Positions 1 through 64,000 of a DNA stretch of 64,000 bases are shown piece after piece. Origin of the DNA: a virus. The stretch spans positions 5,983 through 69,982 of the IMG/VR virus record IMGVR_UViG_3300047316_000072; one strand, given 5' to 3'. The notes below the pieces were generated by a model. It was not told where the DNA came from. It was given only the letters and a program-made list of their open reading frames with translations, and ran no database searches. Positions within the stretch are counted from its first letter, which is position 1. Every line of letters begins with the position of its first letter. The translations under genes and the position numbers were made by a program.

Positions 1-201
1 CTAACAGATTGTCATGATCATATCATGCGAGGAGACGTTAAGACCAAGATGGAAACACTTCTACAAGCCTTTACCAAGAAGCATTGCGTCAGCGTCAAGG
101 TTAGTCGATACAACCCAAGTAGCGAGCAGCGAAAGGGTAAGGCAATGCAGAAGTTGGCTCAAGATGTTCTGAACAACAAAGTCAACAAAGGAGGTAAGTG
201 A
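1..201 (+). CDS. partial hypothetical protein (5' end probably outside the window)
   Basis: Frame 1 is open from base 1 to TGA at 199-201, overlapping the next GTG start. Confidence 0.5.
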   Translation, partial: LTDCHDHIMRGDVKTKMETLLQAFTKKHCVSVKVSRYNPSSEQRKGKAMQKLAQDVLNNKVNKGGK

Positions 202-626
202 GTAGCATGTCGGACAGCAACGATGACTCACAAGGCTTTGTGACTCAGTGGAGTAAGATCCCGATCCCAAAGAACCCGCAACGGAAGCGCAAGCTCCAAA
301 GAGCTACCCAGACCCTCAGTGCCCGCCGAGAGCGATTTAAGCAGTACGTTAAGGAGCAGAATCTGGAGTCCAATGAATTTGTCCAGGAGGTGCTACGTAG
401 AATGCCCACACAACACAACGTGAACATGAACCCGAACAATACACCTCGGATCTTCATGTCAGAAGAGGACGCCTTTGAGATGTTGTGTAGCGAATGCCTC
501 CGTCAAGAGAGGTACCCGCAAGACGTCCTTAACAAAGGCCAAGCTAAGGGTTGGTCGGCTCGAATCAAGATGGCGGCCGAGAAGTGGGGTTGGGATATCC
601 AGATCAGCATTAGGGACAAACAGTAG
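198..626 (+). CDS. hypothetical protein
   Basis: 142-aa ORF, AAGGAGGT SD, GTGA coupling with the upstream ORF. Confidence 0.75.
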   Translation: MSSMSDSNDDSQGFVTQWSKIPIPKNPQRKRKLQRATQTLSARRERFKQYVKEQNLESNEFVQEVLRRMPTQHNVNMNPNNTPRIFMSEEDAFEMLCSECLRQERYPQDVLNKGQAKGWSARIKMAAEKWGWDIQISIRDKQ

Positions 627-645
627 CTAACACGGAGGAAACACA

Positions 646-912
646 ATGTGGTTCAGCGACAAGATAGTCAGTGACGTAGAAGATGTGGCAGTAATCCGTT
701 ACGTAGGCTGGGAAGAGGTAGCCAACTGGAACGAACACCGACGTAAAGGCGAAGTCCGATTGTTCACAGGATGGGCTTGGTTCAGTCGCAAAGACGGACG
801 ACATCAGCAAGGTCTGAAGACCATTAGCGCAGCATACCGTGATGCCTACTACGTCTTAGTCTCCGGACAGGCTACTCCTCGACTGCGTGTAGTAGCTAGG
901 AGGGTTGCATAG
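646..912 (+). CDS. hypothetical protein
   Basis: GGAGG SD, 88 aa, packed in the operon. Confidence 0.75.
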   Translation: MWFSDKIVSDVEDVAVIRYVGWEEVANWNEHRRKGEVRLFTGWAWFSRKDGRHQQGLKTISAAYRDAYYVLVSGQATPRLRVVARRVA

Positions 913-1391
913 TGCCAGCAACTCCTATCCAGATTGCCAGATTCGGCCACATAGCGGCAGCGATCCGCGCTGCTATGGAGGCTCAAGGAATGGCTCCCAC
1001 TGAGTTGACTGCAAAGCTCGGCATCACGAAGGGACGCACCACTATTTATCCCTGGATTAACGGAACCTCAGCTCCAAGTCCACCCTTTCGTACCAAGCTC
1101 ATGAAGATCCTCAGCCTAACAAAGGCTGAGCTGACAGCAAAAGATCTTGACAACACATCAAATCTACCCGCACTCACTCACACTCATACGAACGCGGTGA
1201 CAATCGCATCCTCACACTTACCAAAGCCTCAAGAAGTGCTCCAGTTCACGGTTCTCAACAATGGCCAAGCGCGAATAAGACTTGACGTCATGCTCGAGAT
1301 CCAAGACGCAATGCCGCTCATGCGACTCCTTATGGACGCTGAAGCGGTTAAGAATCAACATACCGGATCCCCTCAGCCGGTATCTGAGTAA
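912..1391 (+). CDS. XRE/Cro-like HTH regulator
   Basis: IRAAMEAQGMAPTELTAKLGITKGRTTIYPWINGTSAP resembles an XRE HTH. Confidence 0.7.
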   Translation: MPATPIQIARFGHIAAAIRAAMEAQGMAPTELTAKLGITKGRTTIYPWINGTSAPSPPFRTKLMKILSLTKAELTAKDLDNTSNLPALTHTHTNAVTIASSHLPKPQEVLQFTVLNNGQARIRLDVMLEIQDAMPLMRLLMDAEAVKNQHTGSPQPVSE

Positions 1392-1421
1392 CTCGAGGGA
1401 ACGAAGGAGTAACTAAAGCCC

Positions 1422-2180
1422 ATGAGACACAACATCCTGATGGCCACAACGGCTATCACACTGGCGGCGACACTGGGATTAAGTACCCCAGCGAGTGCCG
1501 ATATCGTCTTCCAACTAGGGAACCATCCGCAGCAGCCAAGCGAAGAGAACATTCTCTTCACCAATGGTGAGAGCGGCCTTACGTTGACGGACGGTCAAGT
1601 GGACCACACCGGTGCGTCGGTACTCTTTACCACGCTGGGAAGCCCATTACAGGTCCTCGCGCAAGCGAGCGGCGGTCAGGCCAAGATTGAGTGCTTGGCT
1701 AACTGCGTTGATAACAACCCAATCCACAATCCTGACGACAACCAGCTAAGCTCGATCTCGATGCGTGCTGGTACGTTGAATGGTGCAGCAACAGCTTGGA
1801 CTGACGCCATCATCGACTTGACTAACGGTGTTGGTACGGCTCTTGTAACAGTGACGGATAACTTCGGTAACCCGTTCACTTACAGTCTGGGTAATGGCTC
1901 GAACTTCCTAACTATGGTAGCAGTACCAGGGTCAGGCGAGGTGATTACTCGGATCGACGTGACGAACGCCAATCCAGGGCAAGCATTCGGCTTCACGCAG
2001 TTTGATCAACCGCGCGTTTCCGGGCTGTGCACTCTGGTTGGTGCTACTTGCACTACGGTTCCAGTTCCGGAACCTACTGGGTTGCTGATCCTGACAACTT
2101 CCGCTCTGGGTCTCCTGTGGGCGAAGAAGAAGGGTCGCAAGGTCTGCAAGCGTGAAATGACGACCGTAACCGTCGGCTAG
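1422..2180 (+). CDS. PEP-CTERM sorting-domain protein
   Basis: Signal peptide (..PASA/DI); C-terminal VPEPT + transmembrane helix + basic KKKGRK. Confidence 0.9.
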   Translation: MRHNILMATTAITLAATLGLSTPASADIVFQLGNHPQQPSEENILFTNGESGLTLTDGQVDHTGASVLFTTLGSPLQVLAQASGGQAKIECLANCVDNNPIHNPDDNQLSSISMRAGTLNGAATAWTDAIIDLTNGVGTALVTVTDNFGNPFTYSLGNGSNFLTMVAVPGSGEVITRIDVTNANPGQAFGFTQFDQPRVSGLCTLVGATCTTVPVPEPTGLLILTTSALGLLWAKKKGRKVCKREMTTVTVG

Positions 2181-2189
2181 CGCTTACAG

Positions 2190-2227
2190 GGTGGGTGGGG
2201 AGAGTCTCCCAGATCTCCCCACCCATC
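2190..2227 (+). terminator. intergenic hairpin between the PEP-CTERM genes
   Basis: GGTGGGTGGGGAGA / TCTCCCCACCCATC inverted repeat, no U-tract. Confidence 0.5.
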
Positions 2228-2274
2228 ACTACTCTGACGTGCCTATCAACAGCCACAACACAAAGGCAACTACC

Positions 2275-2943
2275 ATGAGACACAACACTCTGCTGGCAGC
2301 AACCGCTCTGGCAGGACTACTGAGCCTCACTCCCCTACTCACGGCCAACGCTGCCCTGATCACAGGGTTCTCTCAGGAGCCTACGTCAAACACCGTCACA
2401 GCGACGGACAACGGGACGACTACCACAATCAGCTACAGCAACGTCCTGACTACGCTCGGCGGCGGTATCTTGGGTAGCATCCCAGGGGCGGTGATGAGCT
2501 TGACCGCGACCTCGATCGATGCGGCGACCTTGATCGCGGGCAACATCATCCAGCACTACAGTGGCACCTTCTGCATCAGCAGCGTCGCTAGCTGCGGCGG
2601 GAACTTCCTCTCTGGGACGTTCACGGACGCAGCGTTTGGTGGCAACGGCGGACCTGGCCTGACGGTTAATGTCAACAACCCGCCAGAAAGCTTGACGATG
2701 ACGAGTAATGTTCTTGCAGCGAGTGTCTTGATCCCACCGAACTCGTTCAGCCTCGGTTTCAGCAACGTGACTCCGACGCTGCACATCGACGGGACGACCA
2801 TTGGTGCCTTCACTGCTAGCTACTCGGGCACGGTATCGTCCGAGGCCGCAGCGGTGCCAGAGCCTATGACCTTGGCCCTTATGGGCGTCGGTCTTCTGGG
2901 GCTGACTATGGTCAAGACCTTCAGCGGCAAGAAGCAGAGCTAG
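2275..2943 (+). CDS. PEP-CTERM sorting-domain protein
   Basis: Start MRHNTLLAATA matches the previous gene; signal peptide ANA/A; C-terminal VPEPMTLALMGVGLLGL + basic tail. Confidence 0.9.
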   Translation: MRHNTLLAATALAGLLSLTPLLTANAALITGFSQEPTSNTVTATDNGTTTTISYSNVLTTLGGGILGSIPGAVMSLTATSIDAATLIAGNIIQHYSGTFCISSVASCGGNFLSGTFTDAAFGGNGGPGLTVNVNNPPESLTMTSNVLAASVLIPPNSFSLGFSNVTPTLHIDGTTIGAFTASYSGTVSSEAAAVPEPMTLALMGVGLLGLTMVKTFSGKKQS

Positions 2944-2959
2944 TCTAACCAGTTAACTC

Positions 2960-3030
2960 AGGGGTACGCATCGTGCAAACTCACAACTACAACCTGCCAA
3001 CTGTGAGTGGTTCGTACCCCTCTTTTTCTT
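2960..3030 (+). terminator. long stem-loop with U-tract
   Basis: AGGGGTACG/CGTACCCCT outer stem, ACTCACA/TGTGAGT inner stem, followed by CTTTTTCTT. Confidence 0.6.
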
Positions 3031-3035
3031 ATGGT

Positions 3036-3083
3036 CGACCCTCATTTTGACACTTGATGACCCCAATGCCCTTATGCTATAAT
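3036..3083 (+). promoter_or_regulatory. phage promoter family member
   Basis: CGACCCTCATTTTGACAC-TTGATG-N18-TATAAT. Confidence 0.8.
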
Positions 3084-3117
3084 ACACACATAATGAGCAG
3101 AGGAGCAGCAACCACTC

Positions 3118-3480
3118 ATGGCAACCAAACACTACACTCCAGGTGAGTTCAAACGGGTCACTGTGACAATCACGTTCGATTACAGGTATAAAGACGTCAC
3201 AAAGGCGACCCTCAGAGAGTACCTGAAAGAGGCAGTCGAGGTATGGGGCGGTCAGTATGACCCAGGAGACATCAGCAATACAGATTTACATGACGCCGAC
3301 CCTCTGTTTTACGGATGTCGTAACGTCAAGGTAGGAGCAATTACAGATGCCGACAAGCCAGAAAGTGTTCAGTTACTACTTCAAGCAGATCCAGCCAAAC
3401 ATGTGGGAGCTAAGCAAGTTCGCAGGAAGCGAGGGCGGGGACGACCCGGAGCCAGTAGTAGTGTACAAGCTAAAGGGTGA
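3118..3480 (+). CDS. hypothetical protein
   Basis: GAGGAG SD directly downstream of a promoter. Confidence 0.7.
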   Translation: MATKHYTPGEFKRVTVTITFDYRYKDVTKATLREYLKEAVEVWGGQYDPGDISNTDLHDADPLFYGCRNVKVGAITDADKPESVQLLLQADPAKHVGAKQVRRKRGRGRPGASSSVQAKG

Positions 3481-3682
3481 TCCGTTCCAATCAGGCAAGT
3501 GGGCATGCGATTGTCCAGCGACGTGGGGAGGGAAGAACCGCAAGCTGGTTGAATGCAAACACGGCGTGTGGCTCCAGCGATGGCTCCAGATCCAACATAA
3601 CGGAACCCACAAGGGTAAGGTGATCTACTACAACAACGCAACTAACAGGTTCCACATCCTGAAAGGTCTGGAGACCGAATAG
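3347..3682 (+). CDS. SWIM zinc-finger protein
   Basis: WACDCPA...ECKHG (CxC-Xn-CxH); AGGAG SD. Confidence 0.75.
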   Translation: MPTSQKVFSYYFKQIQPNMWELSKFAGSEGGDDPEPVVVYKLKGDPFQSGKWACDCPATWGGKNRKLVECKHGVWLQRWLQIQHNGTHKGKVIYYNNATNRFHILKGLETE

Positions 3683-3683
3683 T

Positions 3684-3923
3684 ATGGAAGAAGCTGAGCA
3701 CGTCAAGCAGGGAAGAAGACTAGTCGATAAAATGGGCGAGTGGTTTGAGGCTGAAGAGCTCGAAACACCGTACGACATTCTCAGCGTCCTGAGTGTGGCT
3801 GTAATGATTACGATGGCAAGATTATCTCCTGGTATGTCCGTCCTTAGGCAACAGACAGATGCATTCGTAATGTCCCTCAACGATATGTTAAGTACTGTGG
3901 AGCAGCAGTGGGAGACTGAGTAA
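3684..3923 (+). CDS. hypothetical protein
   Basis: 79-aa ORF abutting the previous stop. Confidence 0.65.
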   Translation: MEEAEHVKQGRRLVDKMGEWFEAEELETPYDILSVLSVAVMITMARLSPGMSVLRQQTDAFVMSLNDMLSTVEQQWETE

Positions 3924-3943
3924 CTAGGCAAAAATCTTATGGG

Positions 3944-3991
3944 CAACCATCATTTTGACACTTGTGACATCATTAGACCTTATGCTATAAT
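3944..3991 (+). promoter_or_regulatory. phage promoter family member
   Basis: CAACCATCATTTTGACAC-TTGTGA-N18-TATAAT. Confidence 0.8.
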
Positions 3992-4020
3992 ACATCATAA
4001 TAGCAGAGGGACCAAAACAT

Positions 4021-4305
4021 ATGTACATAATCTACGATGACAACGAGGTCCGTATCCAGCGGGGCAGACCGAAGCCATATCATGAACAAGATGCAGTGGG
4101 CAATTGGGCACGACATTACGGTAACAGCAAGTACCTCACGTTCTTTGTCCAGAATGAGACGGACTTACAAGACAGACTACGAGCTCAACATGAGCTCACG
4201 ATCTGCCAAAGGAAGATGGACTACTGGAAGCGTCACATGAACTGGAACGCCAAAGAAGCAGCGCGCGCCGCAGAGCCAATTGACAAGATGTGGAAAGGGA
4301 AGTAA
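4021..4305 (+). CDS. hypothetical protein
   Basis: First ORF after the promoter, GAGGG SD. Confidence 0.7.
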   Translation: MYIIYDDNEVRIQRGRPKPYHEQDAVGNWARHYGNSKYLTFFVQNETDLQDRLRAQHELTICQRKMDYWKRHMNWNAKEAARAAEPIDKMWKGK

Positions 4306-4307
4306 AC

Positions 4308-4487
4308 ATGCCCAATCGATTCCTAGTTGCTCTGGTCAGTGCAGTAAACATACTGGAAGATGCAGGCTACCCTAATGAGGCTGCAACTCTTCAGGCCATC
4401 ATAGACCAGAAGGGCTGTGAGCACTTTGATCCAGCGTGTGAGGATGGCTCCTTAACCAGCCTGATCGCCATCATTGTGGAGGGATGA
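4308..4487 (+). CDS. hypothetical protein
   Basis: ATG 2 nt after the upstream stop. Confidence 0.55.
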   Translation: MPNRFLVALVSAVNILEDAGYPNEAATLQAIIDQKGCEHFDPACEDGSLTSLIAIIVEG

Positions 4488-4493
4488 CAACCC

Positions 4494-4676
4494 ATGACAC
4501 TGGAAGAAGCCTGTAAGGCAATGCTCAACGAACTGCGTGATGAGTACGATATGGGTCCAGGTGATGCCAAGGATCTGTTTGAAGCCATCTGGCACACAAT
4601 GGTCCAGGACTCCAAAGGGCAGCAACTCAACAAGTCGATCAACGACGTTGAAGATGAGTTCAACATAGGGCAGTAG
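4494..4676 (+). CDS. small acidic hypothetical protein
   Basis: GGAGG SD, 60 aa. Confidence 0.65.
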   Translation: MTLEEACKAMLNELRDEYDMGPGDAKDLFEAIWHTMVQDSKGQQLNKSINDVEDEFNIGQ

Positions 4677-4681
4677 CAACA

Positions 4682-4993
4682 ATGGTAAGAGCGCTAATGA
4701 GGTACGAAGCGGATCGCTTGAAACAACACCCACCTAAGCTGGCTCCTGGAGAAACTCTCCCTACCAAGCCAGTCTATTGGTTGATCTGGTTGTTTGACGA
4801 GAAGACCAATGTACCCGTTCACAGCCGGATGACTAACGATAAGCTCCTGACTCCGACAGAAGCCGCTATACAGTGCTACGATATTGCTCCCACAGAGCGT
4901 ATGCTGTTCTGGAACCTTACTAGCCGGGTCACTGAGTGCCGCAAACGGCTCCGGGAGCTCAGCAAGAAGTGGCATGAGGCGGGAGGGAAGTAG
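4682..4993 (+). CDS. hypothetical protein
   Basis: 103-aa ORF in a tightly packed operon. Confidence 0.65.
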   Translation: MVRALMRYEADRLKQHPPKLAPGETLPTKPVYWLIWLFDEKTNVPVHSRMTNDKLLTPTEAAIQCYDIAPTERMLFWNLTSRVTECRKRLRELSKKWHEAGGK

Positions 4994-4998
4994 AGCGC

Positions 4999-5187
4999 AT
5001 GCGACCTAGTGCCTACCGACAGACGAAGCTTGATGCGGTCATCACACTGTCAAGAGCTGGCTGGCGATCAGAGCGAATAGCAATGGCAATCAACATATCT
5101 CGGGCTACTATAGAGCGCGTGATAGTTGAACATCTCCGGGAGCGGCGTCTCAATCAGATCGGAGTAGGAATCCAACCACATGAGTGA
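4999..5187 (+). CDS. small HTH protein
   Basis: LSRAGWRSERIAMAINISRATIERVI helix-turn-helix pattern. Confidence 0.65.
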   Translation: MRPSAYRQTKLDAVITLSRAGWRSERIAMAINISRATIERVIVEHLRERRLNQIGVGIQPHE

Positions 5188-5785
5188 TACAGTACCCCTG
5201 AAGCTCAAACTGCACCCCAAAGCTAAGCAGCTCCTAAACAGTGTACGGAGGTCCCCTGATCAGAGGATCCTGAACGTCTGTGGGACATGTACAGAGTGCT
5301 GCCGTGTACTTGCGGTGGAGGAGATCAGTAAAGCAGAAAACACAACGTGCAAGCATGACTGCAATGGCGGTTGCAAGATCTACAAAACCCGTCCAGGTAG
5401 TTGCAAAGGATACACGTGTGTCTATCACACCTGGATGACTGAGGGAGAACCCGTCCCTCTATCCTTAAGGCCAGACAGATCCAAGGTGATCATTGACTAC
5501 ATGCCACATCTGAAGATGCATTTTGTCCGGGTAGATACGTTGACTCAAAAGGCCTGGCAAAAGCCTCCCGTCATTAACATCATCACCTCCATGTTGCTTC
5601 AGCCGAATGTAGAGATGATCCTCATGGTGGACGGTGAGCCCAGAGGCAAGTTCAAGGCAGACACGTTTAAGGGTATGATCCGACCCAACTCAGTCGAGGT
5701 CGATACCTCAGAAAAGATCCAGAAGCAGTTGACTCATCTGAAGGGCCTAAAAATAACTTTGGGCGACCATCAAAAGCCCTCTTGA
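5180..5785 (+). CDS. YkgJ-like CxxCxxCC cysteine-cluster protein
   Basis: CGTCTECC...CKH...CKIYKTRPGSCKGYTC. Confidence 0.75.
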   Translation: MSDTVPLKLKLHPKAKQLLNSVRRSPDQRILNVCGTCTECCRVLAVEEISKAENTTCKHDCNGGCKIYKTRPGSCKGYTCVYHTWMTEGEPVPLSLRPDRSKVIIDYMPHLKMHFVRVDTLTQKAWQKPPVINIITSMLLQPNVEMILMVDGEPRGKFKADTFKGMIRPNSVEVDTSEKIQKQLTHLKGLKITLGDHQKPS

Positions 5786-5811
5786 TTACCCTTGTGTACT
5801 TACTATATAAT
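5764..5811 (+). promoter_or_regulatory. phage promoter family member
   Basis: CGACCATCAAAAGCCCTC-TTGATT-N18-TATAAT. Confidence 0.75.
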
Positions 5812-5831
5812 ACAACTATGAAAGAGGAAAC

Positions 5832-6194
5832 ATGAGAATGCCACCTAAGTACAGAGTGCCAGACATACGCAACGCCACCCTCAGTCACATGATGGACGAG
5901 GCTGTGAAGTATCGCCTACAGAAGAGCGAGGGCGACTTCTATGACAAGTTCTACTCTACAGCCATCAAGGCCCGCATGGGTAACAAAGACGAGGCTGTAG
6001 GAGAGAACTACGTTGCGGTGCTAACTACGGCTATCTCCACACGTATCAGTGCCGATCTATGCAGAGAATTGCTGGACGCGGAAATGCTAGCGAAGGTCAC
6101 TGTAGAAGGAGAAGTGGTCACGCTACGTTTCAGTAAACGAGCAACTGCAGACGCGGTAGCTGCACAGCTGGAGCACTCAACCAATGGAGAATGA
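5832..6194 (+). CDS. hypothetical protein
   Basis: GAGGA SD after the promoter. Confidence 0.7.
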   Translation: MRMPPKYRVPDIRNATLSHMMDEAVKYRLQKSEGDFYDKFYSTAIKARMGNKDEAVGENYVAVLTTAISTRISADLCRELLDAEMLAKVTVEGEVVTLRFSKRATADAVAAQLEHSTNGE

Positions 6195-6624
6195 AATGGA
6201 TACTAACACTAGCCCCACTCCTGACTTGCTGGATGTGGAGACCTTGGGTCTCCTCTCCCCAGCAGTTCGTAACACGACCACTCAAGTGATCACGCCTGAG
6301 GACTTCCTACTGCGTGAGAAGATGCTGTTCCTCCTAACGATCTACCCCAAGCTGACTCCAACGATGTTACACGTTGGTATCGGTCCTCAAGTTCGCCCTC
6401 AGACTTGGAGGCCCGTGCTGGAAGCACTAATCAGGGAGAAGAAGATCAAGAAGGAGTACTTGTCAGTGACAACTCCTAAAGGACAGTACAGGACCTACAC
6501 TGTCCTATCCCTAGCAAGTCCTATCTCCATTGAGGAGTGGGAAGAGTTGTTCCGTACTCGAGGTGCCAGCTCCGACATTGCTGAGCAGATTGCAGCAGCT
6601 GCTGAAGGTTACAGACTAGACTAG
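6184..6624 (+). CDS. hypothetical protein, possibly winged-helix
   Basis: 146-aa ORF; helix-helix-beta-hairpin-like pattern; start uncertain. Confidence 0.6.
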   Translation: MENEMDTNTSPTPDLLDVETLGLLSPAVRNTTTQVITPEDFLLREKMLFLLTIYPKLTPTMLHVGIGPQVRPQTWRPVLEALIREKKIKKEYLSVTTPKGQYRTYTVLSLASPISIEEWEELFRTRGASSDIAEQIAAAAEGYRLD

Positions 6625-6723
6625 CCAATCATCCCTCCAAACCTCTAGTCACATCAAATGGAGTGTGGCTAGAGGTCTGTAGTTAAGATGACAGAAAGAT
6701 GAATGGGAAGGGAAACCTGACTT

Positions 6724-9318
6724 ATGTCAGATGAGGGAAGCTCACACGATGATGGGACGGATGCGGATGCAAATAGGGGAACAGCAATTCACGGGTTCTT
6801 TCCGGAAGAGGTCCTCACTGACTTAAGGAAGTCTGGACTCAGCCCCTCCGACATGAAGATAAGGTTCCTTAGTAGCTCCGAGCGAGCCGCCTGCTTGTGT
6901 GGCCGTGCTACAAGGGGTTATGTCATCCCTTACTTTGACTCTGAGGAAGGGGATCTAACCGACTTCTACCGAGTTAAGGTATTGAACCCTGATGCAGAAA
7001 ACGGAGCCAAGTACAAGCAGCCCCATAAGTCAGCTAACCGCGTCTACTTTCCTCTTCACTTCCAGCTTGCTCTCAAAGACTGGATAAGGAAGCACAACGA
7101 TCACCGCCTGATCGTGATCACTGAGGGTGAGAAGAAGGCAACATGCGCCGTAAAGAACCTCATTCCATGTGTAGGGCTGGGAGGAGTTAGCAGCTGGAAG
7201 TCTAACAAGATCGAGCTGTCAGCCAACGATACAGAGCTCTACTATAAGCCCGGCCAAAAGGGAAACGACAAAAAGATAACAGCTACAGTCCATAATATGG
7301 ACAGGGACAAGCTGTATGAAGTCCTGAACCAGCTTGCTGAGGGTATAGTAGAGGTAAAGAACATCGCCAACACATACGGTTGTAAGATTGTTATAGTGTT
7401 TGACTCGGACAACAAGGGGGATCTGAAGTCTCAGGTCCAACTAGCAGCTGCATCCCTGGGGTATGGTTTTAAGAGGATGGGAATACCCAGCGGCCGTATT
7501 AAACTACTCAAGCTGCCTAATGCACACCCTGATCTCAAGATGGGGCTGGATGATTACATCCAAACGATAGGTACTAAGAGCCTACAAGACCTCCTAACCA
7601 GGATACACGATGAGCCCAATGCATTCCCCAGGATGCCCGACGTCAAAGGGTATTTCAGTAGCTCCTTAACGTATCACAGTACCCGACAGCAACACGATCA
7701 GATGGCCACCGTAGCAATATGCGAGCTTGACGCAGTGGGCCAACGCATGAGGGAAAGAACTACTCGCCGCCTGTTCTACTTCCATAGGCCTACTAACTCC
7801 CTGATGGCTGCAGAGATATTTGGCAGCTCACCTGACAGTGCAATCAACAAGCCCTTCAGGGAGTTCATGTACAATGAGTTTGGTCTGAACTCATCAGACC
7901 AGAAACTTAACGCCCACATAGGGGCACAGTATGCTGGAGAGCCTCCTATACTGGAGGTTAAGCCTAGGCGGGTTCGTTGCCTGATCACGGAAACCGAAGA
8001 CCCAATGAACCCTTATGGCCTGGCTATACAAGCCAGCGATGGCAAATATTTTGCAGTCTCACCTAACCCCAAAAGCCCCATCACTCTAGTAGACAATGGG
8101 ACTAACGGGATACTGTTTGAGAAAGATCAGGTGGAAGCCATTGACTATGAACGTACCTTAGACCATGTTGACGAGCAGATTAAAGAAGGGCCTCCGTTGG
8201 ACAACTGGTGGCATCGGGTCCTGGAAGATACAAACCTAGAGCCACGTATGAGACGATGTGCTTCCCTACTCTTCTACATCAGTCCATGGCTGCTTCGTTG
8301 GAACGGCCTACAGCTTCCTGTAGAGATCATGATAGGCGAAGCAGGAAGCGGCAAGTCGAGTATCTATGAATTGCGTCAGGCTATCCTCACAGGGCGTCCT
8401 GTTCTACGTAACGCCCCTAAGGACTTTAGGGACTGGATTGCGAGCATCACCAGTACGGGCGGCCTTATAGCTTATGACAATGTACACTTTGTCAAGAGCC
8501 CTGTCCGTCAGGAGATCAGCGACGACTTATGCCGGCTTACTACCGAGCGGGATCCTCACGTAGAGAGCCGACAGCTCTATACTACGGCAGACCTTCTGAG
8601 GATACCTGTGGATGCGACCTTCGCGTTTACTGCCATCCAGCAGATATTCATGAACAGTGACCTTTTCCAGCGCGCCATTATATTTGAACTGACGAAGGAT
8701 GATCGACCATATGACGGCTCTTGGGTCCAGACTATGCTGGACAAGTATGAGGGGCGTGAGGCCTGGATGGCCCATCATCTTACCTTCATCCACCGCTTCC
8801 TCCGACGTGCGCAGTTTGAACTCGAGAACTGGAGTAGTAACAGATCCATAGATCTCAGGCTATCCCACTTTGAGAAGGTCCTACGCCTAGCGGGTGATGT
8901 GCTTGGCTACACCTCAACTGACATGGACGATATCTGCAGTACGATAACAACAACCCAAAAAACGTCCTTTGAGGGGGCAGATTATACCTTCAGCGGCCTA
9001 AGAGCATTCTGTGACTACCGTCGCCAAAATGATCTTGCAACACCTGATAGGAAATTCCATGCAGGGGAAATTACAGAGTGGGCTATGACGCAGGAAACCT
9101 TAGGTGACAATCAGGTCCTCAACAATTCCAGGAAACTAGGGCTATATATCAAGTCTAACCAGGCACGGTGCCGAAGTGACATAGGCCTTGTCATGTTACC
9201 GGGGAAGTATATGAACTCGTACAGGTACAGAGTAATGTCCAACAATGAAATGGCTTACGAGAAGGAGCATAACCATCTCAAAAAAGAGAATGATGGTCCA
9301 CCATCGAAAGACCGTTGA
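6724..9318 (+). CDS. primase-helicase (DUF3854/Toprim-like + P-loop NTPase)
   Basis: ITEGEKKA, GLGGVSSW, IVFDSD, KMGLDDYI Toprim motifs; Walker A GEAGSGKS. Confidence 0.85.
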   Translation: MSDEGSSHDDGTDADANRGTAIHGFFPEEVLTDLRKSGLSPSDMKIRFLSSSERAACLCGRATRGYVIPYFDSEEGDLTDFYRVKVLNPDAENGAKYKQPHKSANRVYFPLHFQLALKDWIRKHNDHRLIVITEGEKKATCAVKNLIPCVGLGGVSSWKSNKIELSANDTELYYKPGQKGNDKKITATVHNMDRDKLYEVLNQLAEGIVEVKNIANTYGCKIVIVFDSDNKGDLKSQVQLAAASLGYGFKRMGIPSGRIKLLKLPNAHPDLKMGLDDYIQTIGTKSLQDLLTRIHDEPNAFPRMPDVKGYFSSSLTYHSTRQQHDQMATVAICELDAVGQRMRERTTRRLFYFHRPTNSLMAAEIFGSSPDSAINKPFREFMYNEFGLNSSDQKLNAHIGAQYAGEPPILEVKPRRVRCLITETEDPMNPYGLAIQASDGKYFAVSPNPKSPITLVDNGTNGILFEKDQVEAIDYERTLDHVDEQIKEGPPLDNWWHRVLEDTNLEPRMRRCASLLFYISPWLLRWNGLQLPVEIMIGEAGSGKSSIYELRQAILTGRPVLRNAPKDFRDWIASITSTGGLIAYDNVHFVKSPVRQEISDDLCRLTTERDPHVESRQLYTTADLLRIPVDATFAFTAIQQIFMNSDLFQRAIIFELTKDDRPYDGSWVQTMLDKYEGREAWMAHHLTFIHRFLRRAQFELENWSSNRSIDLRLSHFEKVLRLAGDVLGYTSTDMDDICSTITTTQKTSFEGADYTFSGLRAFCDYRRQNDLATPDRKFHAGEITEWAMTQETLGDNQVLNNSRKLGLYIKSNQARCRSDIGLVMLPGKYMNSYRYRVMSNNEMAYEKEHNHLKKENDGPPSKDR

Positions 9319-9343
9319 TTTCATCTCAAGGCTCCTATATAAT
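9300..9343 (+). promoter_or_regulatory. phage promoter family member
   Basis: ACCATCGAAAGACCG-TTGATT-N17-TATAAT. Confidence 0.6.
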
Positions 9344-9415
9344 AGACGTCAGAGGGAAGAGAAAACAACCCAATCGCCGCTACCCTCTAGCGGCTCAACA
9401 ACGAGGTACACTACC

Positions 9416-9787
9416 ATGTCAGATACGAATCCTACCGTCTCCGAAGCCGAAGTACAGGCGATCCAGGAGAAGGCGGCTGCCGAGATGGCTGCAAAGGCGG
9501 CTGCTGCTCAGGCGGCTGCTGTGACGGCAACGGAGGGAGGCTCCAAGGACGGAGCGAAGATCCTCCTGAAGAACGGCCAGTCGCGGATTGACTACATCCG
9601 CGGTCGCTGGCGGCAGGGCATCAGCCGTGGGCAGATCACGAAGGAAGTGAACATGCTCAAGGTGGATGGCTCGAAGGACGTGCCTTACCAGATCATCTTC
9701 TCCGCCACCAAGGATGTTCCTGGTGGTCCTGCGAAGCCGGTTTCTGCAGAGCAGCCTGTCCCTACTGAGCAGGCGGCTGCTGAGTAA
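9416..9787 (+). CDS. HTH protein, remote paralog of the 60.8-62.4 kb HTH genes
   Basis: SRIDYIRGRWRQGISRGQITKEVN...PYQII aligns with SAKIRYLAGKGMSRADIARTLNIRYQWV; GAGG SD. Confidence 0.65.
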   Translation: MSDTNPTVSEAEVQAIQEKAAAEMAAKAAAAQAAAVTATEGGSKDGAKILLKNGQSRIDYIRGRWRQGISRGQITKEVNMLKVDGSKDVPYQIIFSATKDVPGGPAKPVSAEQPVPTEQAAAE

Positions 9788-9802
9788 TATCGACACCTAA
9801 CG

Positions 9803-10333
9803 GTGATCAGCTTCGCTGAGCTGCACCAGAACCGTATGGAGCGTCTCTCAATACGGGACGCTCCAGCGGTTCTCTTGTGTCTTGATCCTGGACAGACTAC
9901 AGGCTGTTGTGTCTTCAAACATACCCAGCTAGTACATACAAGTCACCTGCCAACCGGTGACCCTAACATAGCGCAGAAATCTCTCCAGCGCGTGCTTGAA
10001 GCCTTCCTCCCTACTGAGGTAGTGATGGAGGACTATAGAGTTTACGCCCATCGAGTCCAGCAACACATGGGATCGGCCCTCCTAACGCCCCGTCTGATAG
10101 GAGCGATTGAGAACATGTGCATCACCATCGGCATCCCATATCACAAGCAGATGGCTGGTGAGGCCAAACAGTTTGTCACCGATGTCAAGTTGAAAAGCTG
10201 GGGTATGTATCCAGCAGGACTAAAGCACGCTCGTGATGCTATCCGGCATGGATGTTACTACATCATCTTCCCGCCGAAGGTAATGTACAGCCAGCGGCTG
10301 ACCTACGAATCCAAAGGACGACATGTAGGATAA
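9803..10333 (+). CDS. RuvC-like Holliday junction resolvase
   Basis: LCLDPGQTTG, VVMEDY, HARDAIRHG RNase H-fold motifs. Confidence 0.75.
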   Translation: MISFAELHQNRMERLSIRDAPAVLLCLDPGQTTGCCVFKHTQLVHTSHLPTGDPNIAQKSLQRVLEAFLPTEVVMEDYRVYAHRVQQHMGSALLTPRLIGAIENMCITIGIPYHKQMAGEAKQFVTDVKLKSWGMYPAGLKHARDAIRHGCYYIIFPPKVMYSQRLTYESKGRHVG

Positions 10334-10343
10334 GGCAACAACA

Positions 10344-10928
10344 ATGACGCGCAAGCTCGAAGGGACGTTCATTGGCTTCTGCGGTGCAGGAGGTACTGGA
10401 AAGACCACCACGGCTACCCTCCTAGCAAAGCGACTGAAGTACGGCTTCTTACCGAGCGCCTCGCGTGACGTGTTTAAGAACATGGGGTTTCAACGGGAGA
10501 CCGATCAGGACAAACTATCATCCCTAGAGAGGTGGATCCTACAACGTAACATCCAGGTAGCCCACATTACCCAGATGTCCGACTCCTTTGAGCGGCCTAT
10601 GATCACAGATCGGACCCAGATCGACCAACATGCTTATGCCCTTCAGTATTGCTCCTCTGCTCTGTCCGCCGAGGACCTGAAGTGGCTAGCTAACCTGGTG
10701 GATCGGGCCTTACAGTTCTACAAGGTCATCTTCTACTTCCCGCTACACACCTTCCTGTCGCACGACGATGGAATGAGGACCTCGAGACTTGCCGAGCGGC
10801 TAACGTTTGACTTTATCCTACGTGGCCTGTTGCAGTACTTCGAAGTCCCTACTACCTATGTCCCCATCATGTCCCCGGAGGACCGTTGTAAGCACATCGA
10901 AAGCCACGTAAAGAACTGGATCTCCTGA
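10344..10928 (+). CDS. P-loop nucleotide kinase-like protein (AAA_28/dNMP kinase-like)
   Basis: IGFCGAGGTGKTT, ITDRTQID..AY, DDGMR. Confidence 0.75.
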   Translation: MTRKLEGTFIGFCGAGGTGKTTTATLLAKRLKYGFLPSASRDVFKNMGFQRETDQDKLSSLERWILQRNIQVAHITQMSDSFERPMITDRTQIDQHAYALQYCSSALSAEDLKWLANLVDRALQFYKVIFYFPLHTFLSHDDGMRTSRLAERLTFDFILRGLLQYFEVPTTYVPIMSPEDRCKHIESHVKNWIS

Positions 10929-10992
10929 GTGCTCCACACCTGTCTTCTTGGCCCCGTAACACGGGTTCACTGTTCCCAAAGAATTTTTTGTG

Positions 10993-11040
10993 CGACCATC
11001 ATTTTGACTCTAGATTACCTAAAGAACCTTATGATATAAT
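10993..11040 (+). promoter_or_regulatory. phage promoter family member
   Basis: CGACCATCATTTTGACTC-TAGATT-N18-TATAAT. Confidence 0.8.
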
Positions 11041-11079
11041 ATGGTATAATAGCGAAGCGACCAACAAGAGGAGACAATC

Positions 11080-11316
11080 ATGGAGCCGGGCAGAAAGGAA
11101 TTTAGCGTGTGCCAGTTCTTCGAGGATGGCAGCTACGAGTACATCATCAGGTTCACCGACGCAAAGGTTGCAATGAACAAGGCTGTCGACTATACTACTA
11201 ACGTTGCAGCTAAGGTCGGGATCACCAAGCGGGTCATCATCACTGACGGTGGTGACTGCATTTGCTTTGAATGGAAGCACGGCGAGGGGGTTACATTCCC
11301 TCAGGAGGCAGCTTAA
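11080..11316 (+). CDS. hypothetical protein
   Basis: GAGGAG SD after the promoter. Confidence 0.75.
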   Translation: MEPGRKEFSVCQFFEDGSYEYIIRFTDAKVAMNKAVDYTTNVAAKVGITKRVIITDGGDCICFEWKHGEGVTFPQEAA

Positions 11317-11318
11317 CA

Positions 11319-12614
11319 ATGCTCAAGTACGGATGCCCATTCTGCGGGGAGATCGCAGGTCTAAAGTCTACATCCACCTACGTACAGTGTAGGAGATGTG
11401 GGGCTGTAGGTCCTTACATCACAGCGTCCACAGAACCCGTTGAGATGTGGAACCAAAGGAAGGCACTAGACGACATCCTGATTAGGATGTCAAGGGATGA
11501 ACTGCTAGCAGCCCAAGGTGCATACAGGAGAGTGGATGGTCTGGTAGAGGGAGCCAAGAGAACTGAATTCTGTATCGTTGTTCCTTGCACAGCTCTGAAG
11601 ACAGAGTTGCCTAACCTAGAGGTAACCCTCTCTGCAATGAAGCCGCTACCGCAGGACGACCTGCAGAAGGAATGGCTCACTCGTATCTCAGATGAGCCTG
11701 CCAGAGTGTCAGCACGTAATATGTACTCAGGGCGATCAGTCAGGATCCTAGCTCCACTGGCGATGTCTAACGATGCCGAGATGTATATCGTCTCGACAGG
11801 CGTAGGGCTAACGCCAGCAGATCAACCCATTCCTGCATACGACCTCACACTGCATCGGGATGATGACTCAAGCCTCTACAGGAAGATTATTGGTCCAATC
11901 AACCCACGTAAGTGGTGGAAGGGAATGCAAGAGTCTCCGTTCAACCTTCCTCTGAGCAAGATTGTTCAGGACGAGAAAGGCATTATTGTCCTAGCGCTGA
12001 CAGACGATTTCGTGGACATGCTGTATGACGATCTGCTAGAGATCAGCCTAATGGGTCCAGAGGTAACGAACAGACTGAGGATCTTTACCATTGGGCTGCT
12101 CCCTGAAGGTCTGCAAAAGTGTATCCTCCCTTACACAGAGACAGGCACTAAGAACCTTCTCAGATCAGGATCTCGTCTGGACTTCCTGTATCGGATAGCC
12201 TACCACTATATCTCCAACAGGCTGCTACACAGTGAAGTAGATCCTCAGGATCTGGAAAGTTGCGTTGCTTGGGTTAAGGCGATAACTCCCGGCGATTCAC
12301 CTGACTCCCCCACACAAATGACACCAGGAGTCAGGAGAGGGCCAGGAAGGCCTCCAGGTAGCGGACGGAAGCTTCCTCAGTACGCAGACCCCGAAGGAAG
12401 GGAAGAGGGGGAAATGGGGATCAGAAACTACCCCTCTGGAGCAGGAAGACCTCTAGTCTTTGGTGACGATCAAATCCTGAACATGATCAAGGAAAAGGGC
12501 CTTGCTCGGGTAGCAGTTGTCACAGGTCTGCACTCGCTCAGAGAGCAGGGTATCTCGTGCTCCAATGCTAGGTACACCAGGCTTGTTGATATTGCCAGGA
12601 GAGACTTCAACTGA
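11319..12614 (+). CDS. Lar-like Zn finger fused to a DUF6884/YaaA-like domain
   Basis: CPFCG...VQCRRCGAVGP...WNQR; IVVPCTALK..ARNMYSG..YIVSTGVGL..IPAYDLTL. Confidence 0.65.
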   Translation: MLKYGCPFCGEIAGLKSTSTYVQCRRCGAVGPYITASTEPVEMWNQRKALDDILIRMSRDELLAAQGAYRRVDGLVEGAKRTEFCIVVPCTALKTELPNLEVTLSAMKPLPQDDLQKEWLTRISDEPARVSARNMYSGRSVRILAPLAMSNDAEMYIVSTGVGLTPADQPIPAYDLTLHRDDDSSLYRKIIGPINPRKWWKGMQESPFNLPLSKIVQDEKGIIVLALTDDFVDMLYDDLLEISLMGPEVTNRLRIFTIGLLPEGLQKCILPYTETGTKNLLRSGSRLDFLYRIAYHYISNRLLHSEVDPQDLESCVAWVKAITPGDSPDSPTQMTPGVRRGPGRPPGSGRKLPQYADPEGREEGEMGIRNYPSGAGRPLVFGDDQILNMIKEKGLARVAVVTGLHSLREQGISCSNARYTRLVDIARRDFN

Positions 12615-12886
12615 TGAGGTGCCGCAACGGACACTTGCTGACAGAGAAGAACACAACACTCGTCACTCATACCCAATCAGGTAGAACGTGGAAGCGGTGT
12701 TTGATCTGTCATAGCATCCGCCAACAGAAGGTGAGGGACACCCATGGAGATGGATTACTACGACCCGGAGGAGCCAGAGTGGGAAACGTGCAAGCGCCAG
12801 TTAACTCCGATGTGCGAGCAGCTGGTAGACCCCAGACGGTGGGCTCTTGGGATTCATTGGTGTCTGAGTTGCGCAGACGGTCGTAA
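12614..12886 (+). CDS. Zn-ribbon protein (CxxGH...RCxxC)
   Basis: CRNGHLLTEKNT...KRCLICH, a motif seen in phage HNH-associated domains. Confidence 0.6.
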   Translation: MRCRNGHLLTEKNTTLVTHTQSGRTWKRCLICHSIRQQKVRDTHGDGLLRPGGARVGNVQAPVNSDVRAAGRPQTVGSWDSLVSELRRRS

Positions 12887-12983
12887 GTACTACCCAAGCA
12901 TGCAAATGCACAAATCGAACGCCGTACTGATCACAAGTAAAGCTCAGGCGAAGTACACTGGGTCAAAGACACCAAGGGAGTGA
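12744..12983 (+). CDS. DksA/TraR-like C4 Zn-finger protein
   Basis: C..C.QLVDPRRWALGIHWCLSC...MHKSN; GAGGG SD. Confidence 0.6.
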   Translation: MEMDYYDPEEPEWETCKRQLTPMCEQLVDPRRWALGIHWCLSCADGRKYYPSMQMHKSNAVLITSKAQAKYTGSKTPRE

Positions 12984-12989
12984 CAGCCG

Positions 12990-13241
12990 ATGATAAGAGC
13001 AATGGCTAAAGGTCCCGATGGCAGACAGATTCTTGTCATAGGGCTCAGCTTCGACAACCTTGACAAGCTCCGCAAGCATCCGCGCGACTCCTTCATTCGG
13101 ATCAACGGTAAAAATACTGGAGGCCTGTCGATCGACGTTATGATCTTCTCGGTGGAGACCGAGGCACACGGCGCTGAGATGATGGCAGAGTTCCTAGGCC
13201 CAGACTCTGAGGTCTACGTCAGTGATAAGCTCAAGTCGTGA
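12990..13241 (+). CDS. hypothetical protein
   Basis: GGGAG SD, 83 aa. Confidence 0.7.
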   Translation: MIRAMAKGPDGRQILVIGLSFDNLDKLRKHPRDSFIRINGKNTGGLSIDVMIFSVETEAHGAEMMAEFLGPDSEVYVSDKLKS

Positions 13242-13741
13242 TCAAGAAGCCTCCCCGTAAAAACTCTAAGGCCGACCTGCGAAAGCGGACGTACACCAGC
13301 TGGAACAACATGTTGCAGCGGTGCTACAACCCTAAGCATGTCAGCTACTCAGAGTACGGCGGGCGTGGGATCATTGTGTACGCTCTATGGCGTCCTGACT
13401 TCTATACCGCTCTACCTATAGAACAGCGGAGGAAAGCAGCATATGCAGCATTTCTTAACCGCGTCGGCGTTAAGCCAACTTGGCGCCACACTCTTGATCG
13501 CATCAGCGCTCATGAACATTATGTCCCTAGCAACGTTAAGTGGTCGACTCCGGCTGAGCAAGGTATCCACAAGCGCAATACTCACTTTGTCAAGCATCCT
13601 CGCACTGGCGAGCGCATATGTGCTAGTCTGCTTGCTCAAGAACTGAAGATGACTTACCAGAGACTACGTGCCAGGATGATGAAGGATGGCTCCTGGTATG
13701 TACTTAGTTTTGAATCCGTCCCTAAGGAGCACACAGAATGA
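13238..13741 (+). CDS. HNH-type homing endonuclease-like protein
   Basis: YTSWNNMLQRCYNP...YGGRGI...TLDRI..Y.PSNVKWST..EQ. Confidence 0.8.
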   Translation: MIKKPPRKNSKADLRKRTYTSWNNMLQRCYNPKHVSYSEYGGRGIIVYALWRPDFYTALPIEQRRKAAYAAFLNRVGVKPTWRHTLDRISAHEHYVPSNVKWSTPAEQGIHKRNTHFVKHPRTGERICASLLAQELKMTYQRLRARMMKDGSWYVLSFESVPKEHTE

Positions 13742-14673
13742 CAACTGAGACAACAAAACCCTTTCGTCCCATGCTAGCGTTTGATGCCGATGAATCCTAC
13801 TACGCCGAGAGACTGGAGCTCACTGGAAAAGCTCTGTGGGTATCAGGCAAGATGGATGGCATCAGAGCCATAGTCAAAGATGGCAAACTGCTGTCCAGAA
13901 CAATGAAGCCAATCAGGAACAAGTACACTCAGGAGCTGTTTGGTAACCCGCTATACGAAGGTCTGGATGGCGAACTGGTAGTAGGAGAGCCAAGCGGATT
14001 AAACGTGTTCGCAAGGACATCCTCAGGGGTAATGTCAGCCGACGGAACTCCAGACGTTAGGTTCTATACGTTCGATGACATCACATCCGCAGATCGGTTT
14101 GTAGAACGCCAAAGGAAGCTCCACACTAGACGGATCTACGACTTCCCAGCAGGGGCAGGCAACCGTATTGAAATCGTCCAGCAATGTATCATCACCACCC
14201 CTGAAGAGCTCATGAGGGCTGAAGGGGCATTCGTGACTCTGGGATATGAGGGAGTCATCATTCGAGATCCGCACGCACCCTATAAACAAGGGAGGAGTAC
14301 CCCAAAGGAAGGCTACATGGGGAAGTTGAAGCGCTTTGCCGACTCTGAAGCTATCATCCAAGGCTTTGAGGAGTTGATGCACAATGACAATCCCGCCACT
14401 CGAGACGCCAGAGGGTTTACCGTCAGAAGCTCACACCTTGCTGGTCAACGTCCTGCAGGAATGCTTGGCACTCTGCGAGTACAAGATGCCACCAATGAAG
14501 CCTGGGTTTTTGGAATTGGGAGTGGATTTGACCATGAGCTCAGGCAAAAGATATGGGCTAACCGTGAAGCTTATACCGGAAAAATCGTTCGGTATAAGTA
14601 TCTTCCGGTTGGCACAATAGATGCTCCAAGACACCCAATCTTCAGTGGGTTCAGGGATGCGGATGATATGTAA
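13738..14673 (+). CDS. ATP-dependent DNA ligase
   Basis: KMDGIR, LDGEL, YEGVIIR, KLKRFADSEA, OB-fold GSGF. Confidence 0.95.
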   Translation: MTTETTKPFRPMLAFDADESYYAERLELTGKALWVSGKMDGIRAIVKDGKLLSRTMKPIRNKYTQELFGNPLYEGLDGELVVGEPSGLNVFARTSSGVMSADGTPDVRFYTFDDITSADRFVERQRKLHTRRIYDFPAGAGNRIEIVQQCIITTPEELMRAEGAFVTLGYEGVIIRDPHAPYKQGRSTPKEGYMGKLKRFADSEAIIQGFEELMHNDNPATRDARGFTVRSSHLAGQRPAGMLGTLRVQDATNEAWVFGIGSGFDHELRQKIWANREAYTGKIVRYKYLPVGTIDAPRHPIFSGFRDADDM

Positions 14674-16056
14674 ATGATGCAAACTCCATGGCCATCACAA
14701 ACCGAGGCAGCTGAATGGGCTGTTAAGGTCGCGAAGGGGCGCGCGATCATTGCCGACGAGATGGGACTAGGTAAGACAGGGGAAGTCTACCTCTCGTGGC
14801 GTGCACTCGACTGCCCAACTCCTTGCATCATCATAGCAGGTGTCAATGCCCAAGTTGCGTGGATCAGACAAGCTCATGATTGGGGTGTCCCTGCTCCTAT
14901 TCGCATATACGGTACCGCAGCTCAACGTAGACAGCTCTGGATCAATCACGGAACTAACTTCGTCATCATCACCCGTGAGAGCCTTCGAAACGACATTGCT
15001 AGCGGCTGGTGCAATCCTACCTTATACCGTTGCGTCATTAGCGACGAGGCTCATAAGGACTCTAACAGAAAGACCAAGAACTTCCGTCAGCTCAAGGCGT
15101 TCACACGAGGTGCCCACTATATCTTCCTTGCAACCGGGAGTGGGATGCGAAAAGGCCCTCCAGGGCTTTGGGGGCTGCTCAACTGTATCACCCCTTCCAA
15201 GTATAGCTCCTACTGGAGGTTTGTAGAACAGTACTGCATTGTGGATAAGGAGGGTATCTTTGGCTGGGAGATCATTGGGACTAAGGACGAACAACTCTTT
15301 AAGAGCGACATGCATAATGTTATGATTGCCCGTACCAAGAAAGACGTTAGACCTCAGATGCCCCAAAAAATACGGGACCTGAACAGTAATGTACTCCAAC
15401 TTCAGCCAGCACAGCTCAAGTTGTACAACAAAATCGCCACTGACATGATGGTAGCTCTTCCGACCCAAGGAATCCTCACAGCGCAGAATGTGCTCACTCA
15501 GCTCTTACGTCTGAGGCAGATCCTTGTAACCCCTAAGATACTGGATCCTGATCTTGAGTACGGTTCGGCGATTGAAAGGCTTATCGAACTCCTCGACGAT
15601 TCCTCGGACCAGCACATGGTTGTCTTCTCTCCATTCACTGCGGCCCTGCCTCATATACGCAGCCGCCTCGTGCAGGGAGGATTTGATCCTAGAACTATCA
15701 TACAGCTCTCCGGCGGATTGTCCTTTACGGAGCTCATGCAACGAGTTACTCACTTCCGGGAAGTACGTGGAATCGCTTTATGTAGCATCCGATATGCTGA
15801 GTCGTTCGATCTCACGCCAGCCACTTGGGGAGTCTTCCTGGGTTACGAATGGGATGCATGGGACAACCTGCAGGCTGAAGATCGACTACATCGGGGTGAG
15901 ATTACTGATCCCATAAACATCTACTACCTACGTCACAACGGCGGAGTAGACTCTGAGCTGATGATCCCAGCTCTAGACACCAAGGTCAACAATGCAATGT
16001 CTTTCCTGACTGACATCGACAAAGTGCGTAAGGCGCTACAAGCCGCCAAAGGATAA
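14674..16056 (+). CDS. SNF2-family helicase
   Basis: ADEMGLGKT, DEAH, QAEDRLHRG. Confidence 0.9.
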   Translation: MMQTPWPSQTEAAEWAVKVAKGRAIIADEMGLGKTGEVYLSWRALDCPTPCIIIAGVNAQVAWIRQAHDWGVPAPIRIYGTAAQRRQLWINHGTNFVIITRESLRNDIASGWCNPTLYRCVISDEAHKDSNRKTKNFRQLKAFTRGAHYIFLATGSGMRKGPPGLWGLLNCITPSKYSSYWRFVEQYCIVDKEGIFGWEIIGTKDEQLFKSDMHNVMIARTKKDVRPQMPQKIRDLNSNVLQLQPAQLKLYNKIATDMMVALPTQGILTAQNVLTQLLRLRQILVTPKILDPDLEYGSAIERLIELLDDSSDQHMVVFSPFTAALPHIRSRLVQGGFDPRTIIQLSGGLSFTELMQRVTHFREVRGIALCSIRYAESFDLTPATWGVFLGYEWDAWDNLQAEDRLHRGEITDPINIYYLRHNGGVDSELMIPALDTKVNNAMSFLTDIDKVRKALQAAKG

Positions 16057-16057
16057 C

Positions 16058-16129
16058 GGCGTGGCAGGTTCGCGAGCCTAGGTCTTACAGCCAGACGGCT
16101 CGCCGGTTCGATTCCGGCACACGCCCCCA
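16058..16129 (+). ncRNA. tRNA-like element (non-canonical or pseudo-tRNA)
   Basis: GGCGTG/CACGCC acceptor stem, perfect T-arm GCCGG-TTCGATT-CCGGC, encoded CCA; atypical D and anticodon arms. Confidence 0.55.
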
Positions 16130-16143
16130 AACTAGGAGGCCCA

Positions 16144-16233
16144 ATGTGGTACTGCATCTTAATCTGGACCATTCTTATCCTGATTGGCCTGACAAGCAGC
16201 ACATCTACTCCCCTCACAGATGATGAGCTGTAA
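16144..16233 (+). CDS. 29-aa membrane peptide
   Basis: AGGAGG SD; MWYCILIWTILILIGLTSSTSTPLTDDEL. Confidence 0.55.
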   Translation: MWYCILIWTILILIGLTSSTSTPLTDDEL

Positions 16234-16264
16234 ATGTGCTACCATTGCAAAATTATTTTATAGT

Positions 16265-16312
16265 CGACCATCATTTGGACACTTGATTCCCTTGTATGCC
16301 TTATGATATAAT
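16265..16312 (+). promoter_or_regulatory. phage promoter family member
   Basis: CGACCATCATTTGGACAC-TTGATT-N18-TATAAT. Confidence 0.8.
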
Positions 16313-16344
16313 GTTGCTATCAATGAGGGAACAGAAGGTATAAG

Positions 16345-17547
16345 ATGGACGACGTCCAGGACTTCCAGGAAACCTTCTCTGAGCCAGTTAAGGGACTAAG
16401 CTTCCCTGATAGAGTGGCCATTGTGCGGACTAGCGACCGCATGACCTTCAGGCGTTGCAGACGTAAGTTCAACTGGTGGTATGTCCATCGTAACAACCTG
16501 ACTAAGAAAGAGACGCCAGGGTACTTCTGGTTTGGAACGGGCTTCCACTTTGCCTTGGAAGATTATCATGGCTACCGTCGGTTCCCATCCCCGAGCGATG
16601 CCTTCATGGCTTTCACAGACGCTTGCAGACGTACTCCAGGATTCCCAATTCCACAGGACTACGATGAGCTAGTCGAGCTGGGCCAGGGAATGATGGCGTA
16701 TTACGAGGAGTGGCTAGAAACTAGGGACCCCCTAGTCACATTGGAGATTGACGGTGTCCCTCAGGTGGAGGTTAACTTCCAGATCCCAATTCCTATTGAT
16801 CCTGACCTGCTACGTAGTTGGGGTTACGACCGTGCTGTATACGTTGGTACGATTGATCGGGTGGTTATTGATGACCTTGGACAACTATGGCCAGGGGATT
16901 ACAAGACCGCCAAAATAATCCAAACGTCACACATTGATACTGACCCACAGATCTCAGCCTACTGCTGGGCTATGAGACACATTTACAACATGCCTGTCGG
17001 CGGCTTCTTCTACATGCAGTTCAAGAAGACCGTACCACATGAGCCAGCCTTCCTAAAGTCCACATCCTCCTTCAGTGTGGCCAAGAATCAGAATACTACG
17101 TACGCCTTATACCGTAAGGCTCTACAGAACGCATACGGCGATGTCAATCGAGCGCCGACGCCTAACATCCAGTACCTCAATTACCTGCAAAGTCAGGAGA
17201 CTGAAAAGGCCGACTCGCTGATCCGCTTTGACACGATCGAACGGAACCAGAACCAAATAGAAAGTGAGGGCCTAAAGATCCTCCAGGAGACACTGGAGAT
17301 GCTGAATCCGGACCTGCCGCTATACCCGAATCCTACCAGGGACTGCTCCTGGGATTGCGGGTTCCGTGAAGCTTGCATAGGCATGGATAGCGGCCTTGAC
17401 TGGGAACATGAGCTTGAGCTCACCACAGTAGACAGAGAAGAGGAAGTCACGTCATGGCGTCAGAGAGTACGTTACCCGGAGACGGCGCACCACCTGCCGC
17501 GTCTTCGACAGATCAGGCCAAAGCGCAGAATCCAATTCCGGCCTTGA
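16345..17547 (+). CDS. PD-(D/E)XK Cas4/RecB-like exonuclease
   Basis: FRRCRRK, GTGFHFALE, GTIDRV, DYKT, QISAY, CSWDCGFREAC. Confidence 0.85.
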   Translation: MDDVQDFQETFSEPVKGLSFPDRVAIVRTSDRMTFRRCRRKFNWWYVHRNNLTKKETPGYFWFGTGFHFALEDYHGYRRFPSPSDAFMAFTDACRRTPGFPIPQDYDELVELGQGMMAYYEEWLETRDPLVTLEIDGVPQVEVNFQIPIPIDPDLLRSWGYDRAVYVGTIDRVVIDDLGQLWPGDYKTAKIIQTSHIDTDPQISAYCWAMRHIYNMPVGGFFYMQFKKTVPHEPAFLKSTSSFSVAKNQNTTYALYRKALQNAYGDVNRAPTPNIQYLNYLQSQETEKADSLIRFDTIERNQNQIESEGLKILQETLEMLNPDLPLYPNPTRDCSWDCGFREACIGMDSGLDWEHELELTTVDREEEVTSWRQRVRYPETAHHLPRLRQIRPKRRIQFRP

Positions 17548-18584
17548 TGCCCGGAGCGAACATCAAAGCTGCAGGAGGCCAACCTGTGTCCACTAGCGCT
17601 CCAGCAAGTAGCGGACAAGTCAACAGACCTACTAATGTTTCTGGTACTGCTACTGGTACTAATACTCCTACTACGGCAACAATAACACAACCAGCAGGGA
17701 CTCCACAACGCCCAGCATTCATCATCCCCACCAGGCGGCCACTACTGCCGTACATCAAGGGGTTGTTCTACGGTGAGTATGGTGCGGGGAAGACTTACCT
17801 CTGTGGCACATCAGTCTCAGTACCCGAGATGAATGACGTGCTGATGATCAGCGCTGAAGGAGGTGATCTGACTCTACACGATCCAGAAGGGATCCACGAC
17901 TTCACGAAGATTGACGTTGTGAAGGCTACGGACTACAAGACAGTTGCTCGCATCTACGATTACCTGAAGGCTCATTGTGCTATAAGGGACGACGCAAGCG
18001 ACGAAGCCCAGCTGCGCTTGAAGCGGCTGCAGAAGATCGTCATGCCTGATATGGAGGACTCGGACAAAGTACGACACTACAGAACGGTGATCATCGACTC
18101 TCTGACAGAGACAGAGATCTACTGCATGAACCAACTGACAGGAGTAACCAACGACACTCGGATGGACGAGGAGGTAACGCCAGCTGAGTGGGCTCAGTAT
18201 CGTCAACAGCACGTGATGATCCAGAGGATGATCCGTAACTTCCGTGATCTGCCAATGCACATCTTGTTCACGGCGGCGCGCGGGTATGTACAAGACGAAC
18301 TGAAGCGCCAGCTGTTCAGTCCCATGATGACGGGAAAGCTTAGCTCCCAGATACAAGGCTTCATGGATGTGGTAGGCTACCTTGTTCTAGGGACAGCAGA
18401 AACGGACGACGCGCCTGCGCCGCGGAGACTGTACGTCCGTCCCTCCACTCGCTACGCAGCGAAGTGTAGGTTAACACCGTTCCGCGGTAACTACTTTGAC
18501 AACCCTACCATGCTCGATATCCTAACCAAGACGGGGCTGTTGAAGCAACCAACTACCTCAGCAGTGAGAGTTGCTGCTGAGTAA
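17454..18584 (+). CDS. AAA_24/Sak4-like recombinase ATPase
   Basis: FYGEYGAGKT, VIIDSLTE; lies between the exonuclease and SSB; start uncertain. Confidence 0.85.
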   Translation: MASESTLPGDGAPPAASSTDQAKAQNPIPALMPGANIKAAGGQPVSTSAPASSGQVNRPTNVSGTATGTNTPTTATITQPAGTPQRPAFIIPTRRPLLPYIKGLFYGEYGAGKTYLCGTSVSVPEMNDVLMISAEGGDLTLHDPEGIHDFTKIDVVKATDYKTVARIYDYLKAHCAIRDDASDEAQLRLKRLQKIVMPDMEDSDKVRHYRTVIIDSLTETEIYCMNQLTGVTNDTRMDEEVTPAEWAQYRQQHVMIQRMIRNFRDLPMHILFTAARGYVQDELKRQLFSPMMTGKLSSQIQGFMDVVGYLVLGTAETDDAPAPRRLYVRPSTRYAAKCRLTPFRGNYFDNPTMLDILTKTGLLKQPTTSAVRVAAE

Positions 18585-18636
18585 CTGTAACCTCTAAGGC
18601 TAGGCCTGAACGGCGCTAGCAAAGGAGCAACATACC

Positions 18637-19140
18637 ATGAGTGGTACTGGTACGTTTGAAGAAGACAGCTTTGGAATGGGGACGGAGGCGACTGGCGACA
18701 CCCTGTATGTGAGTCTGGGTGAAGTCGACGACTCCGGCTTCAAGCCGGTGCCCAGGGGGCTGTACGACGTTGCGTTGGCACAGCTGGACTTTGGATTCAG
18801 CCAGCGGTCCAACAACCCCATGTGGACGTGGATCTGGGAGGTGGAAGACGGAGAGCACTCCGGCAGGAAGTTCTTCTACCACACGGTGTTCAACGAGGGC
18901 GGGTTCCCAAGGGTCAAGCGGACCCTTGCGCGGATCAAGACGGACGATGGGTACGAGGCAGAGCTCCTTGCTGCCCCGCGCTTCTCGCCCGAGCAGGTAG
19001 CCAACGAAGGAAGGCTGCTTGGTGCCCGTGCACGGATCCGCGTTGACATCCGCAAGTACGAGGGCCAGAACAGGAACAACGTGAGGGACATCCTGCCTCC
19101 TGGCGGTGGCTCAGAAGCTCCTGGCTTCTCCGGCGTCTAA
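18637..19140 (+). CDS. DUF669-like ssDNA-binding protein
   Basis: FKPVPRGLYDV..SNNPM..GEHSGRKFF..YEGQNRNNV. Confidence 0.8.
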   Translation: MSGTGTFEEDSFGMGTEATGDTLYVSLGEVDDSGFKPVPRGLYDVALAQLDFGFSQRSNNPMWTWIWEVEDGEHSGRKFFYHTVFNEGGFPRVKRTLARIKTDDGYEAELLAAPRFSPEQVANEGRLLGARARIRVDIRKYEGQNRNNVRDILPPGGGSEAPGFSGV

Positions 19141-19155
19141 GGCTAACCTACAACT

Positions 19156-19186
19156 GGAGCCGTCGAAAGGCGGCTCCTTTCTTTTT
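19156..19186 (+). terminator. rho-independent terminator
   Basis: GGAGCCGTC-GAAA-GGCGGCTCC + TTTCTTTTT. Confidence 0.85.
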
Positions 19187-19203
19187 ACCTGGAGGAAGAC
19201 AAA

Positions 19204-19908
19204 ATGATGACGGCAACGCACCGTGCATATGTTCTCCACAGCGGCGGGCTCGATAGCTCTACTGCTCTTGTGAAAGCATTCCAGGACAGCGGCTTGGAAG
19301 AAGAGGTCATCTCCGTCAGTATCAACTACGGACAACGTCACCTGAAGGAGACGGACTACGCCAAGCGGCTCTGTGATCACTACAGCATTGAGCACATCAT
19401 CGCAGACATTGTTGCACCACCAAAAAGCATGCTGACTGACATACATGCAACAGTCCCTCACATGTCATACTCCGATATGTCCCAAGGTATATCTCCTACC
19501 TACGTTCCGTTCAGGAACGGACAACTTCTCAGTCGGATCACTAGTATAGCCCAAGCATGGATTATGAAGGGCGACCTTGATGAACGAACTGCCACAGTCT
19601 GGTTTGGAGCGCATGCTGAAGATGCCCATAATTGGGCATATCCCGATTGTACTCCAGAGTTTATCGGGGCTATGGCTAACGCTATTTACATTGGCACTTA
19701 TCACAAAGTACGCCTGGTAGCTCCATTCGTCCACAGCACTAAGAGCCAAATCATAACTGAAGGCTACGATCTTAAAGTACCTTACGACATGACGTGGAGC
19801 TGTTACAAAGGGGAAGAGAAGCATTGCGGCGAGTGCCCCACCTGTATCGCTCGTAAGGAGGCGTTCATCAAAGCCGACGTCTACGACCCGACGGAGTACG
19901 CAGCATGA
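19204..19908 (+). CDS. queC: 7-cyano-7-deazaguanine synthase
   Basis: SGGLDS, YGQRH, YVPFRNG, YPDC, SCY..CGECPTC..R. Confidence 0.95.
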   Translation: MMTATHRAYVLHSGGLDSSTALVKAFQDSGLEEEVISVSINYGQRHLKETDYAKRLCDHYSIEHIIADIVAPPKSMLTDIHATVPHMSYSDMSQGISPTYVPFRNGQLLSRITSIAQAWIMKGDLDERTATVWFGAHAEDAHNWAYPDCTPEFIGAMANAIYIGTYHKVRLVAPFVHSTKSQIITEGYDLKVPYDMTWSCYKGEEKHCGECPTCIARKEAFIKADVYDPTEYAA

Positions 19909-20105
19909 CACCAGAGCAAGAACCACTTCTGCAGTTCTTTGAGTTCGACCATCTGAGAGAAGACCTGAAAGCCGTCTCCATGCAGTTCGGCCAAGTAGCC
20001 CACTGGATGGTTAACGTGCTGCCCAGAAATCCTGAACGTACAGCGGGGCTCAGAAAGCTCCTGGAGGCGAAGGACTGTGCAGTGAGGGCAAAGATCTACA
20101 AGTAA
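19905..20105 (+). CDS. small helical-hairpin protein (possibly Acb2/Tad1-like)
   Basis: FFEFDHL...LPRNPERTAGLRKLLEAKDCAVRA. Confidence 0.7.
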   Translation: MTPEQEPLLQFFEFDHLREDLKAVSMQFGQVAHWMVNVLPRNPERTAGLRKLLEAKDCAVRAKIYK

Positions 20106-20116
20106 CAGGGGGCAAC

Positions 20117-20659
20117 ATGTTCAGCATCCGTCGGACGATAGAGATCGACATGGGTCATCGTGTATCCACGCATGGCTCCAAGTGTTGGAACCTGCACGGT
20201 CACAGATACGTGATTGAGGCAGAGGTCAGATCGGACGAACTGAAAAAGAGCGGGCACGAAAGCGGCATGGTGATGGACTTCGGGTTCCTGAAGTCCTTCA
20301 TGATGAACCAGATCCATGACTTCTGTGATCACGGGCTCTGCCTCTACGCAGAAGACCCCATACTGTCGGCCTTTGTGACGGCAGCTAACCTGTACACTGC
20401 TCAGCACATCTGCCGAGAAGAGGGGTTTAACTTCATCCCTGAAGTTAAAGACCGCAACCAAATGAAGATACTCATCGTCCCCTTCATCCCAACTGCAGAG
20501 CACCTTGCTGAGTTCTGGTTCCACAGACTCGCCAAGCCCATCAAGCAACAGCACCCTAACGTCACCCTAACAAAACTGTATGTTTGGGAGACGCCAAATA
20601 GCGTGGCCATTTTCCCTACCCCGAGCAACAACACTGGTGTCGGAGGTACCGATGCCTGA
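20117..20659 (+). CDS. queD: 6-carboxytetrahydropterin synthase
   Basis: GHR..C.NLHGHRY, MDFG.LK, PTAEHLA, WETPNS. Confidence 0.95.
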   Translation: MFSIRRTIEIDMGHRVSTHGSKCWNLHGHRYVIEAEVRSDELKKSGHESGMVMDFGFLKSFMMNQIHDFCDHGLCLYAEDPILSAFVTAANLYTAQHICREEGFNFIPEVKDRNQMKILIVPFIPTAEHLAEFWFHRLAKPIKQQHPNVTLTKLYVWETPNSVAIFPTPSNNTGVGGTDA

Positions 20660-21377
20660 GAAGTTCCTCGTGTCCGAGATATTCGGACCCACGATCCAAG
20701 GCGAGGGCGCTCTCATTGGACAGACGAGTCACTTCATACGCTTCGCCGGGTGCTCTTACAGATGCTCTTGGTGCGACTCAATGCATGCTGTGGATCCGGA
20801 CCTCATACACAACAACTCCCAACGGCTGGACGAGGACGAGATACTAAACACACTCAGCAACTTACCAAACAGTGCTTATGCCAAATGGGTGACCCTCAGT
20901 GGAGGCGATCCTCTCCACTGGGAGCTCTACGAGCTGGTCAAAAGGCTCCAAGCCGACGACTTCATGGTGACTGTTGAAACACAGGGAGCGTTCTGGAAAG
21001 GCTGGCTACACAGCTGTGACAGAGTCACGTGTTCACCAAAGCCTCCAAGCTCGGGCATGTCATCCCAAATATCCTACCCTACACTAGACTGGTACTTGAC
21101 ATTGAGAGACAAGCTCAACTTCAAGGTCGTGATCTTCACAGAGGATGATCTTGACTTTGCTGAGCACATTCATCGCAAGTACCCCATGGTACGGCTGTTC
21201 CTCTCTGCAGGGACTCCTGTGATGCCGAGCGGCACCTCTCCGTTCCTCATGACCCACGAAGTCATGAAGAGCTACACGTGGCTTGTTGATGAAACGCTGA
21301 AACGTCCCGAGCTTGTCAACGCAACCACATTGCCACAGCTGCATGCTATGCTCTGGGGGAATCAGAAAGGGAAGTAA
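20652..21377 (+). CDS. queE: 7-carboxy-7-deazaguanine synthase (radical SAM)
   Basis: EIFGPTIQGEG, GCSYRCSWCDS, SGGDP, ETQG, SPKP, PQLH. Confidence 0.95.
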   Translation: MPEKFLVSEIFGPTIQGEGALIGQTSHFIRFAGCSYRCSWCDSMHAVDPDLIHNNSQRLDEDEILNTLSNLPNSAYAKWVTLSGGDPLHWELYELVKRLQADDFMVTVETQGAFWKGWLHSCDRVTCSPKPPSSGMSSQISYPTLDWYLTLRDKLNFKVVIFTEDDLDFAEHIHRKYPMVRLFLSAGTPVMPSGTSPFLMTHEVMKSYTWLVDETLKRPELVNATTLPQLHAMLWGNQKGK

Positions 21378-21387
21378 GGTGACCACT

Positions 21388-22008
21388 ATGGATGACGTAA
21401 ACATCACATTCACAACCCATCCGGGACCGGGAGTTCCTCGACACGGAGCCGAAGAGGACATTAGGTCACTGCTGAAGTTTGTCTACGGAGACAACCTCTC
21501 ACCGGAGGCTTATGAGAAGACTCCAAGAAGAGTACTCAGGTATCTGCAGGAGTTCAATCAGCCATTCTCAGCCTCAGAAATACTGGGCGAGATGTTTGAG
21601 GGTCCATCAGCCGAAGGTATCCACGGCCTTGTGGTGCAATCCAATATCCCCTTCAGGATGATGTGTGAGCACCATCTATTGCCTGCGACAGGGTCGGCCT
21701 TCTTAGGGTACATCCCCGATGGTAAGGTGGTAGGGCTCTCCAAGCTCGCCCGTCTTGTTGATGCTGTCAGTACCTCCAAACCCTCAATGCAAGAGCGCAT
21801 ATGCGAGACTATCGCGGATACTCTGAACGTGCATACCAAAGCCAAGGGCGTCATCTGCGTGATCGACTCGATGCACACCTGCATGGCGTGCCGAGGTATC
21901 AACACACCAGAAGTAGTTTCCACTACTTCCTGCGTACGCGGGGTATTCAGGGATGTCCCAGCTGCCCGGTCGGAGTTCTTCAGCATCATCAACCGCAACA
22001 GGAGGTAA
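21388..22008 (+). CDS. folE: GTP cyclohydrolase I
   Basis: TPRRV, CEHHLLP, GLSKLAR, QER, HTCM..RG. Confidence 0.95.
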   Translation: MDDVNITFTTHPGPGVPRHGAEEDIRSLLKFVYGDNLSPEAYEKTPRRVLRYLQEFNQPFSASEILGEMFEGPSAEGIHGLVVQSNIPFRMMCEHHLLPATGSAFLGYIPDGKVVGLSKLARLVDAVSTSKPSMQERICETIADTLNVHTKAKGVICVIDSMHTCMACRGINTPEVVSTTSCVRGVFRDVPAARSEFFSIINRNRR

Positions 22009-22017
22009 ACAACCCCA

Positions 22018-22200
22018 ATGAAGAGCGATCTGGTTGACATTAGCGGTGAGCTAGTAGTACCGTATGAGACCAAACTAGCCTACCACTTCTACGACGGTGC
22101 CAGAGAGGTCTGGTTGCCTAAGAGTCAGTGCGAGTGGGACGAGAACTCAAAGGAAATGACGATGCCCATGTGGCTCGCCAAAGAAAAGGAACTGATCTAG
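22018..22200 (+). CDS. small beta-rich hypothetical protein
   Basis: GGAGG SD; VWLPKSQ..MPMWLAKEKEL. Confidence 0.75.
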   Translation: MKSDLVDISGELVVPYETKLAYHFYDGAREVWLPKSQCEWDENSKEMTMPMWLAKEKELI

Positions 22201-22202
22201 TC

Positions 22203-23033
22203 ATGGCCCAGTTTGCTCCTGTAGCCCCACCACAAGTCCTACGGTCGCTCCGCGAGTTAGGTGAACAAGTTGTTGGACGGTATCATCTTCTGCTTGCTCA
22301 TGACGTCGTTGATAAGCCTCATGAATATAAGGATCTCCTACCCCGAGGTGCCTTTGTTATTATGGACAACTCTATCATTGAGCTTGGCCACCCTGTTGAT
22401 GCTCGTACAATGCGTCGCGCACTTGAGATCGTTCCTTCCAACGTCGTTGTACTCCCAGATGTGATCCGTGAGTTTGACTACACGTTGGAGCTGAGCTTTA
22501 CCGCTGCTGAGCAATACAGAGAGTTCATTGACTTCCACAAGACCACATACATGGCTGTACCACAGGGCACCACAATGGACGAGCTCATGAAGAGTGCGTG
22601 GGAGCTACGACACATCGAAGGCGTAGGCTGTTGGGGGATCCCTAGACACATCGTAGAGCTGCTGGGGTCGCGCATCGAATTCACGAGGTGGATCTGGGAT
22701 ACCCTTGATATGCACTTGGCGTATCGGAAGCACGGACCGTTTATCCATCTACTGGGGTTCAGCGACGATATGGAGGATGATCTGGAGTGCTGCCATCTGC
22801 CCGGGGTGTTAGGGATTGACTCAGCGGTCCCAATCCGTATGGGACAGCACCGTCAACAGATCAGCAAAGTACAGAAGACTCATGTACCACGGCTTGATTG
22901 GTGGGCCGGCGCCACATCCCACATCCATCCTGAGACTCTGGCCAACTTGATGTTAGTGCGGAATTGGACACAGTTCTCACCAGTACAAACATCTCGGAAG
23001 GATGCTGCCCTCCAGATTCCACATGCTTCTTAG
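22203..23033 (+). CDS. TGT/DpdA-like deazaguanine transglycosylase
   Basis: IMDNS..ELG, LPDV, AVPQG, IHLLG, GIDSA match TGT barrel motifs; follows queC-D-E-folE. Confidence 0.7.
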   Translation: MAQFAPVAPPQVLRSLRELGEQVVGRYHLLLAHDVVDKPHEYKDLLPRGAFVIMDNSIIELGHPVDARTMRRALEIVPSNVVVLPDVIREFDYTLELSFTAAEQYREFIDFHKTTYMAVPQGTTMDELMKSAWELRHIEGVGCWGIPRHIVELLGSRIEFTRWIWDTLDMHLAYRKHGPFIHLLGFSDDMEDDLECCHLPGVLGIDSAVPIRMGQHRQQISKVQKTHVPRLDWWAGATSHIHPETLANLMLVRNWTQFSPVQTSRKDAALQIPHAS

Positions 23034-23131
23034 GCTCCCGTAACATGAAACCCTCTTTTACGGGGGCTGAAAGACAGGTGGGGACCACTCAGGAGAGCTA
23101 GATCTTTACGTCATTTTCTTCCGGAGGAAAC

Positions 23132-25804
23132 ATGAAACTGGCTGGACCGCCAATCGTATATCCGACAGAACGCCCTCAGTGCCCTAACTGCCCTTACGGT
23201 GGACCAAAGGTAGGCTCACGAGGCAACCCACAAAGCCCTATAGTCTTCATCGGCGAAGCTCCAGGAGCACAGGAGATCCAACATGGGATCCCACTTGTAG
23301 GGCCATCAGGAGAAGTGTTCTGGCAGACTCTAGCAAAGGAGATGCCACAATGGGATCCGCAGGACGTACTAATTCTCAACGCATGTCAGTGCCTACCCCC
23401 TCGGACGAAGGACACACAAAAGAATCTCGCCACCGTCCAAAGAGCCGCTCAAGCCTGCTCAATGCGATTACGCGAGCAGGTGTTACAATTCCCCCGCCGT
23501 TTAGTGATTGCGATGGGGAACTTTGCATTACGCTCACTGACTGGGAACTATGGCTACAAGATCACGCAAATACGTGGGCAGCTCTTAAGGAGCGACCTTT
23601 CATCGCGTGGGCTGTTGCCTGTCATCCACCCGGCAGCACTTCTGAGGGGTACTGGAAACTATCGTCTGTACAAAGAGGACATCCGCTACGCCTCGCAGTT
23701 ATTGGACGGTGGACCTCAAAGACGCGAGATAACGCCAAGGTGGCTCGTGATAAGAAACAAGTTCCAAATATCGCAGATGTGTAACCTATTGAAACACAAC
23801 AAGTTTATAGCGTGCGATTCGGAAACAGGGGGCTTCAATCACCTCACTGATGAAGTGCTGGCTGTTGGCCTTTGCAGCGACCCCTCGCTGGTGTATATCG
23901 TTCCAGGCGAGCTGGTCAAGTATCTAGCTCCGCTATTCCGTGAGAAGGGGCCCAGGTTCATATGGCACAACGGTAAGTTCGACATGCGGTTCATGCGACG
24001 TGAAATAGGGAAAGAGGCAAGGTGTGATGATGATACAATGCTCCTGTCTTACACAATTGATGAGCAAGGCGGAATCCATGATCTCGAGCAACTCGGGAAC
24101 GATCTTCTCGGTGCGCCCGACTACAAGCACATGCTCAAACCATGGCTGCCTAATCGGAAGACTAGCTTCAGGGTCGTTCCCAGGCCAGTGCTCTATCACT
24201 ACCTTGCACTCGATACAAGCAATACCCTACAAATCTTCGGAGTCATGCGAGGTCGAGTGGCTGCTGACCCTATCATGGAAAAGCTCTATACCAAAACCCT
24301 GATGCCAGCAGCTGAGTTCCTCTATCAGGTAGAGATGAGAGGGATGATGGTATGCAAGAATAGGATGGAGCATCAGTCCACAGTATTGCAGCTAGACATC
24401 AATCAGGCCTATACAGTCATGCAGGCAGTAGCGGCAAGAGCTGGACTCAATGGTGAGATCAACCCAAACAGTCCACTACAGCTAGCACACCTCTTCTGGG
24501 ATGTCCTGAAGATCAAGCAGCCGAAGGCCGGGGACAGGAGTACCAGACGGGAAGTGCTGGATATGCTTCCCAACCACCCAGCGGTCAGCGCGTTGAAGTC
24601 ATTCCGGAAGGCGTCGAAGGCAAAGAGTACCTATGTGACCAGTCTAGAAAGGAACCTCAATGTCGACGGAAGAGTTCACCCAACATTTCTACTTCATGGA
24701 ACTAGGACAGGACGGCTCTCAAGTCGCGGTCCCAATATGCAAAACATCCCCCGAGGTACTCAGATTAGAGGAATGTACATGGCTCAGCCAGGCCATGTAT
24801 TTATTAAGGCTGATCTCAACCAGGCAGAGCTCCGGTCCCTTGCCGTACTATCCGGAGATGATTACCTGCTTGGAGTGTATGCGCCTGGTAGCCGACGCAA
24901 GCTCCACCATGAGACGGCCGAAGAGTTCTATCCGGGGTGGATCGCTCGTGGTAGGGACAAGACCTACGAAGGATATGAGCAGATCATCAGAGCAAAGGCT
25001 GTCAACTTTGGCATTGTGTATGGTCGTCAGGCACCTTCCATAGCTGATGAGTTCAACCTACCTATGAGGGTAGCACAGGGCTTCATTGACAAGTGGTCTC
25101 ATAGGAGCCCTAAGGCTTGGGCATTCATGGAGAAGTGTAGGAACGCTCCGGTGAAGGGACAGAACCTAGTTACTATTTTTGGCCGCAGAAAACGGCACTG
25201 GCTTGTAACCAGGGAGAACCTGAATAGCCTACAAAATGAGGCATCAAATTTTCCTCACCAGTCCATCTCGCATGACATTTGCATGCACGGTGGAATGAAG
25301 GCAGCTCCCATACTACAGCCATACGGAGTGTACCCGTGCAATGAAGTACACGATGAGGTCATGTTCGAGTGTCCAGACATCCCTGAGCTGATAAGCTTCA
25401 GCAAATACGTAATAGTCAGATGCCTGGAATCTATCGCGCCATCATGGGGCCTAACGCAGATACCGTTCCTAGCTGAGGCCGATGTGGGCAGGCGCTGGAG
25501 TATCTATCGCAACCCAAAGGAGTTCCCCTATGACTACCGCCCTGATAGTGAAACGGAGTGGCATGTACCTAACAGCGCCGTGCTTGATGCGATCAGAGTT
25601 AGCAGGTACAACCTTGAGTTACTGGCATCTAAGCCGGAGTTGCTTCCACCCGGAAATGGAATGGGAACGTCCACGAGTGACGTACGTACTGTCGCAGATC
25701 CTGTCGATGCTTCAATTGATGCAGACTGGGCAGAAACAGAACCTGAGGCTGTATGGGGTCCTTTGCCAGCTTCAGAACTTGATCGTAGGGACCTCACACC
25801 ATAA
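23132..25804 (+). CDS. family A DNA polymerase with N-terminal family-4 UDG-like domain (SPO1-type)
   Basis: CxxC, GEAPGxxE, HPAALLR; exonuclease DSET/HNGKFD/YLALD; polymerase TGRLSS, DLNQAELR, KAVNFGIVYG, VHDE. Confidence 0.95.
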   Translation: MKLAGPPIVYPTERPQCPNCPYGGPKVGSRGNPQSPIVFIGEAPGAQEIQHGIPLVGPSGEVFWQTLAKEMPQWDPQDVLILNACQCLPPRTKDTQKNLATVQRAAQACSMRLREQVLQFPRRLVIAMGNFALRSLTGNYGYKITQIRGQLLRSDLSSRGLLPVIHPAALLRGTGNYRLYKEDIRYASQLLDGGPQRREITPRWLVIRNKFQISQMCNLLKHNKFIACDSETGGFNHLTDEVLAVGLCSDPSLVYIVPGELVKYLAPLFREKGPRFIWHNGKFDMRFMRREIGKEARCDDDTMLLSYTIDEQGGIHDLEQLGNDLLGAPDYKHMLKPWLPNRKTSFRVVPRPVLYHYLALDTSNTLQIFGVMRGRVAADPIMEKLYTKTLMPAAEFLYQVEMRGMMVCKNRMEHQSTVLQLDINQAYTVMQAVAARAGLNGEINPNSPLQLAHLFWDVLKIKQPKAGDRSTRREVLDMLPNHPAVSALKSFRKASKAKSTYVTSLERNLNVDGRVHPTFLLHGTRTGRLSSRGPNMQNIPRGTQIRGMYMAQPGHVFIKADLNQAELRSLAVLSGDDYLLGVYAPGSRRKLHHETAEEFYPGWIARGRDKTYEGYEQIIRAKAVNFGIVYGRQAPSIADEFNLPMRVAQGFIDKWSHRSPKAWAFMEKCRNAPVKGQNLVTIFGRRKRHWLVTRENLNSLQNEASNFPHQSISHDICMHGGMKAAPILQPYGVYPCNEVHDEVMFECPDIPELISFSKYVIVRCLESIAPSWGLTQIPFLAEADVGRRWSIYRNPKEFPYDYRPDSETEWHVPNSAVLDAIRVSRYNLELLASKPELLPPGNGMGTSTSDVRTVADPVDASIDADWAETEPEAVWGPLPASELDRRDLTP

Positions 25805-25814
25805 CGCAGCGTAG

Positions 25815-25850
25815 AAAAAGAGGGAGCGCTAATCTGACTAGCGCTCCCTT
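25815..25850 (-). terminator. terminator between convergent operons
   Basis: AGGGAGCGCTA/TAGCGCTCCCT stem with an A-tract on the left. Confidence 0.8.
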
Positions 25851-25968
25851 AGTTGTAGCACGTCTGGGCTCTCGCCCCGCAGATCAGTCCAGCGAGGTGA
25901 CCGGACAGACCTACGTTGTAACCCCATTAGGGAGGAAACAAACCAATGGGGCTACCTCTGGAGAGTCA

Positions 25969-28380
25969 TCAAGTACAGACCCATAACCAACCGTCTGACG
26001 AGACTGGAGCGGCCAAGCTGACCCAATGCTCGACAGAAACCTGCGTGACCGTCTCTCTTGTAGGGATCGAAGTAACTGTTGCCCAGTGCTCCAAGGACAC
26101 CTGAGTAAGTGCCTCAGCCGGCCGGACACCGCTTATGAGAAAGTGTTCTACGCTTACCTGCGTGACTGAAGCAATAGGCAGGCCTGCAGCCCAGTGTTCG
26201 ACTCCTACCTGTGTAACCTGATCCTGAGTAGCGGAGAGCGAGATTGCGCGAGGTCTGCTCTGAGTACCTGCCTGGACTCGAGCTAAGATGTCTGTGTAGG
26301 CAGATGTAAGTGTAGCTGTTCCACGAGCTTTGCTGCCCGCTCCTACACGGGCACGGATATCGGTATAACCCGACGGTACACTGACGATTACTTCAATGCC
26401 ACTGAAGGCACCAACCACTCCAGCATTATACGTCGCGACATACGAAGGCGTAGGGACCGAGCCTGGCTGAACGTCTCCTAGCCAGATCATGTTACCTGTG
26501 TTGGCGGAGCCTTGACCTACTAGTGTCGCAGGCGTGACAATCGTTCCACCACTTGTAGCACTCTGGTAAGTGACTAGAACATAATTGCTAGGACTAGCTG
26601 GAGTTGCGGGGAGTAGCGTAGCAGTAAAGGGAGATGACCCAGTACCTGCAGCAGTAAGTACCTGATCTAGCGTGACGCCAGAAGTATTGACAGCACGGAT
26701 ACAGACTGTAGAGGTAGTGGTGTTGACTGTGCCTGAATTGGTATAGACAGGGTCAGCATCGCCAGCTGCATAGATCTTAGTGAAGAGGTAGGCGCCATTG
26801 ATGAGAGCTGACCGGGTGTATCCTGCAGGTGTAGTGATAGTTGTACCTGCTGCAGGGATAGCGAAGGTGCAGACTAGGTCACCAGTACGTGCACCTAGAC
26901 GGCTGAGAGGGATTGTAGTACTGGCTACACTGCCCGTGGTACCATAAGCTGCACCCCAGGTAGCAGGTGTTGACTGAGGAGTTGCAACTGTGTCAGGAGC
27001 GTACTTGATGGCAATCTGTACGCCAGTGTAGAGAACACCACCAGTGCCTGACCAGGTTGCAAACTGATTCCCTGTTAGTCCAGTTCCTACAAGCGTTCTA
27101 TCGGCAGCAATAATCCCCTGACCGTTAGTGAATGCTCTCTGAACGAATCCTGTCGGTAATGTTGGCACACCTGGGAACGTAGTACTGATCATCCATATCC
27201 CAACCAGCTTGTCGTTGGGATACTTAGGAGCTACTGATGGAGCGTTGTAGTAACCAGCAAAGGTGCCGCTGGCAGCCTGAGAGGCTATGCAGTTATTGCT
27301 AACGTCGATAGGATTGGTCTGATCAACGTTGAAATACCTGAGCGCGCACGACGCCCATGTGTTACTAATGGTGGAGGTAAGTGTGATGCTAGTCGGATCG
27401 CCGGCTTGAACAAGCCTATAGATGGCTCCTTGACCATTGACGTTGAAGAGAGTAGTCCAGCCTGCCGGAGGCGTAACTACTGGACCTGGAACGGTTCCTA
27501 TAGCAACGGTCTGAGTGTAGCCGACAATGATTAGGTCACCAAGCACTCCTCCTGGTAGTGCGATGACGTTTGTTGTGGAGTTAGTTGTTGGTCCTAGTGT
27601 TGAACTGCGGAACTGGACACCCTCAACAGGGACCCATTCCTCGATCGAACTTTGCGTGACACGGGCATAGTTGAGAGCAGGGTCGATGATCCCCCACTCT
27701 TCAATGGACGACTGTGTGACAACGGCAGTTACGTTAGCATCTGAAGGAGCACCCCATTCCTCGATTGAGGACTGCGTAACGATGTTGCTAGTCGCTGGCC
27801 CCAGCCCTGATGTAAAGCCGCTAGTGAAGCCGGATGGGACAGTTCCACTGAACGCAGTGTCACCAAAGTTAGCTGTACATGCATCCGAGGCTGCCGAGAA
27901 TTCAGTTACTGGGAGGAAGCCAATAGGACCACCAGCTACAGTACCAACCGCGAGTCCTCCAACTCCGGTTGCAGGATTTGCAGTGCCGCTACCATTCCAG
28001 TTACCGGCAGGAGCAACTCGGATCCAGAGGAGTCCTGCGGACGCATCCAGCGCAAAGGACATAGTAGCGCCAGACGTAGTCCCAGTCAGTCCAGTAGCAA
28101 TCTGGGTCCCTGACCGATAGACTGTAGCGTTGTTAAATACCGCTACAAGATTGGTGGCGTTCCAAACGTTAGGAGTGGAGCTAGCATTAGTAAGGCCAAT
28201 GCCTGTGTTGCCGTTGACCCAGGCAGACATAAGAACTTCCCAGTAGAACTTTCCACTGGCGATGTTGTCTATAGTACGTACCCAGGCGCCTGCTCCAGAG
28301 GCGGTAGCAGTCAGATTGTTCGTACCGCTCAACGTAACGTTGGCGGTCTTATCCGTTGTACTCCAAGTGGTGTTGGCCAC
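25969..28380 (-). CDS. tail fibre/receptor-binding protein with SPRY-like N-terminal domain
   Basis: SGKFYWEV SPRY-like motif; T/G/S-rich; repeated VTQxxxExW motifs. Confidence 0.7.
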   Translation of the reverse strand: MANTTWSTTDKTANVTLSGTNNLTATASGAGAWVRTIDNIASGKFYWEVLMSAWVNGNTGIGLTNASSTPNVWNATNLVAVFNNATVYRSGTQIATGLTGTTSGATMSFALDASAGLLWIRVAPAGNWNGSGTANPATGVGGLAVGTVAGGPIGFLPVTEFSAASDACTANFGDTAFSGTVPSGFTSGFTSGLGPATSNIVTQSSIEEWGAPSDANVTAVVTQSSIEEWGIIDPALNYARVTQSSIEEWVPVEGVQFRSSTLGPTTNSTTNVIALPGGVLGDLIIVGYTQTVAIGTVPGPVVTPPAGWTTLFNVNGQGAIYRLVQAGDPTSITLTSTISNTWASCALRYFNVDQTNPIDVSNNCIASQAASGTFAGYYNAPSVAPKYPNDKLVGIWMISTTFPGVPTLPTGFVQRAFTNGQGIIAADRTLVGTGLTGNQFATWSGTGGVLYTGVQIAIKYAPDTVATPQSTPATWGAAYGTTGSVASTTIPLSRLGARTGDLVCTFAIPAAGTTITTPAGYTRSALINGAYLFTKIYAAGDADPVYTNSGTVNTTTSTVCIRAVNTSGVTLDQVLTAAGTGSSPFTATLLPATPASPSNYVLVTYQSATSGGTIVTPATLVGQGSANTGNMIWLGDVQPGSVPTPSYVATYNAGVVGAFSGIEVIVSVPSGYTDIRARVGAGSKARGTATLTSAYTDILARVQAGTQSRPRAISLSATQDQVTQVGVEHWAAGLPIASVTQVSVEHFLISGVRPAEALTQVSLEHWATVTSIPTRETVTQVSVEHWVSLAAPVSSDGWLWVCT

Positions 28381-28393
28381 TGACTATACTACA

Positions 28394-29911
28394 CTACGCA
28401 ATTACAGTGGGACCGAACTGGACTGCGTCTACAGCTGCAGTGGTCCACGGAGCGCTTGTATTTGGGTCATTCAAGTAGTTGGCTGCTGACCAGTTCCAGC
28501 CGGTTGTAAGAGTAATTGTTGGAGCAGCTACCGTAGTGGCACCGCTCTTGAGCTGTGTAGCAGCCTGTCTGAATCCAGCATCTGACTTCTGCATGTAAGA
28601 TCTGACTGTCACAGCAATCACTGACGAGGGCGGAGTCACTCCACTCAGAGGCGAGAGGCCGTAGAAGTCTGCATGACCTACAGTACTGTCGTACACGTAT
28701 GTAGTCAAGGCGGTCTGAGGAGCATCACTAACAAGGAATGCATTCAGAGGTACCACGTTGCAGAACAAGTAAGTCCACCCAGTACGAGGTGTTACTGCAG
28801 CTGCACCTGCAGCAGAGGAGGGGAAGCTTCCAGTATAGGTCTGTGCTAACGTATACATGCCTGCAGAGACAGTATTAGGCCCTTGTAGAGCCATTGCAAC
28901 GTCACTATTCAGAGCAGCATAGTAGGAGCCTCCTCTAGTTAGAACAGGAGGCGTGGCGAAAGTGTATACGACATTACCTGCAAGGGGATTGGTTACAGCA
29001 GTAGCTGTACCGTTAGTGACCAGATTACCTGGTGCTCCTCCAGTTCCCGTAGAATCGTAGATCGCCATGTTTGCATGGCCTGTCACATTGCTATTTATGC
29101 TGTTGACCAGAGATAATATAGCTCCCGTGGTGTTAGTTGGACATGTGAAAGGAACGAAGAGGATGGTATTGATCGTTGTAGCTGGGACAACACCAGACAC
29201 TCCGTTAAGTATGACCTGAACGGATGACTGACCTCTGGAGAACTGAACTGTCTGATCAATAGTAGGCATCCGAGTGTAGCATCGTACATCACCAATCCAG
29301 GGTACGCTGGTAGGATCTGATCGCCATAGGAAATCGTCGATGAAGAAGTTGCTTACAAAAGCTCCTGCTCCAAGAGCTATCCTGTTAGCGTAGTTGTTTG
29401 CGCTGCCCGCTCTGGTGTTCAAGCCTGTAGCGCTAAAACTGTTGCTGGGACTGCCGTTAGCCCTGACTATAAAGCTCCCTGTCGTATTATTGATCACTAC
29501 CTCGATCTCATAGGAGTACCAAGCACTAGGAGCTGTGAAAGCTCCTGTATAAGTGGCCAGTACAGTACCTCCAGCTGCTCCCGAACACAAGGTGATAGCC
29601 CCGTCAGTTCGGAACTGTACGGTGCATTGAACAGCTGCAACGTCGCTAATCTGGATGATGAAACCATTTGTTGAACCGCTTACGGTAGCGGTCTGCATGT
29701 AGGCTACATTAAAGTGATGGACAGCATCATTAGCGCCCGAGCTCTTGTACAGTCCGGCTCCCGTACCACCGCCTGATGCTAGAGACTGGCCAACTCCAAA
29801 TCTGCTAGCTGCGTTCTGGTTGAAGTTGTTGCTTATCAGGTTGCCGTCCCAGTAGCCCTGAGCATCTGCATCATCGTTGTACAGATCAAAGCCGTCTCCA
29901 AATACTTGCAT
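28394..29911 (-). CDS. minor tail protein (paralog A)
   Basis: FGDGFDLY...DPNTSAPWT; clearly similar to 29927-31432. Confidence 0.7.
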   Translation of the reverse strand: MQVFGDGFDLYNDDADAQGYWDGNLISNNFNQNAASRFGVGQSLASGGGTGAGLYKSSGANDAVHHFNVAYMQTATVSGSTNGFIIQISDVAAVQCTVQFRTDGAITLCSGAAGGTVLATYTGAFTAPSAWYSYEIEVVINNTTGSFIVRANGSPSNSFSATGLNTRAGSANNYANRIALGAGAFVSNFFIDDFLWRSDPTSVPWIGDVRCYTRMPTIDQTVQFSRGQSSVQVILNGVSGVVPATTINTILFVPFTCPTNTTGAILSLVNSINSNVTGHANMAIYDSTGTGGAPGNLVTNGTATAVTNPLAGNVVYTFATPPVLTRGGSYYAALNSDVAMALQGPNTVSAGMYTLAQTYTGSFPSSAAGAAAVTPRTGWTYLFCNVVPLNAFLVSDAPQTALTTYVYDSTVGHADFYGLSPLSGVTPPSSVIAVTVRSYMQKSDAGFRQAATQLKSGATTVAAPTITLTTGWNWSAANYLNDPNTSAPWTTAAVDAVQFGPTVIA

Positions 29912-29926
29912 GACGTTCCCTCTTTG

Positions 29927-31432
29927 TCAGGCTACAACTGTTGGGCCTACTTGTAAGTTATTGACTGCAGTAGGAGTCCATGCTGTGCTGGTGGCAGGAT
30001 CAACAGTGTCAGTCCTCCACACCCACTGCCATCCGTTAGTGAGGTTAAGTGAAGGGGTGGCTACTGTGGTACTGCCGCTTTTCATCTGGATCGCTCCCTG
30101 CCTAAACCCTGCATCGCTCTTCTGCATGAACCCTCTGACTGTAACGCAGATAGTACTTGTAGGCGTAATAGAGATAGCGCCTATACTATAGAAGTCTGAG
30201 TCACCCACGTTGTTATCATATACGTAGGTTGTGGCACCGTCCTGATGGGCTTCAGATACCAGCGAAGCGTTCATAGGAACTGCCGAGATGTAGATGCTGG
30301 TGTAGCCGATCGGAGACCCTCCTATAACAGTAGCAGCAGATGCACTCGCAGGAAAAGCACCTGTGTACGTTTGGGCCAACTGATAGATAGGGTTTGCAGG
30401 AGGATTGTCTCCCATCCAGTTAGGACCAATATCTCCAGTCATTGCGGCGTAGTATCGGGTACCTGGAGTCAGAGTTGGAGGAGTAGCAAAGGTATACGTT
30501 CTGTACCCACCTCCTGGATTGGTTAGAGCAGTTGCCGTACCATTAGTAAGAAGGTTGCCCGGAGCCCCTCCAGTACCTGTAGCATCGTAGATTGCCATGT
30601 TTATATGACCGGTCTGAGAAGTAAACGCTCTGCACTGAAAGTTCAGTAACGGCCCTGCTATGTTTAAAGGCGCTGTGAACGGAGAGAAGACAATGAGGTT
30701 AGCACCCGAGCCACCACTGTTCCCCTCTCCTGCACCTACGTTGTATGTGATTGCAGCAGGCGACTTGGAGAACTGGACTGTTACATCTTGGAAGGGCATC
30801 CTTGTGTAGCATCGGACATCTCCTACCCACGGTACTGTTGCTGCATCTGAGCGCCACAGAAGGTCATCCATGTAGCACTGGTTAAAGTTCAGTCCACCAA
30901 CCCATAGACGGTTGGCGTAGTTGTTCGCCGTACCTCCTCGTGTATTAAGGCCTCCTAAGGTGAAGTCGTTACTGGGATTGCCGTTCTTTCTGACCGTGAA
31001 GCTCCCAGTAGTGTTGTTGATCACCACTTCTATTTCAAAGGCGTACCACACGCTTGAGACAGTGAACGCGCCCGTATAGGTTGCTAAAATAGCTCCTCCC
31101 GGACCTCCGGTACATAACAGGATTGCACCGTCAGTTCGGAACTCTACAGTACATTGAGCAGTGGCCCCGTCAGATAAAGTCAAGCATAGTGGGAGGGCTG
31201 CCCCTCCAATTCCTCCTGGAAGTAGGAATGACAGTACTAAGTGATGCACCGCATCATTGACGTTACTAGCCTTAGTAAGGACCGTACCGTTCAAGTTGTA
31301 CACGTTCAGACCCTGACTGCCTGCAAAGCGACCCGCGACGAAACCTAGACCTCCGCCGGTATCCCAATAGCCCGCGAACTCATCGGCCGCAGCTGTGTAT
31401 ACATCAAAACCGTCACCAAAGGTCCAGGCCAT
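29927..31432 (-). CDS. minor tail protein (paralog B)
   Basis: FGDGFDVY...DPATSTAWT. Confidence 0.7.
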   Translation of the reverse strand: MAWTFGDGFDVYTAAADEFAGYWDTGGGLGFVAGRFAGSQGLNVYNLNGTVLTKASNVNDAVHHLVLSFLLPGGIGGAALPLCLTLSDGATAQCTVEFRTDGAILLCTGGPGGAILATYTGAFTVSSVWYAFEIEVVINNTTGSFTVRKNGNPSNDFTLGGLNTRGGTANNYANRLWVGGLNFNQCYMDDLLWRSDAATVPWVGDVRCYTRMPFQDVTVQFSKSPAAITYNVGAGEGNSGGSGANLIVFSPFTAPLNIAGPLLNFQCRAFTSQTGHINMAIYDATGTGGAPGNLLTNGTATALTNPGGGYRTYTFATPPTLTPGTRYYAAMTGDIGPNWMGDNPPANPIYQLAQTYTGAFPASASAATVIGGSPIGYTSIYISAVPMNASLVSEAHQDGATTYVYDNNVGDSDFYSIGAISITPTSTICVTVRGFMQKSDAGFRQGAIQMKSGSTTVATPSLNLTNGWQWVWRTDTVDPATSTAWTPTAVNNLQVGPTVVA

Positions 31433-31444
31433 CTATGAGCTTCC

Positions 31445-32095
31445 TTACGCTTGAGTCAATTGAAGGGCGCCAGGAGCCCCTCCGGCAAGACGGAGAGTTA
31501 CCGCTGAGCCTACTGTGATAGCTCCTACCTTCCTTACGCTCCCACTTCCAGTGCCTGTAGTATTGACGCCCGCAGTGAAAGTGTCAGCAGTCCCTCCAGC
31601 TACGGTAAGCAAGCCCGTCCAGCTGCCTGCAGTAGCAGGTAGGATGCCTCCATACTCGTTACTCACTACCACAGTATCACCGTTCCCGTATCCGTGTACA
31701 GGAGCTGTAATGACACCAGGAGATGCCAACGTGCACGTGAATGGCAGCCAGGAGAAGAGTCCCAGATAGTCCCACCACAGTAAGGTGCCGGCAGTGCTAG
31801 CATCAAATGCTCCCGCGGCTACAATTGATCCCCAGGATGCTGTTGATGGAGGGAAGATGATGTCTCCTACATTACTCACCGTGCTAGGGGCGCTAGCTCC
31901 TGCTGCATTCCATGTTGCGCCTGTTGTAGCGACGCGCGCATAGGAGCCTCCAGTGACTTCTGTAAAGCCTGTTCCAGCATCTATACCGGCAACTGTAAAC
32001 AGCCCAATATAGATGGTAGGCAGAGTGCCGATGCTAGTCTTGCCAGTAGAATGATCGAGGACCCTTCTGGCCCAGTTATCTGTGAAGCCAGTCAT
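31445..32095 (-). CDS. tail fibre-associated protein
   Basis: YIGLFT..EVTGGSYARV..FDASTAGTLL pattern typical of phage tail proteins. Confidence 0.7.
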   Translation of the reverse strand: MTGFTDNWARRVLDHSTGKTSIGTLPTIYIGLFTVAGIDAGTGFTEVTGGSYARVATTGATWNAAGASAPSTVSNVGDIIFPPSTASWGSIVAAGAFDASTAGTLLWWDYLGLFSWLPFTCTLASPGVITAPVHGYGNGDTVVVSNEYGGILPATAGSWTGLLTVAGGTADTFTAGVNTTGTGSGSVRKVGAITVGSAVTLRLAGGAPGALQLTQA

Positions 32096-32099
32096 GTGC

Positions 32100-35057
32100 C
32101 TACCTTAGTCCCTCTAGGGAGAAGTTGAACCCTTGGAATCCGGTGTCAGGAGATGCAGGGGCTACCACAGACAGCTCGTCACCTGCAACATAACTGACAA
32201 TAAGTCCGCCTGCTGTACTGAAAGTGGCCAGGTTTCGTCCAACGGTCCCTGAAGGGTACGTGACAGTTCCTACAGAGACACCGTTCTTACGGACATCCAG
32301 ATTGACGACCGCTGTAGCTGCCGTACCGTCAACATCACCACGGCTGCCGCTGAAGTTGGCAGAGAACTGAACGCTGAAGTCGATCGGGATGCTGAACAGA
32401 ATTTCGTTGGCAGCAGGCTTACGAGCTTGCAGGCTGTAGTACGGAGTGAACTTGTTCTGGAATACAGGTATTGTAACTGTAGCATTCACTCCACTACCAT
32501 GGCCCGATTCACCCGATCCGTTCACGGAGGACAGGAAGTACGTCCACGTCGATCCGCCGGCTAGACCTGAGTCAGTGTATGTCAGAGTCCCTCCAGCAAC
32601 AGTTGCTAATAGTACAGCAGCTGAAAACGGCTGGCCTAGCCCGGTAGCTCTGTACAGCTTATAGGAGATGACACCTTGAGATGGCGGGTTAGCACTCCAG
32701 GTCAAGATTATCTGGTTAGTACCAGGAACGGCTACTAGTGTAGTAGGAGTGCTTGGAACTGCTACACCTGCACCAAGAGCTCCTGAGTTAACTACAGCAG
32801 TCATTGCCCAAGTACTTGATGCTAGGCCACTTTGTGAGATAGCTCTTACACGCGCCTGGTAATTTGTGCTAGCCACCGCTGGTTCAAGACGCCAAGTTGT
32901 GGCACTCGGCCCCGTAGTAACGTCAGAAGCAGTCCAAGTAGCACCGCTGTCGTTGGACATCTGCACTTCATAACTGCCAACCATTGGGCCTATTGAACCT
33001 ACCCAAGAGGTGTCCATGTGAAGCAGGATAGTACCATCTGATTGGACTATGCTACCAACAGTGAGTGTAGCCGAGGTAGGAGGTGCAATGTTGTAAGCTA
33101 TTCCTACAGGAGTGTATGTGTAGGCTGTAACGCCACTGATATCCTGCAAGCCGTGACCAAAGTTGTTGAAGCTAGTTAGCTTCACGTATAGTGTGACACC
33201 TACCCAGTCTGCAGGTAGAGTGTACTTAACTACAGCCGACGGATCAATGCGGCTCATTATGGAGCCTGATGGGTGGTCAGCTGGAGATGTACTGTACGTC
33301 CCTCGCCGCAAATAAGACAGGTTGGAAGTATATATTCCTGTCGCTGATACCGCTCCGTAGCAGAGCACCTCATCGTTAATTACAAGTGCCGTTGTGAAAG
33401 CGTCCGCGTCTGCGTGTGACACAGCAGTGGATATAGACTCCTGACTCATTGTAGTGTCTACAGACAGGACATCGGTTGTATCTGGATCTGCATGTGGAGG
33501 CAGATCGGCAGTGAGAGTACCCTGTAGAGTAGGTGTTTCAATGACGCCTGCTTGAACGTAGTTGACACCATCACGGCTGATATAGACTCTCGCACCTCCC
33601 CAGTTTGGACTTGCGCCGCTAGCCCCAATCCATACTTGAGGCTGTCCAGCAGTAACAGTTGGACTAGGCTCAATGATCATAGGCGGATTGACGTCGCCAG
33701 GATCGCCATACATATCCGGGCCAGCATTTTGTATGGCACTTGTTGTCGCATACACAGCTGGAATGCCTATTCCAGTAGGGAACTCCTCTGCCTTGACATC
33801 CAGGTTCCCTTTGTCGTCTTCTGAGATGTCCGTGATTCTAACCGGAAACCTATCGAGCCCCATGTTAGGCTCTGTAAGAGTGACTACGTCTCCTGGCTCC
33901 AGCAGGACGTATGCATAGCCCAGCTTGAATGAATACGTATTGCGGACAGCCATCGAACGCTTGCCAATGAGGTTGGCTATCACCTGTCCTACAATAGGGT
34001 CACAGATGTCGCTCGCCCCAGATACTATCTGAGATTGCAACGACCCGTAGTCTGTGAATGAAGCCAGATCCTCAAAGTACTGAGGGTTGGAGTCATAGTA
34101 GTTATTGCGGTCCAGACAGTCTACCTCAACCCGGTTATAACTGTCACGGGGGTCAGAACGTTCAAACGTGATGGGATCTTGGTCTGGAGACGTAGAATCA
34201 AAGACAAAGTCGTCATAAGATAGATCATATTCAGGAGCTAGAGGGGGTGTATATGTTACCAGACCGTCAGTAACGGATGAGTCAATTAGCGGTACAAACT
34301 TCACTCTTGTGCCTGCCCAAAAGACCCAGGCGTTAGTGATAGCAGCCCATCTCTGTATGACAGTTAACGCCTGGTCCTGAGTGTCAATCATGGGGCTGCC
34401 AATGAGGGACTGAGCCTGACAGTACGTATGGTAACCGTTCCAGCTATCATCGTCAATGAACGGCATCATAGACGGATCCACACCGTAACGCGGATTGCCT
34501 ATGAAGTCCTTCATGATGTCAGCAAAGTTCGCGTCATGAGACCGGTCAAACCCGTCTGGCGTGTTAGGGACCGTCCCTGCGAATGCTCCTACTATCTCAA
34601 AGTTGATTGCAGGTAACGTAGCAGCCGACCCAAGGTCCAGGTATGCATGGGCAGCATAAGCAGTGTTAGCGTAAGCCTCTGCCTGACCATGTTCAAGGAA
34701 AGTAAAAGGTCCCTGATCAGGAGTACCAAGCAGGATAACAAAGCCTATGGCAGCCATGGAGGTCACTGTCGAGTTCATAAAGACACGAGCGGACCCCTGA
34801 ACAGGACCCTCACACAGTCCTAGAACTACCGAAGCGTGATAAGTTACGCCACCGCTCTTACCTCCAAACATCCCTCCCTTGCCACCCTTACCACTCTTAC
34901 TCCTAATGAAGTTGCCCTCCCAGATCAGATTGCCTGCCAGCTTATTAGTTCCCCACAGTAGAGTAATAGGGATACCAGCAGTACTGGTCTGGACCTGAAT
35001 AGTCGTATAGTCAGGCTGAGCTTGGGACTTAGAAGTTGTACCAAACAGTCCGGCCAT
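32100..35057 (-). CDS. tail tip/host-specificity protein with FN3-like domains
   Basis: LCEGPV, LEPGDVV, LRRG.Y; position after the NlpC gene. Confidence 0.85.
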   Translation of the reverse strand: MAGLFGTTSKSQAQPDYTTIQVQTSTAGIPITLLWGTNKLAGNLIWEGNFIRSKSGKGGKGGMFGGKSGGVTYHASVVLGLCEGPVQGSARVFMNSTVTSMAAIGFVILLGTPDQGPFTFLEHGQAEAYANTAYAAHAYLDLGSAATLPAINFEIVGAFAGTVPNTPDGFDRSHDANFADIMKDFIGNPRYGVDPSMMPFIDDDSWNGYHTYCQAQSLIGSPMIDTQDQALTVIQRWAAITNAWVFWAGTRVKFVPLIDSSVTDGLVTYTPPLAPEYDLSYDDFVFDSTSPDQDPITFERSDPRDSYNRVEVDCLDRNNYYDSNPQYFEDLASFTDYGSLQSQIVSGASDICDPIVGQVIANLIGKRSMAVRNTYSFKLGYAYVLLEPGDVVTLTEPNMGLDRFPVRITDISEDDKGNLDVKAEEFPTGIGIPAVYATTSAIQNAGPDMYGDPGDVNPPMIIEPSPTVTAGQPQVWIGASGASPNWGGARVYISRDGVNYVQAGVIETPTLQGTLTADLPPHADPDTTDVLSVDTTMSQESISTAVSHADADAFTTALVINDEVLCYGAVSATGIYTSNLSYLRRGTYSTSPADHPSGSIMSRIDPSAVVKYTLPADWVGVTLYVKLTSFNNFGHGLQDISGVTAYTYTPVGIAYNIAPPTSATLTVGSIVQSDGTILLHMDTSWVGSIGPMVGSYEVQMSNDSGATWTASDVTTGPSATTWRLEPAVASTNYQARVRAISQSGLASSTWAMTAVVNSGALGAGVAVPSTPTTLVAVPGTNQIILTWSANPPSQGVISYKLYRATGLGQPFSAAVLLATVAGGTLTYTDSGLAGGSTWTYFLSSVNGSGESGHGSGVNATVTIPVFQNKFTPYYSLQARKPAANEILFSIPIDFSVQFSANFSGSRGDVDGTAATAVVNLDVRKNGVSVGTVTYPSGTVGRNLATFSTAGGLIVSYVAGDELSVVAPASPDTGFQGFNFSLEGLR

Positions 35058-35668
35058 TAGAGGTTCTCACTCCCACGCGACCGCCGTAGTGGTATTGGAT
35101 TATGCTCGCGCAAGCGTGCCCAAATGTCAAAGAACTTACGAGGACGGAGAGTCTTACCGTCCTTCATGAACTTCAGCCAAGGCTCATCAAGGCTTGCTAT
35201 GTAAGTAGTCTTGTGTGCCATTGAAGCCTGAACTACACGGGTCTTACTGATCATGATCCCACCATGACTGAAGCACCTGCCAAACCTCCAGCAGACTACG
35301 TCTCCCGCGCGTGGATGCTCCACTTCAACACCTACTGTCTGAAGCCATTCGAGGTACAGTTCTTCATCACGATGCAGGTGCCAGCTGGGCGAATATGGAC
35401 GTGGATCGAAAGGCTTTACTACGCCTGTATCAACCCAGCACCTCACTAGGATCATTGAACAGTCAATGCACCCGCTCGGCCCCTTGATGTCACCTTGCTG
35501 TAAGTAGGGCGTGCCAACCCAGCTCTTGGCTTCCTCCACAACCAACTCACGCTGGTACTCCTCCATCTCTAGAGTGAGCGGAAGCATCAAAGGCTCCATC
35601 GCCGGCAAATGCGGAGGCGGTTGTCCTTCTATCTTAGCTGTTCTGGGTGGTGCGATTCCAACGGCCAT
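35057..35668 (-). CDS. NlpC/P60 tail peptidase
   Basis: EAKSWVGTPY, DCS, GDVV, SHGGI. Confidence 0.9.
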   Translation of the reverse strand: MAVGIAPPRTAKIEGQPPPHLPAMEPLMLPLTLEMEEYQRELVVEEAKSWVGTPYLQQGDIKGPSGCIDCSMILVRCWVDTGVVKPFDPRPYSPSWHLHRDEELYLEWLQTVGVEVEHPRAGDVVCWRFGRCFSHGGIMISKTRVVQASMAHKTTYIASLDEPWLKFMKDGKTLRPRKFFDIWARLREHNPIPLRRSRGSENL

Positions 35669-35682
35669 GTCGAGTTTTCCTC

Positions 35683-36546
35683 TCAGATAGCGAATACTGG
35701 TGGTGGGATGTAAGGGAACCCTCTGAAGTTCTGCTGGTTGTTAAAGAACCCGCATCCATGAGCACCTTCAGTCTTGTCGCATCCTAATGTCACCCAGAAG
35801 GTGTCTCCGTTAGCAGGCTCGGTATACAGATTGGTAGATAGCATGACGCCTCCGCCGTCTGCCCAATCTATAGCTCGCTTCTGGCCGACTGCGGCCCCCA
35901 TGTAGAATGTCGCGTACCCTTGAGCTAGCTGATCCGGAAAGCCAGGAGTAGGATCACCTGTCCAGTGAATGAATCTACCGTCAGCGTGATCCACCGTAGC
36001 GTTCCATGTGAACGCACTCGCCAAACGGGTGCATCCTACGGAGTACAGGGGCCACAGACACTTGATCTTGTACCTATTCTTGGGCATTTGTTGGAGCATG
36101 TTCGCGTTCCGACTACTCCAAGTAATCTCAACTCCCCGGGCTCCTCCAGTAACCTTACCTCCCATACCCTCCCACAGATCAATCAACCCTAAGGACGTAT
36201 CTCCCGGAGTAGGCATCACAGCCCGCTGCAGTGTGATGAATGAATTGTCTAGCAGCCCTTCATGGATCATCTGCTTGATGTTGCCTGGGTTCCAGTCAGC
36301 TCCGGACGACATCAGTTTAACAGTGAGCTGGGAGACCTCCATCGTGTTCTTCACTGCCCATCCAGTACGTGTTAACATCGGCCCCTGAGCTAACCACGTG
36401 GTAGGACCGAAGATAACATCGGTATCAAAGCTGGTCATATACAGACTCAGACCGTAGCCAGGCATCTGTATACTAAACAGGTCAGCAATGAAGAAGGGCT
36501 CCTTACTGTTCAGGTAGGCAATCATAGTTGTAGTAGCACTACGCAT
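35683..36546 (-). CDS. baseplate hub (DUF2163/BR0599-like)
   Basis: C-terminal GCDKT..C..FNNQQNFRGFPYIP. Confidence 0.9.
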   Translation of the reverse strand: MRSATTTMIAYLNSKEPFFIADLFSIQMPGYGLSLYMTSFDTDVIFGPTTWLAQGPMLTRTGWAVKNTMEVSQLTVKLMSSGADWNPGNIKQMIHEGLLDNSFITLQRAVMPTPGDTSLGLIDLWEGMGGKVTGGARGVEITWSSRNANMLQQMPKNRYKIKCLWPLYSVGCTRLASAFTWNATVDHADGRFIHWTGDPTPGFPDQLAQGYATFYMGAAVGQKRAIDWADGGGVMLSTNLYTEPANGDTFWVTLGCDKTEGAHGCGFFNNQQNFRGFPYIPPPVFAI

Positions 36547-37189
36547 TGATCTGGTCCTTCAAGCTCATCAAGGTAACCTTCTTGACTGACCATAGCCTAT
36601 GGGAGAACTTCTCAAACTCCAGGCTGCCATCCTTAAACCGAACAATGTAGTAGTAGTACATGTCCACAGAAACAATCACCCCCGGACCTGGAGGGGTATC
36701 AAAGTTGAGCTTCTGGAGATACGTGATTGTTGCATCAAGAGCTACACCGCTTGTCTGGAGAACGCCGTCCAGGTAGACGTTAAAGGGATGGCCTTCGTTG
36801 ACAAGCCCAATAGGCTCCCACGTACTAAACCCTCCTGCACCGTAAGTACGGTTAATGATGAACTGTGTGTTTATCCCATCTCCAGTACCAATCCCCATAT
36901 GATATACCTGATTATCGTCGGGATCCTCATACAGGAACGGGTGAAGTATTCCTACCTGACCGTACAGGCCCATTATCGTCTTGATGTCAGATATGGTCTT
37001 GCCTGACTGCCAGCCTCCTGAATCATCGGGCAAGTACTCATACGTTAGGTCCCACTCCCACATGGGGAACGTCCAATAGCTGACACGTGTCTCACGGCCG
37101 CTGGCGGCCTGAGTAACGCCAGCGCCAGTGAGAGACCGCTTGATTACACTGAACCCTACGTTCAGATCGGGATAGATAGGTAGAGTCAT
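36539..37189 (-). CDS. distal tail protein (DUF2460-like)
   Basis: SGRETRV..P.WEWDLTYE..FLYEDPDD..GTGDG..VRF. Confidence 0.85.
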   Translation of the reverse strand: MTLPIYPDLNVGFSVIKRSLTGAGVTQAASGRETRVSYWTFPMWEWDLTYEYLPDDSGGWQSGKTISDIKTIMGLYGQVGILHPFLYEDPDDNQVYHMGIGTGDGINTQFIINRTYGAGGFSTWEPIGLVNEGHPFNVYLDGVLQTSGVALDATITYLQKLNFDTPPGPGVIVSVDMYYYYIVRFKDGSLEFEKFSHRLWSVKKVTLMSLKDQINA

Positions 37190-38082
37190 CTGACGTATGA
37201 CCTCATTGACTCGAGGGTGATCTTCTGTGCTGACCAGACCTTATTGATGAACTCTTCAAAGTCATAGATCAGATCGGCAAACCGAGTGAAGAACACAAAG
37301 TGGAAGTCCATTGTAATCAGCCCACTAACCGGAGGCTGATGGAACCGGAGTGTCTGCTTGCCCAGCTCATTGCGTATGATTTCGTAAGTCAACGGATCGA
37401 CTACCACATTGTCTAAGTACACTACTGGCTGATTAGGAGGAGCTGGCTCAGGACCGTACGGTACTTGATAAGAATTGGGAGGAGTGTAGCTGAGATAACC
37501 CACAGGCTCAACTTCCTTCCACTCTGCGCCGTACTCTCTGGTTATTACCCACTCCTGCGTGACACCATCTGCTTCCCCAATACGAGTTCCAACCACCTGA
37601 TTGTCGTCAGGGTCATAAAACGTGAAGGGTAGCTGGCCTCCACGCGTCTGCTGGAAGAAAGCCACTAGTGTGTGGAAGTCACTCTCAGTAGTCCCCGGAT
37701 TGACTTGAGTAGGATCATCGGGCAAGTACTCATAGTGAAGGTCCCATTGCCAGATGATTGCATCGTAGTATAGGACTCTGATCTCCCGGCCAGAGGGACC
37801 TTGATACACACCTGAGTTTGTAGTAGGTCGCTTGAACACTGTATAACTGAACCCCATCAGCTGCGGAGCAGCTGCAAAATCCCCTGGAGGTAGAGTTGTA
37901 TTAGGAGGAGCAGGATACAACGGGATCAAGACACGAGGATCGGACGGAATCAGCACCTCAGCAAAGATCTGTGAGCAGTACGTCCTATCTGTAGGAGGGG
38001 TATAGAAGAGAACCTCAGCAAAGACCTGACCCGCGTAGGTTATAGATACGTTAATGACCTCCACCCAGGCTTCAAAGAACAT
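37186..38082 (-). CDS. second DUF2460-like protein with an N-terminal repeat extension
   Basis: SGREIRV..WDLHYE..FYDPDD; start may lie upstream (ATA at 38154). Confidence 0.8.
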   Translation of the reverse strand: MFFEAWVEVINVSITYAGQVFAEVLFYTPPTDRTYCSQIFAEVLIPSDPRVLIPLYPAPPNTTLPPGDFAAAPQLMGFSYTVFKRPTTNSGVYQGPSGREIRVLYYDAIIWQWDLHYEYLPDDPTQVNPGTTESDFHTLVAFFQQTRGGQLPFTFYDPDDNQVVGTRIGEADGVTQEWVITREYGAEWKEVEPVGYLSYTPPNSYQVPYGPEPAPPNQPVVYLDNVVVDPLTYEIIRNELGKQTLRFHQPPVSGLITMDFHFVFFTRFADLIYDFEEFINKVWSAQKITLESMRSYVR

Positions 38083-38155
38083 CTGAGTAGCGCGGGCACC
38101 AGATATCCTGTACCCTAACGGCTCATGAACAATCTGTGATGATCTGGATGTTATG

Positions 38156-39712
38156 TCACGTCTCCAGCTTGTAACCTATCTTGATGTTGTTGGCGCCTGA
38201 CACAGTCCAATTACTTCCTGTGTCAGGATCGAGTATATAGATGTCTGACGTGTAGAACCAGCTGGAGTTCAGAGTGAACACAGTACCTGCAGCGTCTGTT
38301 GCCCCGCTCCTAAGATGCTGAGTCATTGTATGTGGGTTGGCATCGTCCTTCTTGTACGCTCCAATCACCTGAATGCCGATGATGTTCAGAGTACTTGGAA
38401 TAGTGGAGTCACAATTGAACAGATCCTCTTGCCCTGGAGTGATCGACGTGTTGTATGTCATGTCCCCATCAAAGACTACTTCATTCACGTTCTGAGCGTT
38501 CATCGTGGAGATCATACCGATGCCGGGACTTCCAATCCCGTTATACGCACCACCTCCTGCTGCCGATGCTGGGAAAGACCCTGTGTATGCAACACCAAAC
38601 TGCTCAGCTGCTCTAACGTAGCTTACGTCACCAAAGCCTCCCAGAGATACACCCACGTCAGAATGAATAGCCGTCCAGTATACAGTACCTTTAACGATTG
38701 TCATCCCACTAATAGGTATGTATAAGTCTCCAGCAGTAGGATTCACTACTTCCGTCCCTTGGACTAGTAAGTTATCAGGGTTGCCTCCCGAGTCAGTGTA
38801 AAGAGCCGCGTTTATTCGAGCTATAGTATCTGTCATCACAAACACGTGGATGCTTGTAAGGGTACCAGTATGTGCAGCTCTCATCGCGACATAGTTAATG
38901 ACGTGGCTGCTCCCTCCTCCAGGTCCCCAGCTGCCTCCTGGAATGTATGGAGTGGCATAGTCAAAGTAGGGCATGTGAGGATTGGTCCACTGGACCGAAA
39001 AGTCAGATGACGGGTACAACGTTAGAGCTCGGGTGTCTCCTACCCATGAATTATTAGCGTAAGCACCTGGGTCTGAATCTGTAGTGCTATTGACGTGGAG
39101 ATCGTCGATCGTCGCATACCCTCCAGCTATGATAAACCTGTTGAATGACATAGCTGCAGGAGGAGTCGATGGAGGGTTTCCTGGATCGTGGAAGTTACCC
39201 GGAACGTCGATCATGCCTAGTATGGGCTGGTTGTTGATCCTGACGGAGACCTTACCGCCGCCTGCAGCCGATCCTACCGTAACCATGATCTCTAAGTAGA
39301 ACCATGAATTGGAGGCAAAGATTCCATTGACGGTGGAAGCTACTATGTGGTTCTGGTAGTCGGCAATGTAAATCTGGCCGCTCCCACCTGTGAACCCTAC
39401 AGTAGCTACGTTTCTTGGATTGGTAGGGTTACTAAAGGTATCCTGAAACTGTACTGACAGGTCTGTACTCACGCCCGTGTCCAGCTTTGCCGCGAAGCCT
39501 ACTACTCCTCCAGCAAGGTTCACATTGACATGACCGTAAAGGGATGCAATGCTCGACAAGTACAGAGCCTGCCCGTAATTGAATCTGGTGTCAGTACCAT
39601 CCACGAAGTTGCTAAAGCTGAAGCCTCCTGACCACTTCAGTCTCCCCTCGCGGAGGAGCATATCGTCAATGCTACCATAATGGTCAAAGCTTTCAAAGCA
39701 GATAAGGCTCAT
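38156..39712 (-). CDS. minor tail protein (paralog C)
   Basis: FESFDHY...DPDTGSNWT, similar to paralogs A and B. Confidence 0.7.
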   Translation of the reverse strand: MSLICFESFDHYGSIDDMLLREGRLKWSGGFSFSNFVDGTDTRFNYGQALYLSSIASLYGHVNVNLAGGVVGFAAKLDTGVSTDLSVQFQDTFSNPTNPRNVATVGFTGGSGQIYIADYQNHIVASTVNGIFASNSWFYLEIMVTVGSAAGGGKVSVRINNQPILGMIDVPGNFHDPGNPPSTPPAAMSFNRFIIAGGYATIDDLHVNSTTDSDPGAYANNSWVGDTRALTLYPSSDFSVQWTNPHMPYFDYATPYIPGGSWGPGGGSSHVINYVAMRAAHTGTLTSIHVFVMTDTIARINAALYTDSGGNPDNLLVQGTEVVNPTAGDLYIPISGMTIVKGTVYWTAIHSDVGVSLGGFGDVSYVRAAEQFGVAYTGSFPASAAGGGAYNGIGSPGIGMISTMNAQNVNEVVFDGDMTYNTSITPGQEDLFNCDSTIPSTLNIIGIQVIGAYKKDDANPHTMTQHLRSGATDAAGTVFTLNSSWFYTSDIYILDPDTGSNWTVSGANNIKIGYKLET

Positions 39713-42699
39713 CCCATTCGGCTCCCCGGCAACATCACAGTACCATTCCTATACACGTTCCTCATGTACCCGTACATCTGCTGAGAGGCGTGTGCCATGA
39801 TGTTCTGGACTGAGTTGCGGCTAAGCCCAGTGTTACCAGTCATAGAGATGTTAGGTTGGAAGTTCAACGCAATGGGATTGTGAGGTCCTGTACCTTGTAA
39901 TTGCCCTCTGAGCCCGCTTGCAAAGTCAGCAGGAACAACCATCTCGTTCTTATGGATCTGAGCCACCATGTCTCGAGGGACATTCCATGCACCAACATCC
40001 ATCGCGGCCATAGCCACATACGGCTGGAGTGCTGCGACCGTAGAGGCTGCTGCTGCAGGGGCTGCGGCTGCTCCTGCGATAGGAATGGCAGCGACAGATG
40101 CAGCAGCTCCCGTAGCGGCCACGCCTACCTGAGACTCCGCCCTTGCCACGTCAGTTGTTGACGTTGCCATGGCAGTTTCGGCATCAGCTCCTGACTGTTC
40201 AGTTGTTCTAGTTGCAGTCCCTGCCGTTGTAGCTCCCGTCATCCCAAGTTCAGTGGCAATCCACTTGAACAGTCTGAACAGGAATCCTCCAGTCTCCTTA
40301 GAAGTTGCAGCTGCCTGAATGCCGGTTCGGGCTGTCGTACCTGCAGCCGTAGCAGCTGTCTTACCTGCCTCAGCCGTGCTGGTAGCAGTTACCTCCTTCA
40401 GACGGTCGATGATCCAGTGGCCGAGCATCTTCAAGGACCACGTGATGATCTTGTTCATCGTGGCTTCAATGACCGACCCTATACTCCTCATGGCGCTCTG
40501 CTGACCGGTGACCATCTTGGTAATGCTAGTACCAAGCTCGGTTGCAATTGAGTCTGATACTGACTGCCAGGCTCTCTTGACTGCAGTAGCTTCCTGGAGC
40601 TGGATCTTCTGCGTCTCCTCCGCAAAAGACTGCATCTCCTTCTTCTCAGCGTCAAGGGCTGCCGCCATACTACGAGGGTTGACAGCATCTTCCTGCTGCT
40701 TCTTAATCGCAGTCATAGCCTCTTCGTGAGACTCTTTGACCTGATTAAGCTGCTCTTCGAAGGCGCTAGTATCCGCTGAGCTGAACCCTAACAGATCCAG
40801 TAGGCTGAACTTAGTACCTCCGGTTTGGAATGACCGGAGCCTTGCCGCCATACGGTCTACTGACCGTGTAATAGCCTCCTGTGTCCTAGCTGCGTCGGCA
40901 GCAATCGCAGCCTCTTGCTTAGCCTCCCTGTTGGCTATTTCAATCCGCTTCAGAGCCTCTGCTTGGTACTGCTTGCTACGCTCACCGTACTTCTGCTTCA
41001 GGTAAGCAAGGAGCTGATCTTCAAGCGCCAGCTGCTCTTTGTAGTTACCGTCTGCTGCCGCTATCTGTTGGCGGAGACCCTCCTTAGTCATATCAACGCC
41101 AGCAGCTGTATGCCGGTGGAGGAGCTCCTCACGCTTCAGAAGGACTGACTGGTACTGTGTTGAGTCCACATCATAGAGGGCCTTAGTGTCTGCCAGCCAC
41201 TGCTCGTAGATTGCCTTTTGCTTACTTACGTTCCCTTTTGCATCTACAATCTGCTGCTCGTACTTCAGACTCTGAATGCGGTACGACTCAGTAGCCGCCG
41301 CATGCTCAGCCTCTGCAACTTTATGGACGGCTGCGACTGCTTCAGCACTACCCTCATGGTAGTACGCAAGAGTCTCAGCAAGGTTCCTCCGTGCTATCTC
41401 TACCTTATCTTTGGCAGTCTTAGCAGTAGCTTCTGCCAGATCTATCTCTGCCTGCTTCGCACGGTGAGCAACAGTTTCCGTAGTCAGATGTACTTCATTC
41501 AGCTTCTGCTCAGCAGTAGCTACAGCTTCCGTTGCCGCAGCAATCGCCGCCTCGTTGCCATCCTTCTGAGCACGGTTCAGAGCTGCCTTAGCATCCTCAA
41601 GCTCCATTGTAAGCTGTCGACGCTTATTCAAACCTACGTTCAGCTTGTCGACAGCATTCTGCTCTTGTTGAATCTGAGGATCGAGCTTGAGATCAGGCAT
41701 CTTGGGCAGCTCGGGCATAGGTGCCAGAGGAGCACCGCCCTCCCCAAGCATGGCCTGATCTCTCATCCATTGCCGAAGTGCTATGTCGGCGTTGATGATC
41801 GCCCTACCGTACTCTCCAAACCTCCTTGCGGCTGCCTGAATGACAGCGTCAAACACCGCCTGGTCATGTCCAGCCGCAGCAGCATCAGCAACGTACTGCT
41901 TGAGACTTTGACCTGAGGCAGTTGTTTGATTGTCTAGCAGGTGGTACTTATTAGCCCACTCTTCAGTAGCTTTACTCCCCTTCGCAAAGACCTCAACAAG
42001 CTTCTCGGTAGTCTTGCCTACATCCTGTTTGTTTAGCTTGGCAAATTCAACGCCAAGGTCTTGGATCTTTGTCCTGAATTGCTCAGCAGCAGGAGGCAGA
42101 TTACCTAGAGCCCTCTCTACATCCCGGGTCTCGCCGGGCCACAGATCCAACTCTTCGCGTGAGTGCTTGATACTAGCATTGATCCGCTCAATGGCATCGG
42201 TACCGGCAGTACCCATGATGACCATTTCATTAGCGGTCACCTTGATTGCGTTGGTAGTAGCAATCCACTCGTACGCCAGATACGCGACTGCACCTGCCGC
42301 AGCACCGGCAGCTACAACCATCCCTCCGAGTGCAGCGTTAGCCGCCAGCATCTTGGTAACGACGGATGCCAACGTACCATCAAACTGACGCCAGCGTCCT
42401 GCTAACGTCTCGTCAAGCATAGCTGACAGCTTCCTAGCTGCCAAGTCAGCGCTAATCCCAAGACCGCCAATCTTGCTCGCAAGGCCGCCAGCTGCAGTCC
42501 CAGCAGCTGTAGCTCCATGAGTTACAGCAGCACCAGCCCTAGTAGCAGCAGCACCAGTAGCGTTGAACGCAGCCTGAGCCTGAGCTTGGGACGCTGTAAC
42601 ACCAGCAGCAAACGACTGAGCTGCCTGAGCAGCCTGGTTCATTGCAGCTTGGAAGGCAGCAATGTCAGCAGTTAAGGTAGCGTTTACGTTCCCAGACAT
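39709..42699 (-). CDS. tape measure protein
   Basis: 996 aa, Ala-rich and helical, follows the tail chaperones. Confidence 0.9.
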   Translation of the reverse strand: MSGNVNATLTADIAAFQAAMNQAAQAAQSFAAGVTASQAQAQAAFNATGAAATRAGAAVTHGATAAGTAAGGLASKIGGLGISADLAARKLSAMLDETLAGRWRQFDGTLASVVTKMLAANAALGGMVVAAGAAAGAVAYLAYEWIATTNAIKVTANEMVIMGTAGTDAIERINASIKHSREELDLWPGETRDVERALGNLPPAAEQFRTKIQDLGVEFAKLNKQDVGKTTEKLVEVFAKGSKATEEWANKYHLLDNQTTASGQSLKQYVADAAAAGHDQAVFDAVIQAAARRFGEYGRAIINADIALRQWMRDQAMLGEGGAPLAPMPELPKMPDLKLDPQIQQEQNAVDKLNVGLNKRRQLTMELEDAKAALNRAQKDGNEAAIAAATEAVATAEQKLNEVHLTTETVAHRAKQAEIDLAEATAKTAKDKVEIARRNLAETLAYYHEGSAEAVAAVHKVAEAEHAAATESYRIQSLKYEQQIVDAKGNVSKQKAIYEQWLADTKALYDVDSTQYQSVLLKREELLHRHTAAGVDMTKEGLRQQIAAADGNYKEQLALEDQLLAYLKQKYGERSKQYQAEALKRIEIANREAKQEAAIAADAARTQEAITRSVDRMAARLRSFQTGGTKFSLLDLLGFSSADTSAFEEQLNQVKESHEEAMTAIKKQQEDAVNPRSMAAALDAEKKEMQSFAEETQKIQLQEATAVKRAWQSVSDSIATELGTSITKMVTGQQSAMRSIGSVIEATMNKIITWSLKMLGHWIIDRLKEVTATSTAEAGKTAATAAGTTARTGIQAAATSKETGGFLFRLFKWIATELGMTGATTAGTATRTTEQSGADAETAMATSTTDVARAESQVGVAATGAAASVAAIPIAGAAAAPAAAASTVAALQPYVAMAAMDVGAWNVPRDMVAQIHKNEMVVPADFASGLRGQLQGTGPHNPIALNFQPNISMTGNTGLSRNSVQNIMAHASQQMYGYMRNVYRNGTVMLPGSRMG

Positions 42700-42709
42700 C
42701 GTCTAACCC

Positions 42710-43413
42710 TTACCCTCTGACCACACCACCGTGTGCACTGATGAACTCGAACAACTCTTTGCCCCTGATAGCCTTAACAGCAGCACCGGTGCTCATGCCT
42801 ACAGATTTACCCTGCTCCCTCATGTGACCGAGGAAGCCATGACTAGCAGCGAGTATAACGCTAGCAGGAGGCACCTTCCGCCAGTACTCACGGAGCGACA
42901 TGAGCCTGGGAAGGGTGATCGATTCTTCAACACGATCCCAGTCCCCTCCACAGATCCCCAGCGCCGTCAGTTCGGCCGTAATGCTGTCCCAGTCTCCGTC
43001 GAAACCAACGGGGTCACTATCACTGGTGTCAGTATCTGACCCGCCGCCCCGTTCGGCGGGATCTCTTCCCCCGCGAGGAAGCCCGATATCCCGAGGTACT
43101 GATTGAATTTGTTCGTGAGGTCTTCGACTTGCTCACGCGTCATGTTGTCTTCTGCTTCCTGCACCTTGATGCCTGCAGCAGTACACAACAGCTCTACAAT
43201 AGCGTCGATCCGCTCTGTATGGATCTGCATGAACGCTTCATTGCCGGCTTTCTCAGCACTGCCAGCATCTCTGATCAGCTCCTGCATTCTGGTTGCTGCG
43301 TTGGTGATCTTAGGCAGCATTGCCCAGATCTTCTTCAGCATCTTCAGAGGTGCTGGCTTGATCTCGTACTTCTTTTCACCTACCTCTAGGATTAACGTGC
43401 TACTACCGCTCAT
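42710..43413 (-). CDS. tail assembly chaperone, -1 frameshift (gpGT-like) product
   Basis: GGGGGAA slippery site at 43066-43072; the -1 frame is open to 42710 and reads DWDSI..WDRVEESITLPRL..YW..PP. Confidence 0.8.
42967..43413 (-). CDS. tail assembly chaperone (gpG-like)
   Basis: AGGAG SD; lies between the tail tube and tape measure genes. Confidence 0.8.
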   Translation of the reverse strand: MSGSSTLILEVGEKKYEIKPAPLKMLKKIWAMLPKITNAATRMQELIRDAGSAEKAGNEAFMQIHTERIDAIVELLCTAAGIKVQEAEDNMTREQVEDLTNKFNQYLGISGFLAGEEIPPNGAAGQILTPVIVTPLVSTETGTALRPN

Positions 43414-43552
43414 TTTTATTCTCCTATCAACACAACCTGCCCGTATTTCGGGGGTGAAACTCATGTCGCGGGACGCGGCCAGGAGGGCAGCATCCTACGG
43501 GTATTCAGACGAGGGCCTCCTCCAGGCCCTGTCCAGTAGTTGTGCCTCCTGT

Positions 43553-44284
43553 TTACTGTGACGTGCTGAACTGATAAACCTGTCCACCACCTGTCGCATA
43601 GGCAGTAAAGTCAAGTTCGGGGATCATGTAGTCATCCAGCTTGGAAGCAAACCCCAGCTTGGTACTCGCACAGGCGTACAAGACCAACGTCATCGTGTTG
43701 TTCTCGTACTTCTCCGTGAAGATCGCCTGGAATCGGGGACTGAAGCCCATCAATTGGTTCTGAACCAAGATGGTCTGCCCTCCCGTGGTACTTGAATACG
43801 CGTAGTCAAAGAGCATAGGTTTCCCACTATCCCCTGAGAAGAACGTATAAACACCTCCAGTGGCTACCTGATAGGTCCCTACCACAGTAGGCGCCACGGC
43901 CACTAAGTTCAACGGGAATCCAGTGCTCTGATACCTCACGCCGAGGTCAAAGAGGAAGTTGGTGCCATTGGCCGCGGTATAGGAGGTAGCTACCGGCGTA
44001 CCCACCTCATCGTTGGCAATCAGAGTCTGTCCGACGGTAGGAGTGGTACCGAAGAACAGGTTGCTGAACTGGACCGCGCTGATCTGGGCCAGCTTAGCCT
44101 TTCCTACAATCTTCGTCTTGCCTCTCGCCGTGTCAATAGGGAACGTGTACTGTGAGAACAGCTCTTTCTGCTCACCATCAAAGTCAATGGTGACATCTTG
44201 GAGTGCACCAAACCTTACAGGAGTGGCGTTGGCTACGTCTGTCCGGAGGCCCCACAGGAGTCCGGAACCAAAAGCGAACTGCAT
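43553..44284 (-). CDS. major tail tube protein
   Basis: FGSG..FGALQDV.IDF..KEL..FPID.ARGK; synteny. Confidence 0.8.
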   Translation of the reverse strand: MQFAFGSGLLWGLRTDVANATPVRFGALQDVTIDFDGEQKELFSQYTFPIDTARGKTKIVGKAKLAQISAVQFSNLFFGTTPTVGQTLIANDEVGTPVATSYTAANGTNFLFDLGVRYQSTGFPLNLVAVAPTVVGTYQVATGGVYTFFSGDSGKPMLFDYAYSSTTGGQTILVQNQLMGFSPRFQAIFTEKYENNTMTLVLYACASTKLGFASKLDDYMIPELDFTAYATGGGQVYQFSTSQ

Positions 44285-44299
44285 CTGTTTATCCTTTCC

Positions 44300-44557
44300 T
44301 TACTTGCCTGGTACCAGAGCCTTCAGGTCTCTCGCGAGTACAGCGAGCCTCAAGTGTAGGTAGTTGAACGCCTCAGTGTCCCGACTGAGGATGGAATTGT
44401 AGACGTTCTGGACTTCCCACTTACGGATACACTCGTCAACGGGGTCCATCGGGTCCAGTTCGCCTAACTGAGACGCACCTAGTGCAGCAGCGTCTTTCGA
44501 GATGTCCTTTACAGGCGCCATCTGCTCAGCATTGTTTGGATCGGGCGGCTTTGCCAT
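44300..44557 (-). CDS. hypothetical protein
   Basis: AGGAG SD, within the late operon. Confidence 0.7.
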   Translation of the reverse strand: MAKPPDPNNAEQMAPVKDISKDAAALGASQLGELDPMDPVDECIRKWEVQNVYNSILSRDTEAFNYLHLRLAVLARDLKALVPGK

Positions 44558-44574
44558 TTAACGTGCTCCTGTGT

Positions 44575-45096
44575 TTACGGCGCAAGGATCCGGATAGGAT
44601 AGAGCGCTAGCGCTTGTCCTTCCAGATCTCCTGGGTCTTTACGGATCTGCCCTTCGACGTAAATACGGTACACGTTACCGTTCAGGTCGAGGTTATTCTC
44701 CAGCTGATCGTGGATCTGTAACACACCTTCCACAGCATCAATCAGGTTATTGAGGATCACACTTCCTAGGAGTTCATCGGTATCCGCTCGGGCATAGATG
44801 AACAGCATGATGTCCCACTCGGCCCTACGTGGAAGGCCCAGGCCCACATTGAGCGCGCGTTCAGTATGTTCAACCATGTACAGTGCTGGCTGCATCTCTG
44901 GAGGGACTTCATCCCACAGTTTGAGCTTCCTGCTCATCAGATTGAACGGGCCAGTAGGAGCCAACAACGTCTGCAGGATGCCAAACAATCCGCTCATCAC
45001 CAGCTCACGTGACGGCGGAGGGAAGTTCTGGGCTCCTCCACGTCGCGGTGAAGCGGCTGGCCTCAGATCTGGCCTGATGGGGACTGAGTTACTCAC
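44575..45096 (-). CDS. tail terminator-like protein
   Basis: Synteny; QPALY..LNNLIDAVE. Confidence 0.65.
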   Translation of the reverse strand: MSNSVPIRPDLRPAASPRRGGAQNFPPPSRELVMSGLFGILQTLLAPTGPFNLMSRKLKLWDEVPPEMQPALYMVEHTERALNVGLGLPRRAEWDIMLFIYARADTDELLGSVILNNLIDAVEGVLQIHDQLENNLDLNGNVYRIYVEGQIRKDPGDLEGQALALYPIRILAP

Positions 45097-45577
45097 TGAG
45101 GGAATCCACTTCTGCCTGCTTGCATATTGCTAGGAACTCTGCTCTGTGTTGCTGTAGAGTCCCCAGGATAAAATGCTTACCGTGGATTGTGGCTCCTGGC
45201 CAGAACACACTGGCAAAGTAGTCACCGCCTATCGATCCACGCGCTCCAAAGGCAAACTGTAGTGCAGTTCCCTTGACAGGAAGGATCTGATGACCTGGGA
45301 TAGACCCACCAAACTCCTGGATTGCCGCGTACTCCACGCCTGAAGTCTGCAGCCTAACTACTACTGACTTCTCTCCTCCACTGACAGTAGCCGTGATGCT
45401 TTCTGCTAACCTTCCAGAACGTCTCCCTGCTGCTGCTGCAGCAAGGTTACGCATCTCGTTAGCCCACGTCTGTAGGCGAGTCCTGAGCAGAGTAGCCAAC
45501 TTGACATTGGCCTGATTGAACCTAGCAATCAGCTTGTCTTGGCCAGTCAGAGTAATCCTGAAGTTGAAGTCGCTCAT
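45089..45577 (-). CDS. HK97 gp10-like tail completion protein
   Basis: RSGRLAESI..YAAIQEFGG. Confidence 0.75.
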   Translation of the reverse strand: MSDFNFRITLTGQDKLIARFNQANVKLATLLRTRLQTWANEMRNLAAAAAGRRSGRLAESITATVSGGEKSVVVRLQTSGVEYAAIQEFGGSIPGHQILPVKGTALQFAFGARGSIGGDYFASVFWPGATIHGKHFILGTLQQHRAEFLAICKQAEVDSLSE

Positions 45578-46464
45578 TCTGGAATCACATTCTTGTAGGG
45601 CGCAAGGGCCTCAGTCACATATGATGGAAGCCCCGATCCCGGAGCTCCTCCTCCTCCGCCGCCGCTAAGATCGTACGTCACTGATTCCTGTGCGGCAAGA
45701 GATCGACTACGCTGTCCTGGATGTTGGCGTCTGCTGTAACTCAGAGCTACCATCTCCCACGTAGCCTGCTCTATGCCAGCAGGGACATAACTGTAGCTGA
45801 TGGTGACGACTCGTCCTGCATCGACCACTGCAAACTGGTAACCGCCTACTACAAGAGGATCAAGATAGTAAGTGCCACTAGCAACAGGAGGAGTGACAGT
45901 AACAGGTGTGAGATGATTCCCTGTATCGACAAACGTGACGCCGCCGTCCGCAATCCACGCACCATACGGCTGCTGAGTAACATGAGTTGCGCCTGTGGCA
46001 TCGATGGTGTACGTCTCGGTCACAAGATAGCCCGCGACATAGTCAATCTGGCAGTTCAAGTGACCCCTTCGGTAGACAAAACTGTTTAACGCCACACTCT
46101 GGTGACGCCCTGGAGGGATACCGTTCCACGGTTCAAATACCCAGCCCGCACTCGGTGCAGCTCCTGAGTCTGCCGTCATAGGTGCAGGCTGCTGAGATTG
46201 CACAGGAGGGATGACCATGTTGTCCACCTGGACATTGAGCACGCTAGTCACTGGCCAGTATCTGGGAAAGCGATGCTGACTGTTCTCCCCGTTGAAGATG
46301 TCCTTGTAGGGCTGACTGATGAACGAGCCCCTCTCCAGGTAGGCCATGATGTTGCTGCTGGCTGAGTTGATGAACATAGTCAGAGTTGCATCCGTCTGGG
46401 GATTAGTAGGAGACGGGATCCCCATGTAGTCCTTCATTCTCTGCAATGTCGTCAGACCAGCCAT
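45574..46464 (-). CDS. head-tail adaptor
   Basis: LTTLQRMKDY..INSAS..YVAGY..VPAGIEQA..LAPYK. Confidence 0.75.
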   Translation of the reverse strand: MAGLTTLQRMKDYMGIPSPTNPQTDATLTMFINSASSNIMAYLERGSFISQPYKDIFNGENSQHRFPRYWPVTSVLNVQVDNMVIPPVQSQQPAPMTADSGAAPSAGWVFEPWNGIPPGRHQSVALNSFVYRRGHLNCQIDYVAGYLVTETYTIDATGATHVTQQPYGAWIADGGVTFVDTGNHLTPVTVTPPVASGTYYLDPLVVGGYQFAVVDAGRVVTISYSYVPAGIEQATWEMVALSYSRRQHPGQRSRSLAAQESVTYDLSGGGGGGAPGSGLPSYVTEALAPYKNVIPE

Positions 46465-46561
46465 TCGGCGCTCCGTAGTGGTAGTGATTGTGAAGTGGAA
46501 GTGGGCCCCATTTGCTTGGGAGGCTATGGGACCCACCCCCTCATCACGTAGAAGCCGACGT

Positions 46562-48124
46562 TTACGTGATGGAGTTGGCAAGGTTCGAGATCACGCCCAT
46601 GGAGAACGGTGCATACACTGCAAGCACCTCTTCCATGTAGACCCCGTACTCACGCTGTCTGGTGCGCAGTGGCCAGTCAACGCGATAGTAGTCCCGTCGC
46701 AGCAACATCTCTGCCACGTTCGGGATTTCATTGGACTGGTACCAGGGCGGCAGCTTCTCACAGTACCCCAAGATCGTCCCAGGCGGGACATCCGGATGCA
46801 ACTTAACCGGCAGCTTGTAACCGCCGTCCGTTGCAAACGGGTTGTAGTAGTAGTCGATCACGCCACCCGCGACGATGCCATAGGCTTCGCCCGGTGTGGT
46901 AGGCGCCTGGTAGCGCAGCAGTGGCCCACTCGCGCTGGTCAAGCAGCCAGCCGTGATGTTCTTCTGCTCTTGGCTGTTCACGTACAGAACAGTCGGTCCC
47001 AGATTGAACTGATCCCACATGTACTGCAGCATGACGTCGATCTCGTTGATCGAGCCACGCCCACTGGAGTGCAGTCCCTGACCAGCCGTCACGTAGTTGA
47101 CGTACGGGTTGGACGCAGCCTGACCTGAGATCAGGAACGGATCGCTTCCGTTCAAGGCCACAGTAAGCAGTCCGTCAAAGCCCAGAGTCGCGTTGCGGCT
47201 GTTGTCAGCAGTCACCGCAGTTGCGTTCTGACGACCGCCTGCAAGCGGAGCGATGATCGCGACCTGAGAGCTTCCAGTGATTGCCTGGAGAGTCTCGTTA
47301 CCAGCACCCACTCCAAGGTACCAAGCCCACGCTACTGCACCCTGAATGGGAGCAACAGTCGCAGTCAGGATCTGGCCAAGCGTCACCGCCTGGGAGCCCG
47401 CTGCACTCTTCATGCCGCTGCCGCCAGACAAGGTGTACGTCTTGCCATCCGCGCCCGTGACGGACTTGGATGTCGCCACTCCGTTAGCGAGTGAGCTGTT
47501 CTTGTAGCCTTCCAGAGTCAGAGGAACGGCAATCACTGAGTAAGTAGCTGCGGGAAGGGTCCCCGTAGTGCCAGCTACTGCCAGTGTTGGTGCTGCTGCA
47601 GGAGTCCCAAGGAGGAGAGTGGAGTTGCCACCAAGAATGGCAATCTCTTCCTTGCGCATGGTCTTCTGCAACAGACGGAAGGTGACCATGGCGTTCTCGT
47701 CTTCAAACCCCTCAGCCGCAGCTTCGGCTTCAAAGGTCAGGAAGTCTTCCTCGCCAAGGGTGACATAGGAGGCGGCGCAGTTTGCGGTCTGATATGACAT
47801 CGTCCCGCTACGCTGACCTTCTGGCACCCACCCCATCGAATCCCAGCCGGATCCCACGAGCTGTGTGATCCGCTTCCATCGTGCCGCGTCACCAGGATCT
47901 GGCCGCTTTACACGAGGAACCGAGTTGCGGAGAGGAGTGATCGTAGGATAGATGTTCTTCGCAGGTGCCATCAAGTCGTACCATGTCAAACCAGTTGACA
48001 TGGTTACGCCCTTCTGCAGGCTTCGTCCAAAGCGATCGGTCGGTGTGCCCAGTGAACCCTTCATCATTGCCAGGGTTTCCTGAGTGACCGACATCCCGCC
48101 CAATTGACTCCAAGGGTCAGGCAT
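46562..48124 (-). CDS. major capsid protein
   Basis: 520 aa, follows the protease/scaffold gene; C-terminal YGVYMEEVLAVYAP..GVISN. Confidence 0.8.
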   Translation of the reverse strand: MPDPWSQLGGMSVTQETLAMMKGSLGTPTDRFGRSLQKGVTMSTGLTWYDLMAPAKNIYPTITPLRNSVPRVKRPDPGDAARWKRITQLVGSGWDSMGWVPEGQRSGTMSYQTANCAASYVTLGEEDFLTFEAEAAAEGFEDENAMVTFRLLQKTMRKEEIAILGGNSTLLLGTPAAAPTLAVAGTTGTLPAATYSVIAVPLTLEGYKNSSLANGVATSKSVTGADGKTYTLSGGSGMKSAAGSQAVTLGQILTATVAPIQGAVAWAWYLGVGAGNETLQAITGSSQVAIIAPLAGGRQNATAVTADNSRNATLGFDGLLTVALNGSDPFLISGQAASNPYVNYVTAGQGLHSSGRGSINEIDVMLQYMWDQFNLGPTVLYVNSQEQKNITAGCLTSASGPLLRYQAPTTPGEAYGIVAGGVIDYYYNPFATDGGYKLPVKLHPDVPPGTILGYCEKLPPWYQSNEIPNVAEMLLRRDYYRVDWPLRTRQREYGVYMEEVLAVYAPFSMGVISNLANSIT

Positions 48125-48186
48125 TGTCGTATACCTTTCAGGTTAAGTTACACTGCGTATTGTCCGTGAGAGATTGCCGTCCCCGG

Positions 48187-50286
48187 TCACTCCACACGAA
48201 ACACTGGCTGAGCCAACGAAAGCTTGATCAGTTCTTTTGCCCGTTGCGTCTCGTCCATCTTACTCAGACGGTCGTTGTACGCCGCTACAATAGCCTGATC
48301 ATCAGGTGACAGTTGGCTATAGTCACCTGTATTCCCCACGTCTTGCCCCTTGGCAACCGTGGTGTATTTCTGCACGCCCTTGCCAGGCATTGGCATGTCT
48401 TTCAATGCTTTCACCTGCTTGACAAGGTCGCTAACAGTGGTGCCTACGTTGTTCAGCTGGAACTCCAGTCCACTCGTCTTACCGATGAGTTTCTGAACTG
48501 CAGGAGGCAGGTTGGGGTTGTCGATAGTCAGATCAGCATCCGTCAGGTCGTTCCAACCCTTCTTGAGGGGTGAGTGGCTGCTGAATGCCATCTTGGCCGC
48601 AGCACAGCTAGCACCCATCGCACCGAGGTGATCGTGGACAACCTTAGCGCGTGCCTTATCGGCAGCTGCCAACTTGCCCATATCATCTCCGTTCCCGTTA
48701 CAAGCATCACCTCCGCTCAGTGCAGCAACATGATCATGAGCTGACTGCAGATGCATCATCTGTTCGTCACTCATCTTCTTATTCGCCTTGCTGAGCTCGT
48801 CCAAGAAAGCCTCAGGCAGATCTGCGATCCGTCGTAGGCTCTTGCGGTAGTCGACGTTCATGTCCTTCGCCACGTTGGCGATGACTGTGATCAACGGCAT
48901 GTCGCCTTCCTGGACATCCGTGTTGGACATGACTTCAGCTATCTCCTCCTGAACCATCTTCAGGAGGAATGTGCACAGAGTGTCCAGAGCCTTCGCCGCT
49001 AGGGCTGGGAGTTCGCTGTCAGTATCCTGCTCAAGGAACTGCTCAACGAAGATCCCTTCCTTCACCCACTTCAGCTCGTCGATGATGCAGGCTACACGAC
49101 CGATGTCGTACAGCGTCTTCTCTATCTGCTCGGTCCAGGAGAGGTCTTTCTTTACAGGGACGTCGTCTCCTGTGGCCTGCTTGGCTTGGGTTGTATCAAC
49201 CGTATCTCCGTTGCCGTTCCCTGTCCTGTTGCGTTTGATAGGTACTTTTGTAGTCCCGGTCCCAGCCGTGTGCGCAGTGTCGGAGGGATCTGCGCTAGCA
49301 GCTGCCTTATTCGCCTTCCCTGTGAGGAGGAGGTGGAGCTCGTCAACAGCCGCGTGAGCTCCACTGGCAGCTTTGTTGACGTCGTTGTCAATGTCGAGTT
49401 GCTGATTGTGGCGTATTGCATCAGCCTTACGAGTGTGGGTTGAACCGTCCTTCGCTTTCCAGACCTGCTCAACTTCCGCACCGCCTAGTCCCTCCGCTCC
49501 TTCGCCCGCGTTAGTCTGAGCTTCATCTTTGCGCACGTTTCCCGGAGGAGACGCTTGAGCGCTAAAGCCCACGTCCACATCTTTGTTGTGCTCCCCTGGA
49601 TCAACGTTGGTGGGACTCAGTGTGGCTGGATTTGTACCAGGATCTTCCGCCTTACGGTTGTCTACGTAGGAGCCCGTCTTGTCTGCGTGCTCGGGCCTAT
49701 GCGTCCCTACAGGCGGATCCTTAGGCTGAATTTCGCCCTTCTTCAAACTGTCATCTGGAGGGTCAGTTAAAGCGGGTGCGGCACTCTTGAACGCGCGGTC
49801 CTCGAACGCCCCGTCCATCTTGACAAACTGGAACGTAGCGCCCGGTACACACGGGAGGTCGACAAGAGACACCTCAGATGGCTCCGCAGTATACCTGATG
49901 AGCTTGGGATTATCACGATCCGTCCAACGTTTGACGTAACGGCCGCCGACGGAGAAGCCCGTGTAAACACCCTCCTCCACTTTCCGCCATTCGTCGTCGT
50001 CAATAATCCGTGCGAGACCACCAATGACTCGCCCGTGGTCATCGAAGTCCAAGGGCTGGCATACCAAACCAGCGGCGATATTCTTGTGCATCGCCCTGAT
50101 GTTGCCATAGTTCTTGCCTCCTGATGCTCCGTACATGTCCTCCGACCATTTCTGGAAGAGGGGTTTGGAGGAGCCGTAGTCCATGATTTCGCCGCTACGG
50201 TCACCTTGCTCCTCGGTGAACTTCCCGTACACCGTCCGGTTGACCGCGTCCACCTTCGTGATTGGCAGGAAGACACTGAGGTTCAT
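48187..50286 (-). CDS. prohead protease/scaffold
   Basis: RAMH, YTGFSVGG, EVSLVD.P HK97/XkdF-type protease motifs plus a long charged tail. Confidence 0.8.
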   Translation of the reverse strand: MNLSVFLPITKVDAVNRTVYGKFTEEQGDRSGEIMDYGSSKPLFQKWSEDMYGASGGKNYGNIRAMHKNIAAGLVCQPLDFDDHGRVIGGLARIIDDDEWRKVEEGVYTGFSVGGRYVKRWTDRDNPKLIRYTAEPSEVSLVDLPCVPGATFQFVKMDGAFEDRAFKSAAPALTDPPDDSLKKGEIQPKDPPVGTHRPEHADKTGSYVDNRKAEDPGTNPATLSPTNVDPGEHNKDVDVGFSAQASPPGNVRKDEAQTNAGEGAEGLGGAEVEQVWKAKDGSTHTRKADAIRHNQQLDIDNDVNKAASGAHAAVDELHLLLTGKANKAAASADPSDTAHTAGTGTTKVPIKRNRTGNGNGDTVDTTQAKQATGDDVPVKKDLSWTEQIEKTLYDIGRVACIIDELKWVKEGIFVEQFLEQDTDSELPALAAKALDTLCTFLLKMVQEEIAEVMSNTDVQEGDMPLITVIANVAKDMNVDYRKSLRRIADLPEAFLDELSKANKKMSDEQMMHLQSAHDHVAALSGGDACNGNGDDMGKLAAADKARAKVVHDHLGAMGASCAAAKMAFSSHSPLKKGWNDLTDADLTIDNPNLPPAVQKLIGKTSGLEFQLNNVGTTVSDLVKQVKALKDMPMPGKGVQKYTTVAKGQDVGNTGDYSQLSPDDQAIVAAYNDRLSKMDETQRAKELIKLSLAQPVFRVE

Positions 50287-50311
50287 GTTAGTCGTCCTTT
50301 GCTATCTTGTA

Positions 50312-51001
50312 TTACCGCACCCGCCTGGAGCAGATATACCCTTTAGCAGTCAAGAGCCCTGAACCGCCAAGAGTTGTCTGCGCCACGAGATAGAGGTCGA
50401 TAGGGGTGCTTGAGTTGGAGCGGCACTGACCGGTCATAAGCATCTGACGCTGACCAGTAGTAAGGGCACTAGTCGTGATCATATTCAGGATGCCTACGCC
50501 GGTCATCAGATCGTCGTCGGTTGGGAGGGCATCGGGATGCACGCTCACCGATGCAGCGACCATGTTCGGGCTGACACCAGCGGCCGGCTGGAAGTCGACA
50601 GCGCCCCAGATCTCAAAGTCTCCCGGCGTGAGATTGAGTGAGCAGAGCTGTGTTGGTACGTTCGAAGGTAAGGTAACGCCAGAGGTGTTGCTCACGACTT
50701 GGTACGCACCCACTTCTCCTTCAGGAGCCTCAGAGCCGTCAGTTACTCCGTAGACGTTAGCCTTCAAATTGTCGACAGCGTCAACGTAGTGCTTGGTCGT
50801 AGCCTGTAGCGGGTTATCTCCAGCAGGATCGGCCTCGAGGAATAAGGGCCCTTCCATGCTGCCGCCACCCTTTGGCATAGCCATAGCTACCGCTGCCTGA
50901 AGTTCAGTGATCTCGTCAGCAGCAGTTTGGAAGTTGCCCCGAACGGGCTGCGTCTCCGCATCGCCCTCTGCAGGATGCTTAGGATCAATATTGCTGGCCA
51001 T
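50312..51001 (-). CDS. head fibre-like protein, collagen-less paralog of the next gene
   Basis: Shares MASxIDP..NFQ.A.DEIT.LQAAV and the C-terminal LTPGD..GY..RR.R. Confidence 0.7.
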   Translation of the reverse strand: MASNIDPKHPAEGDAETQPVRGNFQTAADEITELQAAVAMAMPKGGGSMEGPLFLEADPAGDNPLQATTKHYVDAVDNLKANVYGVTDGSEAPEGEVGAYQVVSNTSGVTLPSNVPTQLCSLNLTPGDFEIWGAVDFQPAAGVSPNMVAASVSVHPDALPTDDDLMTGVGILNMITTSALTTGQRQMLMTGQCRSNSSTPIDLYLVAQTTLGGSGLLTAKGYICSRRVR

Positions 51002-51011
51002 CTGTGGTTGT

Positions 51012-52181
51012 TTACCTCGCTCGTCTGGCAGACATGTAGCCAGTCGCGGTGCAGGTACCTGTGAAGGTACCCTGTGCTGCCAGATAGATAGTGGCCGCCG
51101 CACTGACATTCACGCGAGTTGGGCCAGTCTGCATGGTCTGGATTTGGGCACTGGTGAAGGTCAGTCGGTATTGTGTCATGTTGCCTGTACCGGCGGCAAT
51201 CTGAGCAGCCGTTGGCAACGTTGCTGATATCGTAGCGACGGCTGCAGCCAGAGCGGAGGGCGCCGCTGAAGGCGTGAAGACGATAACACCCGCTACCACC
51301 CAATCGCCTGGAGTGAGAGGCAACGAACCAAGGTTCACAGTCGTATTGGTGGTGAGCGAAACCGGAGTGGTGATGCTGACAGCGAGTTGCTCGCCAGTGT
51401 TACCGGCAGCTGCATTGTCTGCTGCGACTGTGCCAACGACTGGTGCACGAGAGGTATCTACAGGGTGGACGTGATCGCCGCGAGCATAGGTAGTAGCTAC
51501 ACCCGCATTCGCGGCCCCGTCCATAGCAGGAGCGGTAGACGAGGGCGTCTGCGGTGCTCCTGCAGGGCCCGTTGCGCCAGTAGGTCCAGTAGCACCCGTA
51601 GTACCCGTAGCACCCTGAAGACCTTGAGGTCCGGTAGCACCCGCAGATCCCTGAATCCCTTGAGGTCCTGGAGGTCCTGGAACCGTCGAAGCGGCTCCTG
51701 TTGGACCCGTAGCTCCTGTTGCACCTGCCGCACCTGGGTCGCCTTTAGGACCCATTGGACCTTGAGGCCCCGGTACTACAGAGGCAGAGCCTGCTGGTCC
51801 TGTAGGGCCAGTTTGGCCAGCAGGTCCTGGAGGACCTGGTACAGTTGAGGCTAAACCCTCTGGGCCTGTTAGTCCTTGAGGACCCGCTGCACCTGTGGCT
51901 CCCTGAGGGCCAGGGACGGTCGAAGTTGCTCCTTGAGCGCCAGTATCACCTTTAGGGCCAGGAAGACCTACAGGACCTGGAGCTCCTTGAGGTCCAGGCT
52001 CTCCCTGGACACCTTGGATGCCTTGAGGTCCAGGAACACCTTGTGGACCTTGAAGGCCTCCCTCGCTAACGGCAGCCTGTAGAGTAGTGATCTCGTCATG
52101 CGCGGCCTGGAAATTGTCGCGCGTGGACTGACTAGACGCATCGCCGTATGCAGGTTGCGTAGGGTCGATCCTGCTAGCCAT
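51012..52181 (-). CDS. collagen-like fibre protein
   Basis: Long Gly-X-Y tract. Confidence 0.85.
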
Positions 52182-52978
52182 TAGCGTGATCCGGGCTTTG
52201 TGTTTGACGGGTTTGGAGTTGCCGGTTTTGTTGCTGCCGCCGGTGCTGGCTTCTCTAGCTCGGCAGCCTCAGCATCTCTAGCCTCATCTGCCTTAGCTAT
52301 CTGGTTGTGCTGATCTTCGACCTGCTGCTCCCTCATTGCCCGCTGGTCCCAAGTCGTCTGCCCGCCGTCCCACGTGGTCCGGCCTTGGTCCCAAACTGTC
52401 CCAGCGACAGCTACGGGAACAGGCATACCGATATTTGGCCAGTAGATATCGGCGTATACGTACAGGTCTACTTTACACCCATCAGGCGCAGGAGTTGCAA
52501 CGTTCACGTAGAAGTTGTTGTCGCTCCCCTCACTCCAATGGATTGCAGTCATGCCGCTCAAAAGGGGTAGCGACACGACTGTATCAGGAGTAGAACAACC
52601 CACAGCTCCTGCCAAGTCGCATACTTGGACTCCTGCCATGTTTGGTTGGGAGAAGACTTTGCCTACTACTCCTGTCGGAGTACTGCTGGCATTTATCGCC
52701 ATGACACGAGTGACTCTGAACTTCACGCCCGTAGGAATACGCACAGGAAGAGGCTGGTCTCCCGAGATGGACAGATCCATCATGCAGACGTGACCTACGT
52801 GCGAGACAGCATAAGTCAGGCACCCCATAGACAGTAGGTCTAGCTTATCCGGCGTAGGAATAGCCTGAGTCTCGGTCGTAAGGAACCCTTGAGCGTTAGC
52901 ATGGTACGTACGGCCGCTACTACACGTAAGGATCGATCCTGCTTGCGGTGCTAGTATAAAGATGGTGTTGGGTGTCAT
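52181..52978 (-). CDS. hypothetical virion protein
   Basis: GAGGAG SD; TxWDxG repeats near the C-terminus. Confidence 0.65.
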
Positions 52979-52981
52979 GGG

Positions 52982-54751
52982 TTATCTCCTCGCGGTACTA
53001 CTCGTAGTACCTGTTGCCCCGGGGGATGTAGGTTCCGCAAACTTCGGTGAGACACGTCCCTGTCCACCACCTCTAGGCTGACCGAATGCAAGTGGCTTAG
53101 GCTTGCCGTCGCCACTGCCTGCATCAGAGCTATCGTCTCCGCCATCGCCTGGAGGTTGAGCTGCTGCACCTGCTGCTGCCACGTCCAGTGGATTCTGGCT
53201 AATTGGCACATAGCCGCTAGTGGTAGCGAGCATAGGCTCCTCTGCAGCTCCTCCCACGGGCAGTTTGCCTCTAGCCTTCCGGACCTCATCAATAGCGTAG
53301 ATCCCTGACTTGACGTATCCAGTGTCAATCTCCATCTGGGCCTTCGGATCCTGCTCGCGGTCTTCTAGGAAGACAAACTCCAGTTCAGGATGCTTCAGGT
53401 CAAAACGGATAATCATATCCATCAGACCCTTCCACCAGCGCTGAGAAGGGATAAGACCCTCTTCCAGCGCACGCGACCGCGCAGTGCCAGCAGTAGCACG
53501 ATTGAGATGAGTAACAAACGGCTCAGGAGAGATTGAGAAGATGAAGCAGATGACCCGCGCCAACCATTCATCGTAGTCATCCTTGAGAGGCGGCTCCTTC
53601 GTCTCCACGTACTTGAACTGACCGGGCATGAACCGCACCTTACGGCGATTCATGAGGTTACCTGACATCAATCCGTCAAACCAGCTTTGAAAGTCACGGA
53701 TGTTTTGTATGTTCCAGGCTTCTGGCAGTCCCACGAATGCGTCGGGAGTGCTTCCGGCCAGGTAGTAGTCGAGCTGGTAGACAGCCCTTCTGATAGCCGT
53801 GTTAACCGTGACAACAACCTGCTCAACTGGAGACAGACCATAGACCCGGTCACTACGGATATTGCGAGGCATATAAAGGAGCTCACTAGCAGTGTAGTCG
53901 GCTGCAGGTACTCCATGAAGTATTTGTTGGTAAGAAGGCTCACCAGGATCAGTAGGACGACGACCTGTAGCATCAAGGAGAGGGAAGATAGTAGCACCAT
54001 CAATAGGCTCCAGCGCATACAGCTCTCCTCCGCGCGTCTGCCGCCTGTAGAGGCATGCCGCATCAATTACAAACATGTCCTCATTTACACAGCGCATCCA
54101 CTGATCCCACGTATGCTCCTTGTCAGGATACATGAGGAAGTCAGTTACTTCCCGGATGTCCTTCTTGGTCTTGTCGGGCAACTCCAGTGTATTCAGTTCG
54201 CTACGCTGTACGGACGGCTGCTTGTTACCGCTAGGGATGCCAAACTTTGGACCGTTGGACTGTCCGTTAGGAGGACCTCCGTTGCCCCCTCCGTTCCCGT
54301 TCTTTGTAGGAGGGAATGCTTTGGTTGAGAAGGTTGTAGTACCAGGATCGCCCGAGTGCTCCTCAGGAGCCCCCTCTTCTCCAAGCGCTTCTCGCGGCCT
54401 GATTGCCCAATCTAATGCTGCGATTTGGTCCTTGCGCGCCTCAATTACGCCTCTTAAAATGTCACAGTTCTGAGCTAGAGCTCTCAGGTCGGCGAATGAG
54501 ATGGCCTCCTGAGTACGAGGGTTGTAGTTGAGGTTGTAGCCTGTCTGATAGTCGAACCGTCTCCCTTTAACACCGGCATCTTCGCCCTGATCTGCAAACG
54601 GCTGGAGAGGTTGCCATGGACCGAACCAGTTGTTTGGACCTACGCCACTTACTACAAAGCGCGTAGCAGCCTTCACACGCTGTACAAAGCTTGGTACAAC
54701 GGGAACAATTTGCCCTGTTGGGCCGTTAGGACCTACTGGAAGACTCGGCAC
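52982..54751 (-). CDS. portal protein
   Basis: IDGATI, YGLSPVE, DEWLARVICF.F, IDEVR..RG..P. Confidence 0.9.
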   Translation of the reverse strand: MPSLPVGPNGPTGQIVPVVPSFVQRVKAATRFVVSGVGPNNWFGPWQPLQPFADQGEDAGVKGRRFDYQTGYNLNYNPRTQEAISFADLRALAQNCDILRGVIEARKDQIAALDWAIRPREALGEEGAPEEHSGDPGTTTFSTKAFPPTKNGNGGGNGGPPNGQSNGPKFGIPSGNKQPSVQRSELNTLELPDKTKKDIREVTDFLMYPDKEHTWDQWMRCVNEDMFVIDAACLYRRQTRGGELYALEPIDGATIFPLLDATGRRPTDPGEPSYQQILHGVPAADYTASELLYMPRNIRSDRVYGLSPVEQVVVTVNTAIRRAVYQLDYYLAGSTPDAFVGLPEAWNIQNIRDFQSWFDGLMSGNLMNRRKVRFMPGQFKYVETKEPPLKDDYDEWLARVICFIFSISPEPFVTHLNRATAGTARSRALEEGLIPSQRWWKGLMDMIIRFDLKHPELEFVFLEDREQDPKAQMEIDTGYVKSGIYAIDEVRKARGKLPVGGAAEEPMLATTSGYVPISQNPLDVAAAGAAAQPPGDGGDDSSDAGSGDGKPKPLAFGQPRGGGQGRVSPKFAEPTSPGATGTTSSTARR

Positions 54752-54769
54752 CTCAAACTCCCACGCCGT

Positions 54770-55384
54770 TCAGTTCGTAGCTAGCTTCTTAGCAATCTCA
54801 CGTGCTGCTCCTACAGCAACGTTCTCGTTACTCAAGTCGTCTGGAGTAGTCCAGGCTAGATAGATAACCCCAACAAAACTCTCCGGGTTCGGAGGAATTG
54901 GTATTGCACAACCTCGTTTCATCCCTCTTTCGTAGAGCCTTCGAGCCAGTGGAGATCCTGTAGGGGTTAGATTGACGCAAGTAGGGTGACCTTCCATAAC
55001 ATCTATCAGTGTCTTGACGTCAGATCCGGTAACTATGATCGGTAGGCGTCGTGGACTCGGTATAACTGGACGTTCACCGTCGTGCCTCCTAGCACCTAGG
55101 AACCATTGTGAGTTCTTCTCCAAGTCTACTGCCCAGATTTGTACGATATCGGCATCTGTCTCTGCAGCCAGCTTGGATAGCGCATCAGGCACGTCAGCCG
55201 TCTTCAGCTCGGGTTGATCAGGGGTAAGCCAAGCCTCAAACAGCTCGTTACGCTGCTCATAGACAATCCACCCAGAGAACGCCAGTACAGCCAGTCCACC
55301 GATGGCGAAGGCCTTCCACGGCTTATCTATAAACCGCAGGATGCGATCGAGTATCCCCGATATGCCACCATTAGGCGACGCCAT
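54770..55384 (-). CDS. membrane-anchored protein with a GAF-like soluble domain (lysis region)
   Basis: N-terminal transmembrane helix; CAIPIPP..FVGVIYLAW. Confidence 0.6.
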   Translation of the reverse strand: MASPNGGISGILDRILRFIDKPWKAFAIGGLAVLAFSGWIVYEQRNELFEAWLTPDQPELKTADVPDALSKLAAETDADIVQIWAVDLEKNSQWFLGARRHDGERPVIPSPRRLPIIVTGSDVKTLIDVMEGHPTCVNLTPTGSPLARRLYERGMKRGCAIPIPPNPESFVGVIYLAWTTPDDLSNENVAVGAAREIAKKLATN

Positions 55385-55763
55385 CGTCTACGGGCTCAAT
55401 CACGTAGAACTGATCCCCATCGTTCGCTGCTCCTCCGTCTCCTTTCCCACCTCTGAAACGAATTGTACGCTGTTGAACAGGCTGACCGACCCACTGATCC
55501 CATACTAACAGCCCGTCCGTATTAACTGCGACCAGCACTGCCGCGTGAGACCTTTTGTCCGTATGGTTTCCGTACTTGCCGTTGGGGTCGAACGTAGCAA
55601 TAGCGGTGCCTGATGCGAGGCCCCTCGACTCCCGCACCAGAGCACCTCTCCGCCAGTATGAAGTTGGCGGAGCTCCCGTCACCTCACGGACATAGGCAAC
55701 GCAGTGCCCATTGGGCACTACGCTTCCGACGAGCCTCTCATGTCCGGTGGCAACGAAAGCCAT
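55371..55763 (-). CDS. BPSL0067-like peptidoglycan amidase, candidate endolysin
   Basis: HCVAYV..W..G..GTAIATF..SHAAV..VWDQW. Confidence 0.75.
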   Translation of the reverse strand: MAFVATGHERLVGSVVPNGHCVAYVREVTGAPPTSYWRRGALVRESRGLASGTAIATFDPNGKYGNHTDKRSHAAVLVAVNTDGLLVWDQWVGQPVQQRTIRFRGGKGDGGAANDGDQFYVIEPVDDGVA

Positions 55764-55942
55764 CAGTCCGGATCCTTGTCCTTCAGAGCCATCATAGCCT
55801 CGATAGACGATACTGCTTGCAACCCTAGATGCTTGACAACCTGAGTCATCAGCATCTTCAGGTGCTGGAGCTCCGCCTCGATCTTCCTGAGACGGTCGCC
55901 GACAGGGATTTCATGCAAGTCAGCCCTATCGCTTGTCCGCAT
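55763..55942 (-). CDS. small coiled-coil protein
   Basis: MRTSDRAD...; stop overlaps the next start. Confidence 0.55.
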   Translation of the reverse strand: MRTSDRADLHEIPVGDRLRKIEAELQHLKMLMTQVVKHLGLQAVSSIEAMMALKDKDPD

Positions 55943-55950
55943 TTGCTCAC

Positions 55951-56118
55951 TCAATAGATGCGTCCTCCCCCAAACAGCAACACCAGGACTAGGATCAACA
56001 AGATCACCCCAATGATGCCGAAGCCCTGAGGACCGTAGTAACCACCGCGGTAGCCGTAGAACCCGCCAAAACCGCCAAACAGGATCACGATGATGATGAT
56101 CAGCAGTAGCAGGTTCAT
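55951..56118 (-). CDS. 55-aa two-TM membrane protein (DUF3309-like; holin candidate)
   Basis: MNLLLLIIIIVILFGGFGGFYGYRGGYYGPQGFGIIGVILLILVLVLLFGGGRIY; ATGA coupling; missing from the ORF track. Confidence 0.75.
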   Translation of the reverse strand: MNLLLLIIIIVILFGGFGGFYGYRGGYYGPQGFGIIGVILLILVLVLLFGGGRIY

Positions 56119-56297
56119 GGCAGTAACCAGCCCGCCTTACCAAGATTGACCAGTATGACGATCAGACACACAAGCACAATGATGAGCTTGAGTATCGGGT
56201 CAATCAGTACTGGTCCGCGTGCAACGATGATCACGAGATCAACTAGCCAGCACGCGAGCCACGCTACGACAAAGTAGACAATGGCTTTCTCTTGCAT
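56115..56297 (-). CDS. two-TM membrane protein (holin candidate)
   Basis: 60 aa, two hydrophobic helices, GGAG SD. Confidence 0.7.
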   Translation of the reverse strand: MQEKAIVYFVVAWLACWLVDLVIIVARGPVLIDPILKLIIVLVCLIVILVNLGKAGWLLP

Positions 56298-56309
56298 CGG
56301 ACTGCTCCG

Positions 56310-56900
56310 TTACGCAGGCTTTGGAGTAGCCTCAGTAGGTGGAACACGCTCCGGCACCTCCACCGTAAACGTCACACGTTGGCCCTGATAGTAGACCACC
56401 AAGTGTGCTTTGCCGTCTGCTCCTGGTACGATAGCCTCAGGCGGAATGACGATTGGCGGTGTGGGACGTGGATCGTTCGGACCCCACATGCCGAGAGGCG
56501 GCCCGCCAGGAGCAATCGGATGAGACGGGAACGGAGGCAGCCCCTGGTCCGGGTAGATCGGGAGAACGATTGGATGCGTTGGCACTCCCGGAGCCACTGC
56601 ATCCGGCGGGATCACGATAGGATGACTGGGGTAGACTGGCAGGTAGATCGGGTGAGTTGGTACACCAGGAGCCAGACCATCCGGCGGAATCACGATTGGA
56701 TGGGATGGATACACCGGGAGGAAGATCGGATGTGTCGGTACACCCGGCGCAATCGCATCAGGTGGGATCACGATCGGGTTCGTTGGTCTCGGGTCACCAG
56801 GGCCCCAGATACCCAGCGGGGGCTGAGGTACGGGCAGAGTGTTATCGGGGTGCTCGCCACCACCGGTACCAGTGATCCAGTGAATGTATGCTAGAGGCAT
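56310..56900 (-). CDS. proline-rich repeat protein
   Basis: Three ~26-aa PIVIPPDxxAPGVPTHPIxLPxYP repeats; AAGGAG SD. Confidence 0.75.
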   Translation of the reverse strand: MPLAYIHWITGTGGGEHPDNTLPVPQPPLGIWGPGDPRPTNPIVIPPDAIAPGVPTHPIFLPVYPSHPIVIPPDGLAPGVPTHPIYLPVYPSHPIVIPPDAVAPGVPTHPIVLPIYPDQGLPPFPSHPIAPGGPPLGMWGPNDPRPTPPIVIPPEAIVPGADGKAHLVVYYQGQRVTFTVEVPERVPPTEATPKPA

Positions 56901-56914
56901 GTCGGCTCCTTTGG

Positions 56915-57154
56915 TTAGCTGTTGCCTAGATTGCGTACGATTAACCCGCCTGTCGGGTCGCAAACTAGATCTTCCAGGTTTTCACTGAACTGTTCGAACT
57001 CACGTAAGCTCAGCGGTCGTCCGTCCTTGAAGGCCTCTCTCATTGCATGCCAGGCCTTCAATCCAGTGATGTTGCCTCCCAGTGCTGCGTCAACCACAAT
57101 CACAACCTGCTCAGTAGTGACGCAACCATGCATGTTATCTGTCCCTATACACAT
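56915..57154 (-). CDS. hypothetical protein
   Basis: Fills the gap in the late operon. Confidence 0.45.
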   Translation of the reverse strand: MCIGTDNMHGCVTTEQVVIVVDAALGGNITGLKAWHAMREAFKDGRPLSLREFEQFSENLEDLVCDPTGGLIVRNLGNS

Positions 57155-59171
57155 CTAGCGGTGAAGGGGCAGGATTTGTGTTAGGGACGTAGGGACCTCG
57201 AATGGTTTGCCTAGCCCGTTCGCGTGCAGCAGCCTCCGCACGTTTGAGTTCATCTTGGTAGAACATGAGGAATCCCTGACCTGGGATCGCCGGCTGTGCA
57301 AACGCGTTCACAACAGCGTCACCTTTGTCAGGAGATCTCCCAAGCCTGTCCTTGACCTTCTTCTTCTCCTCTACCTGGATTCCACGGGCAGACAGAGCCC
57401 AACGAGGAGCAGCAAGATCAGCAGCCAGTTCGCTATCGGGAGGCAGAGCAATCTCCAGACCAAGTTGCGGATCCAGAGCCTCTCTAAATAGCCAAAACCA
57501 CTCACTGCGCGAATTCGCGAACTGTAACGACCCCGACCGGTCCGTCGCAACTGACTTATCCGCCCCGTTCATTGCCACAACTTCGATGCCCTTGAGCTTC
57601 CCCACGTCGACGGGGGACGATCCGACCCCGACGACATCGATCTTGATTCGCCAGTCTCGGAAGCCGAATTCGATGATCTTGTCAATGACAGCTGGACCAT
57701 CAGGAGTATCAGCGCCAGATACAAGACGAAGACTAGCAAACCAACTACCACGTCTCTCGCTAAAGACCGTCTTGTCACGGCCACCACGAGACACGTCAAC
57801 GCCCACATCCCTACTACCAGGTAGGTCAGTATCGAAGCCTTTAGTGATGTCCAGATTCCCGTAGGCATTGTAGTTGAGCTTCTTCTGGTCACCACTGAAC
57901 AGCTGGGATGTGTCTACACCTACTCCTGCCTGCTTGAAGAACTCCTCAAGGTTCCTAGGGACGGGCTTAGGGATGTCAATATCGGGTAAGTCGTCTGGCC
58001 TGAGCGCTTTCTTCGACTTCTCCTCTCCTTCCTCATTCATTTTGGTCTCAGAAGGGTCCGGCATCTCATCGCCGTTTAAACGGGGTGAGAACTCATGTCT
58101 CGGCGCTCGTGCGCGCATCGCGTCCAGGGGGTCTTCCGCGATGGTTGTGCTTACAGCTTCAAGGTCTTTCCGCTTAATCAGCTTAAGCAGGTACTCCTCA
58201 TAAGTCGGAGCCCATCGACTTTGCGCAGCGAGGATCCAGTTAGTCGGGATTACTTGCCACTCATCGTCGTCATCGCCTACTCCAAAGTCCCCTTGCAACA
58301 TGCGGCTACGCAGTGGCTCGGGGAGACTTTGCAAGATACTGATATACCCGCTTTGCATCAGGTACGGGTTATCTTGGATCCTTGCTCGTATAAAACTACG
58401 ACTGCGCGGGAAGATCTCCGTTTCAATGTTGTTGATGGTCATGAAGATGGGGTCGGAACCACTCACTTCGACGTCATCGCCCTGGTTATTGGTGATGAAC
58501 CACCTCAGCTCGCCGGGCTTTGCAGGGTTGGGATGGTCAGGACGGAGCCATGGTGCCCAGTAGTCAACTACCCAAGCTCCCTCGGCCGAGGTCGGGGGGT
58601 TACCTGCAGCGATTACACGGGTCTTGAAGTATTGTCCCGTCTCAGGGTTGATCTTAGTAGTCCGGTTCCATCCAGTGAGGAACTTGTACTGCTTCTTTGT
58701 GAAGTGCGTGATCTCGTCAAACGCTTTCAGGTCATGAGCACGTCCCTGGTACTTCTGCTCATCACCTTCAAACTGACAGGCACCGAGCTCGATGGAACGC
58801 CCATCCTTGAAGCGCCATACCCAGTCTTGAGCGTTATAACGTCCTCCAGCGTTCTCCGTGTAGATCTCGCTGGCCCTATCACGGATACCCTTCAATTGCT
58901 GGAACTCACGGCGGAAGATGATTGTCCTCCAGTGGTTCTGGATAGCAGTCCCTAACAGCAAGTCCGTCTTGCCACCGCCTGCGGCACCTCCATAGAAGAG
59001 CTCATCGGCTTGGCTTTCATACGCCATAGTCTGTGGCCCTGGCAACGGAGTCCATGTTGGGACTGCGATGTCAACCAGCAAGCTGTCTATCTCGTACAGC
59101 TCGCTAGGCGTCAGGTACTGGAGGAGATCTTGGAGATCGCTGGCTCCACGAGGGTCGTTGCTAATCGCCAC
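57135..59171 (-). CDS. terL: terminase large subunit
   Basis: YGGAAGGGKT, FDE, NPP, NPYL, GVDVSRGG.D, SPDKGDA; GTG start after GAAAGGAGG. Confidence 0.92.
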   Translation of the reverse strand: MAISNDPRGASDLQDLLQYLTPSELYEIDSLLVDIAVPTWTPLPGPQTMAYESQADELFYGGAAGGGKTDLLLGTAIQNHWRTIIFRREFQQLKGIRDRASEIYTENAGGRYNAQDWVWRFKDGRSIELGACQFEGDEQKYQGRAHDLKAFDEITHFTKKQYKFLTGWNRTTKINPETGQYFKTRVIAAGNPPTSAEGAWVVDYWAPWLRPDHPNPAKPGELRWFITNNQGDDVEVSGSDPIFMTINNIETEIFPRSRSFIRARIQDNPYLMQSGYISILQSLPEPLRSRMLQGDFGVGDDDDEWQVIPTNWILAAQSRWAPTYEEYLLKLIKRKDLEAVSTTIAEDPLDAMRARAPRHEFSPRLNGDEMPDPSETKMNEEGEEKSKKALRPDDLPDIDIPKPVPRNLEEFFKQAGVGVDTSQLFSGDQKKLNYNAYGNLDITKGFDTDLPGSRDVGVDVSRGGRDKTVFSERRGSWFASLRLVSGADTPDGPAVIDKIIEFGFRDWRIKIDVVGVGSSPVDVGKLKGIEVVAMNGADKSVATDRSGSLQFANSRSEWFWLFREALDPQLGLEIALPPDSELAADLAAPRWALSARGIQVEEKKKVKDRLGRSPDKGDAVVNAFAQPAIPGQGFLMFYQDELKRAEAAARERARQTIRGPYVPNTNPAPSPLDVYRDR

Positions 59172-60537
59172 TGCTGGCCTCCTTTCGCGCCCTCGCCTTG
59201 TCAAGGAGGATAGCTAGCCGTCGCGTCCGGTCTTGTGGGTCCATTTGTTGTGAGTTCGGCACACCATCAGCGCGGTCCACTGTAGAGCCATGAGTACGAG
59301 CTGGTTTGTTCTCCCTTTGTGATTGGTTAGCCAGGTACCTTACATTAGTACCTAGTAGGCTTTCGAGGTTTGATGGTTGATTGGGGATGAGCCCTATGGA
59401 CACACGCTGGAGCTCCGTCACAAGCTTCAGGAGCTCAATGGCGGATCGTCCCGTCAAGCGCTCCCAGAAACGGGGGGTCCCGTCTTCCGTAAGGAAGTAC
59501 GGTCTGAAATCGGGCGAGCTCGTGTCAGGGTTAATGTACTGGATGATTTTTGCGTATAGTCGTGCTGCGTCCGAGTGGTGGGTGTTCTCGAGCTGGAGGG
59601 CCAGCATTTCCCGGGACTTGCGGATGCTGTCGATATAGAACAGATCATGAGCGCGAGCACGGAACTCCCAATGGTATAGGTAATACCACTCCACAAATTC
59701 CTCATGTAGTACCGCGTGGGGGGAGTCAGTAAGTTCATCGTTAGTTGCAGGTATGAAGGAGCTTCCATCGAGGGGCCCTACCAGATTAGCTGCACGTTCG
59801 CTCTTAGCGCCTGGGACTACGTTCGGGTACCATTTATGCCCATCCCGCTCGAGCTGCGAGATGTTATTGCTCGTTTGGATACGGTGCTGGATAATCTTGG
59901 CCTGAGTGTTCGGGTTCCGGCTGAGCGTGAAGAGCTGACGGCGCCCCTGTGTGCCCTGCTCAATGTAGGATTGGAAGCCCAAGTAGGAGTCGTGTGGCTC
60001 ACACGGGAGCTTTTGCCAGAATGGACGGCCATCAGGCTGCGTCGGGTACCCCTCATCATAGTTGAGAGGGACATAGGACGCTTGAATGTGACGGTGATTG
60101 AGGACGATGTTAGGAAGACGATAATCGTCCGTTATGGGTTGTTTTGATTGGGTTACTTCCCTTTCCGGCTCTTGTGGGGCTTCTGGGCCTTGCTCGTCTT
60201 CACGATGTGGGTTGTTGTTGAGCTGCGGGTCTTCCTTGGGGATCTTTTGCCTCTGGTTCCTCTGGACATCCTGTGCTCCGCTTGAGTGAGTGAGTTGGTA
60301 GTTGGAGAGCGCTTCCTGGAGAGTTGATGCCCCAGTTAGATCGTGTAGTTCATCTTGGGTTTGAGGGGACTTGTAATGCTTAAAGGCGAGATTAGGATCA
60401 ATGAGATCTGAGCGGTGATAGCCTTCTGGAAGGTTCAGGTGATTGATAGGCAAGAAGTTAGCAGCCTCACGCATGATCTCAGCACGCGTGGGGAGACGAT
60501 TCCAATAGTTCGTGTCGGTAGGTGTACTAGTTGACAT
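59161..60537 (-). CDS. putative terminase small subunit-like protein
   Basis: First late gene, upstream of terL; WQKLPCE..Y..F..Y and W..RARAHD motifs. Confidence 0.55.
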   Translation of the reverse strand: MSTSTPTDTNYWNRLPTRAEIMREAANFLPINHLNLPEGYHRSDLIDPNLAFKHYKSPQTQDELHDLTGASTLQEALSNYQLTHSSGAQDVQRNQRQKIPKEDPQLNNNPHREDEQGPEAPQEPEREVTQSKQPITDDYRLPNIVLNHRHIQASYVPLNYDEGYPTQPDGRPFWQKLPCEPHDSYLGFQSYIEQGTQGRRQLFTLSRNPNTQAKIIQHRIQTSNNISQLERDGHKWYPNVVPGAKSERAANLVGPLDGSSFIPATNDELTDSPHAVLHEEFVEWYYLYHWEFRARAHDLFYIDSIRKSREMLALQLENTHHSDAARLYAKIIQYINPDTSSPDFRPYFLTEDGTPRFWERLTGRSAIELLKLVTELQRVSIGLIPNQPSNLESLLGTNVRYLANQSQRENKPARTHGSTVDRADGVPNSQQMDPQDRTRRLAILLDKARARKEASSGD

Positions 60538-60561
60538 GTCCTTAGGGTATTATTTGGATCA

Positions 60562-60591
60562 ATTATACTCTTTGGAACATGGGGGAATCAA
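60562..60591 (-). promoter_or_regulatory. promoter of the virion operon
   Basis: TTGATT-N18-TATAAT on the - strand, 24 nt before the 60537 start. Confidence 0.7.
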
Positions 60592-60836
60592 GAGGGTTTT
60601 TTATTACATTTTTTTCATGTTAAGTACACCTGGGCCACCGTGTTTGCGCTACCTTAGCCATTTTGGTTGGGGCGTCCATGCGCGGCATTTTCGGATAAAA
60701 AGAAGGGATTTTTTAACATTAAATTCCTTAATTCACCAAATTTTAATAAAATAGTGGGGGATTATGACCACGTACCGGTATATAAATATATATTGGTAAT
60801 TAATAGTTATTACCAATAAAGAGAAAGGTTACTAAA

Positions 60837-61031
60837 ATGAGTTACGAAATCGATTATGAGATCCCCGTTACCGAAAAGGATATTAATTCAGAAATGATTA
60901 ATATGACCACAATGAGTTCAAAAATTAGATATCTACACCAAAAAGGATTTACAAGGACCCAAATTAGTAAAACACTTAATATTCGGTACCAGTGGGTCAG
61001 AAATGTTTTGATCACACCAATAAAGAATTAA
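60837..61031 (+). CDS. small HTH protein, copy 1 (GpC-free, alanine-free)
   Basis: TMSSKIRYLHQKGFTRTQISKTLNIRYQWVRNVL; own AT-rich promoter region and terminator. Confidence 0.85.
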   Translation: MSYEIDYEIPVTEKDINSEMINMTTMSSKIRYLHQKGFTRTQISKTLNIRYQWVRNVLITPIKN

Positions 61032-61038
61032 AAAAGGT

Positions 61039-61072
61039 AGGGTGTAACCGAAAGGTTACACCCTTACTTTTT
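61039..61072 (+). terminator. rho-independent terminator
   Basis: AGGGTGTAACC-GAAA-GGTTACACCCT + TACTTTTT. Confidence 0.85.
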
Positions 61073-61099
61073 ACCTACCTAATTTCATTTTTGAGATTG

Positions 61100-61320
61100 C
61101 GGTGTTGCCCCCCGGGGCGCCCGCGGGGGCCAGAGGGCCCCTACCGGGGGGCCCGAAAAGGCCCGGGCGTAGAGGGCCCGGCCCTGTAAAGCCCGGGGTG
61201 GGCCCGAGAAAGCCTGGGCCATAAATGGCCCTGGGCCCGGTAAAGCCCGGGGGGCCCTAGAAAGCCCGGGGGCCCGGGCGGGGCCCGGTTACCTCCGGCC
61301 CGGTCCGCCTCGGAGCGCCA
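61100..61320. repeat. GC-rich low-complexity GGGCCC/CCCGGG spacer
   Basis: About 14 GGCC; AAAGCCCGGGG three times. Confidence 0.8.
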
Positions 61321-61472
61321 AACCAAAAAATCATGGTTGGCCCGTGCAGGACCTGGGGACCGATCGAGGAGACTGTTCCCATCGGGGACCGTGCGAGGAC
61401 TATTCATTAAAAATTGTTAATAATTAAATCGTTGTAGTCCAATAGGACAACGCGCTATAATATATTTGTAAG
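61305..61472 (+). promoter_or_regulatory. duplicated upstream/promoter module A
   Basis: Shares exact TCATTAAAAATTGTTAATAATT and TATAATATATTTGTAAG with 61861-62020; TTGTAG-N18-TATAAT. Confidence 0.8.
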
Positions 61473-61508
61473 TTAATAATGACTTACACGTACACAAGGA
61501 ACCGCACG

Positions 61509-61706
61509 ATGTCCGACTACAACGTAGACTATGAAGTCCCCGTTACCGCAGCGTCCGTAAAGGACGAAGTCGCGGGCCTTACGACGATGTCCGCAAAGAT
61601 CCGGTATCTTGCCGGTAAGGGTATGTCGCGTGCCGACATCGCACGTACCCTTAATATCCGGTATCAGTGGGTACGTAACGTCCTGATTACGCCTGTCAAG
61701 GGCTGA
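61509..61706 (+). CDS. small HTH protein, copy 2
   Basis: TMSAKIRYLAGKGMSRADIARTLNIRYQWVRNVL; AAGGA SD. Confidence 0.85.
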   Translation: MSDYNVDYEVPVTAASVKDEVAGLTTMSAKIRYLAGKGMSRADIARTLNIRYQWVRNVLITPVKG

Positions 61707-61713
61707 AAGGAAT

Positions 61714-61741
61714 GGGGCGCCGTAAGGCGCCCTTTTCTTTT
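61714..61741 (+). terminator. rho-independent terminator
   Basis: GGGCGCC-GTAA-GGCGCCC + TTTTCTTTT. Confidence 0.85.
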
Positions 61742-61860
61742 AACACGTTAGGCCCGGGCGGGACCGGTCATAGGCGGCCAAGGATACGTCCGCAAACGGG
61801 GGGGACCGGTACGGACCGGGCAGGACCGGGCTGGCAAGCCCATAAGAGTTAAGGCCCGGG

Positions 61861-62020
61861 CCGCCTCGGACGCGCAAAAAACTGATCCATGGTTTGTCCG
61901 TACAGGACTAAAAATAGCGATCGAGCAGACTGTTGGACCGTGAGGAATAATCATTAAAAATTGTTAATAATTTTGACTATAGATTTGACCGAGGACCAGC
62001 AAATATAATATATTTGTAAG
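61861..62020 (+). promoter_or_regulatory. duplicated upstream/promoter module B
   Basis: Imperfect repeat of module A; TTTTGACTA-TAGATT-N18-TATAAT. Confidence 0.8.
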
Positions 62021-62064
62021 ATGGCAATAACGCCAGATTACAAATAGACCAAAGGACAAAGACT

Positions 62065-62379
62065 ATGAACAAGACCAACGCACTGACCATCACCCAGACG
62101 GGCGAAGTGGTCCCCGAGCCGTTCGTTCAGCCCACCGACACCGCAGTCGGACAGTTGATCGAGGCGTTCGTACCGAAGCCTGCAGCGCCTGACGTCCACG
62201 GTATCGTCTGGAGCGAGACCATGAACACGTCCCAGAAGATCAAGGCGCTCGCGGCCGCTGGTTACAAGAATGCCTCGATCCAGAAGATCCTGAACCCCTG
62301 GTATGAGGCGAAGAACGGACGAGCGCTCCGCTACCAACACGTGCGTAACGTCCTGACTCAGACCTACAAGAAGGCCTGA
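62065..62379 (+). CDS. small HTH protein, copy 3 (divergent)
   Basis: TSQKIKALAAAGYKNASIQKILN...LRYQHVRNVL. Confidence 0.8.
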   Translation: MNKTNALTITQTGEVVPEPFVQPTDTAVGQLIEAFVPKPAAPDVHGIVWSETMNTSQKIKALAAAGYKNASIQKILNPWYEAKNGRALRYQHVRNVLTQTYKKA

Positions 62380-62391
62380 GTACAAGGGCGA

Positions 62392-62421
62392 GGGGAGGTC
62401 GAAAGACCTCCCCGTTCCTTT
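62392..62421 (+). terminator. hairpin terminator
   Basis: GGGGAGGTC-GAAA-GACCTCCCC + GTTCCTTT. Confidence 0.7.
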
Positions 62422-62443
62422 AACAGTCAAAGGACAATGTAAG

Positions 62444-62668
62444 ATGTCAGTACCAACCGAAATGGTTACGATCGAGAAGATCCAGGAGCTGCCGGCAGGT
62501 TATATCAAGGAGTACCTGATCGAGGCGCTCCACGGTAGCCTGGATGGTAACACGGAGGAACAGAAGGATGCGATCCTGCACTTCCTGGCAGATATGATCC
62601 AGTACGTCGAGCAGGTCGCCTATGAGGATAAGCACTTCCCGTACCCTGGTGAGGAGTTCGAGGCGTAA
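62444..62668 (+). CDS. small acidic protein
   Basis: AAGGA SD, 74 aa, D/E-rich. Confidence 0.7.
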   Translation: MSVPTEMVTIEKIQELPAGYIKEYLIEALHGSLDGNTEEQKDAILHFLADMIQYVEQVAYEDKHFPYPGEEFEA

Positions 62669-62763
62669 TGGGCTACTTGTGCATCGCTTGGTTGCTCGTG
62701 TTCCTCGCAGGCTACTATTTCATGTGGCAGTCATACTGGGATAGCCGTAAGGACAGAGACTAA
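62668..62763 (+). CDS. 31-aa membrane peptide
   Basis: TAATG coupling; MGYLCIAWLLVFLAGYYFMWQSYWDSRKDRD. Confidence 0.55.
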   Translation: MGYLCIAWLLVFLAGYYFMWQSYWDSRKDRD

Positions 62764-62769
62764 GAGGGA

Positions 62770-62794
62770 AGGGCGCGCAAGCGCCCTTTTCCTT
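62770..62794 (+). terminator. rho-independent terminator
   Basis: AGGGCGC-GCAA-GCGCCCT + TTTCCTT. Confidence 0.8.
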
Positions 62795-63377
62795 GTCTTA
62801 AACTGGCCCGGGCCCGGTCGGGACTAGTCTAACCTGTTAAGCCGTCCCCGGACCGGTCATGACTAGTCGCAATCGCGGGACCGCGAGGGAACCGTGTTAA
62901 CCAAGGTCCCTCTGGATTAGGCGACCGTGCGGACCATGCGACGGACATGCAGCACATGTTTTGCTGAACGAGTAGACCATCACGTCCGCTAAACGGGGGC
63001 AGAACTCATGTCGGGGGACCCGTTTCCTCACGTGCGTTGCCACTCTTTCTCGTTCCTACAAATAACCTATTGAAGTCCTATGGTGCATGACGAGAGTTGA
63101 TAAGTTGATAGATGATCTCTCTATATCTATACCTCTCTATAAGGCATATACGTATATGTCTATTCCTACCGGTCCAACCGTCTATAAGGAACACATAGTA
63201 TCTCTTGAATAGAACTCTTAGACTAGATCAAACTAAACACTAGTAATAACTAGAAGGAATTCAATAGGTTACAATAAGGAACTACAATTACATCCAACTA
63301 GCATATCAAAGCCCAATCATACTATTATACGAGCCAGACATGTAGGGCCGCCTGATCATTAACAAAATTTAATGGAC

Positions 63378-63425
63378 CGACCCCAATTTTGACACTAGAT
63401 TGACCATATGACCGTATTATATAAT
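63378..63425 (+). promoter_or_regulatory. phage promoter family member
   Basis: CGACCCCAATTTTGACAC-TAGATT-N18-TATAAT. Confidence 0.8.
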
Positions 63426-63497
63426 ACTCATAATAATAAGTAGGGTACCTACAAACAACCACTCCTACCAACTCCAACATGAAAGTACAATACCAAC

Positions 63498-63767
63498 ATG
63501 TCTATAGGATCTACTCCAGAACATCTCGAGCGGCTCGAGAAGAGAGATGTCATCGTCGAACATATCATGCAGTTCGTCATGAATGATCCCACGGTCGCTG
63601 ACTGGATCTTCAGTCAAGTCACTCCCTTGAAGATCCTACCGAACTTCGCAACGGACGAAGAGGTAGAGGCATATGAACAGAGCCCCGAATACCGCCTATA
63701 CTGGTCCCAGATCACCATGTACACCATGCAGTTACTGAGCCTAGTGGCCAGTAAGATGCACGCCTGA
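63498..63767 (+). CDS. hypothetical protein
   Basis: 89-aa ORF after the promoter, followed by a hairpin. Confidence 0.65.
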   Translation: MSIGSTPEHLERLEKRDVIVEHIMQFVMNDPTVADWIFSQVTPLKILPNFATDEEVEAYEQSPEYRLYWSQITMYTMQLLSLVASKMHA

Positions 63768-63836
63768 ACCACCTAATCAGCGTAGGAGGAGACTAATACA
63801 GTCTCCTCCAACCGCTTACATGGAGTGCCGAACGTT

Positions 63837-64000
63837 ATGAAGAAGTTCTACTGTCCCCTACACGGAAGTCACGAGGGCGTAAGAGTCGCGTCAGTACAAC
63901 TAACGGACGATAGAATCGTCCGTGTTGGTCTAGAGTGCATGACGTGTGAAGACCATCTCGGTACTACCGTCAGCATCCCGCTTGAGACCATGAACGATTA
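63837..64000 (+). CDS. small Cys/His protein reaching the window edge
   Basis: GGAG SD; MKKFYCPLH...CMTC. Confidence 0.5.
   Translation, partial: MKKFYCPLHGSHEGVRVASVQLTDDRIVRVGLECMTCEDHLGTTVSIPLETMND

Follow-up and report, generated by a model that had tools for sequence, protein, structure and literature searches.

The DNA analysed here, referred to as the window, is a stretch of 64,000 nucleotides corresponding to bases 5983-69982 of a 69,982-bp IMG/VR virus record (IMGVR_UViG_3300047316_000072). The record is linear and no end repeats were found in it; some relatives carry direct terminal repeats, although such repeats do not define physical ends. The phage is siphovirus-like, and the contigs that carry this stretch stem from soil and rhizosphere metagenomes. 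Its structural genes, including those for the portal (52982-54751) and the large terminase (57135-59204), are located on the minus strand, and the replication module, comprising a ligase, a helicase, an exonuclease, a Sak4-like protein and DNA polymerase A, is located on the plus strand. At a divergence point (60537/60837) the structural operon is separated from a rightward set of small genes, which opens with three paralogous HTH genes on the plus strand, namely copy 1 (60837-61031, 64 aa, without alanine), copy 2 (61509-61706, 7 alanines, 11 GpC) and copy 3 (62065-62379, 104 aa, 13 alanines, 23 GpC). Copy 1 shares 61% identity with copy 2, which serves as its within-genome control, and 36% with copy 3. 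Each HTH gene has its own promoter, with the same 17-mer including TATAAT at 61456 (copy 2, 61456-61472) and at 62004 (copy 3), and terminators stand after the three genes at 61039-61064, 61714-61733 and 62392-62413, respectively; a further terminator (62766-62791) closes the cassette of copy 3, which includes two small extra ORFs. The cassettes are set apart by G/C-rich repeat arrays. None of the 13 sequencing runs listed for the stretch is an RNA run. A ~90%-identical variant of the cassette is present in contigs from four DNA runs, and blastn of the region 60300-63000 against INPHARED, in near and distant modes, gave no match.

Upstream of copy 1, on the plus strand, a TATA-rich segment (60779-60792) aligns to the TATAAT found in the promoters of copies 2 and 3 and is probably the -10 region, although it was missed by a consensus promoter scan. 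Directly 3' of it lies a palindrome (60795-60814, plus strand), a candidate 5' UTR stem or operator, whose position is conserved, whereas its sequence varies between the paralogs and in relatives. The gene is followed by an intrinsic terminator on the same strand (61039-61073), formed by an 11-bp stem of G-runs and C-runs and a subsequent T-run. For the copy 1 protein, the AF2 model has four helices (pLDDT 84); Foldseek returned nothing at E <= 0.001, its hits, all weak (E 0.14-1), being HTH domains of the LuxR, sigma region 4 and resolvase types, and searches of the HTH proteins against Pfam, PHROG, NCBIfam and a PDB sequence profile gave matches that were sub-threshold (HTH) or irrelevant. 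Small stand-alone HTH regulators are known from phages, for example the Aca-type autorepressors behind strong early promoters, and copy 1 resembles these in encoding a short HTH protein behind a strong-looking promoter of its own, in having a palindrome where the transcript starts and in being closed by a separate terminator. In contrast to the Aca-type genes, however, it has no family match, and the cassettes lie next to repeat arrays in tandem sets of 2-4 paralogs.

From 60686 to 61099, that is from upstream of the promoter region to beyond the terminator of copy 1, there is no GC dinucleotide, as the preliminary description of this DNA had claimed. The bounding GC dinucleotides are at 60685/6 and 61099/100, and no other of the 16 dinucleotides has a gap as long as these 414 nt anywhere in the 64-kb window, the runners-up being TT (268) and AA (252), and the other long GC gaps being 180, 157 and 148. 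On its left, in the divergent intergenic region, the run is bounded by a short GC-rich island (60634-60685) with 8 GpC, part of which is conserved in two related loci (L004 and L005), and at its right end a GGGCCC-rich repeat array begins (61100-61320) with 12 GpC per 100 nt. As GC is its own reverse complement, the run is free of GpC on both strands. Its composition is A164 T125 G66 C59, close to an earlier hand count of ~67 G and ~58 C with ~9 GpC expected; GC occurs 0 times with 9.4 expected and CG 9 times with 9.4 expected, while GG (20 versus 10.5 expected) and CC (20 versus 8.4 expected) exceed expectation, and there are 27 GA and 12 TC. The terminator stem of copy 1 (61039-61064) has 6 G-C pairs and 0 GpC, whereas the stems at 61714-61733, after copy 2, and at 62766-62791 are built on GGCGCC and GCGCGC, a difference that had been pointed out before and that holds. 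A gene without GpC cannot encode alanine, and the seven alanines of copy 2 are indeed replaced in the aligned copy 1 by E, K, I, S, H, T and S, exactly as previously listed.

One account of such a run would be that GpC is not under selection at all, and that the gap arose by chance in an A+T-rich island, came from a low-G+C donor, or results from recoding against paralog recombination. The cassette has 30% G+C in a genome of 52.7%, and synonymous-codon resampling with the alanine-free protein held fixed yields only 2.0 GpC expected in the ORF (P=0.12), a null that has little power once that protein is fixed; the deficit in the ORF is thus achieved mainly via the choice of amino acids. When gaps are ranked by the expected count inside them, corrected for genome-wide O/E, the run comes first in its own genome only narrowly (e=8.9; next 8.5, 8.5, 8.1 and 8.0), the maxima in related genomes being 8-11, and in a comparison of fixed 300-nt windows it falls outside the top four of the genome in depletion. 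Against chance, a mononucleotide shuffle of the run gave zero GC in 4/200,000 cases (2e-5). The whole window was also shuffled within blocks of 100 nt or 200 nt, 400 times each, so that local composition was preserved; a GpC-free run of 414 was reached in 0/400 and 0/400 shuffles, with maxima of 322 and 295, and for any of the 16 dinucleotides in 0/400 and 2/400. Under this composition-matched null, GpC-free runs of at least 400 bp are therefore not common (0/800), which bears out the earlier claim that low G+C is insufficient as an explanation. Taken by itself, the window provides moderate evidence.

The decisive evidence for a purge comes from the relatives. Searching IMG/VR with HTH copies 1-3 identified 58 related loci, in which the HTH genes mostly form two to four tandem cassettes, and together with the window these gave a scored set of 96 distinct HTH copies, for each of which the 16 dinucleotides were scored over a span starting 100 nt ahead of the HTH domain and ending 60 nt past the stop codon. 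The gap noticed in the window recurs in the homologous cassettes: among the 23 cassettes with the lowest depletion P, 20 lack either GC (15) or CC (5), the missing word in the remaining three being TG, TA and CG, one each, and 19 of the 20 GC- or CC-less cassettes are the copy most like the window's copy 1. Individual GpC-free stretches extend over 477 nt in L012 (11.7 or 14.2 expected), 500 nt in L033 (7.2 expected, the run ending at the locus end), 329 nt in L006 and 319 nt in L024 (17.3 expected in the run). The purged cassettes span 32% to 52% G+C, with L012, L024, L026 and L030 at 45-52%, and the HTH gene of L024, at 52% G+C, has 2 GpC where 11.2 are expected. In 3 of 15 whole relatives the purged zone is the top interval of the genome and clearly exceeds the background (G005 18.7, G002 12.0, and G015 22.4 for CC), whereas five of the 16 whole genomes have an unpurged cassette.

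The 14 GC-type genes have diverged to medians of 53% identity over all nucleotides and 31% at third positions, and fall into 13 clusters at 80% identity, with third positions saturated, which argues against recent copying between loci. In their pooled gene bodies GpC occurs 19 times versus 98.8 expected and CpG 107 times versus 98.8, while the other 74 copies have 995 GpC versus 980.8 expected (O/E 1.01). The depletion extends beyond the coding sequence: in the 50 nt after the stop codon, where the terminators lie, the GC-type cassettes together have 4 GpC versus 33.6 expected (baseline ratio 0.68), and the terminator stems of the window, L004 and L005 have three different sequences, all of them G/C-rich with G-runs and C-runs and all GpC-free. 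Within the proteins, alanines that are conserved in the family are gone from the purged copies (SAKIR to SSKIR, IAK to ISK), and six purged proteins have no alanine at all. Chance, composition or recoding, already disfavoured by the 0/800 block shuffles, can hardly accommodate 13 saturated orthologue clusters that include cassettes of 45-52% G+C, undepleted CpG and terminators that are rich in G and C yet lack GpC, and we regard such an origin as very improbable. Because the purge is found in diverged orthologues, at normal G+C, in UTRs and in terminators, the comparison supports selection acting on the nucleic acid, and not on protein sequence or G+C content.

The leftover GpC of purged cassettes are not limited to one tolerated sub-context, for instance GCG or GCC, and trinucleotide scans mainly recovered subsets of GC or of CC/GG. 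One trinucleotide gap had been described previously, the absence of GAG/CTC from the copy 2 cassette, and it is real (452 nt, 17.1 expected, rank 1 among the trinucleotide classes in the genome). The gap is, however, not conserved in the copy 2 cassettes of L004, L006, L009 and L013 (8-11 versus 11-13 expected) and, with 17.1 expected, lies within the background maxima of 12-17, hence as a selected feature it is unproven. A GG-free patch in L054/G014 was rejected as a cassette purge, since it lies inside a neighbouring gene of 377 aa, on the coding strand of that gene.

The CC-type cassettes encode proteins with few prolines, either none or one. One example is L058, with 0 CC over 780 nt (24.1 expected) and a protein without proline, in which the conserved ITPxK has become VADLAK. 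In the eight CC-type cassettes together, coding-strand CC occurs 10 times versus 60.6 expected (O/E 0.16; baseline 0.82) and coding-strand GG 37 times versus 71.4 expected (O/E 0.52; baseline 0.80, ~57). Both strands are thus depleted, the coding strand more so, and in L049 and L047 CC and GG are both depleted. A terminator-like hairpin of L058 can be read as keeping its 3' arm free of CC by means of G-U pairs. The edges of the purged zone are informative as well, as in L006, L026, L031 and L034 GpC is present in the promoter at about -12 to -50, its nearest occurrences being at about -12 to -15, and absent from the -10 or start to after the terminator. Pooled GpC O/E is 0.97 at -150..-100, falls to 0.18 and is back at 0.81 more than 50 nt past the stop codon, the edges of this profile being partly circular since the set was chosen on -100..+60. 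The purge follows the transcription unit, which in the window comprises the promoter, the 5' hairpin, the HTH gene and the terminator.

This extent suggests a cause at the level of RNA, by which the cassette would produce a transcript without the dinucleotide that a host toxin, an endoribonuclease or an RNA-modifying enzyme, recognizes, so that the message could still be translated while the toxin is active, and different hosts would have led to a GC or a CC purge. Toxin-resistant messages are familiar from the ACA-less and GCU-less mRNAs that withstand MazF and MqsR, and a cassette transcript that lacks a word of 2-3 nt would likewise escape a word-specific RNA toxin. We know of no toxin with GC or CC specificity, and in contrast to those systems the cognate toxin is here only hypothetical. 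Besides the match between purge and transcribed part, immunity of the RNA would account for the strand asymmetry of the CC-type (coding CC 0.16 versus GG 0.52) and for the G-U pairs of the L058 hairpin, which work only in RNA, and dinucleotide-specific attack on mRNA has a precedent in CmdT, which has been reported to ADP-ribosylate adenine within GA dinucleotides of mRNA (PMC11618068, PMC12945103). However, coding-strand GG is also below its baseline in the CC-type cassettes, for which a cause confined to RNA gives no explanation, and the leftover GpC without a tolerated sub-context is a further misfit. In addition, phage iggy is poor in the motif of its own modification on both strands of non-coding DNA (see below), and the putative dinucleotide-scale DNA modifier of this phage family would be a simpler source of constraint than an RNA toxin. 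We consider an RNA-level cause unlikely, though a serious contender.

A defence directed at DNA has also to be weighed, in which the word avoided would be the target of a frequent-cutting restriction or nicking enzyme of the host, or a CRISPR PAM such as CC/GG, and one or more of the redundant HTH paralogs would come through entry intact. Lineage-specific motifs could then track hosts, the three to four paralogous cassettes per phage would suit bet-hedging, and the missing GAG/CTC of copy 2 could be a second example. Avoidance of short motifs in phages is known from the T7 early region with Ocr and from palindrome avoidance, and the present case is alike in that short words are removed at the cost of coding freedom. 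It differs from restriction-site avoidance in that the purge is restricted to one transcription unit of ~400 nt and concerns a bare dinucleotide, and in that an amino acid is lost, alanine in the GC-type and proline, absent or reduced to one, in the CC-type; to our knowledge no bacterial nuclease with bare dinucleotide specificity has been described. GpC O/E in the genome as a whole is 0.95, and 4-bp palindromes occur at 0.77-1.25 of expectation, those with and without GC not being separable, so genome-wide restriction-site avoidance was rejected, and in a genome that is otherwise undepleted cuts elsewhere would still kill the phage. The strand asymmetry between CC and GG misfits the recognition of a duplex, the GAG/CTC gap is neither conserved nor above background maxima, and, with the ends of the record undefined, nothing places the gene as the first to enter. 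Avoidance of a host DNA defence is therefore, in our estimation, rather improbable.

A further candidate for the source of the constraint is encoded by the phage itself. On the plus strand (19204-22008) lie the genes of the preQ0 pathway, namely QueC (19204-19908), QueD (20117-20659), QueE (20580-21377) and FolE (21313-22008), as identified by a Pfam match of 167 bits for QueC and by PHROG matches for QueC, QueD, QueE and GTP cyclohydrolase. Between FolE and the DNA polymerase, also on the plus strand, is a gene (22128-23033) for a protein with no Pfam, NCBIfam or PDB sequence match, and in particular none to the Pfam families TGT (PF01702) and DpdA (PF23859), and without detectable sequence similarity to the DpdA of iggy and CAjan. 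Its AlphaFold (AF2) model (pLDDT 92.9) nevertheless points to a TGT-fold, DpdA-like protein, as the PDB matches listed by Foldseek are all tRNA-guanine or archaeosine transglycosylases (E ~2e-7, TM ~0.6). The enzyme has 473 relatives, and among the matches listed 2 of 120 are named queuine/archaeosine tRNA-ribosyltransferase by JGI. The position of the gene, from FolE to polymerase, is that of DpdA in iggy and CAjan. QueC and the TGT-fold protein are both found in 15 of 15 long related contigs, and the enzyme gene in 0 of 5 shorter CC-type contigs; a Pfam search of the genome found no C5 or N4/N6 methyltransferase domains.

The arrangement recalls the DpdA systems of Queuovirinae in that FolE, QueD, QueE and QueC are accompanied by a TGT-fold enzyme before the polymerase, that the replication module is syntenic (ligase, helicase, exonuclease, Sak4, Que genes, polymerase), and that the word avoided in the cassette is a G-containing dinucleotide, of the size that DpdA recognizes. 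In iggy, DpdA has been reported to exchange G for preQ0 at GA with ~97% of sites modified (PMC10484667), and the reported modified contexts of CAjan are GA and GGC (PMC7544227). The window differs from these systems in that its enzyme lacks sequence similarity to either DpdA and in that the implied motifs, GC and GG, are not the published ones. Both known genomes were scanned for zones free of their own motif, iggy serving as a positive control. In iggy, five of the six most improbable symmetric dinucleotide-free intervals concern GA/TC (e 10-14.4), and the right-terminal 603 bp (60026-60628) contain 4 GA versus 39.1 expected and 8 TC versus 34.7 expected; this zone is non-coding and repeat-rich, so part of its poverty in GA/TC may reflect a small repeat vocabulary. 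CAjan has no clear symmetric GA/TC-free zone in its genome, only strand-specific TC-free and CC-free patches. Term searches of the main texts on iggy and CAjan found no passage on a motif-free gene or zone, and in a literature search over titles and the beginnings of abstracts no paper described a phage gene lacking a dinucleotide or a zone lacking a modification motif.

The reading that we tentatively prefer is that the cassette is kept free of the target of the phage's own deazaguanine modification. The phage would make preQ0, and the transglycosylase at the Queuovirinae DpdA position would insert it in the manner of known phage DpdAs, which act on almost all G within a given di- or trinucleotide context; the target of the putative enzyme would be 5'-GC-3' in the lineage of the window and 5'-GG-3' in the CC/GG-less lineages. 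The purged unit would then stay ordinary DNA within an otherwise modified genome, which host RNA polymerase could read from the injected DNA, and host enzymes directed against 7-deazaguanine DNA would find no substrate in the unit. Two published observations show how modification can be harmful: transcription by bacterial RNA polymerases in vitro was reported to be nearly abolished on 7-vinyl- and 7-ethynyl-7-deazaguanine templates (PMC4838386), and the host glycosylases Dag1/Dag2 to fragment 7-deazaguanine phage DNA in a manner that scales with modification density (bioRxiv 10.1101/2025.10.29.685425). Damage to the template strand would be expected to block transcription most, and the finding that coding-strand CC is hit hardest in the CC-type fits this expectation. 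Several steps are presumed here: DNA as the substrate of the enzyme, GC as its motif, a harmful effect of modification on the expression of the unit, and the time at which the unit is expressed.

The preliminary description had inferred that selection acts on the DNA itself and had offered, as one option, protection of the cassette from the phage's own mark, quoting the contexts of CAjan; its other option, the removal of host restriction targets from an early-entering gene, is the DNA-directed defence weighed above. Selection on the nucleic acid is upheld by the recurrence of the purge and by its presence in UTRs and terminators, and the own-mark option, though unproven, is the best reading. 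The CAjan contexts, on the other hand, do not fit, as the cassette contains the GA and TC counted above and the enzyme has no detectable sequence similarity to the DpdA of iggy or CAjan, hence this idea needs a new, GC specificity. Several observations stand against the cassette being exempt from the phage's own mark: the enzyme is present in the five genomes of 16 with an unpurged cassette; CAjan has no GA/TC-free zone; the top rank of the run in its own genome is narrow; and purge type is not cleanly sorted by the enzyme tree (16 rows, long branches), in which the GC-type genome G005 pairs with G009, which has no purge, and the CC-type genome G015 with G011. Copies 2 and 3 have the same type of promoter and are full of GpC, which indicates that modification is not generally incompatible with expression. 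Furthermore, the four loci in which promoter GpC is tolerated and the transcribed part purged argue against a simple interference with promoter recognition, and a transcript-level cause fits them as well. Beyond the readings weighed here, the remaining probability belongs to causes not thought of.

Extended to the whole group, the same idea predicts that deazaguanine phages keep modification-exempt units, in which a gene is recoded until it is free of the word recognized by the phage's DpdA, with an amino acid given up if need be, so that the absent word would reveal the specificity of the enzyme (GA, known for iggy; GC and GG, predicted). We regard this generalization as possible, if still doubtful. 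Motif avoidance of the kind seen here would be local, on the scale of a dinucleotide, switching between lineages and so strong that a protein loses an amino acid. If the purged word is the phage's own target, genome sequences would suffice to predict DpdA specificities, with no need for mass spectrometry or nanopore sequencing. Hypermodification would then carry a cost that phages manage gene by gene, and modification would be tied to how entering DNA is transcribed and to the recently described host glycosylases directed against 7-deazaguanine. Should a dinucleotide-specific defence of soil bacteria, aimed at RNA or DNA, be responsible, the cassettes would point to undescribed GC- and CC-specific toxins. 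Either way, a protein family that repeatedly loses alanine or proline would be an unusually clean case of nucleic-acid selection overriding protein sequence.

In the orthologous HTH cassette of other lineages, the dinucleotide that is absent or scarce is CC, on the coding strand, in place of GC. By dinucleotide count, the coding strand of the cassette at 3772-4551 of L058, an HTH locus of a related virus, has no CC over 780 nt, against 24.1 expected, and its HTH protein is devoid of proline. Further cassettes of the CC type lie near positions 3900-4500 of the related loci L007, L049, L047, L056, L042, L055 and L016, and in those of L049 and L047 both CC and GG are depleted. A genome-wide bias is seen in G013, the related genome that carries L053, where CpG is depleted throughout (O/E 0.55) and several runs of 300-415 nt are without CpG, in contrast to the other 15 genomes (O/E 0.73-1.08).

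Within the window, the cassette of HTH copy 2 (61396-61847) contains neither GAG nor CTC across 452 nt, where 17.1 are expected, and this is the top-ranked trinucleotide-free interval of the genome. The gap falls inside the range of background maxima, and four relatives do not share it in their own copy-2 cassettes. The HTH family has a fourth representative in this genome, encoded upstream of the window start within the early region (L062:2748-3020; genome 2748-3020).

Each HTH cassette of the window is followed by a G/C-rich repeat array (61100-61320, 61740-61870 and 62800-62990), and the GpC-free run that spans copy 1 ends exactly where the first array starts, which consists of GGGCCC/AAAGCCCGGG units with 12 GpC per 100 nt. 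In relatives the arrays repeat different short units, such as ATAWATGTCCC in L012. The divergent intergenic region harbors a 50-nt GC-rich island (60634-60685), which is kept in part in L004 and L005 with CCAGGCGCGGCATTTTC as its core, and beside it a stretch of 148 nt (60486-60634) is also GpC-free. The second and third longest GpC-free runs of the window (157 and 180 nt) lie in the A+T-rich region at 63144-63530 that contains the promoter of the next rightward operon. Immediately 3' of the -10 of each HTH promoter, a palindrome or hairpin is present (60795-60814 and 61473-61492, and also in relatives) with conserved position and paralog-specific sequence, which may act as a cognate operator or as a 5' stabiliser.

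Elsewhere in the window, a 447-aa protein (11271-12614) has an N-terminal zinc ribbon like that of the Lar restriction alleviation family, at a sub-cut-off score, and also a weak DUF6884 match. Two proteins (1422-2180 and 2191-2943) carry C-terminal PEP-CTERM-like sorting signals (NCBIfam/Pfam, near or below cut-off), a tentative sign that the host has an exosortase.

Motif-free runs were also found in the deazaguanine comparison phages. Those of CAjan (NC_028776; 39243-39484, 53608-53923 and 35142-35392) comprise a run that is TC-free on one strand only, where 15.4 would be expected, and two runs devoid of CC (13.2 and 12.7 expected), one of the latter across small early genes on the plus strand; a search for a symmetric GA/TC-free zone in CAjan found no clear one. 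In iggy (MN029011), four GA/TC-free patches (27694-27854, 42700-42870, 39300-39456 and 3179-3286) make up the bulk of the list of improbable gaps, in addition to the right-terminal 603 bp (60026-60628; L116:10026-10628), which contain 4 GA against 39.1 expected and 8 TC against 34.7, so that the known DpdA target is almost wholly missing from the right end of this phage.
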